Below are positions 1-32,000 of a stretch of DNA of 32,000 nucleotides, piece after piece (positions within the stretch are counted from its first letter, which is position 1; the number at the start of each line of letters is the position of its first letter). The notes beneath the pieces are model-generated. The model saw nothing but the letters and a program-made list of their open reading frames with translations. It did not search any database and was not told the DNA's origin. The position numbers and the translations under genes were made by a program. This stretch comes from Candidatus Electronema aureum (GTDB lineage: Bacteria; Desulfobacterota; Desulfobulbia; Desulfobulbales; Desulfobulbaceae): positions 3,235 to 35,234 of the forward strand of contig NQJD01000026.1 in assembly GCA_004284765.1 (NCBI GenBank). Reading direction: 5' to 3'.

Positions 1-521
1 GGAGTCGTCGCCGCAAGCATGAGGTGCCGGTGGTTTCGCTGGTCGGCTACACCAACGCGGGTAAATCCACCTTGCTCAACAGTCTAACTGGTGCGCATAT
101 TTTGGCCGAGGATATGCTGTTCGCCACCCTTGACCCTACTTCGCGCCGCTTCCGCCTGCCCGGCGGGACAGAAGCGGTGCTGACAGACACCGTGGGCTTT
201 ATCCGCAATCTGCCTGCTGAATTGCTCAAGGCTTTTGCCTCAACGCTTGAAGAGCTGTCTGAGGCTGACTTGCTTCTGCATGTGATTGATTTGGCGAATC
301 CGGCGTGGCAGCAACAAGTAGAAGTGGTGGACAGTTTGCTGCACGAACTTGAGCTGGAGCAGATTCCCTGCCTGCGGGTTTACAACAAGATGGACCTACT
401 GCCGGAGGGTTTGCCGTTACAGGCGAATGGCGGGGTTTATGTCAGTGCCAGAGATGCGGCAAGTTTAGCCGGCCTGTTGATGGAGATAGAGAAGAGGCTG
501 ACTATACGCGAGGGCTGCTAA
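1..521 (+). CDS. hflX: GTPase HflX, C-terminal part (5' end lies outside the window)
   Basis: The frame is open back to base 3. GTPase motifs occur in HflX order: G1 GYTNAGKST, G3 DTVGFI, G4 NKMD. Confidence 0.85.
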   Translation, partial: SRRRKHEVPVVSLVGYTNAGKSTLLNSLTGAHILAEDMLFATLDPTSRRFRLPGGTEAVLTDTVGFIRNLPAELLKAFASTLEELSEADLLLHVIDLANPAWQQQVEVVDSLLHELELEQIPCLRVYNKMDLLPEGLPLQANGGVYVSARDAASLAGLLMEIEKRLTIREGC

Positions 522-544
522 AATGATGAACAGAGTTTTTCACC

Positions 545-1939
545 TCAACATGAAGAAGCGGAGAACTTTGGAAAGACCTTGCCTGGATTAAGAATGCCGT
601 TGGGATCAAAAAGCTGCTTCAGCCTGCGCATGAGCTGGAGGCTGGCCGGGTCAATCTCCAGCGGCAGAAAGGCGGACTTGGTGATGCCGATGCCGTGCTC
701 GCCGGAAAGCGTGCCGCCGAGACTGAGGACAAAGCGGAACAGCCGCTCTTTGGCCTCAAGGCCGTTGCGGTGTTCATCGGGATCGCTCTTGTCGAGCATG
801 ATGTTGACGTGAATGTTGCCGTCGCCCGCGTGGCCGAAGGTGAGAATGAGCAGCTTCAGCTCAACGGCCAGCCGCTCGGTGAAGGCCACCAGATCGGGAA
901 TCTTTGAGCGCGGCACCACCACGTCTTCGGCGATTTTGTGTGGCCTGAGCGAGAGCACCGCAGGCGAAATCGAACGCCGGGCCAGCCACAGTTCCGCCGT
1001 CTTCTGCTCGTCCGCCGCTTGGCGGAGAACGCAATTGCCCTTTTCCGCAACAAACTTGGCGAAGCGGGCCGCCTGCTGATGCACCTCCTCCTTGCTGCCG
1101 TCGAACTCCACCAAAAGCAGGGCTGCAGTTCCGTCCGGCAACGGCTGCTTGAGCCGGTCGCGCACAGCGGCAATCGCGGTTCTGTCCATGTATTCGAGGG
1201 TGCAGGGCAGCAGCCCGGCGGAGAGGATTTCCGCCACTAACTTGGTCGCCTCAGCCAAATCGGGGAAAGTGAGGAGAAAGGTGGCCTTGCTTTCGGTCAG
1301 CGGCAGCAGGCGCAGGATGAGCTTGGTGAAGACCGCCAGCGTCCCTTCCGAGCCGATCAGCAGGCGGGTCAGATCGTAGCCGACCACGCCTTTTTCCGTG
1401 CGCACGCCGGTTTTGATGATCTCGCCGCTCGGCAGCACCGCCTCCAGACCGATGATGTAGTCGCGGGTCACGCCGTACTTGACCGCGCTGGGGCCGCCCG
1501 CGCACTCCGCTGCATTGCCGCCAATAGAGCAGAATTTCAGGCTGGCCGGATCGGGCGGATACATCAGGCCGCGCTTTTTCAGGGCCGCTTGCAGCTCGCC
1601 GGTGATCAGGCCCGGCTCAACCACGGCGATCATGTTGGCGGCATCAATCTCCAGAATCCGGTTCATCCGGCTGAAGGTTATTACCAGCCCGCGCGCCACC
1701 GGCAGCGCGCCGCCGGTCACGCCGCTGCCCGCGCCGCGCGGAATGACCGGAAAGCGGTGCTCGTTGGCCAGCCGCAGGATCGCCGCAACCTGCTCCGCTG
1801 TTTCCGGCATCGCGGCGGCATCTGGCAGAAAGCTCTGGCCGGTCGCGTCGTAGCTGTAGCAGGCGCGGTCTTCCCAGCTTGTCAGCAGGCTGTCCGGGCC
1901 GAGAATGCGCCGGAGTTCTTTGAGGATGTGTTTGTCCAT
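545..1939 (-). CDS. FAD-linked oxidase (GlcD / D-lactate dehydrogenase family)
   Basis: FAD_binding_4-like PRGAGSGVTGGA and C-terminal GEHGIGITK motifs. The ATG at 1939 (MDKHILKELRRILG) is preferred over the ORF-track start at 1981. Confidence 0.85.
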   Translation of the reverse strand: MDKHILKELRRILGPDSLLTSWEDRACYSYDATGQSFLPDAAAMPETAEQVAAILRLANEHRFPVIPRGAGSGVTGGALPVARGLVITFSRMNRILEIDAANMIAVVEPGLITGELQAALKKRGLMYPPDPASLKFCSIGGNAAECAGGPSAVKYGVTRDYIIGLEAVLPSGEIIKTGVRTEKGVVGYDLTRLLIGSEGTLAVFTKLILRLLPLTESKATFLLTFPDLAEATKLVAEILSAGLLPCTLEYMDRTAIAAVRDRLKQPLPDGTAALLLVEFDGSKEEVHQQAARFAKFVAEKGNCVLRQAADEQKTAELWLARRSISPAVLSLRPHKIAEDVVVPRSKIPDLVAFTERLAVELKLLILTFGHAGDGNIHVNIMLDKSDPDEHRNGLEAKERLFRFVLSLGGTLSGEHGIGITKSAFLPLEIDPASLQLMRRLKQLFDPNGILNPGKVFPKFSASSC

Positions 1940-2161
1940 TTTTGATGCAAGAGACCTCTTTGTTATCCGCGTCAAGCACACCGTGAAGGGTTTGATCGAA
2001 CATTTTTAACCTTGCGAATGCGGGATCACGGCGTGGCCGGGCCATTGACACTGCCCAAGTTCCAGCAGGAAAAACTGGAGATGCCGGTGCATTATCTACG
2101 ATCTACGTCGCGGACTCTTTGATCCAAGGGGCAAAACGGCATCCGGCTCTCCTTGCATTGG

Positions 2162-2207
2162 TCATTTATATTCCAGTTGAGATAAATCTCAACTGGAATA
2201 TAAATGA
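2162..2207. repeat. 46-bp perfect AT-rich palindrome (22-bp arms, 2-nt centre) in a divergent intergenic region
   Basis: TCATTTATATTCCAGTTGAGAT aa ATCTCAACTGGAATATAAATGA, read directly. It lies 56 bp upstream of the ATG at 2263, and a CATAAT hexamer follows at 2213-2218. Confidence 0.9.
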
Positions 2208-2262
2208 TGACTCATAATACAGACCGGCTCAACCTTATCAACCTTTGCTTGAGGAGCATCTG

Positions 2263-2631
2263 ATGGACATTTTTACTTCTGCGATCATGGCTGCGCTGGG
2301 CAATTTAGGCGTAAAGGCGGTTGGCGATGCCTATGAGGGTGTAAAAGCACTGGTTCAGCGCAAGTTCGGCGCGGACCATAAGATGACCAAAGCGATTGAA
2401 GAGCTTGAGCAAGAGCCTGACTCGGACGGCTGGAAGCTCGTTCTGCAAGAGGCAGCGAAAAAAGCTGGTGCGGACAAGGATGCCGAGATTATGAAGGCGG
2501 TTCAAGCATTGCTGGATGCGGTGAAGGCGCAGCCGGGTGGCGAAAAAGCTATTCAGCAGATCATCAATCAGCAGGTGAGCGGCAGCGGACACATCTTTTC
2601 TGGCAGTGGAAATGTAACCGTCACCAAATAA
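2263..2631 (+). CDS. Small all-helical protein with a C-terminal G-rich motif shared with the downstream NLR (Bell/HeLo-analogous effector candidate)
   Basis: GAGGAG RBS at 2251-2256, 6 nt before the ATG at 2263. N-terminal hydrophobic helix MDIFTSAIMAALGNLGV, then charged helices. The C-terminal INQQVSGSGHIFSGSGNVTVTK is encoded at 2563-2628. The stop overlaps the next start (TAATG). Confidence 0.75.
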   Translation: MDIFTSAIMAALGNLGVKAVGDAYEGVKALVQRKFGADHKMTKAIEELEQEPDSDGWKLVLQEAAKKAGADKDAEIMKAVQALLDAVKAQPGGEKAIQQIINQQVSGSGHIFSGSGNVTVTK

Positions 2632-5180
2632 TGGCTGACAAGATTGATCAGACCGTTCAGGGTAGCGGTCATATCTTTTCCGGCACCGGTGATGTTCATG
2701 TCGAACATCATCATTACCCTCCCGGAACCGCTCCTCCCTCCCCGCCGCCCCCTCTCTCCGCTAAATTCGACCTCTCCCGCCTGCCGACGACCGGTTCCGC
2801 GCTGTTTGGCAGGGACGACGAGCTTGCGCTGATTGATCGAGCCTGGCAGGAGAGCGGAACCAACGTTCTCGTGCTGACTGCGATGGGTGGCGCGGGCAAA
2901 ACATCGCTGCTGCGGAAGTGGATTGACGATAAGCGGTATCGCGGCGCGGATGCGGTGTACACTTGGTCGTTTTATTTGCAGGGATCAAGCGGTGAGGAGC
3001 AGGCTTCAGCGGCTGAATTCTTTGACAACGCGCTGGCCTGGTTCGGTCATGACGGCAGCCCGATCCGCTCGGAGCATAACCGGGGCGTGAAATTGGCTGA
3101 ATTGGTCTGCCGCCAGCGCACGCTGCTGCTGCTCGACGGCTTGGAGCCGCTCCAGCACCCCTTGGGCGGGCCGATGAACGGCGCGCTCAAGGACAAGGGC
3201 CTCGTCAGCCTGTGCGTGCAGCTTGCGGCGGACAACAACGGCCTCCTGCTCATATCCTCCCGCCAGCCGGTGATGGAGCTGAACGGCAGGCCGCATCAGC
3301 AGCAGCACGAGCTGGAGCCGCTCAACGCCGCAGCGGGCATCTCCTTGTTCCACGCCGCAGGGATCAAGGGCACCGACAAGGAGCTGACCGACACGGTGAA
3401 GGCGTACAACGGCCACGCTCTGTCCCTCAGCCTGCTGGCCAAGTACCTGAGCGAATACGAGAAGGGCGACATCCGCCAGCAGGACACGCTGCGCGGCCTG
3501 ACCGAGTTCCCGGAGGCCACCCGCGACAGCCTCCACGCCTTCAAGGTGATGTCCGCCTATGAGCGGCAGCTCTTCGGCAGCCCGGATTTGCAGATCCTCT
3601 TCTGCCTTGGCCTGTTCGACCGCCCGGCTGCGGCGGAGGTCATGTTTTTTTTGCAGAAGGAGGGCCTCGTCGGTCTGCCCAACGACGAGCGGGTGTACCG
3701 CGCCGCCTGCGGAAGGCTGCGCAAGCAAGGGCTGCTGAACAAGATCCGCCCGGAGCAGCCGCAGAACCTCGACACGCACCCGCTGGTGCGCCAGTATTTC
3801 GGCAAGAGGCTATCCGCGCTGCACCCGGAGAGCTGGCGGCAGGCGCACGTCCGGCTGTACGAGCACTTCAAGGCCGCAGCCAAGGAGCTGCCCGATACCT
3901 TGGAGGAGATGGAGCCGTTGTTTGCGGCGGTGCGGCACGGCTGCGCAGCGGGGATGCGCCAGAATGCACTGGATGAGGTGTACTGGCTGAGGATAAAGAG
4001 GCAAAAAGAGCATTACTTAACCAGTAAACTTGGCGCATTTGCTGCTGACTTAGCCGTCGTATCCTACTTTTTTGCCGTGCCGTGGAGTATGCCAGCCGCA
4101 GAATTGACCGATGATGCCAAGGCATGGATACTCATTGTGGCTGCATTCGGCCTGCGTGCCATTGGACGGCTGACCGAGGCGGCAGAGCCGATGCAGGCAG
4201 GGCTGGAAATGGGAATTCAACAGGAAGATTGGAAAGGAGCAGCGGCAGCTGCCTCCAACCTCAGCGAATTATATCTGACTGTCGGCGATGTTGCGCAGGC
4301 AGTTGCCGCTGGACGGCAGAGCGTGGATCTTGCTGATCAGAGCGGAGACGCTGCGGGGCGCATAACCTGCCGTACAACGCTCGCCGATGCCCTGCATCAG
4401 GCCGGAGAACTGGCGGATAGTCATGCCTTATTCGCTGAGGCGGAAAAAATGCAGCAGGAATGGCAGCCGGAATACGACCGGCTCTATTCATTGCGGGGAT
4501 TTCGCTATTGCGACCTGCTGCTGGCTGGCGGCGCATGGCCGGAAGTGCGCGGGAGGGCGGAGAAGGCAATAAAAATCGCGGAAAAGTATCTGGGCTTATT
4601 AGATGTTGCCTTGGACAAACTTTCTCTGGGCCGCGCCGCTGTGCAAGAAGCGGTTGTGCAAGCTGATCTGTCTATCATTTCAGGCGTTGCCCCGGACTTG
4701 GCCTGCGTTCAACCTATCAGTGGATACGTTGAACCTATCAGCCGAGGCGATGAACGTATCAGCGGATGCGTTGAACGTATTGACGGAGCCGTCGAACGTA
4801 TCGGCGGATACGATGAACCTATCCGCCGAGCCGTTGAATGGCTCGATCAGGCGGTTGATGGCCTGCGTGAAGCGGGTTATGAGGATTATTTACCGCGTGG
4901 ACTGCTTGCCCGCGCCGCGTGCCGCCGCTGGGCAGCGCATTTTTCGGCTGCGGAACAGGATTTGCGGGAATGCGAAGAGATTGCCCAGCGCGGCGGAATG
5001 CAGCTGCACCTCATTGACTGCCATCTGGAGGCCGCCAGACTTGCTCGTGCCAGCGGCAGGGCCGTTCTTGGCCTCACCGCAGAGGAGCATCTGGCCGCCG
5101 CACAGGAGGGAATCGCCAAAACCTGCTATAAACGAAGGCTGGTGGAGGCGGAGGAGATTGCGGCGATGATTCCTCAGTAG
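2631..5180 (+). CDS. NLR-like STAND ATPase: N-terminal short motif, His/Pro-rich linker, NB-ARC NTPase, TPR-like C-terminal region
   Basis: Walker A GMGGAGKTSLL, Walker B LLLLDGLE, LLISSRQ, and GHALSLSLLAKYL (equivalent of the GLPLA motif). TPR-like helices lie in the C-terminal half. The N-terminal IDQTVQGSGHIFSGTGDVHV is encoded at 2643-2702. Confidence 0.85.
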   Translation: MADKIDQTVQGSGHIFSGTGDVHVEHHHYPPGTAPPSPPPPLSAKFDLSRLPTTGSALFGRDDELALIDRAWQESGTNVLVLTAMGGAGKTSLLRKWIDDKRYRGADAVYTWSFYLQGSSGEEQASAAEFFDNALAWFGHDGSPIRSEHNRGVKLAELVCRQRTLLLLDGLEPLQHPLGGPMNGALKDKGLVSLCVQLAADNNGLLLISSRQPVMELNGRPHQQQHELEPLNAAAGISLFHAAGIKGTDKELTDTVKAYNGHALSLSLLAKYLSEYEKGDIRQQDTLRGLTEFPEATRDSLHAFKVMSAYERQLFGSPDLQILFCLGLFDRPAAAEVMFFLQKEGLVGLPNDERVYRAACGRLRKQGLLNKIRPEQPQNLDTHPLVRQYFGKRLSALHPESWRQAHVRLYEHFKAAAKELPDTLEEMEPLFAAVRHGCAAGMRQNALDEVYWLRIKRQKEHYLTSKLGAFAADLAVVSYFFAVPWSMPAAELTDDAKAWILIVAAFGLRAIGRLTEAAEPMQAGLEMGIQQEDWKGAAAAASNLSELYLTVGDVAQAVAAGRQSVDLADQSGDAAGRITCRTTLADALHQAGELADSHALFAEAEKMQQEWQPEYDRLYSLRGFRYCDLLLAGGAWPEVRGRAEKAIKIAEKYLGLLDVALDKLSLGRAAVQEAVVQADLSIISGVAPDLACVQPISGYVEPISRGDERISGCVERIDGAVERIGGYDEPIRRAVEWLDQAVDGLREAGYEDYLPRGLLARAACRRWAAHFSAAEQDLRECEEIAQRGGMQLHLIDCHLEAARLARASGRAVLGLTAEEHLAAAQEGIAKTCYKRRLVEAEEIAAMIPQ
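4710..4856 (+). repeat. In-frame 21-bp (heptad) tandem repeat, 6 good units plus 1 degenerate, inside the NLR gene
   Basis: Units start at 4710, 4731, 4752, 4773, 4794, 4815 and 4836, with consensus gaacSTATCnncgGAnnCGtt. They encode QPISGYV EPISRGD ERISGCV ERIDGAV ERIGGYD EPIRRAV EWLDQAV. Confidence 0.9.
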
Positions 5181-5200
5181 GGGCGTTTCGCGAAACGCCC
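5181..5200 (+). terminator. GC-rich hairpin immediately after the NLR stop (REP-like; possible terminator)
   Basis: GGGCGTTTCG/CGAAACGCCC is a perfect 20-bp palindrome starting 1 nt after the stop. The trailing sequence ttacatt is only weakly T-rich. Confidence 0.45.
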
Positions 5201-5290
5201 TTACATTATACAAAGAAAATGGTTACGGTGCGCCGTACCTTTCTGATCTCCTTAGAGATATCCCAACGGTGCAAGTATGAGACAACTCAG

Positions 5291-6139
5291 ATGAATGCTA
5301 ACCAACACACCGGCACCTTACACATCGTTGCCACGCCCATTGGCAACCTCAGCGATATTAGCCTGCGAATGCGTGAGGTCTTAGCCACTGCGGATATTAT
5401 CGCCTGCGAAGATACCCGACACACGCGCAAGCTGCTTTCTCACTTGAATATCAGCGCAAAGTTGACCAGCTGTCACCGCGATAACGAACAACAGAAAGCC
5501 ACGCAACTTGTCGAGCGGTTGCTCTCAGGCTCGACAGTGGCGTTGGTCTCTGATGCTGGGACACCCGGTCTTTCCGATCCAGGCGCAGTGCTGGTACGAG
5601 CAGCGCGGGCCGCTGGAATTACGGTAGTACCGGTGCCAGGGCCATCAGCCTTGGCAACTGCCCTTTCTGTCGCGGGGTTAGATGATTCCAACTTTTACTT
5701 TGGCGGCTTTCTCTCAGCGAAAAAGAGCGAGCGCCGGAAGCAGCTCACCGCGCTCAAGTCTTTACCTTGCCCGATGATCTTTTATGAGGCACCGCATCGG
5801 ATAGAGGCTGCGTTGCAGGACTGCTTCGATATCCTCGGCGACCGACAAGCTCAAGTCTTCCGCGAGCTAACCAAGCTCCATGAAGAACATAAAGCCGGGA
5901 TGCTGTCCGCGCTGATAGAGCAAATGAGCGGCAAGGTACTGGGGGAATTGGTGCTGCTCGTCAGTGGTGCAGAGGAAAAGCAGCATGAGGAACGGCCTGA
6001 AAATCTTGACGAGTTGATTCTCTGGCACCGTGATCAAGAAGGCAGTTCGCTCAAAGACGCAGCAAAGCAAATTGCCGATGCCTTAGATATGCCTAAATCG
6101 CAAGTGTATCAGCGCGCCCTAAGCCTCTGGCAGACATGA
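5291..6139 (+). CDS. rsmI: 16S rRNA (cytidine1402-2'-O)-methyltransferase RsmI
   Basis: N-terminal GTLHIVATPIGNLSDISLR...IACEDTRHTRKLL tetrapyrrole-methylase-fold signature typical of RsmI. The ATG at 5291 (MNANQH) is preferred over 5219. Confidence 0.88.
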   Translation: MNANQHTGTLHIVATPIGNLSDISLRMREVLATADIIACEDTRHTRKLLSHLNISAKLTSCHRDNEQQKATQLVERLLSGSTVALVSDAGTPGLSDPGAVLVRAARAAGITVVPVPGPSALATALSVAGLDDSNFYFGGFLSAKKSERRKQLTALKSLPCPMIFYEAPHRIEAALQDCFDILGDRQAQVFRELTKLHEEHKAGMLSALIEQMSGKVLGELVLLVSGAEEKQHEERPENLDELILWHRDQEGSSLKDAAKQIADALDMPKSQVYQRALSLWQT

Positions 6140-7011
6140 GCGGACGTTGGCGAACGCATCTCTTGATGCTGCTGACCACAATGCTGGTCTCAACCTCGTT
6201 CACCGTGGGCAAAGCCATTGCGGGCGGTATGGACCCAGCCGTGCTGACCCTCCTCCGCTTTGCCTTGGCAGCCCTGCTCTTTCTGCCCTTTGTCGCGTGG
6301 AAATACGGTCTGTACCTGCCGAAGAGAAAGCAGTTCGTTGGCTACGCCTGCATCAGCTTTACCCTCACCGGCTTCTTCTGGCTGATGTTTCTCTCCTTGC
6401 AAAGTACCACCGCCTTGAACACCGGGGTCATTTACACCTTGGTACCGGGATTGTCCGGCCTTTACAGTGCCGTCCTGCTCCGCGAGCGATTAGGCAAATA
6501 CCGACTCATGGCTTTAGTTCCGGCCACCGTCGGAGCGATCTGGGTCCTGTTTCACGGCAGCTGGCAACAGCTGTTGGCTTTTAATCTCAAGTCCGGCGAC
6601 CTGATTTTCTTCTGCGGCTGCCTGCTGATGGCGTTCTACACCCCGCTTGTTAAACTCTTCCATCGCGATGAGCCGATGTCAGTAATGACCTTCTGGATAC
6701 TGATCACCGGGTGCGGATGGCTGCTGCTCTTCTTTAGCCAACGATTGATGGCTATGGTTTGGGCAGATGTTCCGGCGCAGGTCTGGAGAGGCATTGCCTA
6801 TTTGGCGATCTTCTCAACCATGATCACCTTCTTCCTCAGTCAGCTTTGCACCTTGCGCCTTGGCCCGACCAGAGTCATGGCGTATAGCTACCTCTACCCG
6901 CCTTTTATTATGCTGATCGAATGGGCGTATGGCCAGCCGCTGCCGCCTGTGCAGATGCTACCGGGCTTAGTGTTGATTGTTGCAGCAATGCTGATTGTCC
7001 AGCAGGAGTGA
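6136..7011 (+). CDS. DMT superfamily (EamA-type) transporter
   Basis: About 10 hydrophobic helices in a two-fold EamA-like organisation. The start overlaps the rsmI stop (ATGA). Confidence 0.75.
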   Translation: MSGRWRTHLLMLLTTMLVSTSFTVGKAIAGGMDPAVLTLLRFALAALLFLPFVAWKYGLYLPKRKQFVGYACISFTLTGFFWLMFLSLQSTTALNTGVIYTLVPGLSGLYSAVLLRERLGKYRLMALVPATVGAIWVLFHGSWQQLLAFNLKSGDLIFFCGCLLMAFYTPLVKLFHRDEPMSVMTFWILITGCGWLLLFFSQRLMAMVWADVPAQVWRGIAYLAIFSTMITFFLSQLCTLRLGPTRVMAYSYLYPPFIMLIEWAYGQPLPPVQMLPGLVLIVAAMLIVQQE

Positions 7012-7043
7012 CGTTGTTCGTTAGCTGCCCCTTGAATGCAAAC

Positions 7044-7083
7044 AAAAAAGCGATGCCGCCTCCGTAGAGACAGCATCGCTTTT
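7044..7083. terminator. Bidirectional rho-independent terminator between convergent EamA and groEL genes
   Basis: The stem AAGCGATGC ... GCATCGCTT is flanked by an upstream A-run and a downstream T-run. Confidence 0.7.
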
Positions 7084-7117
7084 ACTTTTCTTGAGCAGAT
7101 AGAAAAGATGCGACGAC

Positions 7118-8791
<1,674 letters not shown>

Positions 8792-8831
8792 TTATAGCTT
8801 GTGATTAAAACAGGATAGTCGCAGAACAGGC

Positions 8832-9122
8832 TTACGCTTCGATGATGCCGAGAATGTCCTCTTCACGCATGATGAGGTATTTTTCGCCATCCAACTTCAC
8901 ATCGGTGCCGCCGTATTTGGAGAACAGTACCCGGTCGCCAACCTTGACATCCATAGCAATCCGCTCGCCTGCATCATTCCGCTTGCCTGCGCCAACAGCA
9001 ACGACCTTGCCTTCAGCCGGTTTTTCTTTGGCAGAGTCGGGGATGATGATGCCGCCTGCGGTTTTCTCTTCCTCTTCCACTCTCTTGACCAGAATGCGGT
9101 CATTCAACGGACGAATATTCAT
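8832..9122 (-). CDS. groES: Co-chaperonin GroES
   Basis: [35 protein letters not shown]... with an AGGAGG RBS at 9129-9134 (minus strand). The ORF-track N-terminal extension to 9179 is discarded. Confidence 0.97.
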
Positions 9123-9240
9123 GGACAATCCTCCTGTTACAGAATTTAATAGGGAGTTTAGGCCGACCTCCTTCTGCATGATGTCGGCTCACGTTTACTT
9201 GCTCGGACAGAAAATTAATTCCTGTCATCTGACTGCGCCA

Positions 9241-9272
9241 AACAATAGGAACGGATCAGGGGAAATCAAGGG
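9241..9272 (-). promoter_or_regulatory. Possible sigma-32-type heat-shock promoter for groES-groEL
   Basis: The minus strand reads CCCTTGATT, then 14 nt, then CCTATTGTT. This is a good -35 match and only a partial -10 match to CTTGAAA-N13-14-CCCCATNT. It lies about 120 nt upstream of the groES ATG. Confidence 0.3.
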
Positions 9273-9329
9273 CGAGAGGGAGAAAAAAATGCTTTTCCCT
9301 TCCTTCATGCTGGAATAAAAAGAAAAATA

Positions 9330-10403
9330 TTAGATAGCGCGTACTAACCAGCCGTGCGTATCGGGCAGTATTCCGCGCTGCATCTGCTGAATGCCATCAA
9401 AGAGCCGCTGGGCTATTGGCCCGGTCTTGCCGCCACCGATAATGATGGAACGTTCTTGGTAGAGGAATTCGCCCACCGGCGCGATGACCGCCGCTGTGCC
9501 GGAGCCAAAAGCCTCAGTCAGCGAGCCATCTGCTGCTGCCGCGATGATTTCATCCATGCTGATTCGCCGCTCGTTCGCCTTGATACCCCAGTCTGCTGCG
9601 ACTTTCAAAACAGTGTCGCGAGTGATACCAGGTAGGATGGTGCCGCCTAACGGTGGCGTGACCAATTCGCCGTTGATGACAAAGAAGATGTTGGAAGTAC
9701 CCACTTCCTCGACATATTTATGTTCTGCCGCATCTAACCACAGCACTTGGGTGCAGCCTTTTGCTTTGGCTTCAGCAAAGGCCTTGAGTGAGGCAGCATA
9801 GTTGCCACCGGTTTTAGCTTCGCCTACTCCGCCCGCTGTAGCCCGAACATACTGGTCTTCCACGTAAATCTTGGTTGGTTTAAAACCTTCAGCGTAGTAA
9901 GCACCCACTGGGCAGCAGATGATGAAAAAGAGGTATTCATTCGCAGGATGCAGGCCAACCGCAGCCTCGGTAGCAATCATCGCTGGGCGAATGTAGAGCG
10001 ATGCACCCGAAGCCTGCGGCACCCATGCCCGGTCGAGTGCAACCATCTGCTTCAGGGCCTCTAACACCTCTTCCGCCGGAATCTCTGGCATACACATGCG
10101 GACAGCAGAGCGGTTCAGGCGATTCAGGTTATCCAAAGGCCGGAAAAGTAGAACAGAGCCGTCTGCGCCGTGATAGGCTTTCAGTCCTTCAAAAATCTCC
10201 TGACTGTAATGCAGAACCATTGCCGCTGGGTCGAGCGTGAACGGGCCGTAGGGTTTGATCTCCGCATCGTGCCAGCCTTCTTTGCTATTCCAGCTCATCA
10301 CAAACATGTGATCCGTGAAATGCCGACCGAAACCGAGGTTATTCCAGTCTGGCTTTGCCTTCAGCGTCTCTGTTTTGCGCAGCGTAATTTCCAGCTTCTT
10401 CAT
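9330..10403 (-). CDS. ilvE: Branched-chain amino acid aminotransferase (long form)
   Basis: Class IV aminotransferase features across the full length (FGRHFTDHMF, EGLKAY, GEAKTGGNYAAS, GITR). Confidence 0.9.
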   Translation of the reverse strand: MKKLEITLRKTETLKAKPDWNNLGFGRHFTDHMFVMSWNSKEGWHDAEIKPYGPFTLDPAAMVLHYSQEIFEGLKAYHGADGSVLLFRPLDNLNRLNRSAVRMCMPEIPAEEVLEALKQMVALDRAWVPQASGASLYIRPAMIATEAAVGLHPANEYLFFIICCPVGAYYAEGFKPTKIYVEDQYVRATAGGVGEAKTGGNYAASLKAFAEAKAKGCTQVLWLDAAEHKYVEEVGTSNIFFVINGELVTPPLGGTILPGITRDTVLKVAADWGIKANERRISMDEIIAAAADGSLTEAFGSGTAAVIAPVGEFLYQERSIIIGGGKTGPIAQRLFDGIQQMQRGILPDTHGWLVRAI

Positions 10404-10433
10404 TTTCCTATCCTTTCTTTATCAATTTGTTAT

Positions 10434-11621
10434 CTATCTCACCCGAACACACAGCCCCTTCAAATACTGCGTTTCCGGGATGGCCAATTTTACCGGATGA
10501 TCTGCACTTTGCCCCAACCATCGAAGTAGCTGAACATCGCGTCCACTGTCCGTTGCTGCATCCGCCACGATTTTCTGAAACAGCTCCATCTTCATGAGTC
10601 CAGAGCAAGAAAAGGTGAACAGCAGACCACCGGGACGGAGCAGTTTGAAGGCAAGCAGATTGATGTCTTTGTAACCTCGGCTTGCTCTTTCCATATTAGT
10701 CTGCGATTCAGCAAATTTTGGCGGATCAAGAATGATAAGGTCAAAGGTTCGGCCTTCTTTCAAATACTGACGCAGAAGTTGAAAAACATCTGCTTTGATA
10801 CTTGTGCACGCATTGTCAGGAAAACCGTTCAATCGCGCGTTATCGTCAATCATGCTGATAAAATCGGCCCGATCTTCTGCATGAACGACATGCTTTGCTC
10901 CGCCTTTCAGAGCTGAAATCCCAAATCCACCAGTATAGGCAAAGCAATTCAGCACTTCTGCGTCTAAGCTGTGAGAACGAACTATATTGCGGTTGTCACG
11001 CTGATCAAGATAAAAACCTGTCTTGTGTCCTTCTTTGAGATCAACGAGGAATTTCAGCCCGTTCTCTTCAATTTCCAGCAAAGTAGGCGGCTCTTCTCCG
11101 CAGAGTAGTCCCTTGCACGGCTGAAGCCCTTCCTTTTTGCGGACTTCAACATCAGATCGCTCATAGATGTTGTGCAGACCAGTCGCTTGCTTGAGTTGCT
11201 CAATCAGTACCTTTTTCCAGCGTTCCGCACCAATGCTGAGAAATTGGCAGACAATAAAATCACCGTAGCGGTCAGTAATCAGGCCGGGCAAGCCGTCTGC
11301 CTCAGCCGCGATCAGGCGGTAAGCATTTGTCTGCGTTGAAATACCCAAGGATTCCCGTAGGTTAATAGCAGTCTGGATGCGACGGGCGAAGAAGGCTTCA
11401 TCAACAAGTTCCTGCTCGTCGAATGTCCAGATGCGGAGGCGAATCTGCGAGGAAGGCGAATAGGCACCGCGCCCTAAACATTGGCCGTTGGCGGAAAAAG
11501 CATCCACGGTCGTGCCGGGCTGCGGATTGCCCTCCACCCGCTGCACCGCGCCAGAAAAAAGCCAAGGATGCCCGTGCAGCAGCGAACGCTCGCGACCTTC
11601 CTTGAGGATGAGTTTGTTCAT
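10434..11621 (-). CDS. rlmI: 23S rRNA m5C methyltransferase RlmI-like (PUA plus class I SAM-dependent methyltransferase)
   Basis: N-terminal LKEGRERSLLHGHPWLFSGAV, the FAYTGGFG SAM-binding loop and the ILDPPKFA catalytic motif. Confidence 0.8.
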   Translation of the reverse strand: MNKLILKEGRERSLLHGHPWLFSGAVQRVEGNPQPGTTVDAFSANGQCLGRGAYSPSSQIRLRIWTFDEQELVDEAFFARRIQTAINLRESLGISTQTNAYRLIAAEADGLPGLITDRYGDFIVCQFLSIGAERWKKVLIEQLKQATGLHNIYERSDVEVRKKEGLQPCKGLLCGEEPPTLLEIEENGLKFLVDLKEGHKTGFYLDQRDNRNIVRSHSLDAEVLNCFAYTGGFGISALKGGAKHVVHAEDRADFISMIDDNARLNGFPDNACTSIKADVFQLLRQYLKEGRTFDLIILDPPKFAESQTNMERASRGYKDINLLAFKLLRPGGLLFTFSCSGLMKMELFQKIVADAATDSGRDVQLLRWLGQSADHPVKLAIPETQYLKGLCVRVR

Positions 11622-11680
11622 ATTTTCCCGGTTGATTCAATGCAGAATCAACATATTTCATTGATTAAAAATCATCTTCC

Positions 11681-12466
11681 TTAGTACAGCGGCCTCGTTC
11701 CTTCACAAAGAGGAAACTTGGCACACCCCCAGAACTTACTTCCTGCATTTCTACCTTTCCGCGCTTCCCGCACAATCATTTCTGCGCCACAGCGTGGACA
11801 CAATTGGTATTTACTTTTCTTTTCAGTGGCAATTGCTTGTACATGTTTGACATGCAATCTGCGATTATGAAAACTATTTTTCAGTTTCCTATTCTTGATC
11901 GTATTAATAGCCGCATCTACCTGTGCCGAACTGAGTAGCTTTTTTTTCTGCGCTTTGATAAATGAAATAAATTCATCTCGAAGTACAACATTATCTGGCA
12001 TTTCTGTCTCAAAGCAACAGTTCCCTGCAAAAACAATCAAGGAGAAAATGTACTTTTCATTGATACCCAGCAGCTCATGAAAAGTTTTTGTGTGCTTGTA
12101 GTTCTGATGCAGCGGATTCTGAAAGCTATTGACGTATGCACCGATTTGCTGCGTCCAGCTCCGCTCCTGCCTGCCGCCAGAGATCATCCCTTGCATGTTT
12201 TTGGTTTCAATGACAAAAATACCATACGGAGAAACTACTACATGGTCAATCTGCGTAGTGCCGTTGGTCGTCGGCAGGAGCAAGTTACTAAAGGTATGAT
12301 AAACCTTCCTGTTCAAGTGCCGTCGGATGGCTCTGTTGATTCGTAATTCGCCGACCATCCCCTTGAACCGCCGCGATTTGAGCAACTTCACTATCGCGAT
12401 AGCGGGCAGGAGCAGCCAGAAGACTTTAAGCAGTCCGACAACGAATTGCGCGAAATCAGCAAACAT
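11681..12466 (-). CDS. NERD-domain protein with an N-terminal TM helix and a C-terminal topoisomerase-type zinc ribbon
   Basis: NERD core GELRINRAI...IDHVVVSPYGIFVIETKNMQG. C-terminal CPRCGAEMIVREARKGRNAGSKFWGCAKFPLC. The ATG at 12466 with a GGAG RBS is preferred over the TTG at 12532. Confidence 0.75.
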   Translation of the reverse strand: MFADFAQFVVGLLKVFWLLLPAIAIVKLLKSRRFKGMVGELRINRAIRRHLNRKVYHTFSNLLLPTTNGTTQIDHVVVSPYGIFVIETKNMQGMISGGRQERSWTQQIGAYVNSFQNPLHQNYKHTKTFHELLGINEKYIFSLIVFAGNCCFETEMPDNVVLRDEFISFIKAQKKKLLSSAQVDAAINTIKNRKLKNSFHNRRLHVKHVQAIATEKKSKYQLCPRCGAEMIVREARKGRNAGSKFWGCAKFPLCEGTRPLY

Positions 12467-12621
12467 GCGGCGGCTCCAGTTCGGTGGTAAGGAAAAAGCT
12501 ACAGCCTTTTTCTTACCATTCAGGCCCAGCAAAGGGCAACCGAAATTTCTTGGTTGACGTAGCGGCCTGCCCTGAATACCATGCGGCTTTCTCGCGAAAA
12601 CAAATACACGGAGGACATACT

Positions 12622-13296
12622 ATGACTACCCTGCCGCCCCCAGCACCTAAAAAGGGCTTTTCGTTGACACAACGTATCGCCATAGCTCTCGGTGTGATGC
12701 TACTCACCGCAGCGGCTGCGGTTTTGCTGATTAAAATATGGCTTTTTCCCCAGCCGTTCAAGCCGACAGCACTGAATCCGCAGGAACAGCAACAGTTAGC
12801 GCAAAAAATGGAGCAAATAGAAACAGTTTCAGTTTCGCCTCCGCCGCAGCATGATCTTGAAGACGGTCGCTTGAAGCCAGAACCTTATTCTGAGGAAGGA
12901 GCAAACCGGGAGATGGTGTTCAGCGAGCGGGAGATCAACAGTCTCTTGGCGACCAACACCAATCTTGCCGAGAAAATGGCTATTGACCTTAGCGAAAATT
13001 TGGTCAGCCTCCGTCTGCTCCTGCCTCTTGATCCTGATTTCCCGGTCATGGGCGGCAAAACCCTGCGGCTGCGGGCGGGTGTGGAGCTGGCCTACCGTGA
13101 GGGACGGCCTGTGCTGATTCTCAAAGGGGTCTCGCTGATGGGCGTTCCTTTGCCTAATGCTTGGATAGGCGGGCTAAAAAATATTGACCTGATGCAAGAA
13201 TTTGGCGGACAACCCGGTTTTTGGCAGAGTCTCGGTAACGGGCTGGAAAGCATTCAAGTGCGGGAGGGCGAGCTGCATCTCAAGCTGAGAGAATAG
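12622..13296 (+). CDS. Hypothetical membrane-anchored (single N-terminal TM) periplasmic protein
   Basis: GGAGGA RBS at 12610-12615 before the ATG at 12622. TM helix IAIALGVMLLTAAAAVLLI. I recognise no family. Confidence 0.6.
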   Translation: MTTLPPPAPKKGFSLTQRIAIALGVMLLTAAAAVLLIKIWLFPQPFKPTALNPQEQQQLAQKMEQIETVSVSPPPQHDLEDGRLKPEPYSEEGANREMVFSEREINSLLATNTNLAEKMAIDLSENLVSLRLLLPLDPDFPVMGGKTLRLRAGVELAYREGRPVLILKGVSLMGVPLPNAWIGGLKNIDLMQEFGGQPGFWQSLGNGLESIQVREGELHLKLRE

Positions 13297-13315
13297 TCGC
13301 CCTCCCCTTGCTTGA

Positions 13316-14320
13316 TCACTGCGCGAGGCTCTTTTTGTTTCGTCCTTTCTGCCAGATCGCCACCAACAAGGAACATGCGGCCAGCACAAGCGTAACTTGC
13401 TGAAAAATAGTGGCCTCAACCAACACCCAAGCTGTAGCCAAAAGCGGCAGCAAGGCTGCTCGCACCGTCAGTCGGATCAATCCGTGTTGGGCGATGAAGT
13501 CAGCAATCGGCGGTGAAGCCTGATAGTACCATGCAACAAAGGCCCGGCCTGGCGTGTTCGTCAGCAGGCGCAGATCACGAAATTTCCGCAAGAGGACTAC
13601 CTGTGGCTCTAAAGCACTGCCGTAGGCGGCTGTGGCAATAAAGCAACCTCCCCCGCCGCTGTCACTGCTACTACTGGTGCTGGTGGTACTACTGCTGCCG
13701 ATGCTGCTAATGCTCGTTTTTTTCATGCTCAGAATTTGCTCGGCAAAGCCTTGAGCAATAATTTGCGCACCTGTCCTTGTTGGATGTATGCCATCAGTGG
13801 TGATGTTCTTCCAATCGTTGATCACCCTACCGTAGGTATCAACCAAGACAACTTGGTTACTGGCTGCAACATTGACAATCGAGGGGTTGTAGTTTTCCGG
13901 TGCATAGTTCGATTGAGAATTCGGAGTGATGGTGGACATAATAGGCACTGCTCCGGCATTTTTGGCATGTTGCGCCATATTCTGCAAGTTGAAGCTCGTG
14001 GCTGAAGGAGAAATGCCCTCTACCACATCGTTAGCTCCTTCCATAATCACTGCATACTTTGGTTTGTTTGCTGCAAGCACAGTATCAATACGTGAAATAC
14101 CAGCTAAGGTATCTTCACCGCCAACGCCTGCATTAACCACGGTAAAAGAGGCTGAATCAAGCTTGGACTTCAGATAAACTGGATAGCCTTCATTGACTGT
14201 TGGATATCCAGCAGTGATGGAATCACCAAAACAGAGCACCACATCGGCAGCTCGGCAGTCAGTCATGCCAAAACAAAACAGTAGAATACCTGTGGCAATA
14301 CACCAGCTTCTTTTCTTCAT
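13316..14320 (-). CDS. Secreted SGNH/GDSL hydrolase with a Ser/Thr linker and a C-terminal [14 protein letters not shown] anchor-like domain
   Basis: Signal peptide, then SGNH block I (FGDSITAG), block II (GVGGEDT), GANDV and a C-terminal DGIHP. This is followed by [27 protein letters not shown] and two terminal hydrophobic helices. Confidence 0.8.
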
Positions 14321-15081
14321 TCTACTTTCTTTGCCCTCCCGTCTGCGCTTATTTCCTGTAACACATACGTGCTGGCTTGGGGGAGAAAGTCAGGAAGCAC
14401 AGGTTTGGTGTTTTCCACTGTTTCTTCTTTTTTTTCCTCAGCTTCCCGCTCTGGCGACCAGCCGTTAGTCGTGTACGTGGAAACAAGGGTTGTATATTTT
14501 CCATCACGGAAACCCTGCCAACGAACTTCTATGTTACCTTGTTCATTCAGGGCTATTTTCGGCTTAATATCGGGAGTTTCATTGGCCGCATTGATCAGCA
14601 TTGGTTTTTGCCAAGCTGAGTTTACAAAGCGACTGTAATAAATTTCATCCTGTTCACCGTCATTACCCGCCCAGACCAACCAAATAACTCCGTCATGAGC
14701 TGCCAAGGCTGAGGGAGTGATAGCCGAGCTGTGGTCTGTTGCCAACTTGATCGGTTCTGATGACCATTTATTGCCATCCTGCCCAACTAAATATTCAATA
14801 GCAATGCCGTCTGGCTGCACTGCTGACCAGAAAATCCAATGTGTACCGTTCGGCGCAATAACAAAATCTGGATGAAGGTTGTTGGCGTTGTTATTCGTCA
14901 ACTTCTGCGGTGCCTCCCAAGCATCTCCCTTGCTTGAACTGTGGTAAATTTCGTAGCGCAGTCCATCTGACTGCGACCAAACGATCTCTTTCTGTACGAC
15001 ATTCTCAGCACCTTGGCAGGGCGCAATAAGTAAGGCTGACAGTGTCAGCATCCCTAAGACAGCACGTTTTGGTAGCATCAA
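14317..15081 (-). CDS. Secreted repeat protein (four beta-propeller-blade-like repeats)
   Basis: Signal peptide [25 protein letters not shown]. Four repeats of the type h-W-x(6-10)-(I/E)-Y-x(5-8)-W-x-x-P. The stop overlaps the downstream start (ATGA on the minus strand). Confidence 0.65.
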
Positions 15082-15136
15082 GATTCACTATGAAAAGATT
15101 TTAATCAACTAATCAACAGTCCTTGCGGCAAGGAAG

Positions 15137-15769
15137 CTATTTACCCTGCACCTTTGTGAGAGCCTCGGCAAAGCCCTCTGCAATCATCTTGGAGCCGGTA
15201 TCATTGGGATGGATACCATCAAAAGTGATACTCCTCCAGCTTGAGGCCATCCTGCTGTAGGTGTTCACCAGCGTGAAACGGCCTTTATACGCCATCTGAA
15301 TGATGGAGGGATTGTAATTCTCCGGCACATAGCTTCGGCGGGCCGTGTTGGGAGTGATGGTGGACATGATCGGTATGCCGCCCGCTCTTTTGACCTGTAG
15401 GGCCATATTGTTGAGATCATAGGTAGTCGTTGATGGTGATATCCCCTCCACCACATCATTAGCACCCTCCATGATCACCACGTACTTCGGCCTGTTCGCA
15501 GCAAGCACCTTCTTCATTCGCGCCACGCCGCGATAGGTATCCTCGCCGCCTAAACCGGCGTTAACGACATTCAAGGAGGAGCTTTTCATGGATTGGAGAT
15601 AAACTGGATAGCCAATTGCCTTGTATCCCGCAGTGATGGAATCGCCAAAGCAGACCACAGTTTCTTTCGAAGCTAGAGGCGGGGGTGGCGGTGGCGGCTC
15701 AGGAGGAAGGACAACTGGTTCAGTATGGTTGAGCAAGGTGAGCAAAATGCCTACAAGCTGTTTATTCAT
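15137..15769 (-). CDS. SGNH/GDSL hydrolase, paralog of 13316-14320 lacking the C-terminal anchor
   Basis: [31 protein letters not shown] and DGIHP are collinear with the upstream paralog. A poly-Pro linker PPEPPPPPPP follows the leader. The ATG at 15769 is preferred. Confidence 0.8.
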   Translation of the reverse strand: MNKQLVGILLTLLNHTEPVVLPPEPPPPPPPLASKETVVCFGDSITAGYKAIGYPVYLQSMKSSSLNVVNAGLGGEDTYRGVARMKKVLAANRPKYVVIMEGANDVVEGISPSTTTYDLNNMALQVKRAGGIPIMSTITPNTARRSYVPENYNPSIIQMAYKGRFTLVNTYSRMASSWRSITFDGIHPNDTGSKMIAEGFAEALTKVQGK

Positions 15770-15803
15770 AGCTATGTTCTCAGAAAATATGCAACGACTA
15801 CTT

Positions 15804-17756
15804 CTACAAGACGACCTTACCGATTTCACAGAGACCGATAACAACGAAATTATACACAGAAAGGAGGAAAAGGAGAAGAACTAAGCTATGAAATACCGGT
15901 TTAATCACAATCCGAGAGCAATGATAATAGAGGATAGCAAACATCGGCAGCAGGGGAAGTGAATAGCGGCCTTGGGCTTGAAAGTCAACTGTCCAAGCGT
16001 GCCAGATCATGCCGCCGAGAAAGAACAGAGTGCAGCCTGTAGCAAGGCCCAGCAGTGTCAGGCCTGGTAGCCCGCCCCGCCATACAAGGGAGACCGCAAG
16101 CGTGAGGAGGAGCAGCAGACCGACAACTCGTACATAGTCGTAATAAGCGAAGGAGGCTGCATATTGGGTGAAGCCATAAACCCCAAAGGCAGAGCGGAAC
16201 GACTTCTCACCCCAGCGGTCAAGCTCTATAAACTGTTTAAATGTTTTCCCTCTGTCCCGCATCTGGAGATAAAAATGCTTCTCGTTAAGCGGGGTGTTGG
16301 GTTTGTATATGGGCTGTGCGTATTGCTCGCGAGCAGCTAAGATCAGCTCGCTTTTCTTGAAATCATTGATCCAAGCATCGGTGACTTTGACAACAGTAAA
16401 GAAGAGGCCACCGATGAGAACAATAGCTGTGAAGCGAGCAAGAGTTCTTTTGCTCCAGACAGGTGGTGCAACTCGTATTCGCCAGAGAAAATACAGGAAG
16501 AAGAACACATAGAGGAAGTAAAAGTTCTGCTTCTGAAACAAAAGCAGACCTAAGAGCAAGCCGAGCCAGAGAGATGCGAACCAGCCGTATTTTTTTAACT
16601 CATCCCTGAGCAAGGTGTTGAGGGTTGATCGCTCTGTAGCTAATTGATACGCAGCGAACAGACAAAGACAAACAGAGAGGGCCTCAGAATTGCAATAACT
16701 GAACACATACCATATCTGCGGAGAAATCAGCAGCGAGAGAAGGAAGAAACGAAAATCTGCCTTGCCAAAGGCATACAGCACTAAGACAAGAAAGAGCAAC
16801 ACATTGAACAGCCGCTGGGCGGAATACTGCTCAAGATGAAGCGGCTCGATGAAATGCAGATATTTCCCGACGATTAGATAATATATCTCACCTGAATGCA
16901 GGCGTGAAACCCCGTAAGCACTATACGTGTGGGTAATAGCCGGGTCGCCGACTCTCGGTGGGAGGAAGTGATCTTTGTAATACCCCGCTGATGCTATGTG
17001 CATGTTTTCATCAGGATGTGTGTTATATGCACTTAGAGTTGCCATGACCAAGATCAAGGCTAAGACAAAAGTAGCCAGCACCGGAATGAAATTCAGCTGG
17101 TTGAAAAAGAGGCGGGTGAGAAGATAACAGCCAACCGCCAAGAACAAGATACCCAGCTCATGTTCGAATTCATCAAACCAAGGAACGTGTCTCTCCATCT
17201 TTGGCAGGGAAAGCTCTACCTGCGAATCACCTTTATGAACTGCCATACTGACACCGCCTTCTGGCAGCGGAGTCATGCTTTTAACTCCAGCTATCACTCG
17301 CAGACGAGTAGCAAAATCAGCAGGACTTTGTACCTGATACAGGGGAAAGCCGCTCTGCTGGAGTGTAATCAGCCGGATGGTGATAGTAGCCGCCTTGTTT
17401 TCACTGGGGTCTAAGCGCAAACGATCAAGATGGAAAACATTGGTGACACTGATAGCATAACGGGACACGCCGGGCTTGATCAGCAGTTGCGCTGATTTCC
17501 TTTCACTGTAGTTCCCGTGCTTATCGGGCCAAAAGACCTGAAGGATAGTGCGGGTATCAGTCTCCAGCTCCAATTCAACCAATGTCCTATTGAAGATAAA
17601 GAAGTAATAGCCTGCACTGAGAACGAAGAACAGCAGGAGAACAAAGAGCCAATACTTAGGCGGTGATGCTTCATCATGAGACACTGCGACACCTGAGCCA
17701 ACTCCGTGTAAAGGCGGCGCAGTTGAAAAACGGGGGAACAGATTAAGCAGCTGCAT
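15804..17756 (-). CDS. Large polytopic membrane protein, GT-C-like (possible glycosyltransferase or polymerase), with an N-terminal extracytoplasmic module
   Basis: At least 12 hydrophobic helices. A HPDENMH loop motif follows the first TM cluster. The start is ambiguous: ATG at 17756 or TTG at 17813. Confidence 0.6.
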   Translation of the reverse strand: MQLLNLFPRFSTAPPLHGVGSGVAVSHDEASPPKYWLFVLLLFFVLSAGYYFFIFNRTLVELELETDTRTILQVFWPDKHGNYSERKSAQLLIKPGVSRYAISVTNVFHLDRLRLDPSENKAATITIRLITLQQSGFPLYQVQSPADFATRLRVIAGVKSMTPLPEGGVSMAVHKGDSQVELSLPKMERHVPWFDEFEHELGILFLAVGCYLLTRLFFNQLNFIPVLATFVLALILVMATLSAYNTHPDENMHIASAGYYKDHFLPPRVGDPAITHTYSAYGVSRLHSGEIYYLIVGKYLHFIEPLHLEQYSAQRLFNVLLFLVLVLYAFGKADFRFFLLSLLISPQIWYVFSYCNSEALSVCLCLFAAYQLATERSTLNTLLRDELKKYGWFASLWLGLLLGLLLFQKQNFYFLYVFFFLYFLWRIRVAPPVWSKRTLARFTAIVLIGGLFFTVVKVTDAWINDFKKSELILAAREQYAQPIYKPNTPLNEKHFYLQMRDRGKTFKQFIELDRWGEKSFRSAFGVYGFTQYAASFAYYDYVRVVGLLLLLTLAVSLVWRGGLPGLTLLGLATGCTLFFLGGMIWHAWTVDFQAQGRYSLPLLPMFAILYYHCSRIVIKPVFHSLVLLLFLLSVYNFVVIGLCEIGKVVL

Positions 17757-17784
17757 GAAAAGAGACCGTGAATGAGATTGATGA

Positions 17785-19398
17785 TTATGCGGAACGAAGG
17801 AAGGGCCGTTCAATCAGGGCATAGGTGAAGCAGGCGAAAAGATAACTCAGCAGCAGGGTGGAAACAAACAGCGGAAAGCCCGACAGATGGTTGATTCCAC
17901 CGTAGTACGCTGCGCCTTTACGGATCAGCTCAAGCATCAGGGGATGAAAGAGATAGATGCTGAACGACACCAAACTGAGCGCACGCAGCGGAAGGGAAGA
18001 CAGTATTCGGGTGATTGCAGATGCAGGGCCAGCGGCCAGCACTGCCAAGATCAGCACAGCGGCAGCCGTACCAAACCAAGAGAAATACATTTGGGTGAAT
18101 ATCCGCGTGCCAGTACCCCAGAGGTGTTCCTCTGAACCAAGGAGAAAGAACAGTAGCAACGCAGTGCTGATGCCTGCTCCCCACGGTTCCATTTTCTTGT
18201 GCAGCTCTGGTTTATCTCTTCTCTGCCAAATGCCGTAGTAGAGCCACGAGGCAATAATTCCGGCAAGGAAGACTCCGAAGTAAGGTCGCAGCTTGATGTT
18301 ATTCATGCCGTATAAGAAAAGAACGTTTACATCAAAATAGCGGTTACTCAGGAGCATTAGAGCAAGTAGTGCGGGGATAACTAACCAAGGACGTAGCTGG
18401 AAGAGCAGTAAGCTGACCAGCATCAAGAGGGGAGTGAGCAGGTAGAAGAACATCTCCTGTGGCACTACCCAGAGATGCCCTGCGCCCTTGAGAAAGAGGA
18501 GATGAAGCAGTGCTTCATCAAAGCGAGCGGTAAAGAGATAGACTATGACAATATAGGTGTAATACAGCGGCAATATTCTACGCAGCCGACGAGCAAAGAA
18601 GTGCTGCCAGCTCGCTACAGACAGCGCTCTCTCTGGCTGCTGTACAAAGGGTTTAGCAAGGAGAAAGCCGCTCAAAGTCATGAAGATCCACACACCGCTG
18701 GCACCGAGTCCTTTGAACAGACCCCAAGTGTGATCCGCAATCACCATCAGCATCGCAAGCCCGCGTAGGCCGTCGAGTGCGTTAATGTTTTCGCCGATAG
18801 AAGGCTGCTTGCTGTACAGGTCAGAAAAAGGGACCAAACCGCTGATCTTTGTCTGCGAAAGGAGGCTGAAAGCCAACAGAGAAAAGAGCAGCGGCAGGCC
18901 CCACAGAAGAAGCGGATTGGGCTTGAGCAGCGACGTGTTGTAAGTAAGGTAGGAATCCTCACCACTTTGAATCTCAGCATATTCCTGCTGCGAGCGAACA
19001 GTCGCGTCTGCCGCCTGCGGGCTGAACAACCGTTGGATATCTTCCGGCCAGAGAACGCGTTCACCGGCATACGTGCCAGCCACAGTAAGCTTGTGTAACC
19101 GCACTGTGCCGGGCCTATCGCCCAAATCTATCCTAAGTTTTCTTGCGGGAGCGTTATGAAGATTGATGCGCACGGTTTGCAGCTGATTCGGTTCGATCAT
19201 ACCAGAGAAAACTGAATGCTGCTCGCTAAATGCACCGCTGCTGGTGTAATAAACTTGGAAACGGTCGGGGTGATCAAGCTGCACGATCAGTTCAACAAAG
19301 TTCGCACCGAACAAAACAGTTTGACAGACAACAAACACCGCCGCAAATACCAACAACGCTGCGGCTGCGGCAAACAAATTCTTGCGGGTACGTCTCAT
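17785..19398 (-). CDS. Acyltransferase family 3 (OafA/YrhL-like O-acyltransferase) with an N-terminal TM helix and extracytoplasmic module
   Basis: AT3 signature ALDGLRGLAMLMVIADH followed by about 10 TM helices. The N-terminal 150 aa form a non-AT3 module. Confidence 0.8.
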   Translation of the reverse strand: MRRTRKNLFAAAAALLVFAAVFVVCQTVLFGANFVELIVQLDHPDRFQVYYTSSGAFSEQHSVFSGMIEPNQLQTVRINLHNAPARKLRIDLGDRPGTVRLHKLTVAGTYAGERVLWPEDIQRLFSPQAADATVRSQQEYAEIQSGEDSYLTYNTSLLKPNPLLLWGLPLLFSLLAFSLLSQTKISGLVPFSDLYSKQPSIGENINALDGLRGLAMLMVIADHTWGLFKGLGASGVWIFMTLSGFLLAKPFVQQPERALSVASWQHFFARRLRRILPLYYTYIVIVYLFTARFDEALLHLLFLKGAGHLWVVPQEMFFYLLTPLLMLVSLLLFQLRPWLVIPALLALMLLSNRYFDVNVLFLYGMNNIKLRPYFGVFLAGIIASWLYYGIWQRRDKPELHKKMEPWGAGISTALLLFFLLGSEEHLWGTGTRIFTQMYFSWFGTAAAVLILAVLAAGPASAITRILSSLPLRALSLVSFSIYLFHPLMLELIRKGAAYYGGINHLSGFPLFVSTLLLSYLFACFTYALIERPFLRSA

Positions 19399-19638
19399 TT
19401 ATCGCTTTCTGATGCGCTGATACAGACGGTGAAGTTTATCTTCAAAGGGTACGAGCAGCGGGAAGATAAACCGGCCTAACGTGTGCGAGAGCAGCAGTAC
19501 CAGCTGCCCTTTCTTGTCCGCGCCATAGCTGAGGTTACCCAGCGGGATGAGTTTGTTGCACAGGAGCGTGTGGATAATCCGCGTTATCTCACCCTCGCCT
19601 AAGTCATAGTCTTTGCCGGTAACGTAGTGTTCTTTCAT
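19399..19638 (-). CDS. Small hypothetical protein (79 aa), first gene of the minus-strand operon
   Basis: ATG at 19638. The stop TAA directly abuts the downstream ATG (TAAATG). The ORF-track extension to 19854 crosses a 23-nt-period repeat and is unlikely to be coding. Confidence 0.35.
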   Translation of the reverse strand: MKEHYVTGKDYDLGEGEITRIIHTLLCNKLIPLGNLSYGADKKGQLVLLLSHTLGRFIFPLLVPFEDKLHRLYQRIRKR

Positions 19639-19716
19639 GTCAAGTTCTGGGTCATGGTCTTCATGGGCAGCGGTTCTCTCCTGCGGCTCAATCTCAGCCC
19701 TCAGTGGGAGCGTTTC

Positions 19717-19808
19717 TGGTACCGTAATACCAGCGAGGTTGGTATTACGGTAGGAGCGAGGCTGGTACCATGGTACCAGCGACGTTAGTACCATGGTACC
19801 AGAAATGC
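19717..19808. repeat. Four tandem 23-bp units, each centred on a TGGTACC-N2-GGTACCA-type palindrome
   Basis: Units start at 19717, 19740, 19763 and 19786. Unit 3 contains the perfect 16-bp palindrome TGGTACCATGGTACCA. By hand count the other units match unit 3 at 16-19 of 23 positions. Confidence 0.9.
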
Positions 19809-19924
19809 TCCCTTCTGCTTGTGAGATTATCTCATAAGCAGGTGTGGGTTGCAAGGGCGCAAGTGTTTCGATCAGTAAGCTGGGCTAATAGACTTCGTGC
19901 AGAAGCCGCAGAGTGCAGCGATGC

Positions 19925-19984
19925 AACAAACAGGGCGAACACAGGGGTTCGCTCCTACACCACGCTGGGCGGCATCTCTCGTAG
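19925..19984 (+). repeat. REP-like intergenic element, copy A (hairpin GGGCGAAC-ACAGGG-GTTCGCTCC)
   Basis: About 60 bp, roughly three-quarters identical by eye to 31621-31681. Shared blocks are AACAAAnAGGGCGAACACAG and GCGGCATCTyyCGTAG. Confidence 0.7.
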
Positions 19985-20022
19985 GGGCAGTTCCCCGTAC
20001 CTGCCCTGCTTCTGCAAGATGG

Positions 20023-22098
<2,076 letters not shown>

Positions 22099-22188
22099 TC
22101 AGCTCGGTGAATGAGGGACGTAGGCTGTCGCCGCTACTATATATGGAGTTTAAAAAGTTGTACAGAGGAATCAGCGAGACTGGCAGCC

Positions 22189-22211
22189 CTACCAGAACCA
22201 CTTTAGCTCGG
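22189..22211 (-). repeat. Left direct repeat of the island: orphan copy of the last codons of a DUF4105-type gene (AELKWFW-stop)
   Basis: CTACCAGAACCACTTTAGCTCGG matches 25541-25563 at 21 of 23 positions and 28794-28816 at 20 of 23 (hand counts). Confidence 0.75.
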
Positions 22212-22235
22212 CAAGTATCCAACGGATAAAATCTA

Positions 22236-22265
22236 TTGACAATCAGGTAGAGTATTTTGTATAGC
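22236..22265 (+). promoter_or_regulatory. Sigma-70-like promoter candidate for the three-gene operon
   Basis: TTGACA (22236-22241), an 18-nt spacer, then TATAGC (22260-22265). It lies about 100 nt upstream of the ATG at 22364. Confidence 0.4.
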
Positions 22266-22363
22266 CTTGGCTATTGATGCAACATCCCGCCAAGTTTCTT
22301 TGGCGAGTGAGAGGGTGCCGAATCTCGGTGAAAATCAGATTGTCAAGGAGGAAGCACATAGCT

Positions 22364-22780
22364 ATGCAGTGTGATTTTTACGACGCTCATGACCGTCACT
22401 GGCAGGATGCCGAGCAGCTTTTTCAGGCCCAGCGTTGGGCCAATGCGGATCATTTGTATGGCGTTGCAGCAGAGTGTGGTTTAAAGGCACTGATGCTGAA
22501 GTTCGGCATGGTTTTCAATTCAAACAAGGATATGCCTAACGATAAGAAAGATAGGGAACATGCCAATGGTATCTGGGCGCGTTATGAAAGTTACCGCTCA
22601 GGACATCAACAAGGTGTAAGCTATGGCCTGCCGTCAGCTAACCCGTTCCAAGATTGGCATGTCTCTCAACGTTATGCCCACCAAGCGGATTTTGATATAA
22701 TCCGTGCCGAATCGCACCGAAAAGGAGCCGAGTTGGTTTGCAAGCTCATAAAACAAGCTAAAACGGATGGGTTGATATGA
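22364..22780 (+). CDS. Small helical protein, HEPN-like fold candidate (138 aa)
   Basis: AAGGAGGA RBS at 22345-22352. N-terminal HEPN-like helices HWQDAEQLFQAQRWANADHLYGVAAECGLKALML and a later WHVSQRYAHQ. A canonical Rx4-6H motif is not evident. Confidence 0.6.
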   Translation: MQCDFYDAHDRHWQDAEQLFQAQRWANADHLYGVAAECGLKALMLKFGMVFNSNKDMPNDKKDREHANGIWARYESYRSGHQQGVSYGLPSANPFQDWHVSQRYAHQADFDIIRAESHRKGAELVCKLIKQAKTDGLI

Positions 22781-24072
22781 TTACCTTTGATCAAGTTCTG
22801 CCGAAAGTTCATGAGATTCTGAAGCCGCACTCAGACACGATAAGCCGGATACAGCCTGTGATTGTCAATAGAGACCTTAATGGCCGGGTGCGTTTGATTA
22901 TCCGAGAAACGATGAAAGGTAATTCAGTAGCGATGGCGGCAATCAAGACGATTGCCGCCGAACTCGCAGAGCAGCTAAAGCCGCATTCTTTCCCCGCTGG
23001 ACAAGTCGTCCTGTTTGAAGATGATGATATGGAGAGTCTGCTTGCTGCTGCGCCAACTTTTCCCTTGGAGGACATTGAAGGCGTTTACGTTATGGACCGA
23101 CTGGCCAATGAAAGCCGCTGGGCCAGCATTGCACCGCTTTCATTAGGTGTTCCTCGTGCGGTATTCTTCTCCATTAAGGGCGGTGTTGGCCGTTCCACCG
23201 CTATGGCGGTCTTGGCCTGGTCGCTGGCGCAGGCGGGCAAGCGGGTGCTGGTACTGGATTTGGATCTTGAATCACCTGGACTGTCTTCAGCCTTGCTGCC
23301 AGCCGAACGACAGCCCGCCTATGGCATTGCCGATTGGCTGGTCGAGGATTTAGTGGACAACGGCGATGCTGTATTTGAAGACATGATTGCCATCAGCACA
23401 CTTTCCCATGATGGCGAAATAGACGTGGTGCCAGCACATGGCCGCAATCCAGGCGAATACATTTCCAAGCTTGGTCGGGTCTGGATGCCCAAGATAGACA
23501 GTGACGGCAAGCGTGAAAGCTGGTCGCAACGTCTTGGACGGCTGCTGAACAAACTGGAAGAACACTTGCAGCCTGATGTCATTTTGATTGATTCACGCTC
23601 TGGCATTGATGAAGTGGCCTCAAGCTGCGTCACGGACTTGGGAGCCAGCTTGGTACTGCTCTTTGCCATCGATGGCGGACAGACTTGGTCGGGCTACCAA
23701 ATGCTGTTTGGTCATTGGCATCAAGCTGGGGTTGCCCGGGAAATTCGGGAACGTTTGCAGCTCGTGGGTGCGATGATTCCTGAAACCGATGCCGCTGACT
23801 ACTTCAGCAGTCTGTGCGAAAAGAGCTGGGATATGTTTTCCAACTCTCTTTATGACGAAGTGCCGCCCGGTGTCCCTATGGGTGAGCTGTTCAATTTTGA
23901 CAACAGTGATGAGACTGCTCCGCACTTCCCTTGGCCCATCCGCTGGCATCGGGGATTTGCTGCCCTGTCCTCTCTGCACTCGCACCTTGAGACGATAGAT
24001 GAAGTCCAAGTAGAGACGGTTTTCGGTTCCTTTATCAAAAGCTACGCTCTCTGCGGGGGCAGAATCTCATGA
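22777..24072 (+). CDS. ParA/MinD-like P-loop ATPase with a variant Walker A KGGVGRST and a 125-aa N-terminal domain of unknown type
   Basis: FFSIKGGVGRSTAMAVLAWSLAQAGKRVLVLDLDLESPGL (deviant Walker A with Arg in place of the second Lys). Walker B-like VILIDSRSG. The start overlaps the upstream stop (ATGA). Confidence 0.8.
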   Translation: MITFDQVLPKVHEILKPHSDTISRIQPVIVNRDLNGRVRLIIRETMKGNSVAMAAIKTIAAELAEQLKPHSFPAGQVVLFEDDDMESLLAAAPTFPLEDIEGVYVMDRLANESRWASIAPLSLGVPRAVFFSIKGGVGRSTAMAVLAWSLAQAGKRVLVLDLDLESPGLSSALLPAERQPAYGIADWLVEDLVDNGDAVFEDMIAISTLSHDGEIDVVPAHGRNPGEYISKLGRVWMPKIDSDGKRESWSQRLGRLLNKLEEHLQPDVILIDSRSGIDEVASSCVTDLGASLVLLFAIDGGQTWSGYQMLFGHWHQAGVAREIRERLQLVGAMIPETDAADYFSSLCEKSWDMFSNSLYDEVPPGVPMGELFNFDNSDETAPHFPWPIRWHRGFAALSSLHSHLETIDEVQVETVFGSFIKSYALCGGRIS

Positions 24073-25505
24073 CTGAAGTTAATCTAATCCGTGATGCCAT
24101 TATTGCTGCTCTTCCTGCGGAGACATCAAATTACGGTGAAGTGCCAAAAACGGGTCATTTGTATGTGCCGCCAGCTCATTTGAAAGCTCTGCGGTTAGAA
24201 AGCTGTCTGGTGGTCGGAACCCGCGGCGTAGGTAAATCGTTTTGGACCGCAGCATTGGGTTCTGAATCCATTCGCGCTGCTCTTGGACAATCAGTCTCTG
24301 CCCTGAAAACTGCCCGCGTTTATATCAGCTTCTCAGGAGTGGACAGAATTGAGGATTATCCCAATGCTGACATTTTTTCCCGCTTTTCAGAACAAGAGAA
24401 ATCGTTCTATGACCTTTGGCGATGTGTCATCCTGCGCTGGCTTGCCAAAGAAATTCTCAATCAGCAGATTCCTAATGATAGATGGGAGGACACAGCGGAC
24501 TGGCTGAAAAGCAATCCTGAAGATGCGGCCCGCATCGTTCAGCAGTCCAGCCAGAAATTGAATGATGACAATCAGCATGGGTTGTTTCTGTTTGATGCCT
24601 TGGATCGAACCAGCCAGAACTGGAAGACGATGGACAATATTGTTCGTGATCTGTTGCGAACAGCTCTCTGGCTTAAGTCTTATCCAAAACTCAGCGCAAA
24701 GATTTTCCTGCGGGAAGATCAGTTCGAGCGCACCGTGACTGATTTCCCCGATGCCTCGAAACTTCTGGCAACCAAAGCCGAATTGAATTGGGCACAGCAT
24801 GACCTGCACGGACTGCTGTGGCAGATGCTGATTAACGCCCCTGATAAGCATGGAGAATGCCTGCGGGCGGTTTATCAGAGAGTGACGGGAGCCGCTGAAG
24901 TTGAAATGAATAGCGGCTGGTGGCTGGCAGAAGAGATTAAACGGGAAAACACGATCCAGCGCAATCTGTTTAAAGCCCTAGCCGGGCCGTGGATGGGGAA
25001 AGATCGACGGCGGGGTGTGCCTTACGTATGGTCGGTCAGCCATTTAGCAGACGGGCGAGGTCGCACTTCGCCCCGCTCTTTCCTTGCTGCAATCCGTCAA
25101 GCTGCAGAAGATTCACAGGAGCGTTATCATGACTACTCGTTGGCATTGCATTACGAAAGCATTAAACGAGGAATTCAGAAAGCATCTGATATCCGTGTCA
25201 GTGAAATGGCTGAAGATTATCCTTGGGTGCGTACTTTTTTGGAACCATTAAAAGGATTGACAGTACCCTGTGAGTTCGATCTGGTATTGGAACGATGGAT
25301 ATCCAGCTTTCCATCTGGCCCTGAAAGCGCACACGGCTCTGGACTCCCTCCGCAACATGCAGCACGGGGCTGGGAAGGAGTGAGAGAAGACCTACTGAGG
25401 TTAGGTCTCTTTGAAGCGAAGAAGGATGGCCGTATCGACATGCCCGACCTCTATCGTGTCGGTTTCGGTTTAGGTCGGCGAGGTGGAGTGAAGCCTAAAA
25501 GTTAA
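24069..25505 (+). CDS. P-loop NTPase (AAA/STAND-like) with a C-terminal helical region
   Basis: Walker A VVGTRGVGKSFW and Walker B GLFLFDALDR. The start overlaps the upstream stop (ATGA). Confidence 0.75.
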   Translation: MTEVNLIRDAIIAALPAETSNYGEVPKTGHLYVPPAHLKALRLESCLVVGTRGVGKSFWTAALGSESIRAALGQSVSALKTARVYISFSGVDRIEDYPNADIFSRFSEQEKSFYDLWRCVILRWLAKEILNQQIPNDRWEDTADWLKSNPEDAARIVQQSSQKLNDDNQHGLFLFDALDRTSQNWKTMDNIVRDLLRTALWLKSYPKLSAKIFLREDQFERTVTDFPDASKLLATKAELNWAQHDLHGLLWQMLINAPDKHGECLRAVYQRVTGAAEVEMNSGWWLAEEIKRENTIQRNLFKALAGPWMGKDRRRGVPYVWSVSHLADGRGRTSPRSFLAAIRQAAEDSQERYHDYSLALHYESIKRGIQKASDIRVSEMAEDYPWVRTFLEPLKGLTVPCEFDLVLERWISSFPSGPESAHGSGLPPQHAARGWEGVREDLLRLGLFEAKKDGRIDMPDLYRVGFGLGRRGGVKPKS

Positions 25506-25540
25506 AAATTCGGCATATTGTCTATCTATCGCTGAAAGCA

Positions 25541-25625
25541 CTACCAGTACCACTTCAGCTCGGTGGAGATGGTTGCGTTCTCCGCTTGCTCAATGCCCGA
25601 TGAATAAGAAGAGGTCAAAGGAAAT
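25541..25625 (-). pseudogene. Orphan 3' fragment (about 28 codons) of a DUF4105-family paralog; its first 23 bp form the right direct repeat of the island
   Basis: The minus strand reads ...PFPLTSSYSSGIEQAENATISTELKWYW-stop. The intact gene at 28794 ends ...TSLFIGIEQAESANVSAELKWFW-stop. No upstream coding body exists: the AlgJ/X-like gene stops at 25682. Confidence 0.75.
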
Positions 25626-25681
25626 GGTGTCGATGCTGCACGGCCTGCACGGACTAAGGTACTCAGTGAGTAATACTTGCT

Positions 25682-27280
25682 TCATTGCTTTGTTGTTGGC
25701 ACAGCCTTGATGGTCAGAGAGCGGAGGAGATAGGTTCCAGTCGTTGTACCGGGATCAATGCGGATTAGCCCTTTGACATGAGGATGAGGAAGACGGAAGA
25801 GCAGCCGGTTTGCACCTTTGCGCACGTTCTGCTCGACTCTATGCTGCGGCCTGATCGTTCCCTGATCGTCAGCTGTAGTGAAATAGAGGGCAAAGTCTGT
25901 ATCCTGCGGAGCATCTACATTGACCTCCACGAGATAGCGTTCGCCGTCTGCGGGTGGAGTGAACGGCACGACAAAATAGGGATCGCTGCTGGTAGCTTGC
26001 AGCAACAGGCCGTCAGTGCTTGGTTGCAGGCGCAGATCATGCCGAAGCGACACGCTGTTGATATCCAGTGAGTTATCAACCCGCAGCCGCACCTTGTCCG
26101 AGGCCGCATACTGTGCTTCCAACACCGCAGCTGTCAGCTGTGGATCAGGCGCGATCCGTTGCATGTTCCGCGCTACCCATACGTCAAAGACAATATCAGG
26201 TTTCACATGTGAAATAAGTTGCTTCAGTTGGTCGAACGGAACGTTTGGGGAGTAGATAACTCTTTTGAAGCGTTCATTGAAGTACCGTCGAAGGCCATTG
26301 CCAAAGGAATCATGAATAACTAATGCTGTCAACTTCTGCTGAGGGCAGCCGTTGGTAGAAGGTGCTTTAGCAGCGGCCTTCCTGTCTGGTAGCAATGCTA
26401 ATTCCTGCGCCGATAGAGGTTGATCAGTACCAGCGCAGGGCTGTTTTATGTGAACAACAGGCACTGTTTCTCCCACTTCTTTCTCTAAGTGCATGAGTCG
26501 AGCTAAGTCACCAGAGAACGGTACGTTGTCTATAGAGAATTCATCCTTCGAGATTGCTCTCATCTGCGCTTCAGGGAACCATTGCTTGCAATATGCAATC
26601 ATCTGGTTGAAAGCCAGCATGGCTCCTTCGTTTGTCCAATGCGTATCCGTCTTAAAGTAAAGCTGTCTTTCTTCTTTGTGTCTCTTGAAGAGAGCATACA
26701 GATTGACGGTATCATGAAACGTGACTTCTTTGTTTGCAGCAGCAATGAATTCCTCATAGAAAGAAAGCCCTCTGCTGCGTTGTATCCGGTTCGGCAGATA
26801 AGCATCATACACAGTTATTTTATTTGGTACAGGAATAAACAAATAGCGCACTCCGATGCGGGATAGCCAGTCTCGGCGGTCAGCGAAAAGAGCGAGGTAC
26901 TCATCCATCGAGATTGCATCCGCCTGCCGCTGCCCGTAATAATCATCAATGACGGATTCTCCAGTATAAAAGAACCAGCCTTCTTTCCCTTTAATAACTA
27001 CTGGAGAAGGAGACAGATGGAGTACGTTTAAAGAGATTGCATTAGATGCCCTAATTAAACTGTCACGCAAACCGAAATGATCCTGATAAAAGATGTCAAA
27101 CTGCTTCGGAAAGGCAAGCATTCCTTGAAGATTACCCTTCACTTTTGGGAACGTTGCTAACTTTCTCTTTTCCGCTGTGGATATTTCTTTGCGAGGGCTG
27201 ACGAGGAAAAGTCCCAAGGGCACGATGAGAACGAGCAGAAAGAGAGTGGAAAGAACTGCTGAGTATATCCGATTCCCCAT
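25682..27280 (-). CDS. AlgJ/AlgX-like (DHHW-type SGNH-like) polysaccharide O-acetyltransferase with a C-terminal beta module
   Basis: N-terminal TM anchor. FKTDTHWTNEGA (the D-x-H-W catalytic motif of AlgJ/AlgX). It lies 4 nt downstream of the MBOAT gene. Confidence 0.75.
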   Translation of the reverse strand: MGNRIYSAVLSTLFLLVLIVPLGLFLVSPRKEISTAEKRKLATFPKVKGNLQGMLAFPKQFDIFYQDHFGLRDSLIRASNAISLNVLHLSPSPVVIKGKEGWFFYTGESVIDDYYGQRQADAISMDEYLALFADRRDWLSRIGVRYLFIPVPNKITVYDAYLPNRIQRSRGLSFYEEFIAAANKEVTFHDTVNLYALFKRHKEERQLYFKTDTHWTNEGAMLAFNQMIAYCKQWFPEAQMRAISKDEFSIDNVPFSGDLARLMHLEKEVGETVPVVHIKQPCAGTDQPLSAQELALLPDRKAAAKAPSTNGCPQQKLTALVIHDSFGNGLRRYFNERFKRVIYSPNVPFDQLKQLISHVKPDIVFDVWVARNMQRIAPDPQLTAAVLEAQYAASDKVRLRVDNSLDINSVSLRHDLRLQPSTDGLLLQATSSDPYFVVPFTPPADGERYLVEVNVDAPQDTDFALYFTTADDQGTIRPQHRVEQNVRKGANRLLFRLPHPHVKGLIRIDPGTTTGTYLLRSLTIKAVPTTKQ

Positions 27281-27284
27281 AGTT

Positions 27285-28706
27285 TCAGAACCGGAAGTAA
27301 ATAAATGGGTTGTAGGAATTCACCGCCAGCGAGGCGGCGGAGTAGAGCAGTATGGCGGTGATCAGCAGCAGCTTTACGGCCTGTGCAGGTAGGGCCAGTA
27401 TCGCAGTGGTTGGCTGCAAATTCTTTCGCAACCAAGGATAAAGAGGCGCACTCAACATAATTCCAGCAGCAAGGGAACAGCACCACCTGCTGTCAAGCCT
27501 CATGCTGATCTGCGGCAACATTGTGTCAGCCTTGGCAAATCCGTACATAGCTGCAAAATAGCTCCCCACATCAGCCAGCCGCTCAAGCCGAAAGAGCACC
27601 CAGCCATTACCGATCACGAAGAGTGTGTACATATGCTGCCAGAACGGATGCTTCTGATCCAGCATCTTGCCGAAACGTCCGCGTTCTACGACAAGAAAGA
27701 CTCCGTACAGCAGTCCCCAAAGGATGAAGTTCCAACTTGCGCCGTGCCAGAGGCCGCAGAGCAAGAAGACAATAAGCAGATTGAAACCAGTGCGTACCGC
27801 TCCGTGCCGGTTGCCACCGAGCGGAATGTAGAGATAATCGCGCAACCAAGTAGAGAGAGACATATGCCATCGCCGCCAAAACTCTCGTACCGAGCGGCTG
27901 ATGTAGGGATAGTTGAAATTTTCTAAGAGATGAAAGCCGAACATTCGGCCTAAGCCGATGGCCATATCCGAATAGCCTGAAAAATCAAAATAGATTTGCA
28001 AACTATAGCAAAGGACACCCAGCCAAGCAGTGCCAGTTGAAAGTGTTTCTGCGGGTAGAGTGAAAATTTGATCAGCCAATTGACCCACGGAATTGGCGAT
28101 CAGCACCTTTTTTCCTAAGCCGAAGATGAAACGTTCTGCACCTGCGGCAAAGTCAGTGAGAGTAATTGTTCGTTGTTTAATCTGCTCGGCAATATCGTTG
28201 TAGCGGACAATAGGGCCAGCAATGAGCCGAGGAAAGAGAGAGAAATACAGTCCGATATACAGAGGATTCTTCTGGGCTGGATATTTCTGCCGGTAGATAT
28301 CAATCAGATACGACAGGGCTTCAAAGGTGAAAAAAGAAATGCCGATAGGCAGATGCACTTTCTCCAATACAAGATGCTCGATACCGAACTGAGTAAGAAG
28401 CGCATTGAAATTGGCAACGATAAAATTGGCATACTTAAAGAATCCTAGCAGACCAAGATTGACAGCCACTGCCACTGCCAAGACTAACTTCTCTGTTTTT
28501 CCTCGCCGACTGATCAGCAGACCGAAGAGGTAATTGATAAAAGCCGAGGCGATGAGGACGAACACGAAAAGTTGCTCGCCCCAGAAATAGAAAAGAATAC
28601 TGCCTGCCAGCAGGAGAACATTCCGTCCCCTTGCTCCAGCACAGAGATGCGCTGCCAAGATGATCGGCAGGAAAAAGAAAAGAAAAGTTATGGAGCTGAA
28701 AAGCAT
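27285..28706 (-). CDS. MBOAT family O-acyltransferase (AlgI/DltB-like)
   Basis: FWRRWHMSLSTWLRDYLYIPLGGNR with the conserved MBOAT His. Polytopic membrane protein. Confidence 0.9.
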   Translation of the reverse strand: MLFSSITFLFFFLPIILAAHLCAGARGRNVLLLAGSILFYFWGEQLFVFVLIASAFINYLFGLLISRRGKTEKLVLAVAVAVNLGLLGFFKYANFIVANFNALLTQFGIEHLVLEKVHLPIGISFFTFEALSYLIDIYRQKYPAQKNPLYIGLYFSLFPRLIAGPIVRYNDIAEQIKQRTITLTDFAAGAERFIFGLGKKVLIANSVGQLADQIFTLPAETLSTGTAWLGVLCYSLQIYFDFSGYSDMAIGLGRMFGFHLLENFNYPYISRSVREFWRRWHMSLSTWLRDYLYIPLGGNRHGAVRTGFNLLIVFLLCGLWHGASWNFILWGLLYGVFLVVERGRFGKMLDQKHPFWQHMYTLFVIGNGWVLFRLERLADVGSYFAAMYGFAKADTMLPQISMRLDSRWCCSLAAGIMLSAPLYPWLRKNLQPTTAILALPAQAVKLLLITAILLYSAASLAVNSYNPFIYFRF

Positions 28707-28793
28707 CGGCAGTTTCTTCCGGTTAAACAGGCAGCTAAAATTTTCGGCATTGTAGCGGAGAACCTACCAGAATGCAACTGTGGTATTTTGCAT

Positions 28794-30641
28794 TTACCAG
28801 AACCACTTCAGTTCGGCGGAGACGTTGGCACTCTCTGCCTGCTCAATACCAATGAACAAGGAGGTCTGTGCGGCGAATCCCCACTGGAGTTCCGCGCTGA
28901 CAAAGGGCTGCGCGTTGCCCTGATAGTCGGTAGTCTCTATCCCGGCCAGCAGGCGACCTTTGAGATTGCCATTCCCAGCAAGCAGACCAAGATGCGGGCG
29001 CAGGCGGAGATACGGCTCTACGCTGTGCGCGGCTGCGTCAGTCATGGCGTAGGCTGTAAGCTGCGGGCTAATCTTCCAAGCACGTCCTGCCCCGAACGCA
29101 AAGAAGGCATCGTAGTCATCAGCATCTTGGGCAAGGCCCGTGCGCAGTTGCCACGACCAAGGATTTTCCCCGTCTGCTGTGATGAAGTCCGTCTTGATTG
29201 TGCGGATTCTGATCAGATCGAGCTGATCAAGAAAGAAGGTATCACCGATGCTGACGGCTGCGTCGAACACGGCTAACTCGTTGTCTTCCAAGCCGTTTCG
29301 CCCTAATGCCTCTTGCACAAAGGCTGCACCATGCAGGCGGAGATAGCTGCCTCGCTGCTCTTCATGACCAAAGCCAATGCTCGTCAGCATCGGGCGGTTG
29401 CCTTGGGCAGGCGAGTCCAGCGCAGGCACTTCCTTCAGAGGCTCGGTACTGGGCGGCAGGAGAAAGCGGGCAGGCAGGAACCGGTTCTTCGCTGCCTTGG
29501 TTGCTGCGCTGGGCGTGGGCTGCTCGGCAGTTAAGCGATAGTTGCTATACGCCAGCAGGGTGTCTAAGACCTCTGCTTGCCGGTCTTGCTTCAGGTGCGC
29601 GAGCTGATCAGGCAGAGCTGTCGGCCCTTGCTGCATCACTGCCTGCGTAGCTGCCTGTTCTTCCGGCTTGAGTAGGCTGAATTGATGATACAGTTTGCGC
29701 TGGGCTGAGGGAATGAAGCGTACCGCCTTGATCAAGCCCGGTTGTCCGACTGCCTTCCTTGCCTGATCAATGTCTTCGAGACGATGAAAGGTTTCAGTTG
29801 GCACATACCAGAAGCGGGCGTTCGTCAGCAGTGGTTCGTCGATAACCAGCTCCAACAGCTCGGACAAGCGGAAGGCGCAGTTCTTGTCGAGGAAGTAATA
29901 GGTGAACTTCTTTCCCAGCACCTCCCAAAGATGGAGGATCAGCAGTGTGCGCTGCGTATCAGAGAGCCGCAGCTCGTAGTCCCAGATATCGCGGAACTCA
30001 GTGCGGGAATAGACCAAATCTTGGGTGTAGAAATAGCGGTCAGAGAAACCCGCCTCATAGCCTCCACCGAGGCCGCGCAGGATGTACCGCCAGACCGGTT
30101 CATCTGGTGGCACCAAGGCACCGTAGCTGACCGTTAGATCGAACATCCCGGCTTGATCATCCTGTGCGCCAGTGTTGAGCTTGAGCAGCGAATGGCCAAA
30201 GACTGAGGCTGGATTGCCGAGATAGCCGCTGACGAGAAAGAGGCTGATTGACTGCACCTTATCCGGCAGCGACCAGCGGGCAAAGGTTGGACACTGCGGC
30301 GGAGTAAGGTTGTAGCCCGGCAGACTGATCTGCTGGGAGAGCCAGTAATAGCGGGCTGGAAAGCGGCAGCGAGCGTGGCTGTCCCCGTCCTTTGGCCAAG
30401 GCGCGTTGTAGGCAGCGAGATCAGCGCGTAGCTCGGCTTGAGGATCATGCTGACCGTCAGGGGAGAGAAAGAAATCCTCGGTGAGTATCTCGCTCTGCCT
30501 GCTGTCGCCATAATGCAGCAGCTTCAGCCACGTAGGATGCTGGGCAAGATGTTCAAGCTGGGCAGAAGACAGGGCAAAAGCAACAGACGTAGGCAGTAAG
30601 CAACTACACAGCAGAGCAGCGATAAAATATCGGCGAAGCAT
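28794..30641 (-). CDS. DUF4105 (Lnb N-terminal-like) periplasmic domain protein with a C-terminal beta-rich region
   Basis: Signal peptide, then HPTWLKLLHY and ASVFGHSLLKL motifs that I associate with DUF4105. The C-terminus ends in an aromatic residue (KWFW), as in outer-membrane beta-barrels. Confidence 0.6.
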   Translation of the reverse strand: MLRRYFIAALLCSCLLPTSVAFALSSAQLEHLAQHPTWLKLLHYGDSRQSEILTEDFFLSPDGQHDPQAELRADLAAYNAPWPKDGDSHARCRFPARYYWLSQQISLPGYNLTPPQCPTFARWSLPDKVQSISLFLVSGYLGNPASVFGHSLLKLNTGAQDDQAGMFDLTVSYGALVPPDEPVWRYILRGLGGGYEAGFSDRYFYTQDLVYSRTEFRDIWDYELRLSDTQRTLLILHLWEVLGKKFTYYFLDKNCAFRLSELLELVIDEPLLTNARFWYVPTETFHRLEDIDQARKAVGQPGLIKAVRFIPSAQRKLYHQFSLLKPEEQAATQAVMQQGPTALPDQLAHLKQDRQAEVLDTLLAYSNYRLTAEQPTPSAATKAAKNRFLPARFLLPPSTEPLKEVPALDSPAQGNRPMLTSIGFGHEEQRGSYLRLHGAAFVQEALGRNGLEDNELAVFDAAVSIGDTFFLDQLDLIRIRTIKTDFITADGENPWSWQLRTGLAQDADDYDAFFAFGAGRAWKISPQLTAYAMTDAAAHSVEPYLRLRPHLGLLAGNGNLKGRLLAGIETTDYQGNAQPFVSAELQWGFAAQTSLFIGIEQAESANVSAELKWFW

Positions 30642-30683
30642 TTTGAAAGCGGTATACTGGGTTCTGTAATTGAAATCCTGTCG

Positions 30684-31436
30684 TTATCGTTCCACCTCAA
30701 ATCCGTACTTCTTCAGCACAGCCTTTGCCTCTGCACTGGCAAGATATTCATAGAAGGCTTTCGCTGCCTCGTTCTTTGCTCCAGATGCAGTCAACAGCAT
30801 GGGAGAGGTAATCTTGTCATGCAGCGTATCCGCAACAGTGAAGAGAATCTTTGCATTCTTCGCTATCTGCGCATCTGTCTTATAAACAAAGGCTCCGTCC
30901 ACTTCTCCCTGTTCTGCATACATCAGAGCGTGGCGGACATCATCGGTCAAGACTAACTTCTTCCCTTGCTCCAGCGCGGCGTAAACGCCCGCCCGTTCTA
31001 AAGCCTGTTTCGCGTATTGCCCAGCTGGAACGTTGTTCGGATTGCCGATAGCGATACGGTCAAGGGTGGATAGCTTGTTCAGATCAAGATCAGCTGCTTT
31101 CGGACTACCGATAAACACTAAGCTGTTGAATGCAAATATCCGACTTGCTTCTTGCCCAGCTAACTGCTTTTCAAGCAAATACTTCACCCATTCCGTGCTG
31201 GCAGAAATAAAAATGTCTGCGGGTGCGCCTTGCTCAATCTGCTTGGCTAATGCGCCTGATGCGCCGAAGTTCGGTAGCACCTTTGTTTCCGGCTGCTTGA
31301 CCGCATAGGCTGTGATGATCTCCTTGCAGGCATCGCTCATACTGGCCGCAACCGACAGATGAACAGTCTCCGCCTGAAGTGCAGCAGCGGAACAGAGATG
31401 CAGCAGCAAAGTGGTGAAAAATACGTTCCAGCTCAT
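30684..31436 (-). CDS. modA: Molybdate ABC transporter substrate-binding protein
   Basis: AGGAG RBS before the ATG at 31436. Signal peptide, then VAASMSDA, FGASGALAKQIEQGAPADIFISA and NVPAGQYA, typical of ModA. Confidence 0.85.
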   Translation of the reverse strand: MSWNVFFTTLLLHLCSAAALQAETVHLSVAASMSDACKEIITAYAVKQPETKVLPNFGASGALAKQIEQGAPADIFISASTEWVKYLLEKQLAGQEASRIFAFNSLVFIGSPKAADLDLNKLSTLDRIAIGNPNNVPAGQYAKQALERAGVYAALEQGKKLVLTDDVRHALMYAEQGEVDGAFVYKTDAQIAKNAKILFTVADTLHDKITSPMLLTASGAKNEAAKAFYEYLASAEAKAVLKKYGFEVER

Positions 31437-31514
31437 GAGTAACTCCTTTTGTCTATGGTAGTTTTTTAGGGAGAACGCGGTATATAGCTGAAGCAGCATA
31501 AAGTGAACTTGAAT

Positions 31515-31585
31515 GTCATTCCGAGCAAAGCGAGGAATCTCCTCTTCGTCCTTGGCGTGAGATTTCTCGCTCCGCTCGAAATGAC
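31515..31585. repeat. Imperfect 27-bp inverted repeat with a 17-nt loop (REP/MITE-like palindromic element)
   Basis: GTCATTCCGAGCAAAGCGAGGAATCTC ... GAGATTTCTCGCTCCGCTCGAAATGAC. Its translation (HFERSEKS..RFARND) artificially extends the modA ORF. Confidence 0.8.
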
Positions 31586-31620
31586 AGATACGACGGTTCA
31601 AATTATGTTGCTCTGGCTAT

Positions 31621-31681
31621 AACAAAAAGGGCGAACACAGAAGTCGCGCCCCTACACTATGTATTGCGGCATCTTCCGTAG
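31621..31681 (+). repeat. REP-like intergenic element, copy B
   Basis: Aligns with 19925-19984 in the same orientation. Confidence 0.7.
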
Positions 31682-31845
31682 AACGGATAATAAAATTCAC
31701 TCGTATTGAGCGATCATTATAATATTTTATTAATCGACTTAAACGCCTGCTCAAAGCGATCTAATGTTTCATAAAGTTCAGGACTATCAATCAAGAAGTT
31801 TGGGTTGCGTATCAGCCAGTCTGGGTAATAGAGATCTGTGAGTGA

Positions 31846-32000
31846 TCAATGAAATAAAATACAATCGTTGTAATGATTAATAAATCTCCAAACAGATGCA
31901 GTTAAGTTTTCAATGCTTCTCGAAAACGACAATGTCTTCCTGACTAATGCCGACACTCTCTGCCTGAATGTTAAATTAATCCTTTCGATATGACTTGTTT
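31846..32000 (-). mobile_element. 3' end of an IS1-family-like transposase gene (partial; continues beyond the window)
   Basis: The minus strand reads [44 protein letters not shown]...-stop. This matches the ERxNLxxRQ..L.RKTLxFSK C-terminal block of IS1 InsB-type transposases as I recall it. The surrounding DNA from about 31690 is AT-rich. Confidence 0.55.

Follow-up and report, generated by a model that had tools for sequence, protein, structure and literature searches.

INTRODUCTION

In the fungal systems HET-S/NWD2 and HELLP/PNT1 (with HRAM, PP and sigma motifs), an NLR carries at its N-terminus a motif that templates the matching one at the C-terminus of its gene neighbour, a membrane-targeting helical effector, and paralogous motif families insulate parallel pathways from each other. 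In bacteria, Bell/BASS/NLR pairs have been described in which an effector of ~120 aa, made up of a helical head of ~100 residues and a C-terminal motif of 20–25 residues, is followed by a collinear, overlapping NTPase + TPR gene with the same motif at its N-terminus; of these pairs, 91% are collinear, and the genes overlap in 42% (Dyrka et al. 2020, bioRxiv 10.1101/2020.01.06.895854). Pairs of this kind have been reported only from Actinobacteria, Cyanobacteria, Chloroflexi, Bacteroidetes and Archaea (bioRxiv 10.1101/2020.01.06.895854). In the literature, BASS motifs assemble into fibrils and behave as prions, and seeding proceeds from the NLR side to the Bell side. The E. coli pair Bab/Agp (BASS11, strain ECOR25) mediates abortive infection through amyloid signalling (Ibarlosa et al. 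2024, bioRxiv 10.1101/2024.11.07.622273) and is the only bacterial case with a shown function, i.e. cell death upon phage infection.

Here we analyse a gene pair of the freshwater cable bacterium Candidatus Electronema aureum (Desulfobulbaceae). The pair lies on the forward strand of a window of 32,000 nucleotides, the whole stretch of DNA that was analysed and to which all positions refer. It has the layout of the fungal systems and shares with the pairs of Dyrka et al. the effector size, the division into head and motif, the overlapping downstream gene, a motif rich in G, N, Q, V and I, homologous heads and a multicellular host. The latter pairs stem from filamentous Actinobacteria and Cyanobacteria, whereas the host here is a cable bacterium. 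With a probability of roughly 0.7 we regard the two genes as a Bell/BASS/NLR-type module for regulated cell death (immunity). Architecture, homology and co-variation all support this reading, which the initial annotation of the locus had already proposed; that the motif forms amyloid and that the effector is toxic we infer.

RESULTS AND DISCUSSION

The effector gene and its product

Gene A (CDV28_1265, positions 2263–2631) encodes a Bell-type effector of 122 aa (100% match to P0001). Its reading frame runs from the ATG at 2263 to the TAA at 2629–2631 and is preceded by a Shine-Dalgarno sequence, GAGGAG (2249–2254), 8 nt 5' of the ATG. A start at the TTG at 2245, which would give the longest open reading frame, was dropped because homologues begin at the Met equivalent to ATG 2263. 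AF2 predicts six helices across residues 3–105 (pLDDT 76–91 over residues 1–100, pTM 0.67), which would form a bundle of ~105 residues as the head (2263–2577), and a disordered tail (residues 105–122, pLDDT <50). Helix 1, MDIFTSAIMAALGNLG, is hydrophobic and has an Asp at position 2; the mean Kyte-Doolittle value is +1.09 for residues 1–18 vs −0.45 for residues 19–105. Relatives of gene A begin with MEPIS, MDPIT or MEPVI, and the 'MEPIS' region has been defined as an N-terminal helix that is hydrophobic and has an acidic second or third residue (Ibarlosa 2024, bioRxiv 10.1101/2024.11.07.622273). The helical character suggested earlier for the small protein agrees with the predicted model, in which helix 1 would be the putative membrane-targeting element. 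Like the window pair, Bab/Agp combines a small helical effector bearing such an N-terminal helix and a C-terminal motif (amyloid in Bab/Agp) with a neighbouring gene that has a matching N-terminal motif; the Babybell head is shorter (~80 aa).

An HMM built from cable-bacterial heads matches cyanobacterial Bell heads with BASS3-type tails (E 1e-17 to 1e-19). The head of the related locus L043 matches the 80 pre-motif residues of CCI22909.1 from the published Bell set, and PLS85526.1 from the same dataset is similar to the type represented by locus L022. Judged by sequence, the gene A head shares homology with Bell-domain proteins published by Dyrka et al. (CCI22909.1 and PLS85526.1 types). Speaking against the module reading, gene A reaches the Pfam family PF20701 right at the threshold (25.1 bits, cut-off 25), and the cyanobacterial Bell heads give no PF20701 match. 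No sequence homology of motif or head to the fungal HET-S/NWD2 and HELLP/PNT1 systems came to light in this analysis.

A STAND NTPase with TPR repeats as putative sensor

Gene B (CDV28_1266, 2631–5180) runs from the ATG at 2631 to a stop codon ending at 5180 and encodes an NLR-like STAND NTPase with TPR repeats of 849 aa (100% match to P0097), for which AF2 returns a model with pLDDT 82.7 and pTM 0.80. Residues 1–41 are disordered in this model (pLDDT <50); they include the His/Pro-rich linker EHHHYPPGTAPPSPPPP (2703–2753) that had been noticed between motif and NTPase. The nucleotide-binding domain (residues ~45–290, 2763–3500) contains Walker A (AMGGAGKTS, 2880–2906), Walker B (LLLLDGLE, 3123–3146), both as anticipated, and the sequence GHALSL (3411–3428). 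The Walker B residues DGLE are NACHT-like. According to the AF2 secondary structure, a helical/winged-helix region (residues ~300–480, 3528–4070) completes the NTPase module. It is followed by a TPR-like region (residues ~494–846, 4110–5168) of predicted helical repeats with matches to Pfam TPR_12 and TPR_MalT, in which a 21-nt tandem repeat (6.3 copies, 4706–4838) encodes a heptad-repeat loop that is predicted to be disordered.

Foldseek searches with the gene B model matched the STAND-TPR structure 6mfv (E 3.7e-12), Apaf-1 (6.8e-7), CED-4 (8.6e-5), a wheat resistosome and Avs3 (both about 1e-5) as well as the TPR structures of LGN and MalT. Gene B is thus certainly a STAND NTPase. Its assignment to the NB-ARC sub-class, as made in the initial annotation, holds for the predicted fold, which is Apaf-1/CED-4-like, but not for Pfam, where NB-ARC (16.7, cut-off 23.5), NACHT (17.8, cut-off 26.7) and AAA_16 all stay below their cut-offs; NACHT is hit in 19 of 24 homologues and NB-ARC in 11. 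The TPR-like repeats were borne out by the AF2 helical repeats and the matched TPR structures, as well as by TPR_12, which falls slightly short of its cut-off in gene B itself (E 3e-6) and is matched in 20 of the 24 homologues (best 3e-15). This region is presumed to be the ligand sensor.

The same chassis of NTPase plus repeats is found in the all-in-one STAND/NLR systems Avs and bNACHT, and it differs from the NACHT-WD40 build of the fungal NLRs. In remote homologues of gene B (45–50% identity over ~95% of the length) TIR, SEFIR, alpha/beta-hydrolase, PNP_UDP or Mrr domains replace the short motif, which matches the contrast between all-in-one and two-gene forms described for fungal and bacterial NLRs. 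Where its relatives fuse TIR, hydrolase or nuclease effectors N-terminally, gene B has a separate effector, to which it would be joined via the short motif.

A short peptide is shared across the gene junction

The effector-side motif, INQQVSGSGHIFSGSGNVTVTK (2563–2628), forms the C-terminal end of gene A and belongs to a class that we term c1; the sensor-side motif, IDQTVQGSGHIFSGTGDVHV (2643–2702), lies near the N-terminus of gene B. Between them, at the junction AATAATG (2628–2633), the TAA of gene A and the ATG of gene B share one base, confirming the overlap reported before. Translational coupling is likely, as gene B has no separate Shine-Dalgarno sequence. Fourteen of 20 motif residues are identical, eight of them encoded by different synonymous codons; these previously given hand counts were reproduced. 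On the nucleotide level 39 of 60 positions agree (15/20, 16/20 and 8/20 at the three codon positions), and the NG86 method gives a dN of 0.26 with saturated dS. Therefore it is the peptide that is conserved and not the DNA, as the initial annotation had concluded.

Two low-complexity Gly/Ser-rich stretches might resemble each other by chance, and the motif is indeed rich in G and S. The local alignment of the two copies, however, scores 71, where 5000 composition-preserving shuffles gave 19 on average and 43 at most (z 12), and a six-frame translation of the whole window yields no further match. As the pairing moreover recurs across 40 non-redundant loci (see below), chance similarity is refuted and its probability is negligible.

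Sixteen NLR-side sequences give the consensus I-D-Q-T-V-x-G-S-G-[NH]-[VAI]-F-S-x-x-G-[ND]-V-H-V, and the effector-side c1 motif is present in 56 of 96 homologues. The motif is rich in G, N, Q, V, I and S, lacks P and L, and follows a strand-Gly-strand-Gly-strand periodicity. Both composition and Gly-punctuated strand periodicity appear compatible with cross-beta fibrils. AF2 yields no structure for the motif (pLDDT <50), a result that counts against the amyloid-module reading.

Relation to published BASS families

BASS1, e.g. of Streptomyces coelicolor (CAB66307.1), is the most common actinobacterial family and was reported to be Actinobacteria-specific (Dyrka et al. 2020, bioRxiv 10.1101/2020.01.06.895854). 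It shares with the window motifs the pattern SG-x-G-[RH]-[VI]-[YF]-x-x-G-[DN]-x-x-[IV]-T and, on the NLR side, EHHH(H/Y) after the motif (GHGRVFQSAGDQHITEHHHH vs GSGHIFSGTGDVHVEHHHY); its core reads QAGRD, in place of which the window motif has SG(S/T)G(N/D). Both window motifs score best with BASS1 in pairwise tests (z 7.0 and 3.0). With class profiles built from a one-sixth sample of the nr70 sets, the BASS1 HMM gives 8.1 bits on the window effector tail, vs 7.6 bits for the best of 1080 shuffles, and only 3.8 bits on the NLR side. In the reciprocal search with a c1 HMM, BASS1 is not enriched over shuffles, and none of the classes BASS2–BASS10 consistently beats shuffles for the c1 motifs. 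None of the published BASS1–10 sets contains the c1 words IFSG, GNVTV or IFSQ, nor do the 'unassigned' tails. The earlier suggestion of a new motif family therefore stands as far as these core words are concerned, but is qualified by the resemblance to BASS1 in one-directional tests. BASS1 appears to be the nearest published family, by a weak link whose failure in the reciprocal search speaks against the module reading.

The motifs co-vary and are exchanged as one cassette

In relatives of the pair the two genes overlap or lie 4–108 nt apart. Co-variation was assessed on 40 non-redundant related effector/sensor loci. The mean motif score is 67 for true pairs vs 28 for non-pairs, and the observed sum was reached in none of 10000 permutations (z 16.5). 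All retrieved cable-bacterial pairs with enough sequence on both sides to be judged are class-matched. Effectors of the Q-variant (FSQSG) are paired with a Q-variant sensor in three of three cases, the Q being found there in none of eight G-type pairs, and at locus L064 a hybrid tail is matched by a hybrid N-terminus. The dN/dS between c1 loci is ~0.3. In class c4 relatives the effector has two pseudo-repeats and the NLR has one, as is the case for HET-s; the window motif is a single repeat. The initial annotation had named an absent or unpaired motif in orthologous loci, and a small protein without predicted helical membrane-targeting character, as computational findings that would contradict it; orthologous and paralogous loci alike carry the motif in pairs, and AF2 models the head as a helical bundle whose first helix is hydrophobic.

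At least five mutually dissimilar motif classes are found on near-identical heads and NTPases. Heads that are 97–99% identical bear c1, c2, c3 or c4, and the mean head identity is 0.57 within a motif class and 0.60 between classes. With loci of other classes, the alignment breaks off at nt 279–320 of gene A and resumes at nt 97–110 of gene B. In the window, the exchangeable cassette (2542–2750, 209–210 bp) is bounded by the hinge KAQPGG in gene A and the anchor PLSAKFDLSRLP in gene B and encloses the two copies of the motif, the junction of the genes and the His/Pro linker. Across the family both copies lie within one stretch of 189–298 bp between the hinge KAQPGG and the anchor PLSxKFDLSRLP; a single recombination therefore swaps both. 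Such differences are seen between strains: at the kdsB-radA site, L066 (c1) and L060 (c4/c5) have flanks that are 97–100% identical and NTPase domains that are mostly 89–99% identical, but identity drops to 23–40% over ~220 bp across the tail and the N-terminus. The same pattern is found for L059 vs L068 at a second chromosomal site. The differing cassette at the two sites spans about 160–220 bp, with both motif copies inside. Haplotypes at one locus diverge most strongly in the TPR region (64–88% identity). Across the family, the motif is shown to act as a specificity code. Allelic exchange of motif cassettes, as seen in the cable-bacterial family, was not described by Dyrka et al.

These data also bear on the origin of the duplicated peptide. 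It could be a relic of gene fission, i.e. a junction peptide without signalling role left behind when an ancestral all-in-one Bell-NLR was split; Bell domains do occur fused to NLRs, and the fused N-terminal effector domains of gene B relatives fit such an ancestor. A neutral relic, however, would not co-vary, whereas here the two sides match in each of several unrelated motif classes, one locus shows both copies replaced together, and the peptide is conserved in spite of saturated dS. We consider this explanation very improbable.

A possible mode of action

By analogy to the family, the gene B NTPase, once activated, would oligomerise and gather several N-terminal motifs into a cross-beta (beta-arch) nucleus. 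This nucleus might template the gene A motif, which is near-identical and sits in the disordered C-terminal tail; polymerisation of the tail would free the hydrophobic N-terminal helix from the bundle, so that the helix could attack the membrane and kill the cell.

The motif may instead act as a beta-strand tag that docks stoichiometrically (1:1 beta-augmentation) in a resistosome-like ring, with clustering alone activating the effector and no self-propagating cross-beta polymer being formed. Pairing, co-variation and class specificity show only that the peptides must recognise each other and not how, and a motif of ~20 residues that consists of a single repeat and has no fold predicted by AF2 would suit a simple tag. 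Yet in composition and Gly periodicity the motif matches the BASS motifs and the amyloid motifs of fungi, all BASS motifs tested to date gave fibrils and prions, and the like-by-like recognition observed is what templating predicts, whereas docking would lead one to expect complementary partners. Docking thus seems rather unlikely to us, and amyloid templating remains our preferred reading.

Genomic setting and biological role

The window locus sits among housekeeping genes and outside any defence island or prophage, different from Bab/Agp, which lies in a prophage defence hotspot. Relatives of the pair were not found on viral contigs. Both observations count against the module reading. A PADLOC 2.0 search gave no match for gene A and only a TPR match for gene B (E 0.029), with no model fitting the pair, which likewise speaks against that reading. 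In the genomes and metagenome contigs of cable bacteria, paralogous pairs occupy at least six different sites, with two or more of these in a single genome.

The same module might serve another purpose than phage defence, namely developmental or allorecognition cell death in the multicellular filament, e.g. fragmentation or the sacrifice of damaged cells, which would leave ghost cells. The housekeeping surroundings and the absence from viral contigs would agree with such a role, as would the paralogous pairs at six or more sites and the alleles at one site that differ in motif class and TPR region, like fungal het loci. Cable bacteria do show ghost cells of unexplained origin, for which programmed death has been discussed in the literature. 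On the other hand, the one bacterial example tested for function acts against phages, and divergent sensor repeats are equally expected under pathogen recognition; we regard a non-defence role as possible, if on the unlikely side. A more far-reaching picture, which we put forward as speculation and hold to be improbable as it stands, is that cable bacteria keep several orthogonal amyloid channels, with at least five motif classes on one chassis at at least six sites, reshuffled between strains via swaps of 190–300 bp cassettes. These might form the genetic basis of a single-cell sacrifice that leads to ghost cells, the periplasmic fibres of which still conduct.

In the literature searched, no paper ties NLR-associated amyloid signalling to cable bacteria. 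The layout of this signalling is thus extended to a lineage not reported before, the Desulfobulbaceae cable bacteria with their multicellular, centimetre-long filaments, and the cable-bacterial pairs provide an independent confirmation of the proposed link between such modules and multicellularity. The family moreover constitutes a natural experiment on signalling specificity, in which a short matched peptide is all that distinguishes otherwise near-identical effectors and sensors. As alleles differ by a cassette of ~160–220 bp, cross-seeding barriers between the classes are directly testable with a minimal set of chimeras. For the biology of cable bacteria, the pairs provide a concrete set of candidate genes for a regulated death of single cells.

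Organization of the effector/sensor gene pair

Candidatus Electronema aureum, a cable bacterium from freshwater that belongs to the Desulfobulbaceae, forms multicellular filaments. The pair investigated here consists of gene A (CDV28_1265; forward strand, ATG at 2263 to TAA at 2629–2631), encoding a small Bell-type effector of 122 aa, and gene B (CDV28_1266; forward strand, ATG at 2631 to 5180), encoding an NLR-like sensor of 849 aa; both proteins are 100% identical to Candidatus Electronema aureum entries. The TAATG overlap described in the initial annotation is indeed present, with one base common to the gene A stop and the gene B start. A Shine-Dalgarno element (GAGGAG) can be read 8 nt 5' of the gene A start on the forward strand; as no ribosome-binding site of its own is visible in the sequence for gene B, translational coupling of the two genes is suggested. 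We rejected a fusion of A and B by programmed frameshifting or read-through, since in relatives the junction is variable, the two genes overlapping or being separated by 4, 57 or ~108 nt.

The neighbours in the window have housekeeping functions (an HflX-like GTPase fragment, an FAD-linked oxidase, RsmI, an EamA transporter, GroEL/GroES and an aminotransferase), with no defence island or prophage among them. The GC content of the locus is not unusual, and scanning viral contigs yielded no relatives. In the region 6–10 kb downstream we noted a protein combining a NERD nuclease domain and a topoisomerase-type zinc ribbon (11681–12532, reverse strand) and two GDSL-lipase-like genes (13316–15844, reverse strand), none with an obvious tie to the pair. 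Upstream, 55 nt before the effector start codon, lies a perfect, AT-rich inverted repeat of 22 nt with its arms 2 nt apart (2162–2207; TCATTTATATTCCAGTTGAGAT / ATCTCAACTGGAATATAAATGA), which occurs once in the window and is absent from the 62 related loci searched; it may serve as an operator, be a terminator that belongs to neither flanking gene, or represent the scar of a small mobile element.

The shared motif is maintained as a peptide

The last 22 codons of gene A encode INQQVSGSGHIFSGSGNVTVTK and codons 5–24 of gene B encode IDQTVQGSGHIFSGTGDVHV. As had been counted by hand, 14 of 20 residues are the same, and eight of these 14 use different codons. Identity of the two copies per codon position amounts to 15/20, 16/20 and 8/20, with a dN of 0.26 and a saturated dS (NG86), and their local alignment score is 71, compared to a maximum of 43 in 5000 shuffles (z 12). 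Taken together, codon differences, saturated dS and shuffle score demonstrate that the similarity is real and under selection at the peptide level, which bears out the earlier view that the peptide and not the DNA is conserved, and rules out a recent DNA duplication or gene conversion as its source. No further copies were found when the window was translated in all six frames. A search of the 30-aa tail against 1.84 billion representatives was uninformative, returning only two repetitive proteins that scored via summed weak repeats.

Effector and sensor motifs co-vary in matched classes

We fetched 68 related loci and scored 40 non-redundant pairs of effector and downstream gene. The mean score of a tail against the N-terminus of its own neighbour was 67, against those of other loci 28. 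A lack of pairing in related loci had been named beforehand as the main way to refute the reading; the motif is paired in them and the two sides co-vary, none of 10000 permutations reaching the observed sum (z 16.5). Both the shuffles and this co-variation contradict two explanations that do without a functional link: a chance similarity of the two motif stretches, to which we assign next to no probability, and a relic of gene fission, which is slightly less far-fetched and still very improbable.

Among 96 effector homologues, 56 carry c1 tails (..GSGHIFSGSGNVTVTK; four of them with FSQSG), 16 c2 tails (..IGKKNIVAGVGDINIKL; plus one hybrid), 12 c3 tails (..GDHSKAIAVSGGQNVNITA) and 9–10 long c4 tails with two pseudo-repeats; a BASS6-like class is also present in the cable-bacterial family (locus L048). 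Class matching is strict, as effector and sensor agree in every verified pair: c1 effectors occur with c1 sensor N-termini, c2 with QKVIGKRNIVAGRDINITL, c3 with SGSHNNLINVSNSENVNII, c4 with SVGSSIGVKIDQAQAPIHIY, and BASS6-like effectors with BASS6-like sensors. The matching extends to details, e.g. the three FSQSG effectors have F[ST]Q[DSN]G sensors as partners, Q is missing from this position in all eight G-type pairs, and the c2/c1 hybrid tail NIVAGVGNVTVVR has a partner with a hybrid N-terminus, SNIVAGGNVIVTHNY.

Several individual loci deserve mention. The c4 tails (P0046, P0075, P0094) hold two pseudo-repeats, GIGMDIGTFKAAKLEVSDVVA and KGTAVRMKEVDIEGTATFSKIGG, compared to a single copy on the sensor side, which recalls both HET-s r1/r2 and the repeats of BASS4, a family that the c4 tail resembles by eye. 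In L060, L061 and L062 the N-terminal motif of the c4 effector's sensor is in frame just downstream of the effector stop, with ACG at the position of the ATG start of relatives (P0128) and no canonical start upstream of the motif; translation may begin at a non-canonical codon, or the allele may be decaying. The deposited annotation of L059 (Ca. Electronema sp. VV, ACTFAK_16220; 10369–10498) makes the sensor gene too short at its 5' end: the frame is open from a TGATG overlap with the effector gene onward and includes the c2 motif MPEMSQKVIGDRNIVAGGNINITL. The sensor entries P0113, P0121, P0122 and P0130 are likewise truncated N-terminally. The same L059 genome contains two pairs that differ in class (c1-short and c2; 1–1756 and 10001–12876), ~8 kb apart on either side of a polysaccharide export/synthesis gene cluster.

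Both motif copies are exchanged as one cassette

Tails of class c1, c2, c3 or c4 are found on heads that are 97–99% identical, and mean head identity is no higher within classes (0.57) than between them (0.60). Strains with near-identical flanks at one site differ in class, with only ~160–220 bp replaced. At the kdsB-like/radA site, L066 (c1) and L060 (c4/c5) are 97–100% identical in the flanks and 92–100% in the effector head; identity falls to 23–40% over ~220 bp of tail and sensor N-terminus, and amounts mostly to 89–99% in the NTPase and 64–88% in the TPR region, which is the next most divergent part after the motif cassette between same-site strains. At the site after a polysaccharide-synthesis gene, L059 (c2) and L068 (c3) are 24–56% identical over ~160 bp of tail and sensor N-terminus.

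The exchanged stretch lies between a conserved hinge (KAQPGG) and anchor (PLSxKFDLSRLP). Its shortest version is that of c2 (189 bp), followed by c1 (197–210 bp, more where a gap separates the two genes), c3 (253 bp) and c4/c5 (273 bp); the window's copy occupies 2542–2750. Judged from these alignments, the motif is a swappable cassette in which both partners are exchanged together: the tail-to-head gene order places both copies in one short DNA stretch, so that one recombination would change both partners and leave them matched. None of the 68 loci has the window's own flanks (glcD-like, rsmI), and the exchange is therefore a statement about the family, not just about the window. In the literature searched we found no description of such a joint exchange of both motif copies by one recombination.

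The effector is a Bell-type helical protein

The AlphaFold2 model of the effector (26 homologues; pTM 0.67) comprises six helices between residues 3 and 105 (pLDDT ~76–91 over residues 1–100) and a disordered tail (105–122; pLDDT <50). Helix 1 (MDIFTSAIMAALGNLG) has a mean hydropathy of +1.09, compared to -0.45 for the remainder. The small helical effector that had been postulated is thus matched by a predicted helical bundle with a hydrophobic first helix and a disordered tail. Residue 2 is Asp, and relatives start with MEPVIT, MDPITL or METLTA, more distant ones with MEPISLI. By its sequence, this N-terminus is the 'MEPIS' region conserved in Bell, Hell, Bab and Avast2 (Ibarlosa et al., bioRxiv 10.1101/2024.11.07.622273), and it agrees with the acidic second or third residue reported for Bell proteins (Dyrka et al., bioRxiv 10.1101/2020.01.06.895854).

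The effector reaches 25.1 bits with Pfam PF20701 ('HetE-N'; cut-off 25), a label borne by all 96 homologues. We dropped this family as a stand-in for Bell membership, since cyanobacterial Bell heads do not match it. An HMM of the cable-bacterial head matches heads of cyanobacterial, Chloroflexi and other proteins (1e-15 to 1e-30) whose tails are of published BASS types (e.g. the BASS3-like KYNVVFQGEVKGIQVGDRNIQ), and two matches correspond to published Bell-set sequences (CCI22909.1, L043 type; PLS85526.1, L022 type); it is on these matches that Bell membership rests. In the PDB, a sequence search by head profile yielded nothing but designed helical repeats (E above 0.09), and Foldseek with the head model found no solved structure alike (nothing below E 2.7).

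The sensor is a STAND NTPase with TPR repeats

In the AlphaFold2 model of the sensor (pLDDT 82.7, pTM 0.80), a disordered N-terminus (residues 1–41) containing the motif and the linker EHHHYPPGTAPPSPPPP precedes an alpha/beta P-loop domain (Walker A AMGGAGKTS, Walker B LLLLDGLE), a helical region and TPR-like repeats (494–846). The motif-bearing ends of both proteins are therefore disordered. The TPR repeats are broken up by a disordered loop (695–725), encoded by a 21-nt tandem repeat (4706–4838; 6.3 copies, 75% matches) that specifies heptads of the type (V/D)E(P/R)I(S/G/D)G(Y/C/A) at residues ~693–736 and is poorly conserved in homologues. Best Foldseek matches in the PDB are the STAND-TPR structure 6mfv (E 3.7e-12), Apaf-1 (6.8e-7), a wheat resistosome, Avs3, CED-4 and MalT domain III. 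Pfam matches to NB-ARC, NACHT and AAA_16 are all sub-threshold; among 24 homologues, NACHT is touched in 19 and NB-ARC in 11. The protein can safely be called a STAND NTPase with a TPR sensor, and of the NB-ARC/TPR architecture claimed in the initial annotation only the name 'NB-ARC' has to be restricted to the predicted fold.

Sensor homologues number >3700. Close ones (57–86% identity; Electronema, Electrothrix) carry a short N-terminal motif; in remote ones (45–50% identity over ~95% of the length) its place is taken by TIR, SEFIR, alpha/beta-hydrolase, PNP_UDP, Mrr or transmembrane N-termini, which mirrors the all-in-one versus two-gene dichotomy of fungal and bacterial NLRs. In nearly all c1 sensors, (T/E)HHHY (2703–2714 in the window) and then a Pro-rich stretch come after the motif, much as published BASS1 sensor-side motifs are followed by EHHHH; the His cluster may confer metal or pH dependence.

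Relation to published BASS families

For comparison we used the published motif sets (PMC8086366 supplement), with profiles built from a sample of one sixth per class. None of the BASS1–10 positive sets contains the words IFSG, GNVTV or IFSQ; NVFSG is found one time each in the BASS2 set and the NLR-side test set, and no c1-like tails are found among the published 'class not assigned' tails. With the one-sixth samples, BASS1 was the best class for both window motifs (NLR side: score 67, z 7.0, 0/200 shuffles; effector side: score 41, z 3.0). A BASS1 HMM gave 8.1 bits on the window tail, compared to at best 7.6 in 1080 shuffles. Several sensor N-termini of class c1 reached 6–12 bits with this HMM, that of the window only 3.8. 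BASS1 and c1 have in common the pattern SG-x-G-[RH]-[VI]-[YF]-x-x-G-[DN]-x-x-[IV]-T, then EHHH. In the reciprocal test, c1 HMMs gave no BASS1 enrichment over shuffles. By sequence, BASS1, which is reported to be Actinobacteria-specific (Dyrka et al., bioRxiv 10.1101/2020.01.06.895854), is the family nearest to c1; membership is putative, c1 being a diverged offshoot of BASS1 or else a motif family in its own right. The earlier suggestion of a new motif family thus agrees with its absence from the BASS1–10 sets and is qualified by the forward tests.

Proposed mechanism and implications

BASS1 and BASS3 are known to form prions and fibrils, the Bell side being seeded by the NLR side, and Bab/Agp confers abortive infection in E. 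coli, with Bab interchangeable with HET-S (Ibarlosa et al., bioRxiv 10.1101/2024.11.07.622273). By analogy with such tested systems, the TPR region would sense a ligand and the NTPase of gene B would oligomerise; the sensor N-terminal motifs would then nucleate a cross-beta fold that could template the effector tail, and effector helix 1, once set free, would damage the membrane. The main rival, a non-propagating docking of the two motifs by beta-strands, is compatible with all computational data, and we regard it as rather unlikely. Amyloid signalling, with seeding and toxicity of the pair, is what we infer from the analogy.

This kind of system is already known, and the pair adds to it. New are the cable-bacterial lineage, a motif outside the published sets, and the family-level evidence of cassette exchange and allelic class polymorphism; in the literature searched we found no link of cable bacteria with amyloid signalling or NLRs. 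To a specialist the locus will be expected rather than surprising, since it fits the association with multicellularity. The family offers a clean system to test signalling specificity. The pair is also a candidate for the death of single cells in cable-bacterium filaments, a setting in which ghost cells have been reported.

Follow-up and report, generated by a model that had tools for sequence, protein, structure and literature searches.

The three adjacent genes considered here are bracketed in the cable bacterium Candidatus Electronema aureum by short direct repeats, which raises the question of whether these repeats are recognition sites of a mobile element or marks left behind by another kind of insertion. 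We analyzed a window of 32,000 nucleotides (contig NQJD01000026.1, positions 3,235 to 35,234 of the forward strand), and all coordinates refer to this window. The three-gene "island" was found to be the PADLOC candidate defence system PDC-M28, a cassette of ~3.3 kb lying antisense to a DUF4105 gene, with the M28A, M28B and M28C profiles all matched, full-length, by the three genes. The features of the region are as follows.

20023-22083, minus strand: HAD-like hydrolase gene, 686 aa (Pfam Hydrolase, PF00702), the left conserved anchor of the cassette.
22084-22188, minus strand: conserved HAD upstream region, an invariant block in a five-genome alignment.
22189-22211, minus strand: left 23-mer, an orphan DUF4105 3' end (ELKWFW-stop), where relatives have the gene intact.
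22212-22363, plus strand: cassette leader with a TTGACA...TATAGC block that is kept in loci L082 and L085.
22364-22780, plus strand: PDC-M28A, 138 aa (PADLOC PDLC04558, E 7.6e-57).
22777-24072, plus strand: PDC-M28B, a ParA/MinD-like P-loop ATPase, 431 aa (PADLOC PDLC04559, E 6.3e-184; Pfam CbiA, ParA).
24069-25505, plus strand: PDC-M28C, a putative STAND-like NTPase, 478 aa (PADLOC PDLC04561, E 1.7e-205).
25506-25540, no strand: cassette tail, delimited in a side-by-side view of stop-codon regions.
25541-25616, minus strand: right copy, a 76-nt DUF4105 3' fragment (ending IEQAENATISTELKWYW-stop) with a frameshifting 1-nt insertion; 82% identity.
25608-25616, minus strand: 9-nt junction microhomology GACCTCTTC, where the HAD 5' and DUF4105 3' alignments overlap.
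25608-25685, minus strand: HAD' fragment, the remains of a second HAD copy (codons 1-27, decayed) whose ATG overlaps the TGA stop of AlgX (ATGA).
25682-27280, minus strand: AlgX/AlgJ-like SGNH O-acetyltransferase gene (Pfam ALGX, DHHW).
27285-28706, minus strand: MBOAT (AlgI-like) gene (Pfam MBOAT).
28764-28802, minus strand: region with a fourth, partial gene-end copy of 8-9 nt (28764-28772), missed in the initial annotation.
28794-30641, minus strand: intact DUF4105/Lnb_N gene, 615 aa (Pfam Lnb_N, formerly DUF4105; DUF7843; DUF7840).

The start of PDC-M28A was chosen according to the gene call in locus L080. PDC-M28C, which has 2164 homologues, gave only weak AAA_16 and NACHT matches in Pfam, under the curated cut-offs, and PDC-M28 is mentioned in none of the papers searched. 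The TTGACA...TATAGC block of the leader may be the promoter of the operon; a consensus scan of the plus strand made no call there. We also considered a transposon with terminal inverted repeats and rejected it, as the repeat search found no inverted repeats at the cassette ends (22212 and 25540) and none of the three proteins matched a transposase. As already observed in the initial annotation, the stretch between the repeats holds no integrase or transposase; in profile searches, neither the cassette proteins nor the products of neighbouring genes matched a recombinase.

A search allowing up to three mismatches located three copies of the 23-mer in the window, at 22189-22211, 25541-25563 and 28794-28816, the last being the 3' end of the intact DUF4105 gene. 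Every pair of copies is identical at 21 of 23 positions. The initial annotation had read the sequences of the repeats exactly as they are. All three copies comprise the last seven codons and stop codon of the DUF4105/Lnb_N gene, reading ELKWFW-stop (left), ELKWYW-stop (right) and ELKWFW-stop (intact gene) on the minus strand. One could argue, given that DUF4105 homologues share the C-terminal ELKW[FY]W motif family-wide, that the 23-mer is a dispersed repeat or chance match with no relation to the cassette borders. This has next to no likelihood: 100 dinucleotide-preserving shuffles of the window contained no copy and none is expected by chance; among the first 79 HAD loci collected, the DUF4105 stop of Electronema sp. 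PJ was the only carrier; the 23-mer was not found in IMG/VR; and flanking homology traces each copy to a DUF4105 3' end. The view that the repeats are copied from the stop-proximal end of DUF4105 is supported. A second flanking repeat, overlooked previously, pairs 21988-22014 with 25608-25634 (25 of 27 identical), bases 25608-25625 being a fragment of the HAD 5' end.

Comparison with relatives bears out the view that the island is a true insertion, as presence/absence polymorphism is seen among them. The empty sites suggested for comparison were indeed found: in L166/L167, L168 and L174, HAD and DUF4105 occur without the cassette, DUF4105 being followed by 90-119 nt and then HAD. Homology to these sites starts within 2 nt of the outer edge of the left 23-mer (L166 at 22211, L174 at 22213), and the L166 alignment, which begins exactly at 22211, extends over 2.2 kb at 91% identity, with 95-97% in its first ~320 nt. 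Occupied sites were found in other Electronema at L082/L083, L085, L084 and L173, where M28C is 79-85% identical to that of aureum; in L173, an intact DUF4105 3' end lies 22 nt from the cassette. Because of the empty sites, the start of homology at 22211 and the intact end in L173, we consider that the cassette evidently entered the syntenic DUF4105 gene at its 3' end, with duplication of at least 23 bp. The initial annotation had invoked a DUF4105 paralogue, but the gene concerned is the syntenic DUF4105, present in a single copy at this locus in relatives, and paralogy is not shown. The last 23-31 nt of the gene flank the operon on both sides. The outer ~9-13 nt of the cassette tail may also belong to the duplicated target (compare TGCTTTCAG with GGCTGCCAG past the stop codon); since this similarity is weak, the duplication has no defined end.

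On the left, orthologous decayed remnants of the gene end occur in L082, L085 and L002, with a 12-nt remnant in L001, and their length varies from 12 nt in E. nielsenii and 23 nt in aureum to 31 nt in L082. Since the left remnant is conserved, yet decayed, across the occupied Electronema loci, the cassette structure at this locus is old. The adjoining HAD protein is 94-95% identical to its L166 and L174 homologues and 91% to that of E. nielsenii, and its gene is a mosaic throughout of L166-like and nielsenii-like blocks. The 5'-most block, which starts at the 23-mer, is L166-like at nearly all informative sites from 22211 to ~21893, beyond which the sites are mixed. The HAD upstream region, 95-96% identical to the L166 DUF4105-HAD intergenic region except for a 14-nt indel, contains a promoter-like site in the consensus scan (TGTACA-17-TATAGT, 22164 to 22136 on the minus strand).

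The right border is built differently. Here the copy does extend beyond the 23-mer, as previously proposed, although over 76 nt (25541-25616) rather than ~85 bp; it is 82% identical to the aureum and Electronema sp. PJ DUF4105 ends, with one 1-nt and one 2-3-nt indel. With the ends of relatives included, the identity is 82-83%; compared with L166, the whole fragment is 83% identical, and the part upstream of its last ~33 nt ~65-70% by eye. Because the left copy with its flank is 95-97% identical to L166 and this right part only ~65-70%, the two flanking 23-mer copies in aureum evidently derive from different alleles, or have different histories. Nor was the body of a paralog simply lost: the stub instead runs, via GACCTCTTC, into the first 27 codons of a second HAD, the source sequences being TTTGACCTCTTC in HAD and CAGACCTCTTT in the PJ DUF4105 gene, and this fusion has every appearance of an illegitimate-recombination joint. 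HAD' matches the E. nielsenii HAD 5' end at 92% over 78 aligned nt with three gaps, and is nielsenii-like; the working HAD gene, by contrast, is L166-like at its 5' end. That the AlgX-like gene stops in the frame of the fragment (25682-25684), as pointed out earlier, is true but without significance.

The right junction differed in every lineage compared. HAD' reaches to about codon 84 in L082 and L085, against codons 1-27 in aureum, while a probable decayed stub adjoins ODP in L084. The cargo varies as well: E. halotolerans L002 and L082 have flanks that are 97% identical, but the former carries 9.3 kb (two inverted IS66 copies and an Avs1b-like gene) where the latter carries 3.3 kb (HAD' and PDC-M28). 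In E. nielsenii, a different sequence, including an unknown ORF, adjoins the same DUF4105 gene end, and L175/L176 differ from L084 by an imprecise presence or absence.

That a DUF4105 end and a HAD 5' end each occur in duplicate could also be explained within a single lineage, by an ancestral tandem duplication of DUF4105...HAD followed by deletions in one copy, with the cassette landing between and no transfer among lineages. Consistent with such a history, M28C and HAD are both 85% identical in protein between aureum and L082, and in the one full comparison made, that of L082 with the window, collinearity extended across HAD and the cassette, with ~78% nucleotide identity. We nevertheless judge it very unlikely. 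The duplicated pieces are not collinear, their order being HAD5'-DUFend...DUFend-HAD5'; the copies diverge beyond flanking neutral DNA (82-83% for the right fragment against 95-97% to L166 for the left flank); HAD' and the working HAD 5' end resemble different lineages, and short alignments point to HAD' and the DUF4105 stub grouping with other lineages' alleles rather than aureum's own. Each lineage would have needed deletions of its own, ending at different points, and a full tandem duplicate was seen in no relative.

As to recombination between lineages, it appears probable, though by no means certain, that the repeats are recombination scars at a variable spot of a cable-bacterial locus for cell-surface polysaccharide modification. 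The repeats would then be by-products of the insertion, and of an imprecise recombination at a later time, and not recognition sites. The cassette may have spread among Electronema lineages on pieces of DNA carrying bits of an earlier neighbourhood, which, between presumed donors and recipients, would have recombined homologously in the HAD anchor and illegitimately at the other end, possibly by homology-facilitated illegitimate recombination or by a single crossover involving a circularised fragment. Either route would duplicate parts of the HAD 5' end and of the DUF4105 3' end. The cassette would by now have become fixed in the chromosome as an operon driven by its own promoter, and HAD would likewise retain its own within the 105 nt kept. 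In agreement with this scenario, we found both a short-microhomology junction (GACCTCTTC) and a partial duplication of the anchor (HAD'), together with turnover of cargo at the site (PDC-M28 versus the IS66/Avs block) and an absence of recombinase matches among the cassette proteins and neighbouring genes. A general link between PDC-M28 and DUF4105 is also missing, as none of DUF4105, HAD and the 23-mer was found at 80 other (metagenomic) PDC-M28 loci or at L170 and L172, and several other PDC-M28 loci are flanked by similar duplications of an adjacent host gene (73-391 nt, 93-97% identical).

Several observations argue against recombination scars. An intact gene, a cassette and an orphan end are also what site-specific integration into a gene 3' end would yield, and on the gene side DUF4105 keeps its reading frame and its stop, which is what classical att integrations do. 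The complete primary structure with both junctions was seen on no single contig. Moreover, at least three independent breakpoints fall within the last ~31 nt of the 1.8-kb DUF4105 gene: at -23/-31 in the cassette-bearing lineages, at -12 in E. nielsenii, and at an 8-nt duplication at the intact gene's stop codon. In this last case, TTCTGGTA occurs directly repeated at 28795-28802 and 28765-28772, bracketing a 22-nt palindromic insert (28772-28793) that puts the old TAG stop 30 nt beyond the working TAA; L169, where DUF4105 and MBOAT are arranged alike at 94% nucleotide identity, has the same structure. The clustering of breakpoints would be unexpected if illegitimate recombination were random, and it hints at a preferred site; selection to keep the HAD promoter accounts for one side of the clustering only.

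The initial annotation had read the repeats as an attL/attR-like duplication around an island that is either decayed or mobilised in trans. On this CIME-like account, a tyrosine or serine recombinase encoded elsewhere would have put a circular cassette into an attB of ~23-40 bp spanning the DUF4105 stop, the element supplying a replacement gene end. It would explain why direct repeats from the target gene stand at both borders where empty sites hold a single copy, why the stop codon is preserved and the L173 gene end is intact beside the cassette, and why E. nielsenii and E. halotolerans have other sequences at the same place; the extra duplication and palindromic insert at the intact gene's stop also fit. 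Even so, we regard it as possible but unlikely, the first insertion being the event to which it might apply. Across the five contig sets that carry the cassette (the window, L082/L083, L085, L084 and L173), no recombinase was found within it or next to it, the boundary is inconstant (repeats of 12, 23 or 31 nt and a lineage-specific right junction), and different alleles gave rise to the two copies in aureum. Where the cassette is missing, the change is imprecise (L175 versus L084) or a replacement (L002 versus L082), never a precise excision. The proposed search for the 23-mer at other island borders found none in IMG/VR or at the 80 PDC-M28 loci; the site has no significant secondary structure, and the repeat-to-gene spacings of just 152 nt and 35 nt leave scant room for arm-type sites. 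A more specific proposal, that the DUF4105 gene of cable bacteria has in its final ~30 bp a dedicated attB for recombinase-less cassettes mobilised in trans, seems doubtful to us. If true, it would account at once for PDC-M28, the IS66/Avs block and the E. nielsenii ORF at one gene end, for the breakpoints in the final 31 nt, and for the 8-bp duplication and 22-nt palindromic footprint at the intact gene's stop.

Among known systems, recombination scars of the kind we favor recall homology-facilitated illegitimate recombination (de Vries & Wackernagel 2002; Prudhomme et al. 2002; Meier & Wackernagel 2003; as cited in PMC5361080), in that there is one homologous anchor (HAD) and a second joint at a 9-nt microhomology. 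In E. coli, single crossovers of circular molecules carrying part of a homologous locus produce duplications of 109-950 bp (PMC3240628), and here too foreign DNA lies beside the anchor with partial duplications of the homologous locus of variable length. Unlike in those cases, the process at our locus would have to be read from comparative sequence, and homology-facilitated illegitimate recombination alone leaves the first insertion at the DUF4105 end unexplained. A second parallel is provided by Rhs, CDI and T6SS effector-immunity loci, where sequential displacement yields orphaned 3' ends (PMC5361080 and references there). The conserved upstream gene, the incoming cassettes and the orphan 3' fragment per event are shared with these loci, as is the string of gene-end copies, three or four in this window. 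However, the cargo is a complete antisense candidate defence operon instead of a new toxin tip with an immunity gene, nor does DUF4105 end in a variable toxin domain.

Cis-mobilizable elements (CIMEs), exemplified by those of Streptococcus thermophilus, form a third parallel. Like these and islands that lack an integrase but have att sites at their ends (reviewed in PMC5704250), the cassette is small and recombinase-less, with direct repeats from a chromosomal gene 3' end and empty sites in relatives. It differs from them in that no cognate integrative element or integrase is known for PDC-M28, no precise excision was seen, repeat length varies between genomes and the aureum repeats stem from different alleles. 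Finally, hot spots between conserved core genes are a general concept for defence islands. The locus resembles them, as closely related strains carry at the same spot either PDC-M28 or an Avs1b-like gene with IS66 copies; unlike the usual hot spots, it lies inside a cable-bacterial locus for polysaccharide O-acetylation and modification, and what marks it are gene-end scars, not an integrase or a tRNA gene.

The genes between the repeats (22364-25505, plus strand) give full-length matches to M28A (E = 7.6e-57), M28B (6.3e-184) and M28C (1.7e-205), the complete profile set of PDC-M28, a candidate defence system in PADLOC. They lie on DNA of a species whose chromosome (Ca. Electronema aureum, OW818638.1) is among the closed cable-bacterium genomes of PMC10030654. 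By Pfam, M28B is a ParA/MinD-like ATPase and M28C shows weak AAA_16/NACHT similarity; M28A had no Pfam match, and no mention of PDC-M28 was found in the papers searched. As the initial annotation had stated, no integrase or transposase lies between the repeats: neither the three cassette proteins nor those of the neighbouring genes matched a recombinase or transposase. Transposon-type borders were rejected, terminal inverted repeats and transposase both being missing. Since G+C content is 50.6% in the cassette versus 52.8% in the window, the cassette is not marked as foreign by its composition.

The three 23-nt sequences described initially were located exactly where they had been placed, and a consensus search allowing up to three mismatches returned these window sites only (22189-22211, 25541-25563 and 28794-28816). 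The features that carry them are as follows.

22189-22211, minus strand: left copy, translated as ELKWFW-stop
25541-25616 (76 nt), minus strand: right copy, a stub of the DUF4105 3' end with 82% identity to DUF4105 3' ends and a frameshifting 1-nt insertion; its 23-mer is translated as ELKWYW-stop
28794-30641, minus strand: intact DUF4105 gene, matching Lnb_N (former DUF4105), DUF7843 and DUF7840 and ending in ELKWFW-stop

The right copy does extend beyond the 23-mer, to 76 nt and not to the roughly 85 bp first proposed. A chance match or dispersed repeat was rejected, as matches occurred in 0 of 100 dinucleotide-preserving shuffles. Cable-bacterial DUF4105 homologues share the C-terminus ELKW(F/Y)W, and the candidate target at this gene end spans 32-40 bp (ATCTCCACCGAGCTRAAGTGGTWCTGGTAGKGCTKYCAG). 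When a stop-codon hairpin or other structured recombination site was sought by DNA folding, neither the empty site nor any copy folded better than shuffled sequence; the window contains no tRNA genes or Rfam families.

Looking up DUF4105 and HAD homologues in relatives yielded the kind of empty site that the initial annotation had called for. In three true examples, DUF4105 is followed after 90-119 nt by the HAD-like hydrolase gene (HAD), which in E. aureum lies to the left of the cassette.

L166/L167: DUF3015, DUF4105, 119 nt, HAD (protein 94% identical to that of E. aureum)
L174: DUF4105, 119 nt, HAD (95% identical)
L168: ODP, DUF3015, DUF4105, 90 nt, HAD

The usual order in Desulfobulbaceae is MBOAT, AlgX, a membrane protein of ~800 aa and HAD, and PDC-M28 was found upstream of HAD in none of the 79 species-level loci from a HAD protein scan. 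In the nucleotide alignment of E. aureum with L166, the first aligned base is 22211, where the left 23-mer has its outer edge, and over 2209 nt the two are 91% identical (95-97% across the first ~320 nt). The left 23-mer is thus the syntenic DUF4105 gene's end, left behind as an orphan. The 105 nt retained upstream of HAD hold a conserved promoter-like site for that gene.

The nearest M28C homologues, 79-85% identical to that of E. aureum, all lie on Electronema-like contigs, and their junctions are listed below (HAD' denotes a second, fragmentary HAD copy).

L082/L083 (HAD 97% identical to that of E. halotolerans): right, HAD' ending near codon 84, ~25 nt from the M28C stop; left, a decayed remnant, 31 nt in L082 (ATCTCCACTGAGCTGAAGCGGTTCTGCCAG)
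L085: right, HAD' ending near codon 84; left, a decayed remnant
L173: right, an intact DUF4105 3' end (at least 53 codons, ending LELKWYW-stop), 22 nt from the M28C stop
L084: right, a probable decayed DUF4105 stub beside ODP

The contigs of L173 and L084 end before the left cassette junction, and the probable remnant in L084 is weakly significant, its score being reached by 3-10 of 300 shuffles, depending on the reference. L082 is the only one of these loci that has a full HAD, and over the stretch spanning HAD and the cassette it is collinear with the window (~78% nucleotide identity). Together with the M28C identities, this indicates that the association of cassette and locus is old and not a recent arrival. 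From the gene side preserved in L173, the empty sites and the left remnants, we infer that the primary structure was intact DUF4105, cassette, orphan DUF4105 end and HAD. Insertion at the DUF4105 3' end duplicated at least 23-31 bp, possibly reaching up to ~13 nt past the stop codon.

At the right junction of E. aureum, there is a further element that had been missed.

25685 to 25608, minus strand: HAD', the decayed first 27 codons of an HAD-like gene

This fragment is 92% identical to the 5' end of E. nielsenii HAD (78 aligned nt, three gaps), closer than it is to E. aureum's own HAD, and its ATG overlaps the AlgX TGA stop as ATGA. HAD' and the DUF4105 stub have nine bases in common, GACCTCTTC (25608-25616), a motif present in both parental sequences; the junction is a microhomology joint, a hallmark of illegitimate recombination. 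In the orientation of HAD, the order of elements is DUF4105, MBOAT, AlgX, HAD' (codons 1-27), the 76-nt DUF4105 end, PDC-M28 in antisense, the 23-nt DUF4105 end, the 105-nt HAD upstream region and HAD. A single simple duplication cannot account for both kinds of repeat, since they are not collinear.

The two E. aureum copies differ in origin. On the left, copy and flank resemble L166 (95-97% identity); the right stub is 83% identical to L166 as a whole and, by eye, only ~65-70% upstream of its last ~33 nt, and HAD' is nielsenii-like. The insertion site and scar proposed in the initial annotation are real, whereas a DUF4105 paralogue, simple loss of its body and an att mechanism found no support. 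A single homology-anchored event would account for the whole E. aureum structure. Incoming DNA would have started 76 nt before a DUF4105 stop codon and run through the cassette and orphan gene end into HAD; homologous recombination would then have taken place in HAD, and an illegitimate joint at GACCTCTTC would have been made with the HAD already present behind AlgX, at codon ~27-29. The mirror image, with MBOAT-AlgX-HAD' as the incoming DNA, would be topologically equivalent, and the same scheme would produce the L082/L085 structure in a recipient with the membrane-protein gene directly upstream of HAD. The HAD gene is mosaic, with some blocks L166-like and others nielsenii-like; the 5'-most is L166-like from the 23-mer onward. 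No clean breakpoint for a donor/recipient model was found in this multi-block mosaic, so that the test is suggestive only; the pattern shows frequent homologous exchange at the locus without proving this particular event.

The same spot has turned over in other strains. Flanks are 97% identical between L002 (E. halotolerans LOGT) and L082, and the two differ by a swap of defence cargo at one site (L002 588-9855, L082 2421-5746): 3.3 kb of HAD' and PDC-M28 in L082 versus 9.3 kb in L002, where two inverted 1.49-kb IS66-family copies surround an Avs1b-like STAND gene (794 aa) and an 869-aa gene. L002 still has 11 nt of the cassette leader, so its cassette was replaced. L175/L176 (ODP, 240 nt, HAD), which have neither stub nor cassette, are identical to L084 over 125 nt beside ODP and then diverge, an imprecise presence/absence difference. 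In E. nielsenii, just 12 nt of the DUF4105 end are kept (TGGTACTGGTAG), preceded by an unrelated open frame of 85 codons (L001 2-259, HAD direction) that reads straight into the retained WYW-stop and has no match in Pfam or PADLOC. Finally, the stop codon of the intact E. aureum gene carries a fourth copy.

28764-28802, minus strand: directly after the DUF4105 stop, an 8-nt direct repeat (TTCTGGTA) flanking a unique 22-nt palindromic insert (ATGCAACTGTGGTATTTTGCAT)

The TAG that first served as the stop is found 30 nt downstream of the TAA now in use. This structure, which looks like a small insertion footprint, is the same in L169, and a related CTCTGGTAATGCAAC sits between the DUF4105 stop and the cassette in L173. 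A transposon with matching termini (ATGCAA...TTGCAT) was rejected: the motif recurs beside the L173 cassette and is missing at the cassette's left border. The cargo swap, imprecise loss, E. nielsenii neighbour and fourth copy together mean that the last ~30 nt of DUF4105 have been hit repeatedly.

Such clustering bears on whether an integrative element (att/CIME-like) used an att site in the DUF4105 3' end. Site-specific integration there would give the same primary structure, and selection for the HAD promoter incompletely accounts for breakpoints falling in the last ~31 nt; however, no recombinase was seen among the five contig sets, the repeats differ in length and the junctions vary, and no precise excisions were seen, which leaves this explanation unlikely.

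PDC-M28 is not generally tied to this locus, as no linkage to DUF4105 or HAD was found in 80 metagenome loci and two long contigs. A ~70%-identical homologue on L172 (contig of P0006) sits within a large defence island with Wadjet (JetB/C/D), SNF2 helicase, Schlafen/AlbA protein and HTH_17 genes. The signature seen in E. aureum recurs with other genes in unrelated metagenomic contigs, where PDC-M28 is flanked by direct duplications of an adjacent host gene that are 93-97% identical.

L126, 4187-4259 / 7438-7510: 73 nt, 5' end of a MacB/FtsX permease gene
L146, 3688-4078 / 7487-7877: 391 nt, 3' part of a PP2C phosphatase gene
L134, 3990-4131 / 7993-8136: 144 nt

None of these three loci has DUF4105, HAD or the 23-mer nearby. 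The duplications suggest a recurrent mode of insertion that generates them, a wider hint being that PDC-M28 in unrelated bacteria is often flanked by 70-400-bp duplicates of neighbouring genes.

Several other repeats were noted in the window. A ~61-nt direct repeat (77% identical; 19925-19984, just downstream of HAD, and 31621-31681, upstream of the SBP gene) brackets the whole 11.7-kb HAD-to-SBP block, and L168 has a 140-nt version (82% identical; 2115-2254) between DUF3015 and DUF4105; these repeats contain short G+C-rich hairpin-like segments and had no Rfam match at the gathering threshold. GGTACC-rich repeats at 19704-19812 (two 46-nt tandem copies plus 52-nt inverted arms, 73% complementary) lie at the 5' end of a small ORF downstream of HAD. 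There is a 46-nt near-perfect palindrome at 2162-2207 (95.7% self-complementary), distant from the cassette, and a perfect 20-nt palindrome at 5181-5200. Two neighbouring genes of the downstream GDSL-lipase region (13923-14235 versus 15351-15654) are linked by several direct matches of 17-35 nt with 86-100% identity, which probably reflect paralogy.

The locus offers a base-level worked case of a defence cassette without a mobility gene entering a chromosome and later being shuffled, well resolved through its empty sites, the intact gene end beside the cassette, the microhomology joint and the other cargo in a close strain. In cable bacteria, it reveals a hypervariable spot within a locus for surface-glycan modification; to software that calls islands or att sites automatically, it is a caution that repeats flanking a small island may be taken for att sites when they are by-products of recombination. 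We consider it fairly probable that the E. aureum structure consists of scars that recombination left on both sides of a defence cassette at a variable locus, which would make it a new instance of a structural type already known. When circular molecules bearing part of a homologous locus underwent single crossovers, duplications of 109-950 bp resulted (PMC3240628), which is published experimental support for an outcome of the kind proposed here.

Follow-up and report, generated by a model that had tools for sequence, protein, structure and literature searches.

A PDC-M28 candidate defence cassette of Candidatus Electronema aureum, antisense to the glycan O-acetylation genes around it

Three adjacent plus-strand genes of the cable bacterium Candidatus Electronema aureum, here called A, B and C, are another member of PDC-M28, a catalogued phage defence candidate, and occur in this genome in a solo context. 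With moderate confidence, we regard the trio as an NTPase-gated abortive-infection or anti-invader cassette, of a family that can be described as 'HEPN / KGGVGR-ATPase / Sll1717-ATPase'. The genes were analysed within a window of 32,000 nucleotides (GCA_004284765.1, NQJD01000026.1:3235-35234), and positions are counted from its first letter.

Identity, gene structure and insertion site

In a scan of PADLOC-DB v2, the product of gene A matched PDC-M28A (PDLC04558) with E = 3.8e-57 over model positions 1-137 of 138, that of gene B matched PDC-M28B (PDLC04559) with E = 6.3e-184 over positions 1-427 of 438, and that of gene C matched PDC-M28C (PDLC04561) with E = 1.7e-205 over positions 1-479 of 480. 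Because these matches are full length, with E-values from 4e-57 to 2e-205, the open reading frames are not chance occurrences. The genes are adjacent, lie on the same strand and follow the gene order of the candidate, from which the trio differs in nothing substantive, and even when E-values up to 1 were admitted the three proteins matched PDC-M28 models alone. The trio therefore adds one more copy to an existing candidate and is not a new system, and the initial annotation, which could place it with no named system, is superseded on this point.

Component models of the named systems in the same database (Septu, Gabija, Lamassu, PARIS, Zorya, Menshen, BREX and others) were matched by none of the three proteins; the first five of these had been set aside from the outset on domain content.

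Guilt-by-embedding yielded 145 'phage defence candidates', among them PDC-M28, which is listed as cassette CAS_00115 with a count of 121 and the status 'Assign as candidate' (Payne, Hughes, Fineran and Jackson 2024, preprint, bioRxiv 10.1101/2024.01.29.577857). Our search of the literature found no published experimental validation for PDC-M28, KGGVGR or Sll1717 proteins. Two other PDC candidates, PDC-M63 and PDC-S04, failed on testing (PMC12409345), as did four of eight candidates in another study (PMC12881386), which weighs against the defence reading.

Features of the cassette and its insertion site (positions within the window)
Feature	Position	Strand	Description
Intact HAD-like gene, 5' end	21988..22083	-	partner of the right-hand repeat; gene 20023-22083
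Island-specific DNA	22176..25540	+	trio plus ~190 nt before it and 35 nt after it
Candidate promoter TTGACA-N18-TATAGC	22236..22265	+	one exact match; weak evidence
Ribosome-binding site AGGAGG	22346..22351	+	ahead of gene A ATG; sequence reading
Gene A (PDC-M28A)	22364..22780	+	138 aa; HEPN-fold, AbiV/AF0298 type, putative effector
Gene B (PDC-M28B)	22777..24072	+	431 aa; ParA/MinD-type domain with KGGVGRS
Gene C (PDC-M28C)	24069..25505	+	478 aa; ORC/Cdc6/BrxC-like AAA+ ATPase, Sll1717 family
Decayed Lnb_N-gene 3' copy	25541..25620	-	last ~75 nt, including stop codon, of DUF7843/Lnb_N/DUF7840 gene
Decayed, frameshifted HAD-like gene 5' copy	25608..25685	-	first ~80 nt

As first described, the genes overlap by ATGA start and stop codons, which can be read directly from the sequence (22777-22780 between A and B, 24069-24072 between B and C). 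The 4-nt overlap of A and B is kept in 51 of 66 loci; in 48 of these 66, B and C share 4 or 8 nt. The mechanical reading frame of gene A opens at a TTG at 22274; the downstream ATG was taken as the start because MQxDF begins every homologue there. The ribosome-binding site proposed for gene A is present but rather distant, at 12 nt from this ATG. Similarly, the proposed promoter occurs once but lacks statistical support: the pattern was defined post hoc, a generic sigma-70 scan did not call the site and returned 4 promoter-like sites against 3.4 expected, which is chance level, and no conservation between loci was seen in the DNA upstream of gene A.

The trio runs antisense to the surrounding glycan O-acetylation locus, as had been noted, with minus-strand GDSL, Acyl_transf_3, HAD, AlgX/DHHW, MBOAT and Lnb_N genes on its flanks; of the neighbouring genes in the window that were tested, none matches any PADLOC family. 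Homology to the region upstream of the HAD gene in related Electronema genomes stops at about 22175, the Lnb_N remnant begins at 25541, and the island-specific DNA between these edges contains no recombinase gene. Three Electronema relatives are without the trio at this site, and related Electronema genomes retain the HAD, Acyl_transf_3 and GDSL genes without it, which, like the antisense orientation, argues against a part in envelope-glycan biosynthesis.

The direct repeats reported to bracket the genes are real, but they are decayed copies of host genes and not the ends of an element. The Lnb_N remnant aligns to the end of the corresponding gene in the window (28795-28870) and to Electronema sp. 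PJ L090 (5338-5410); the HAD copy retains an ATG that still overlaps the stop codon of the AlgX-like gene (ATGA), and the two remnants join at a GACCTC microhomology. The repeats are thus recombination scars, made up of duplicated ends of host genes.

The three proteins

The domain calls of the initial annotation (a HEPN-like A, a B with an unknown N-terminal domain joined to a ParA-like one, and a P-loop C with a helical C-terminal half) were essentially right, and AlphaFold2 models searched with Foldseek lead from A to HEPN domains and from C to BrxC, ORC2 and RdrA. For A (pLDDT 89.4), the first eleven PDB matches are all HEPN domains (2q00, 1wol, 2hsb, 1o3u, 1ufb, 4nqf and 3o10 among them), at probabilities of 0.41-0.99, nine of the eleven being at least 0.8, with E-values of only 0.09-0.66 and TM-scores of about 0.5; the model is predicted to adopt the four-helix up-down HEPN fold. 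Against Pfam HEPN_AbiV, A scores 17.0 bits, below the gathering threshold of 27.1, and matches to the HEPN_AbiV and HEPN models recur across the family, the former in 18 of 93 members at E up to 0.01 (best score, 23.9 bits).

The canonical Rx4-6H motif is absent from A, in that R103 is invariant but no His stands at +5 to +7 and H106, at +3, is variable. Its invariant polar residues are R11, H12, E37, K41, H66, R103 and Y104, of which E37-x3-K41, H66 and R103 are invariant or nearly so in 37 close and 93 diverse sequences and in distant plasmid variants. The Ex3K motif lies in helix 2, and H66 lies between the helices at residues 25-46 and 70-79. This arrangement agrees with that described for the AbiV/AF0298 variant, which retains the basic residue of the motif, has an alternative conserved His in the insert between helices 2 and 3, and carries Ex3[KR] in helix 2 (PMC3710099). 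With AbiV of Lactococcus and the AF0298-like HEPN-T protein (PDB 2hsb), A thus shares the four-helix fold, the loss of the motif His with retention of the Arg, the alternative His and Ex3[KR]; it differs in a sequence similarity that falls short of the Pfam threshold and in that it always occurs together with two NTPases, an association not listed for AbiV (Table 1, PMC3710099). Public records misname A as a 'SAM-dependent methyltransferase'.

Protein B consists of an N-terminal domain (residues 1-124, with an NRDLNGRVR motif), a ParA/MinD-type domain and a C-terminal region. The KGGVGR reported earlier is present at residues 134-139, and its key residues are invariant in homologues. At the family level B scores 197.9 bits against NCBIfam NF047398 AAA_KGGVGR (cutoff 90) and, in Pfam, 35.5 bits against CbiA (cutoff 25.4), 31.0 against ParA (27.1) and 31.3 against AAA_31 (27); the Walker A' and B aspartates, D161, D163 and D272, are invariant. 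The signature lysine, K134, is kept, and the P-loop lysine is replaced by Arg139 in all 26 aligned members, so that B does not conform to KGGxxK[ST]; KGGxGR persists in distant variants at 28-44% identity (as KGGVGRS or KGGAGRT). Matches to PDB sequences (MinD, ArsA and Mrp) are confined to the P-loop region.

B therefore shares with ParABS and MinD-MinE ATPases the signature lysine of the deviant Walker A (KGG...) and the Walker A' and B aspartates, but differs from them by the P-loop Arg of every member and by scores far under equivalog cutoffs (27.8 bits against ParA_partition, cutoff 180). The gene directly downstream of B encodes C, which is itself an ATPase; the gene tables surveyed show no ParB-like partner, nor does one turn up repeatedly next to the trio. 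A parallel to the pairing of A with B is offered by the HEPN proteins of the MAE_18760 family, which are coupled to SIMIBI-class ParA/Soj-like ATPases in what were proposed to be toxin-antitoxin modules, with the ATPase controlling the HEPN protein (Anantharaman et al. 2013, PMC3710099). These belong to a different HEPN family, which retains the Rx4-6H that A is without, and the trio adds an obligatory third gene for an ORC-like ATPase and a KGGVGR motif in B.

In protein C, the Walker A (GTRGVGKS, residues 50-57) and Walker B (LFLFDALD, residues 172-179) first read from the sequence are intact, and GxRGxGKS and hhhFDALDR are invariant in homologues. C scores 82.5 bits against NCBIfam NF047389 (Sll1717; cutoff 75) and falls under the Pfam gathering scores of AAA_16 (17.1 against 32.6 bits) and NACHT (16.2 against 26.7). 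Its model (pLDDT 80) resembles in fold BrxC (9zdx/9zll, E = 5e-6 to 6e-5), archaeal ORC2 (1w5t/1w5s, E = 1e-4) and RdrA, with TM-scores of 0.3-0.4 to BrxC and ORC2. The ATPase domain is followed by a helical stretch that contains two short beta-hairpins and may be winged-helix-like, and the protein ends in a conserved, disordered basic tail, PDLYRVGFGLGRRGGVKP, that is kept in distant plasmid variants. Although BrxC, the DUF499 (HmaC) ATPases and archaeal ORC/Cdc6 proteins are its best structural matches, C has no sequence-level match to BrxC, DUF499 or ORC proteins, is far shorter than BrxC/DUF499 proteins (478 aa against 1000-1200 aa), is without PglX or PglZ partners of its own and carries the basic tail as a unique feature.

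Distribution and genomic context

In about 66 of 80 species-representative loci, from Pseudomonadota, Chlorobi, Chloroflexi, Acidobacteria, Spirochaeta, Synergistetes, Nitrospirae and Peptococcaceae, the genes stand in the order A-B-C, as they do in distant variants on plasmids, whose identity is 28-44% (cyanobacterial plasmids down to 28%) and in one of which the small gene is annotated 'HEPN domain protein'. Clustered at 90% identity, C proteins alone give more than 2,000 groups from many phyla. The three proteins are unusually conserved, at 55-66% identity across phyla; such conservation is atypical of fast-evolving immune sensors and counts against a defence function.

The neighbours of the trio vary and are mostly unrelated across 74 other genomes, its placement in a polysaccharide locus is peculiar to this genome among the loci surveyed, and no linkage to partition genes recurs. 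Four decayed loci (L011, L020, L075 and L082) have lost A and B and keep C. Taken together with its absence from relatives, this distribution points to a portable, self-contained cassette that has spread horizontally.

The embedding signal behind the original prediction was reproduced in our survey. In Hma or BREX-related loci (DUF499/DUF3780/DUF1156/PLD-helicase) the trio stands directly past the methyltransferase, a DUF1156 methyltransferase being within two genes of it in 11 of 74 loci; in BREX-1 it follows the methyltransferase between pglX and pglZ, and in BREX-2 it again follows the methyltransferase. Gene A in these embedded loci often begins only 12-20 nt past the methyltransferase gene. 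Embedding of this kind recurs, but roughly 85% of the loci stand alone, surrounded by housekeeping genes and outside defence islands, with no BREX/BR component within two genes. The original proposal of a conflict system gains from this embedding, from the portability of the cassette and from its absence in three relatives; it is still a prediction, and most copies are solo.

Candidate function and alternatives

If the trio is an NTPase-gated cassette, C would be the sensor or switch, recognising an invader cue that is probably DNA or a replication intermediate; B, by analogy, may be a dimerising nucleotide-binding adaptor, or an antitoxin-like clamp, by which A is held or positioned; and A would be the effector, cleaving RNA or blocking translation such that the infected cell is arrested. 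Engineered Walker-A Lys-to-Arg mutants, such as RecA K72R and SopA K120R, bind ATP and hydrolyse little of it. Since the P-loop lysine of B is an Arg, these mutants lead us to predict ATP binding with little hydrolysis for B. The basic tail of C may act on B much as ParB, MinE and McdB activate ParA-type ATPases through basic peptides of their own, a role again suggested by analogy. Because the parts of B on either side of its ParA/MinD-type domain have no assigned fold, the true effector could lie there.

One alternative, which we consider rather improbable, is that defence operates at the level of DNA, with C and B recognising incoming plasmids or phage genomes and blocking their replication or segregation, and A serving as a non-catalytic adaptor or regulator. 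The nearest structures of C, the DNA-associated ParA/MinD class of B, the missing Rx4-6H of A and the embedding in BREX-type, DNA-targeting systems would all fit this reading; however, the invariant polar residues of A match a proposed alternative active site, and neither a nuclease nor any other effector domain that acts on DNA turned up when the trio was scanned against Pfam, NCBIfam and PADLOC-DB. Similarly unlikely is a selfish addiction module with no dedicated anti-phage role, in which A would be a HEPN toxin, B its antitoxin and C a third regulator. The proposed HEPN and ParA/Soj toxin-antitoxin pairs, the patchy, horizontally transferred and mostly solo distribution, the survival of C in loci that have lost A and B, and some plasmid copies that adjoin other toxin-antitoxin modules and recombinases all speak for it, whereas the accessory-gene position in three BREX-type systems is the pattern of validated defence genes, and toxin-antitoxin and abortive-infection functions overlap in any case. 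Because copies on plasmids number only 24 in 72,556 records, plasmid stabilisation is not its main niche.

Less probable still is a non-autonomous accessory or regulatory module of BREX-type restriction, for example one that controls or backs the methyltransferase or effector: within BREX-type loci the trio always lies between the methyltransferase and an effector gene, on the same strand and often at the short spacing given above, but about 85% of the species-level loci, the window included, are solo. A housekeeping role, in partition or chromosome segregation (as a ParA-like ATPase) or in envelope-glycan biosynthesis (as a BY-kinase-like ATPase), is very improbable and already largely refuted, since the only points in its favour, the glycan setting in this genome and weak, P-loop-only matches of B to ParA partition, MinD and eps tyrosine autokinase proteins, are met by scores far under the family cutoffs, by unrelated neighbours in the 74 other genomes, by relatives that keep the HAD, Acyl_transf_3 and GDSL genes without the trio and by the lack of a ParB partner in the gene tables inspected.

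The preferred reading of an NTPase-gated cassette can be extended, in a form that is possible but doubtful, to make PDC-M28 the founding member of a widespread and ancient immune class (Proteobacteria to Cyanobacteria). Here a ParA-type KGGVGR dimer, by nature impaired in hydrolysis, would serve as an ATP-dependent clamp on an AbiV-type HEPN RNase until an ORC/BrxC-like DNA-sensing ATPase releases it through its basic, ParB/MinE-like tail. The cassette would spread without a recombinase, through homology-anchored integration, with duplicated host gene ends of variable extent left behind. If true, this clamp would represent a new wiring of partition-type ATPases into immunity. The recurrent flanking duplications suggest how recombinase-free cassettes travel between genomes.

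The contribution of the window itself is modest: it places the candidate in a cable bacterium, provides residue-level hypotheses for mutagenesis and exposes a misannotation. Were PDC-M28 to be validated, it would offer a natural test case for what a ParA-type protein with a Walker-A Lys-to-Arg replacement does, and a very widespread three-gene immune system would be added to those known, with an unusual component logic in which two different NTPases control a non-canonical HEPN protein.

Identity of the trio and features of its proteins

When the three plus-strand genes A, B and C were compared with PADLOC-DB v2, each matched the corresponding model of the phage defence candidate PDC-M28 (PDC-M28A, PDC-M28B and PDC-M28C) over its full length (E = 3.8e-57, 6.3e-184 and 1.7e-205, respectively), and the same scan returned no match for any of them to other defence families. 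The initial annotation could not match the trio to any named system; these full-length matches reveal that it had already been catalogued. PDC systems are phage defence candidates recognized through guilt-by-embedding in BREX, DISARM, type I RM and Hma loci, and 145 of them entered PADLOC as untested candidates (Payne et al.). Table S8 of that study lists the cassette CAS_00115 (FAM_01482>>FAM_02546>>FAM_01036, count 121), marked "Assign as candidate PDC-M28" (Payne et al.). Other PDC candidates have met with mixed outcomes on testing (PMC12409345, PMC12881386). Our literature search found no publication testing PDC-M28, and nothing on KGGVGR or Sll1717 proteins or on a ParA-like ATPase with HEPN in anti-phage defence; a 2026 paper on BREX diversity makes no mention of ParA or AbiV. 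The original view that these genes constitute a conflict system is reasonable, with defence as their putative function.

Protein A is predicted to fold as a helical bundle (pLDDT 89), and its 11 best Foldseek matches in the PDB are all HEPN domains, albeit with weak E-values (0.09–0.66) and TM-scores of about 0.5; a profile search of the PDB by sequence gave no significant match. Pfam HEPN_AbiV falls below threshold for the protein in the window, but it recurs across the family, in 18 of 93 diverse members, with no rival family recurring. The HEPN-like character first ascribed to this gene is upheld. The canonical Rx4-6H motif is absent from protein A, and the invariant residues are E37-x3-K41 in helix 2, H66 in the insert between helices 2 and 3, and R103-Y104. 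This is exactly the residue variant of AbiV and AF0298, in which the motif histidine is lost and the arginine kept, with an alternative histidine in the helix 2–helix 3 insert and Ex3[KR] in helix 2 (Anantharaman et al., PMC3710099); the AF0298 structure, 2hsb, is the third-ranked Foldseek match. A distant homologue on a Calothrix plasmid is annotated "HEPN domain protein". Because both fold and motifs point to HEPN, the name "SAM-dependent methyltransferase", which many members of this all-helical family bear in NCBI and UniRef, is almost certainly wrong and probably a propagated mis-annotation. One family member from the representative search (P0437, 425 aa) fuses a Fic/DOC domain (E = 1.5e-16) to a C-terminal A-type HEPN domain, which connects the A domain with a further domain of toxin type.

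As initially described, protein B joins an unmatched N-terminal region to a ParA-type ATPase. Residues 1-124 match no family and contain an invariant NRDLNGRVR, the ParA/MinD-type domain matches NF047398 (AAA_KGGVGR, 198 bits) as well as Pfam CbiA, ParA and AAA_31, all above threshold, and the C-terminal region (315-431) again matches no family. The P-loop lysine is replaced by arginine in every member, including variants of 28% identity (KGGVGRS, KGGAGRT). Profile searches by sequence gave P-loop-level matches only in the PDB, and PHROGs gave a generic ParA match only.

Protein C passes the NCBIfam cutoff for Sll1717, and the Walker motifs and helical C-terminal region that had been noted in it are borne out: Walker A and B are canonical, and past the ATPase core, helices and two short beta-hairpins make up a region that in the predicted model may be read as winged-helix-like. 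Structurally, the protein is closest to BrxC (E = 5e-6), archaeal ORC2/Cdc6 and RdrA, and a profile search of the PDB by sequence yielded no significant match. The protein ends in a disordered, strongly conserved basic tail (PDLYRVGFGLGRRGGVKP) that is kept in all distant variants.

The best-supported reading is that the trio would act as an NTPase-gated abortive-infection module, in which C would be the sensor ATPase, B a clamp or adaptor that would bind nucleotide and barely hydrolyse it, and A a HEPN-type effector of putative activity. There is a precedent in a HEPN and ParA/Soj gene pair put forward as a toxin-antitoxin module (Anantharaman et al., PMC3710099). Rival explanations are exclusion operating at the DNA level, in which A would be non-catalytic; a selfish addiction module; and an accessory role in BREX. 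A housekeeping role is essentially excluded.

Distribution and genomic context

The homologues of C form more than 2,166 clusters, and the same A-B-C order occurs in about 66 of 80 species-representative loci, which span a very wide range of phyla; loci without the full set are either contig ends or decayed loci in which C alone survives. In four decayed loci (L011, L020, L075 and L082), C is intact and A and/or B is deleted or fragmentary, and no locus was seen with A and B but without C. The overlap between the A and B genes is 4 nt in 51 of the 66 loci, and that between B and C is 4 or 8 nt in 48, a conservation that points to translational coupling and, through it, to a probable complex of the three proteins. 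The three-gene architecture is conserved in plasmid variants from Enterobacter, Tistrella, Agrobacterium and Calothrix, and neither A nor C has a homologue in 50,697 phage records. Between distant phyla (Desulfobacterota, Chlorobi, Chloroflexi, Peptococcaceae), A, B and C are each 55–66% identical, which is unusually high for a putative immune system; such conservation would imply recent and wide horizontal transfer together with strong purifying selection.

The 120 immediate neighbours of the trio represent 155 Pfam families, nearly all seen once, and no integrase or transposase recurs among them. The sole recurrent context is BREX-type embedding: the trio lies between a DUF1156 N6-methyltransferase and a PLD/SNF2 helicase in DUF499/DUF3780 systems, which are Hma or Type-2 BREX-related systems (PMC12839542), and between pglX and pglZ of BREX-1, and a 34%-identical variant follows pglX of a plasmid BREX-2. 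The DUF1156 methyltransferase is within two genes of the trio in 11 of 74 loci. The PADLOC scan of neighbours, run in two batches, counts per family rather than per protein and gives no formal enrichment statistic. Just outside the window, about 8.4-10.8 kb to the right of gene C (18433-20812 of the surveyed locus, L001), is a loose defence- or TA-like gene cluster containing an AriA-like ABC ATPase (PADLOC AriA, E = 1e-29; AAA_15/AAA_21) without its AriB partner, and a minimal nucleotidyltransferase paired with an NTase_sub_bind (HEPN-type) protein.

Gene structure and integration

The window contains the three plus-strand reading frames exactly where they had been claimed, joined at A/B and at B/C by the ATGA overlaps also reported, as read from its sequence. 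The mechanical start of gene A is a TTG at 22274; an ATG beginning MQxDF is common to all homologues, and AGGAGG lies 12 nt 5' of it. The proposed promoter, TTGACA-N18-TATAGC, is present once (22236-22265, plus strand), but a generic promoter scan makes no call there. Because promoter-like sites in that scan are at chance level (4 vs. 3.4), and no upstream sequence is shared across different loci, with no conserved promoter or operator evident, it can be offered only as a weak suggestion. Rfam and tRNA scans found no RNA genes in the window.

Coordinates of the trio, its integration scars and the flanking repeats (window positions, except for repeats, which are positions in the surveyed loci)
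Feature	Position	Strand	Length	Remark
Gene A	22364-22780	+	138 aa	
Gene B	22777-24072	+	431 aa	
Gene C	24069-25505	+	478 aa	
Island proper	22176-25540		3.36 kb	No recombinase carried
Right-hand scar, HAD part	25608-25685			Frameshifted copy of HAD gene's first ~80 nt; ATG overlaps AlgX-like stop codon
Right-hand scar, Lnb_N part	25541-25620			Copy of Lnb_N-like gene's last ~75 nt
Scar source copy, HAD	21988-22083			HAD gene 5' end
Scar source copy, Lnb_N	28795-28870			Lnb_N-like gene 3' end
L042 repeat	7640-8264 / 11463-12087			
L076 repeat	7636-7993 / 11577-11934			
L024 repeat	7723-7977 / 11552-11805			
L010 repeat	8109-8259 / 11442-11589			
L038 repeat	8167-8213 / 11451-11497			

The trio is indeed flanked by minus-strand envelope genes (of GDSL, Acyl_transf_3, HAD, AlgX/DHHW, MBOAT and Lnb_N types), and the surrounding locus is one of glycan O-acetylation or modification. 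Two of its genes on the minus strand, 15804-17813 (~650-669 aa) and 19399-19854 (131-151 aa), have orthologues in related Electronema and no Pfam or PADLOC match. In three related Electronema genomes, the HAD, Acyl_transf_3 and GDSL genes are present and the trio is absent; homology to the region upstream of the relatives' HAD gene stops at about 22175.

The direct repeats said to bracket the trio are real, but they are decayed copies of host-gene ends and not the ends of an element. Both scars are decayed and joined head-to-tail at a GACCTC microhomology, giving the order Lnb_N, MBOAT, AlgX, HAD 5' scar joined to Lnb_N 3' scar, trio, HAD. A simple target-site duplication is ruled out, since the right-hand scar joins the 5' end of HAD to the 3' end of Lnb_N; this junction argues instead that the scars are the signature of two variants of the locus having merged, with duplication. 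Plausible routes are a single crossover with a circularised fragment and homology-facilitated illegitimate recombination, and under either the original place of the trio is between Lnb_N and HAD. Electronema genomes differ in what lies upstream of HAD (25682-28706 in the window compared with L090, L091 and L092): the window has MBOAT and AlgX-like genes, sp. PJ has a gene for an unknown protein of 811 aa, and sp. V4 and a JGI contig carry unrelated genes. The glycan locus is in its own right a hot spot for recombination.

Across the survey, 9 of 45 complete loci carry, downstream of C, a second copy of a host segment that lies upstream of A, as against 2 of 80 control pseudo-islands (Fisher p = 0.0017). 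These direct repeats (27–625 nt) are different in each genome, one being the last 218 codons of uvrA, and in the inspected cases the copy flanking A is the intact gene and that flanking C a fragment. Such a pattern suggests that the trio may spread recombinase-free, by homology-anchored integration. That the repeats are the ends of a mobile element was ruled out: the distance of their boundaries from the reading frames is variable, ranging between 8 nt and over 500 nt, and the neighbours include no recurrent integrase or transposase. In three genomes of different orders (L042, L062 and L072), the trio is directly 3' of uvrA and co-directional with it; this may reflect a hot spot for insertion at the site, or the trio may have moved together with its uvrA flanks.

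The trio in this cable bacterium, Candidatus Electronema aureum, is another member of PDC-M28, with a putative function in defence; the present analysis contributes hypotheses at the level of single residues and a signature of integration.
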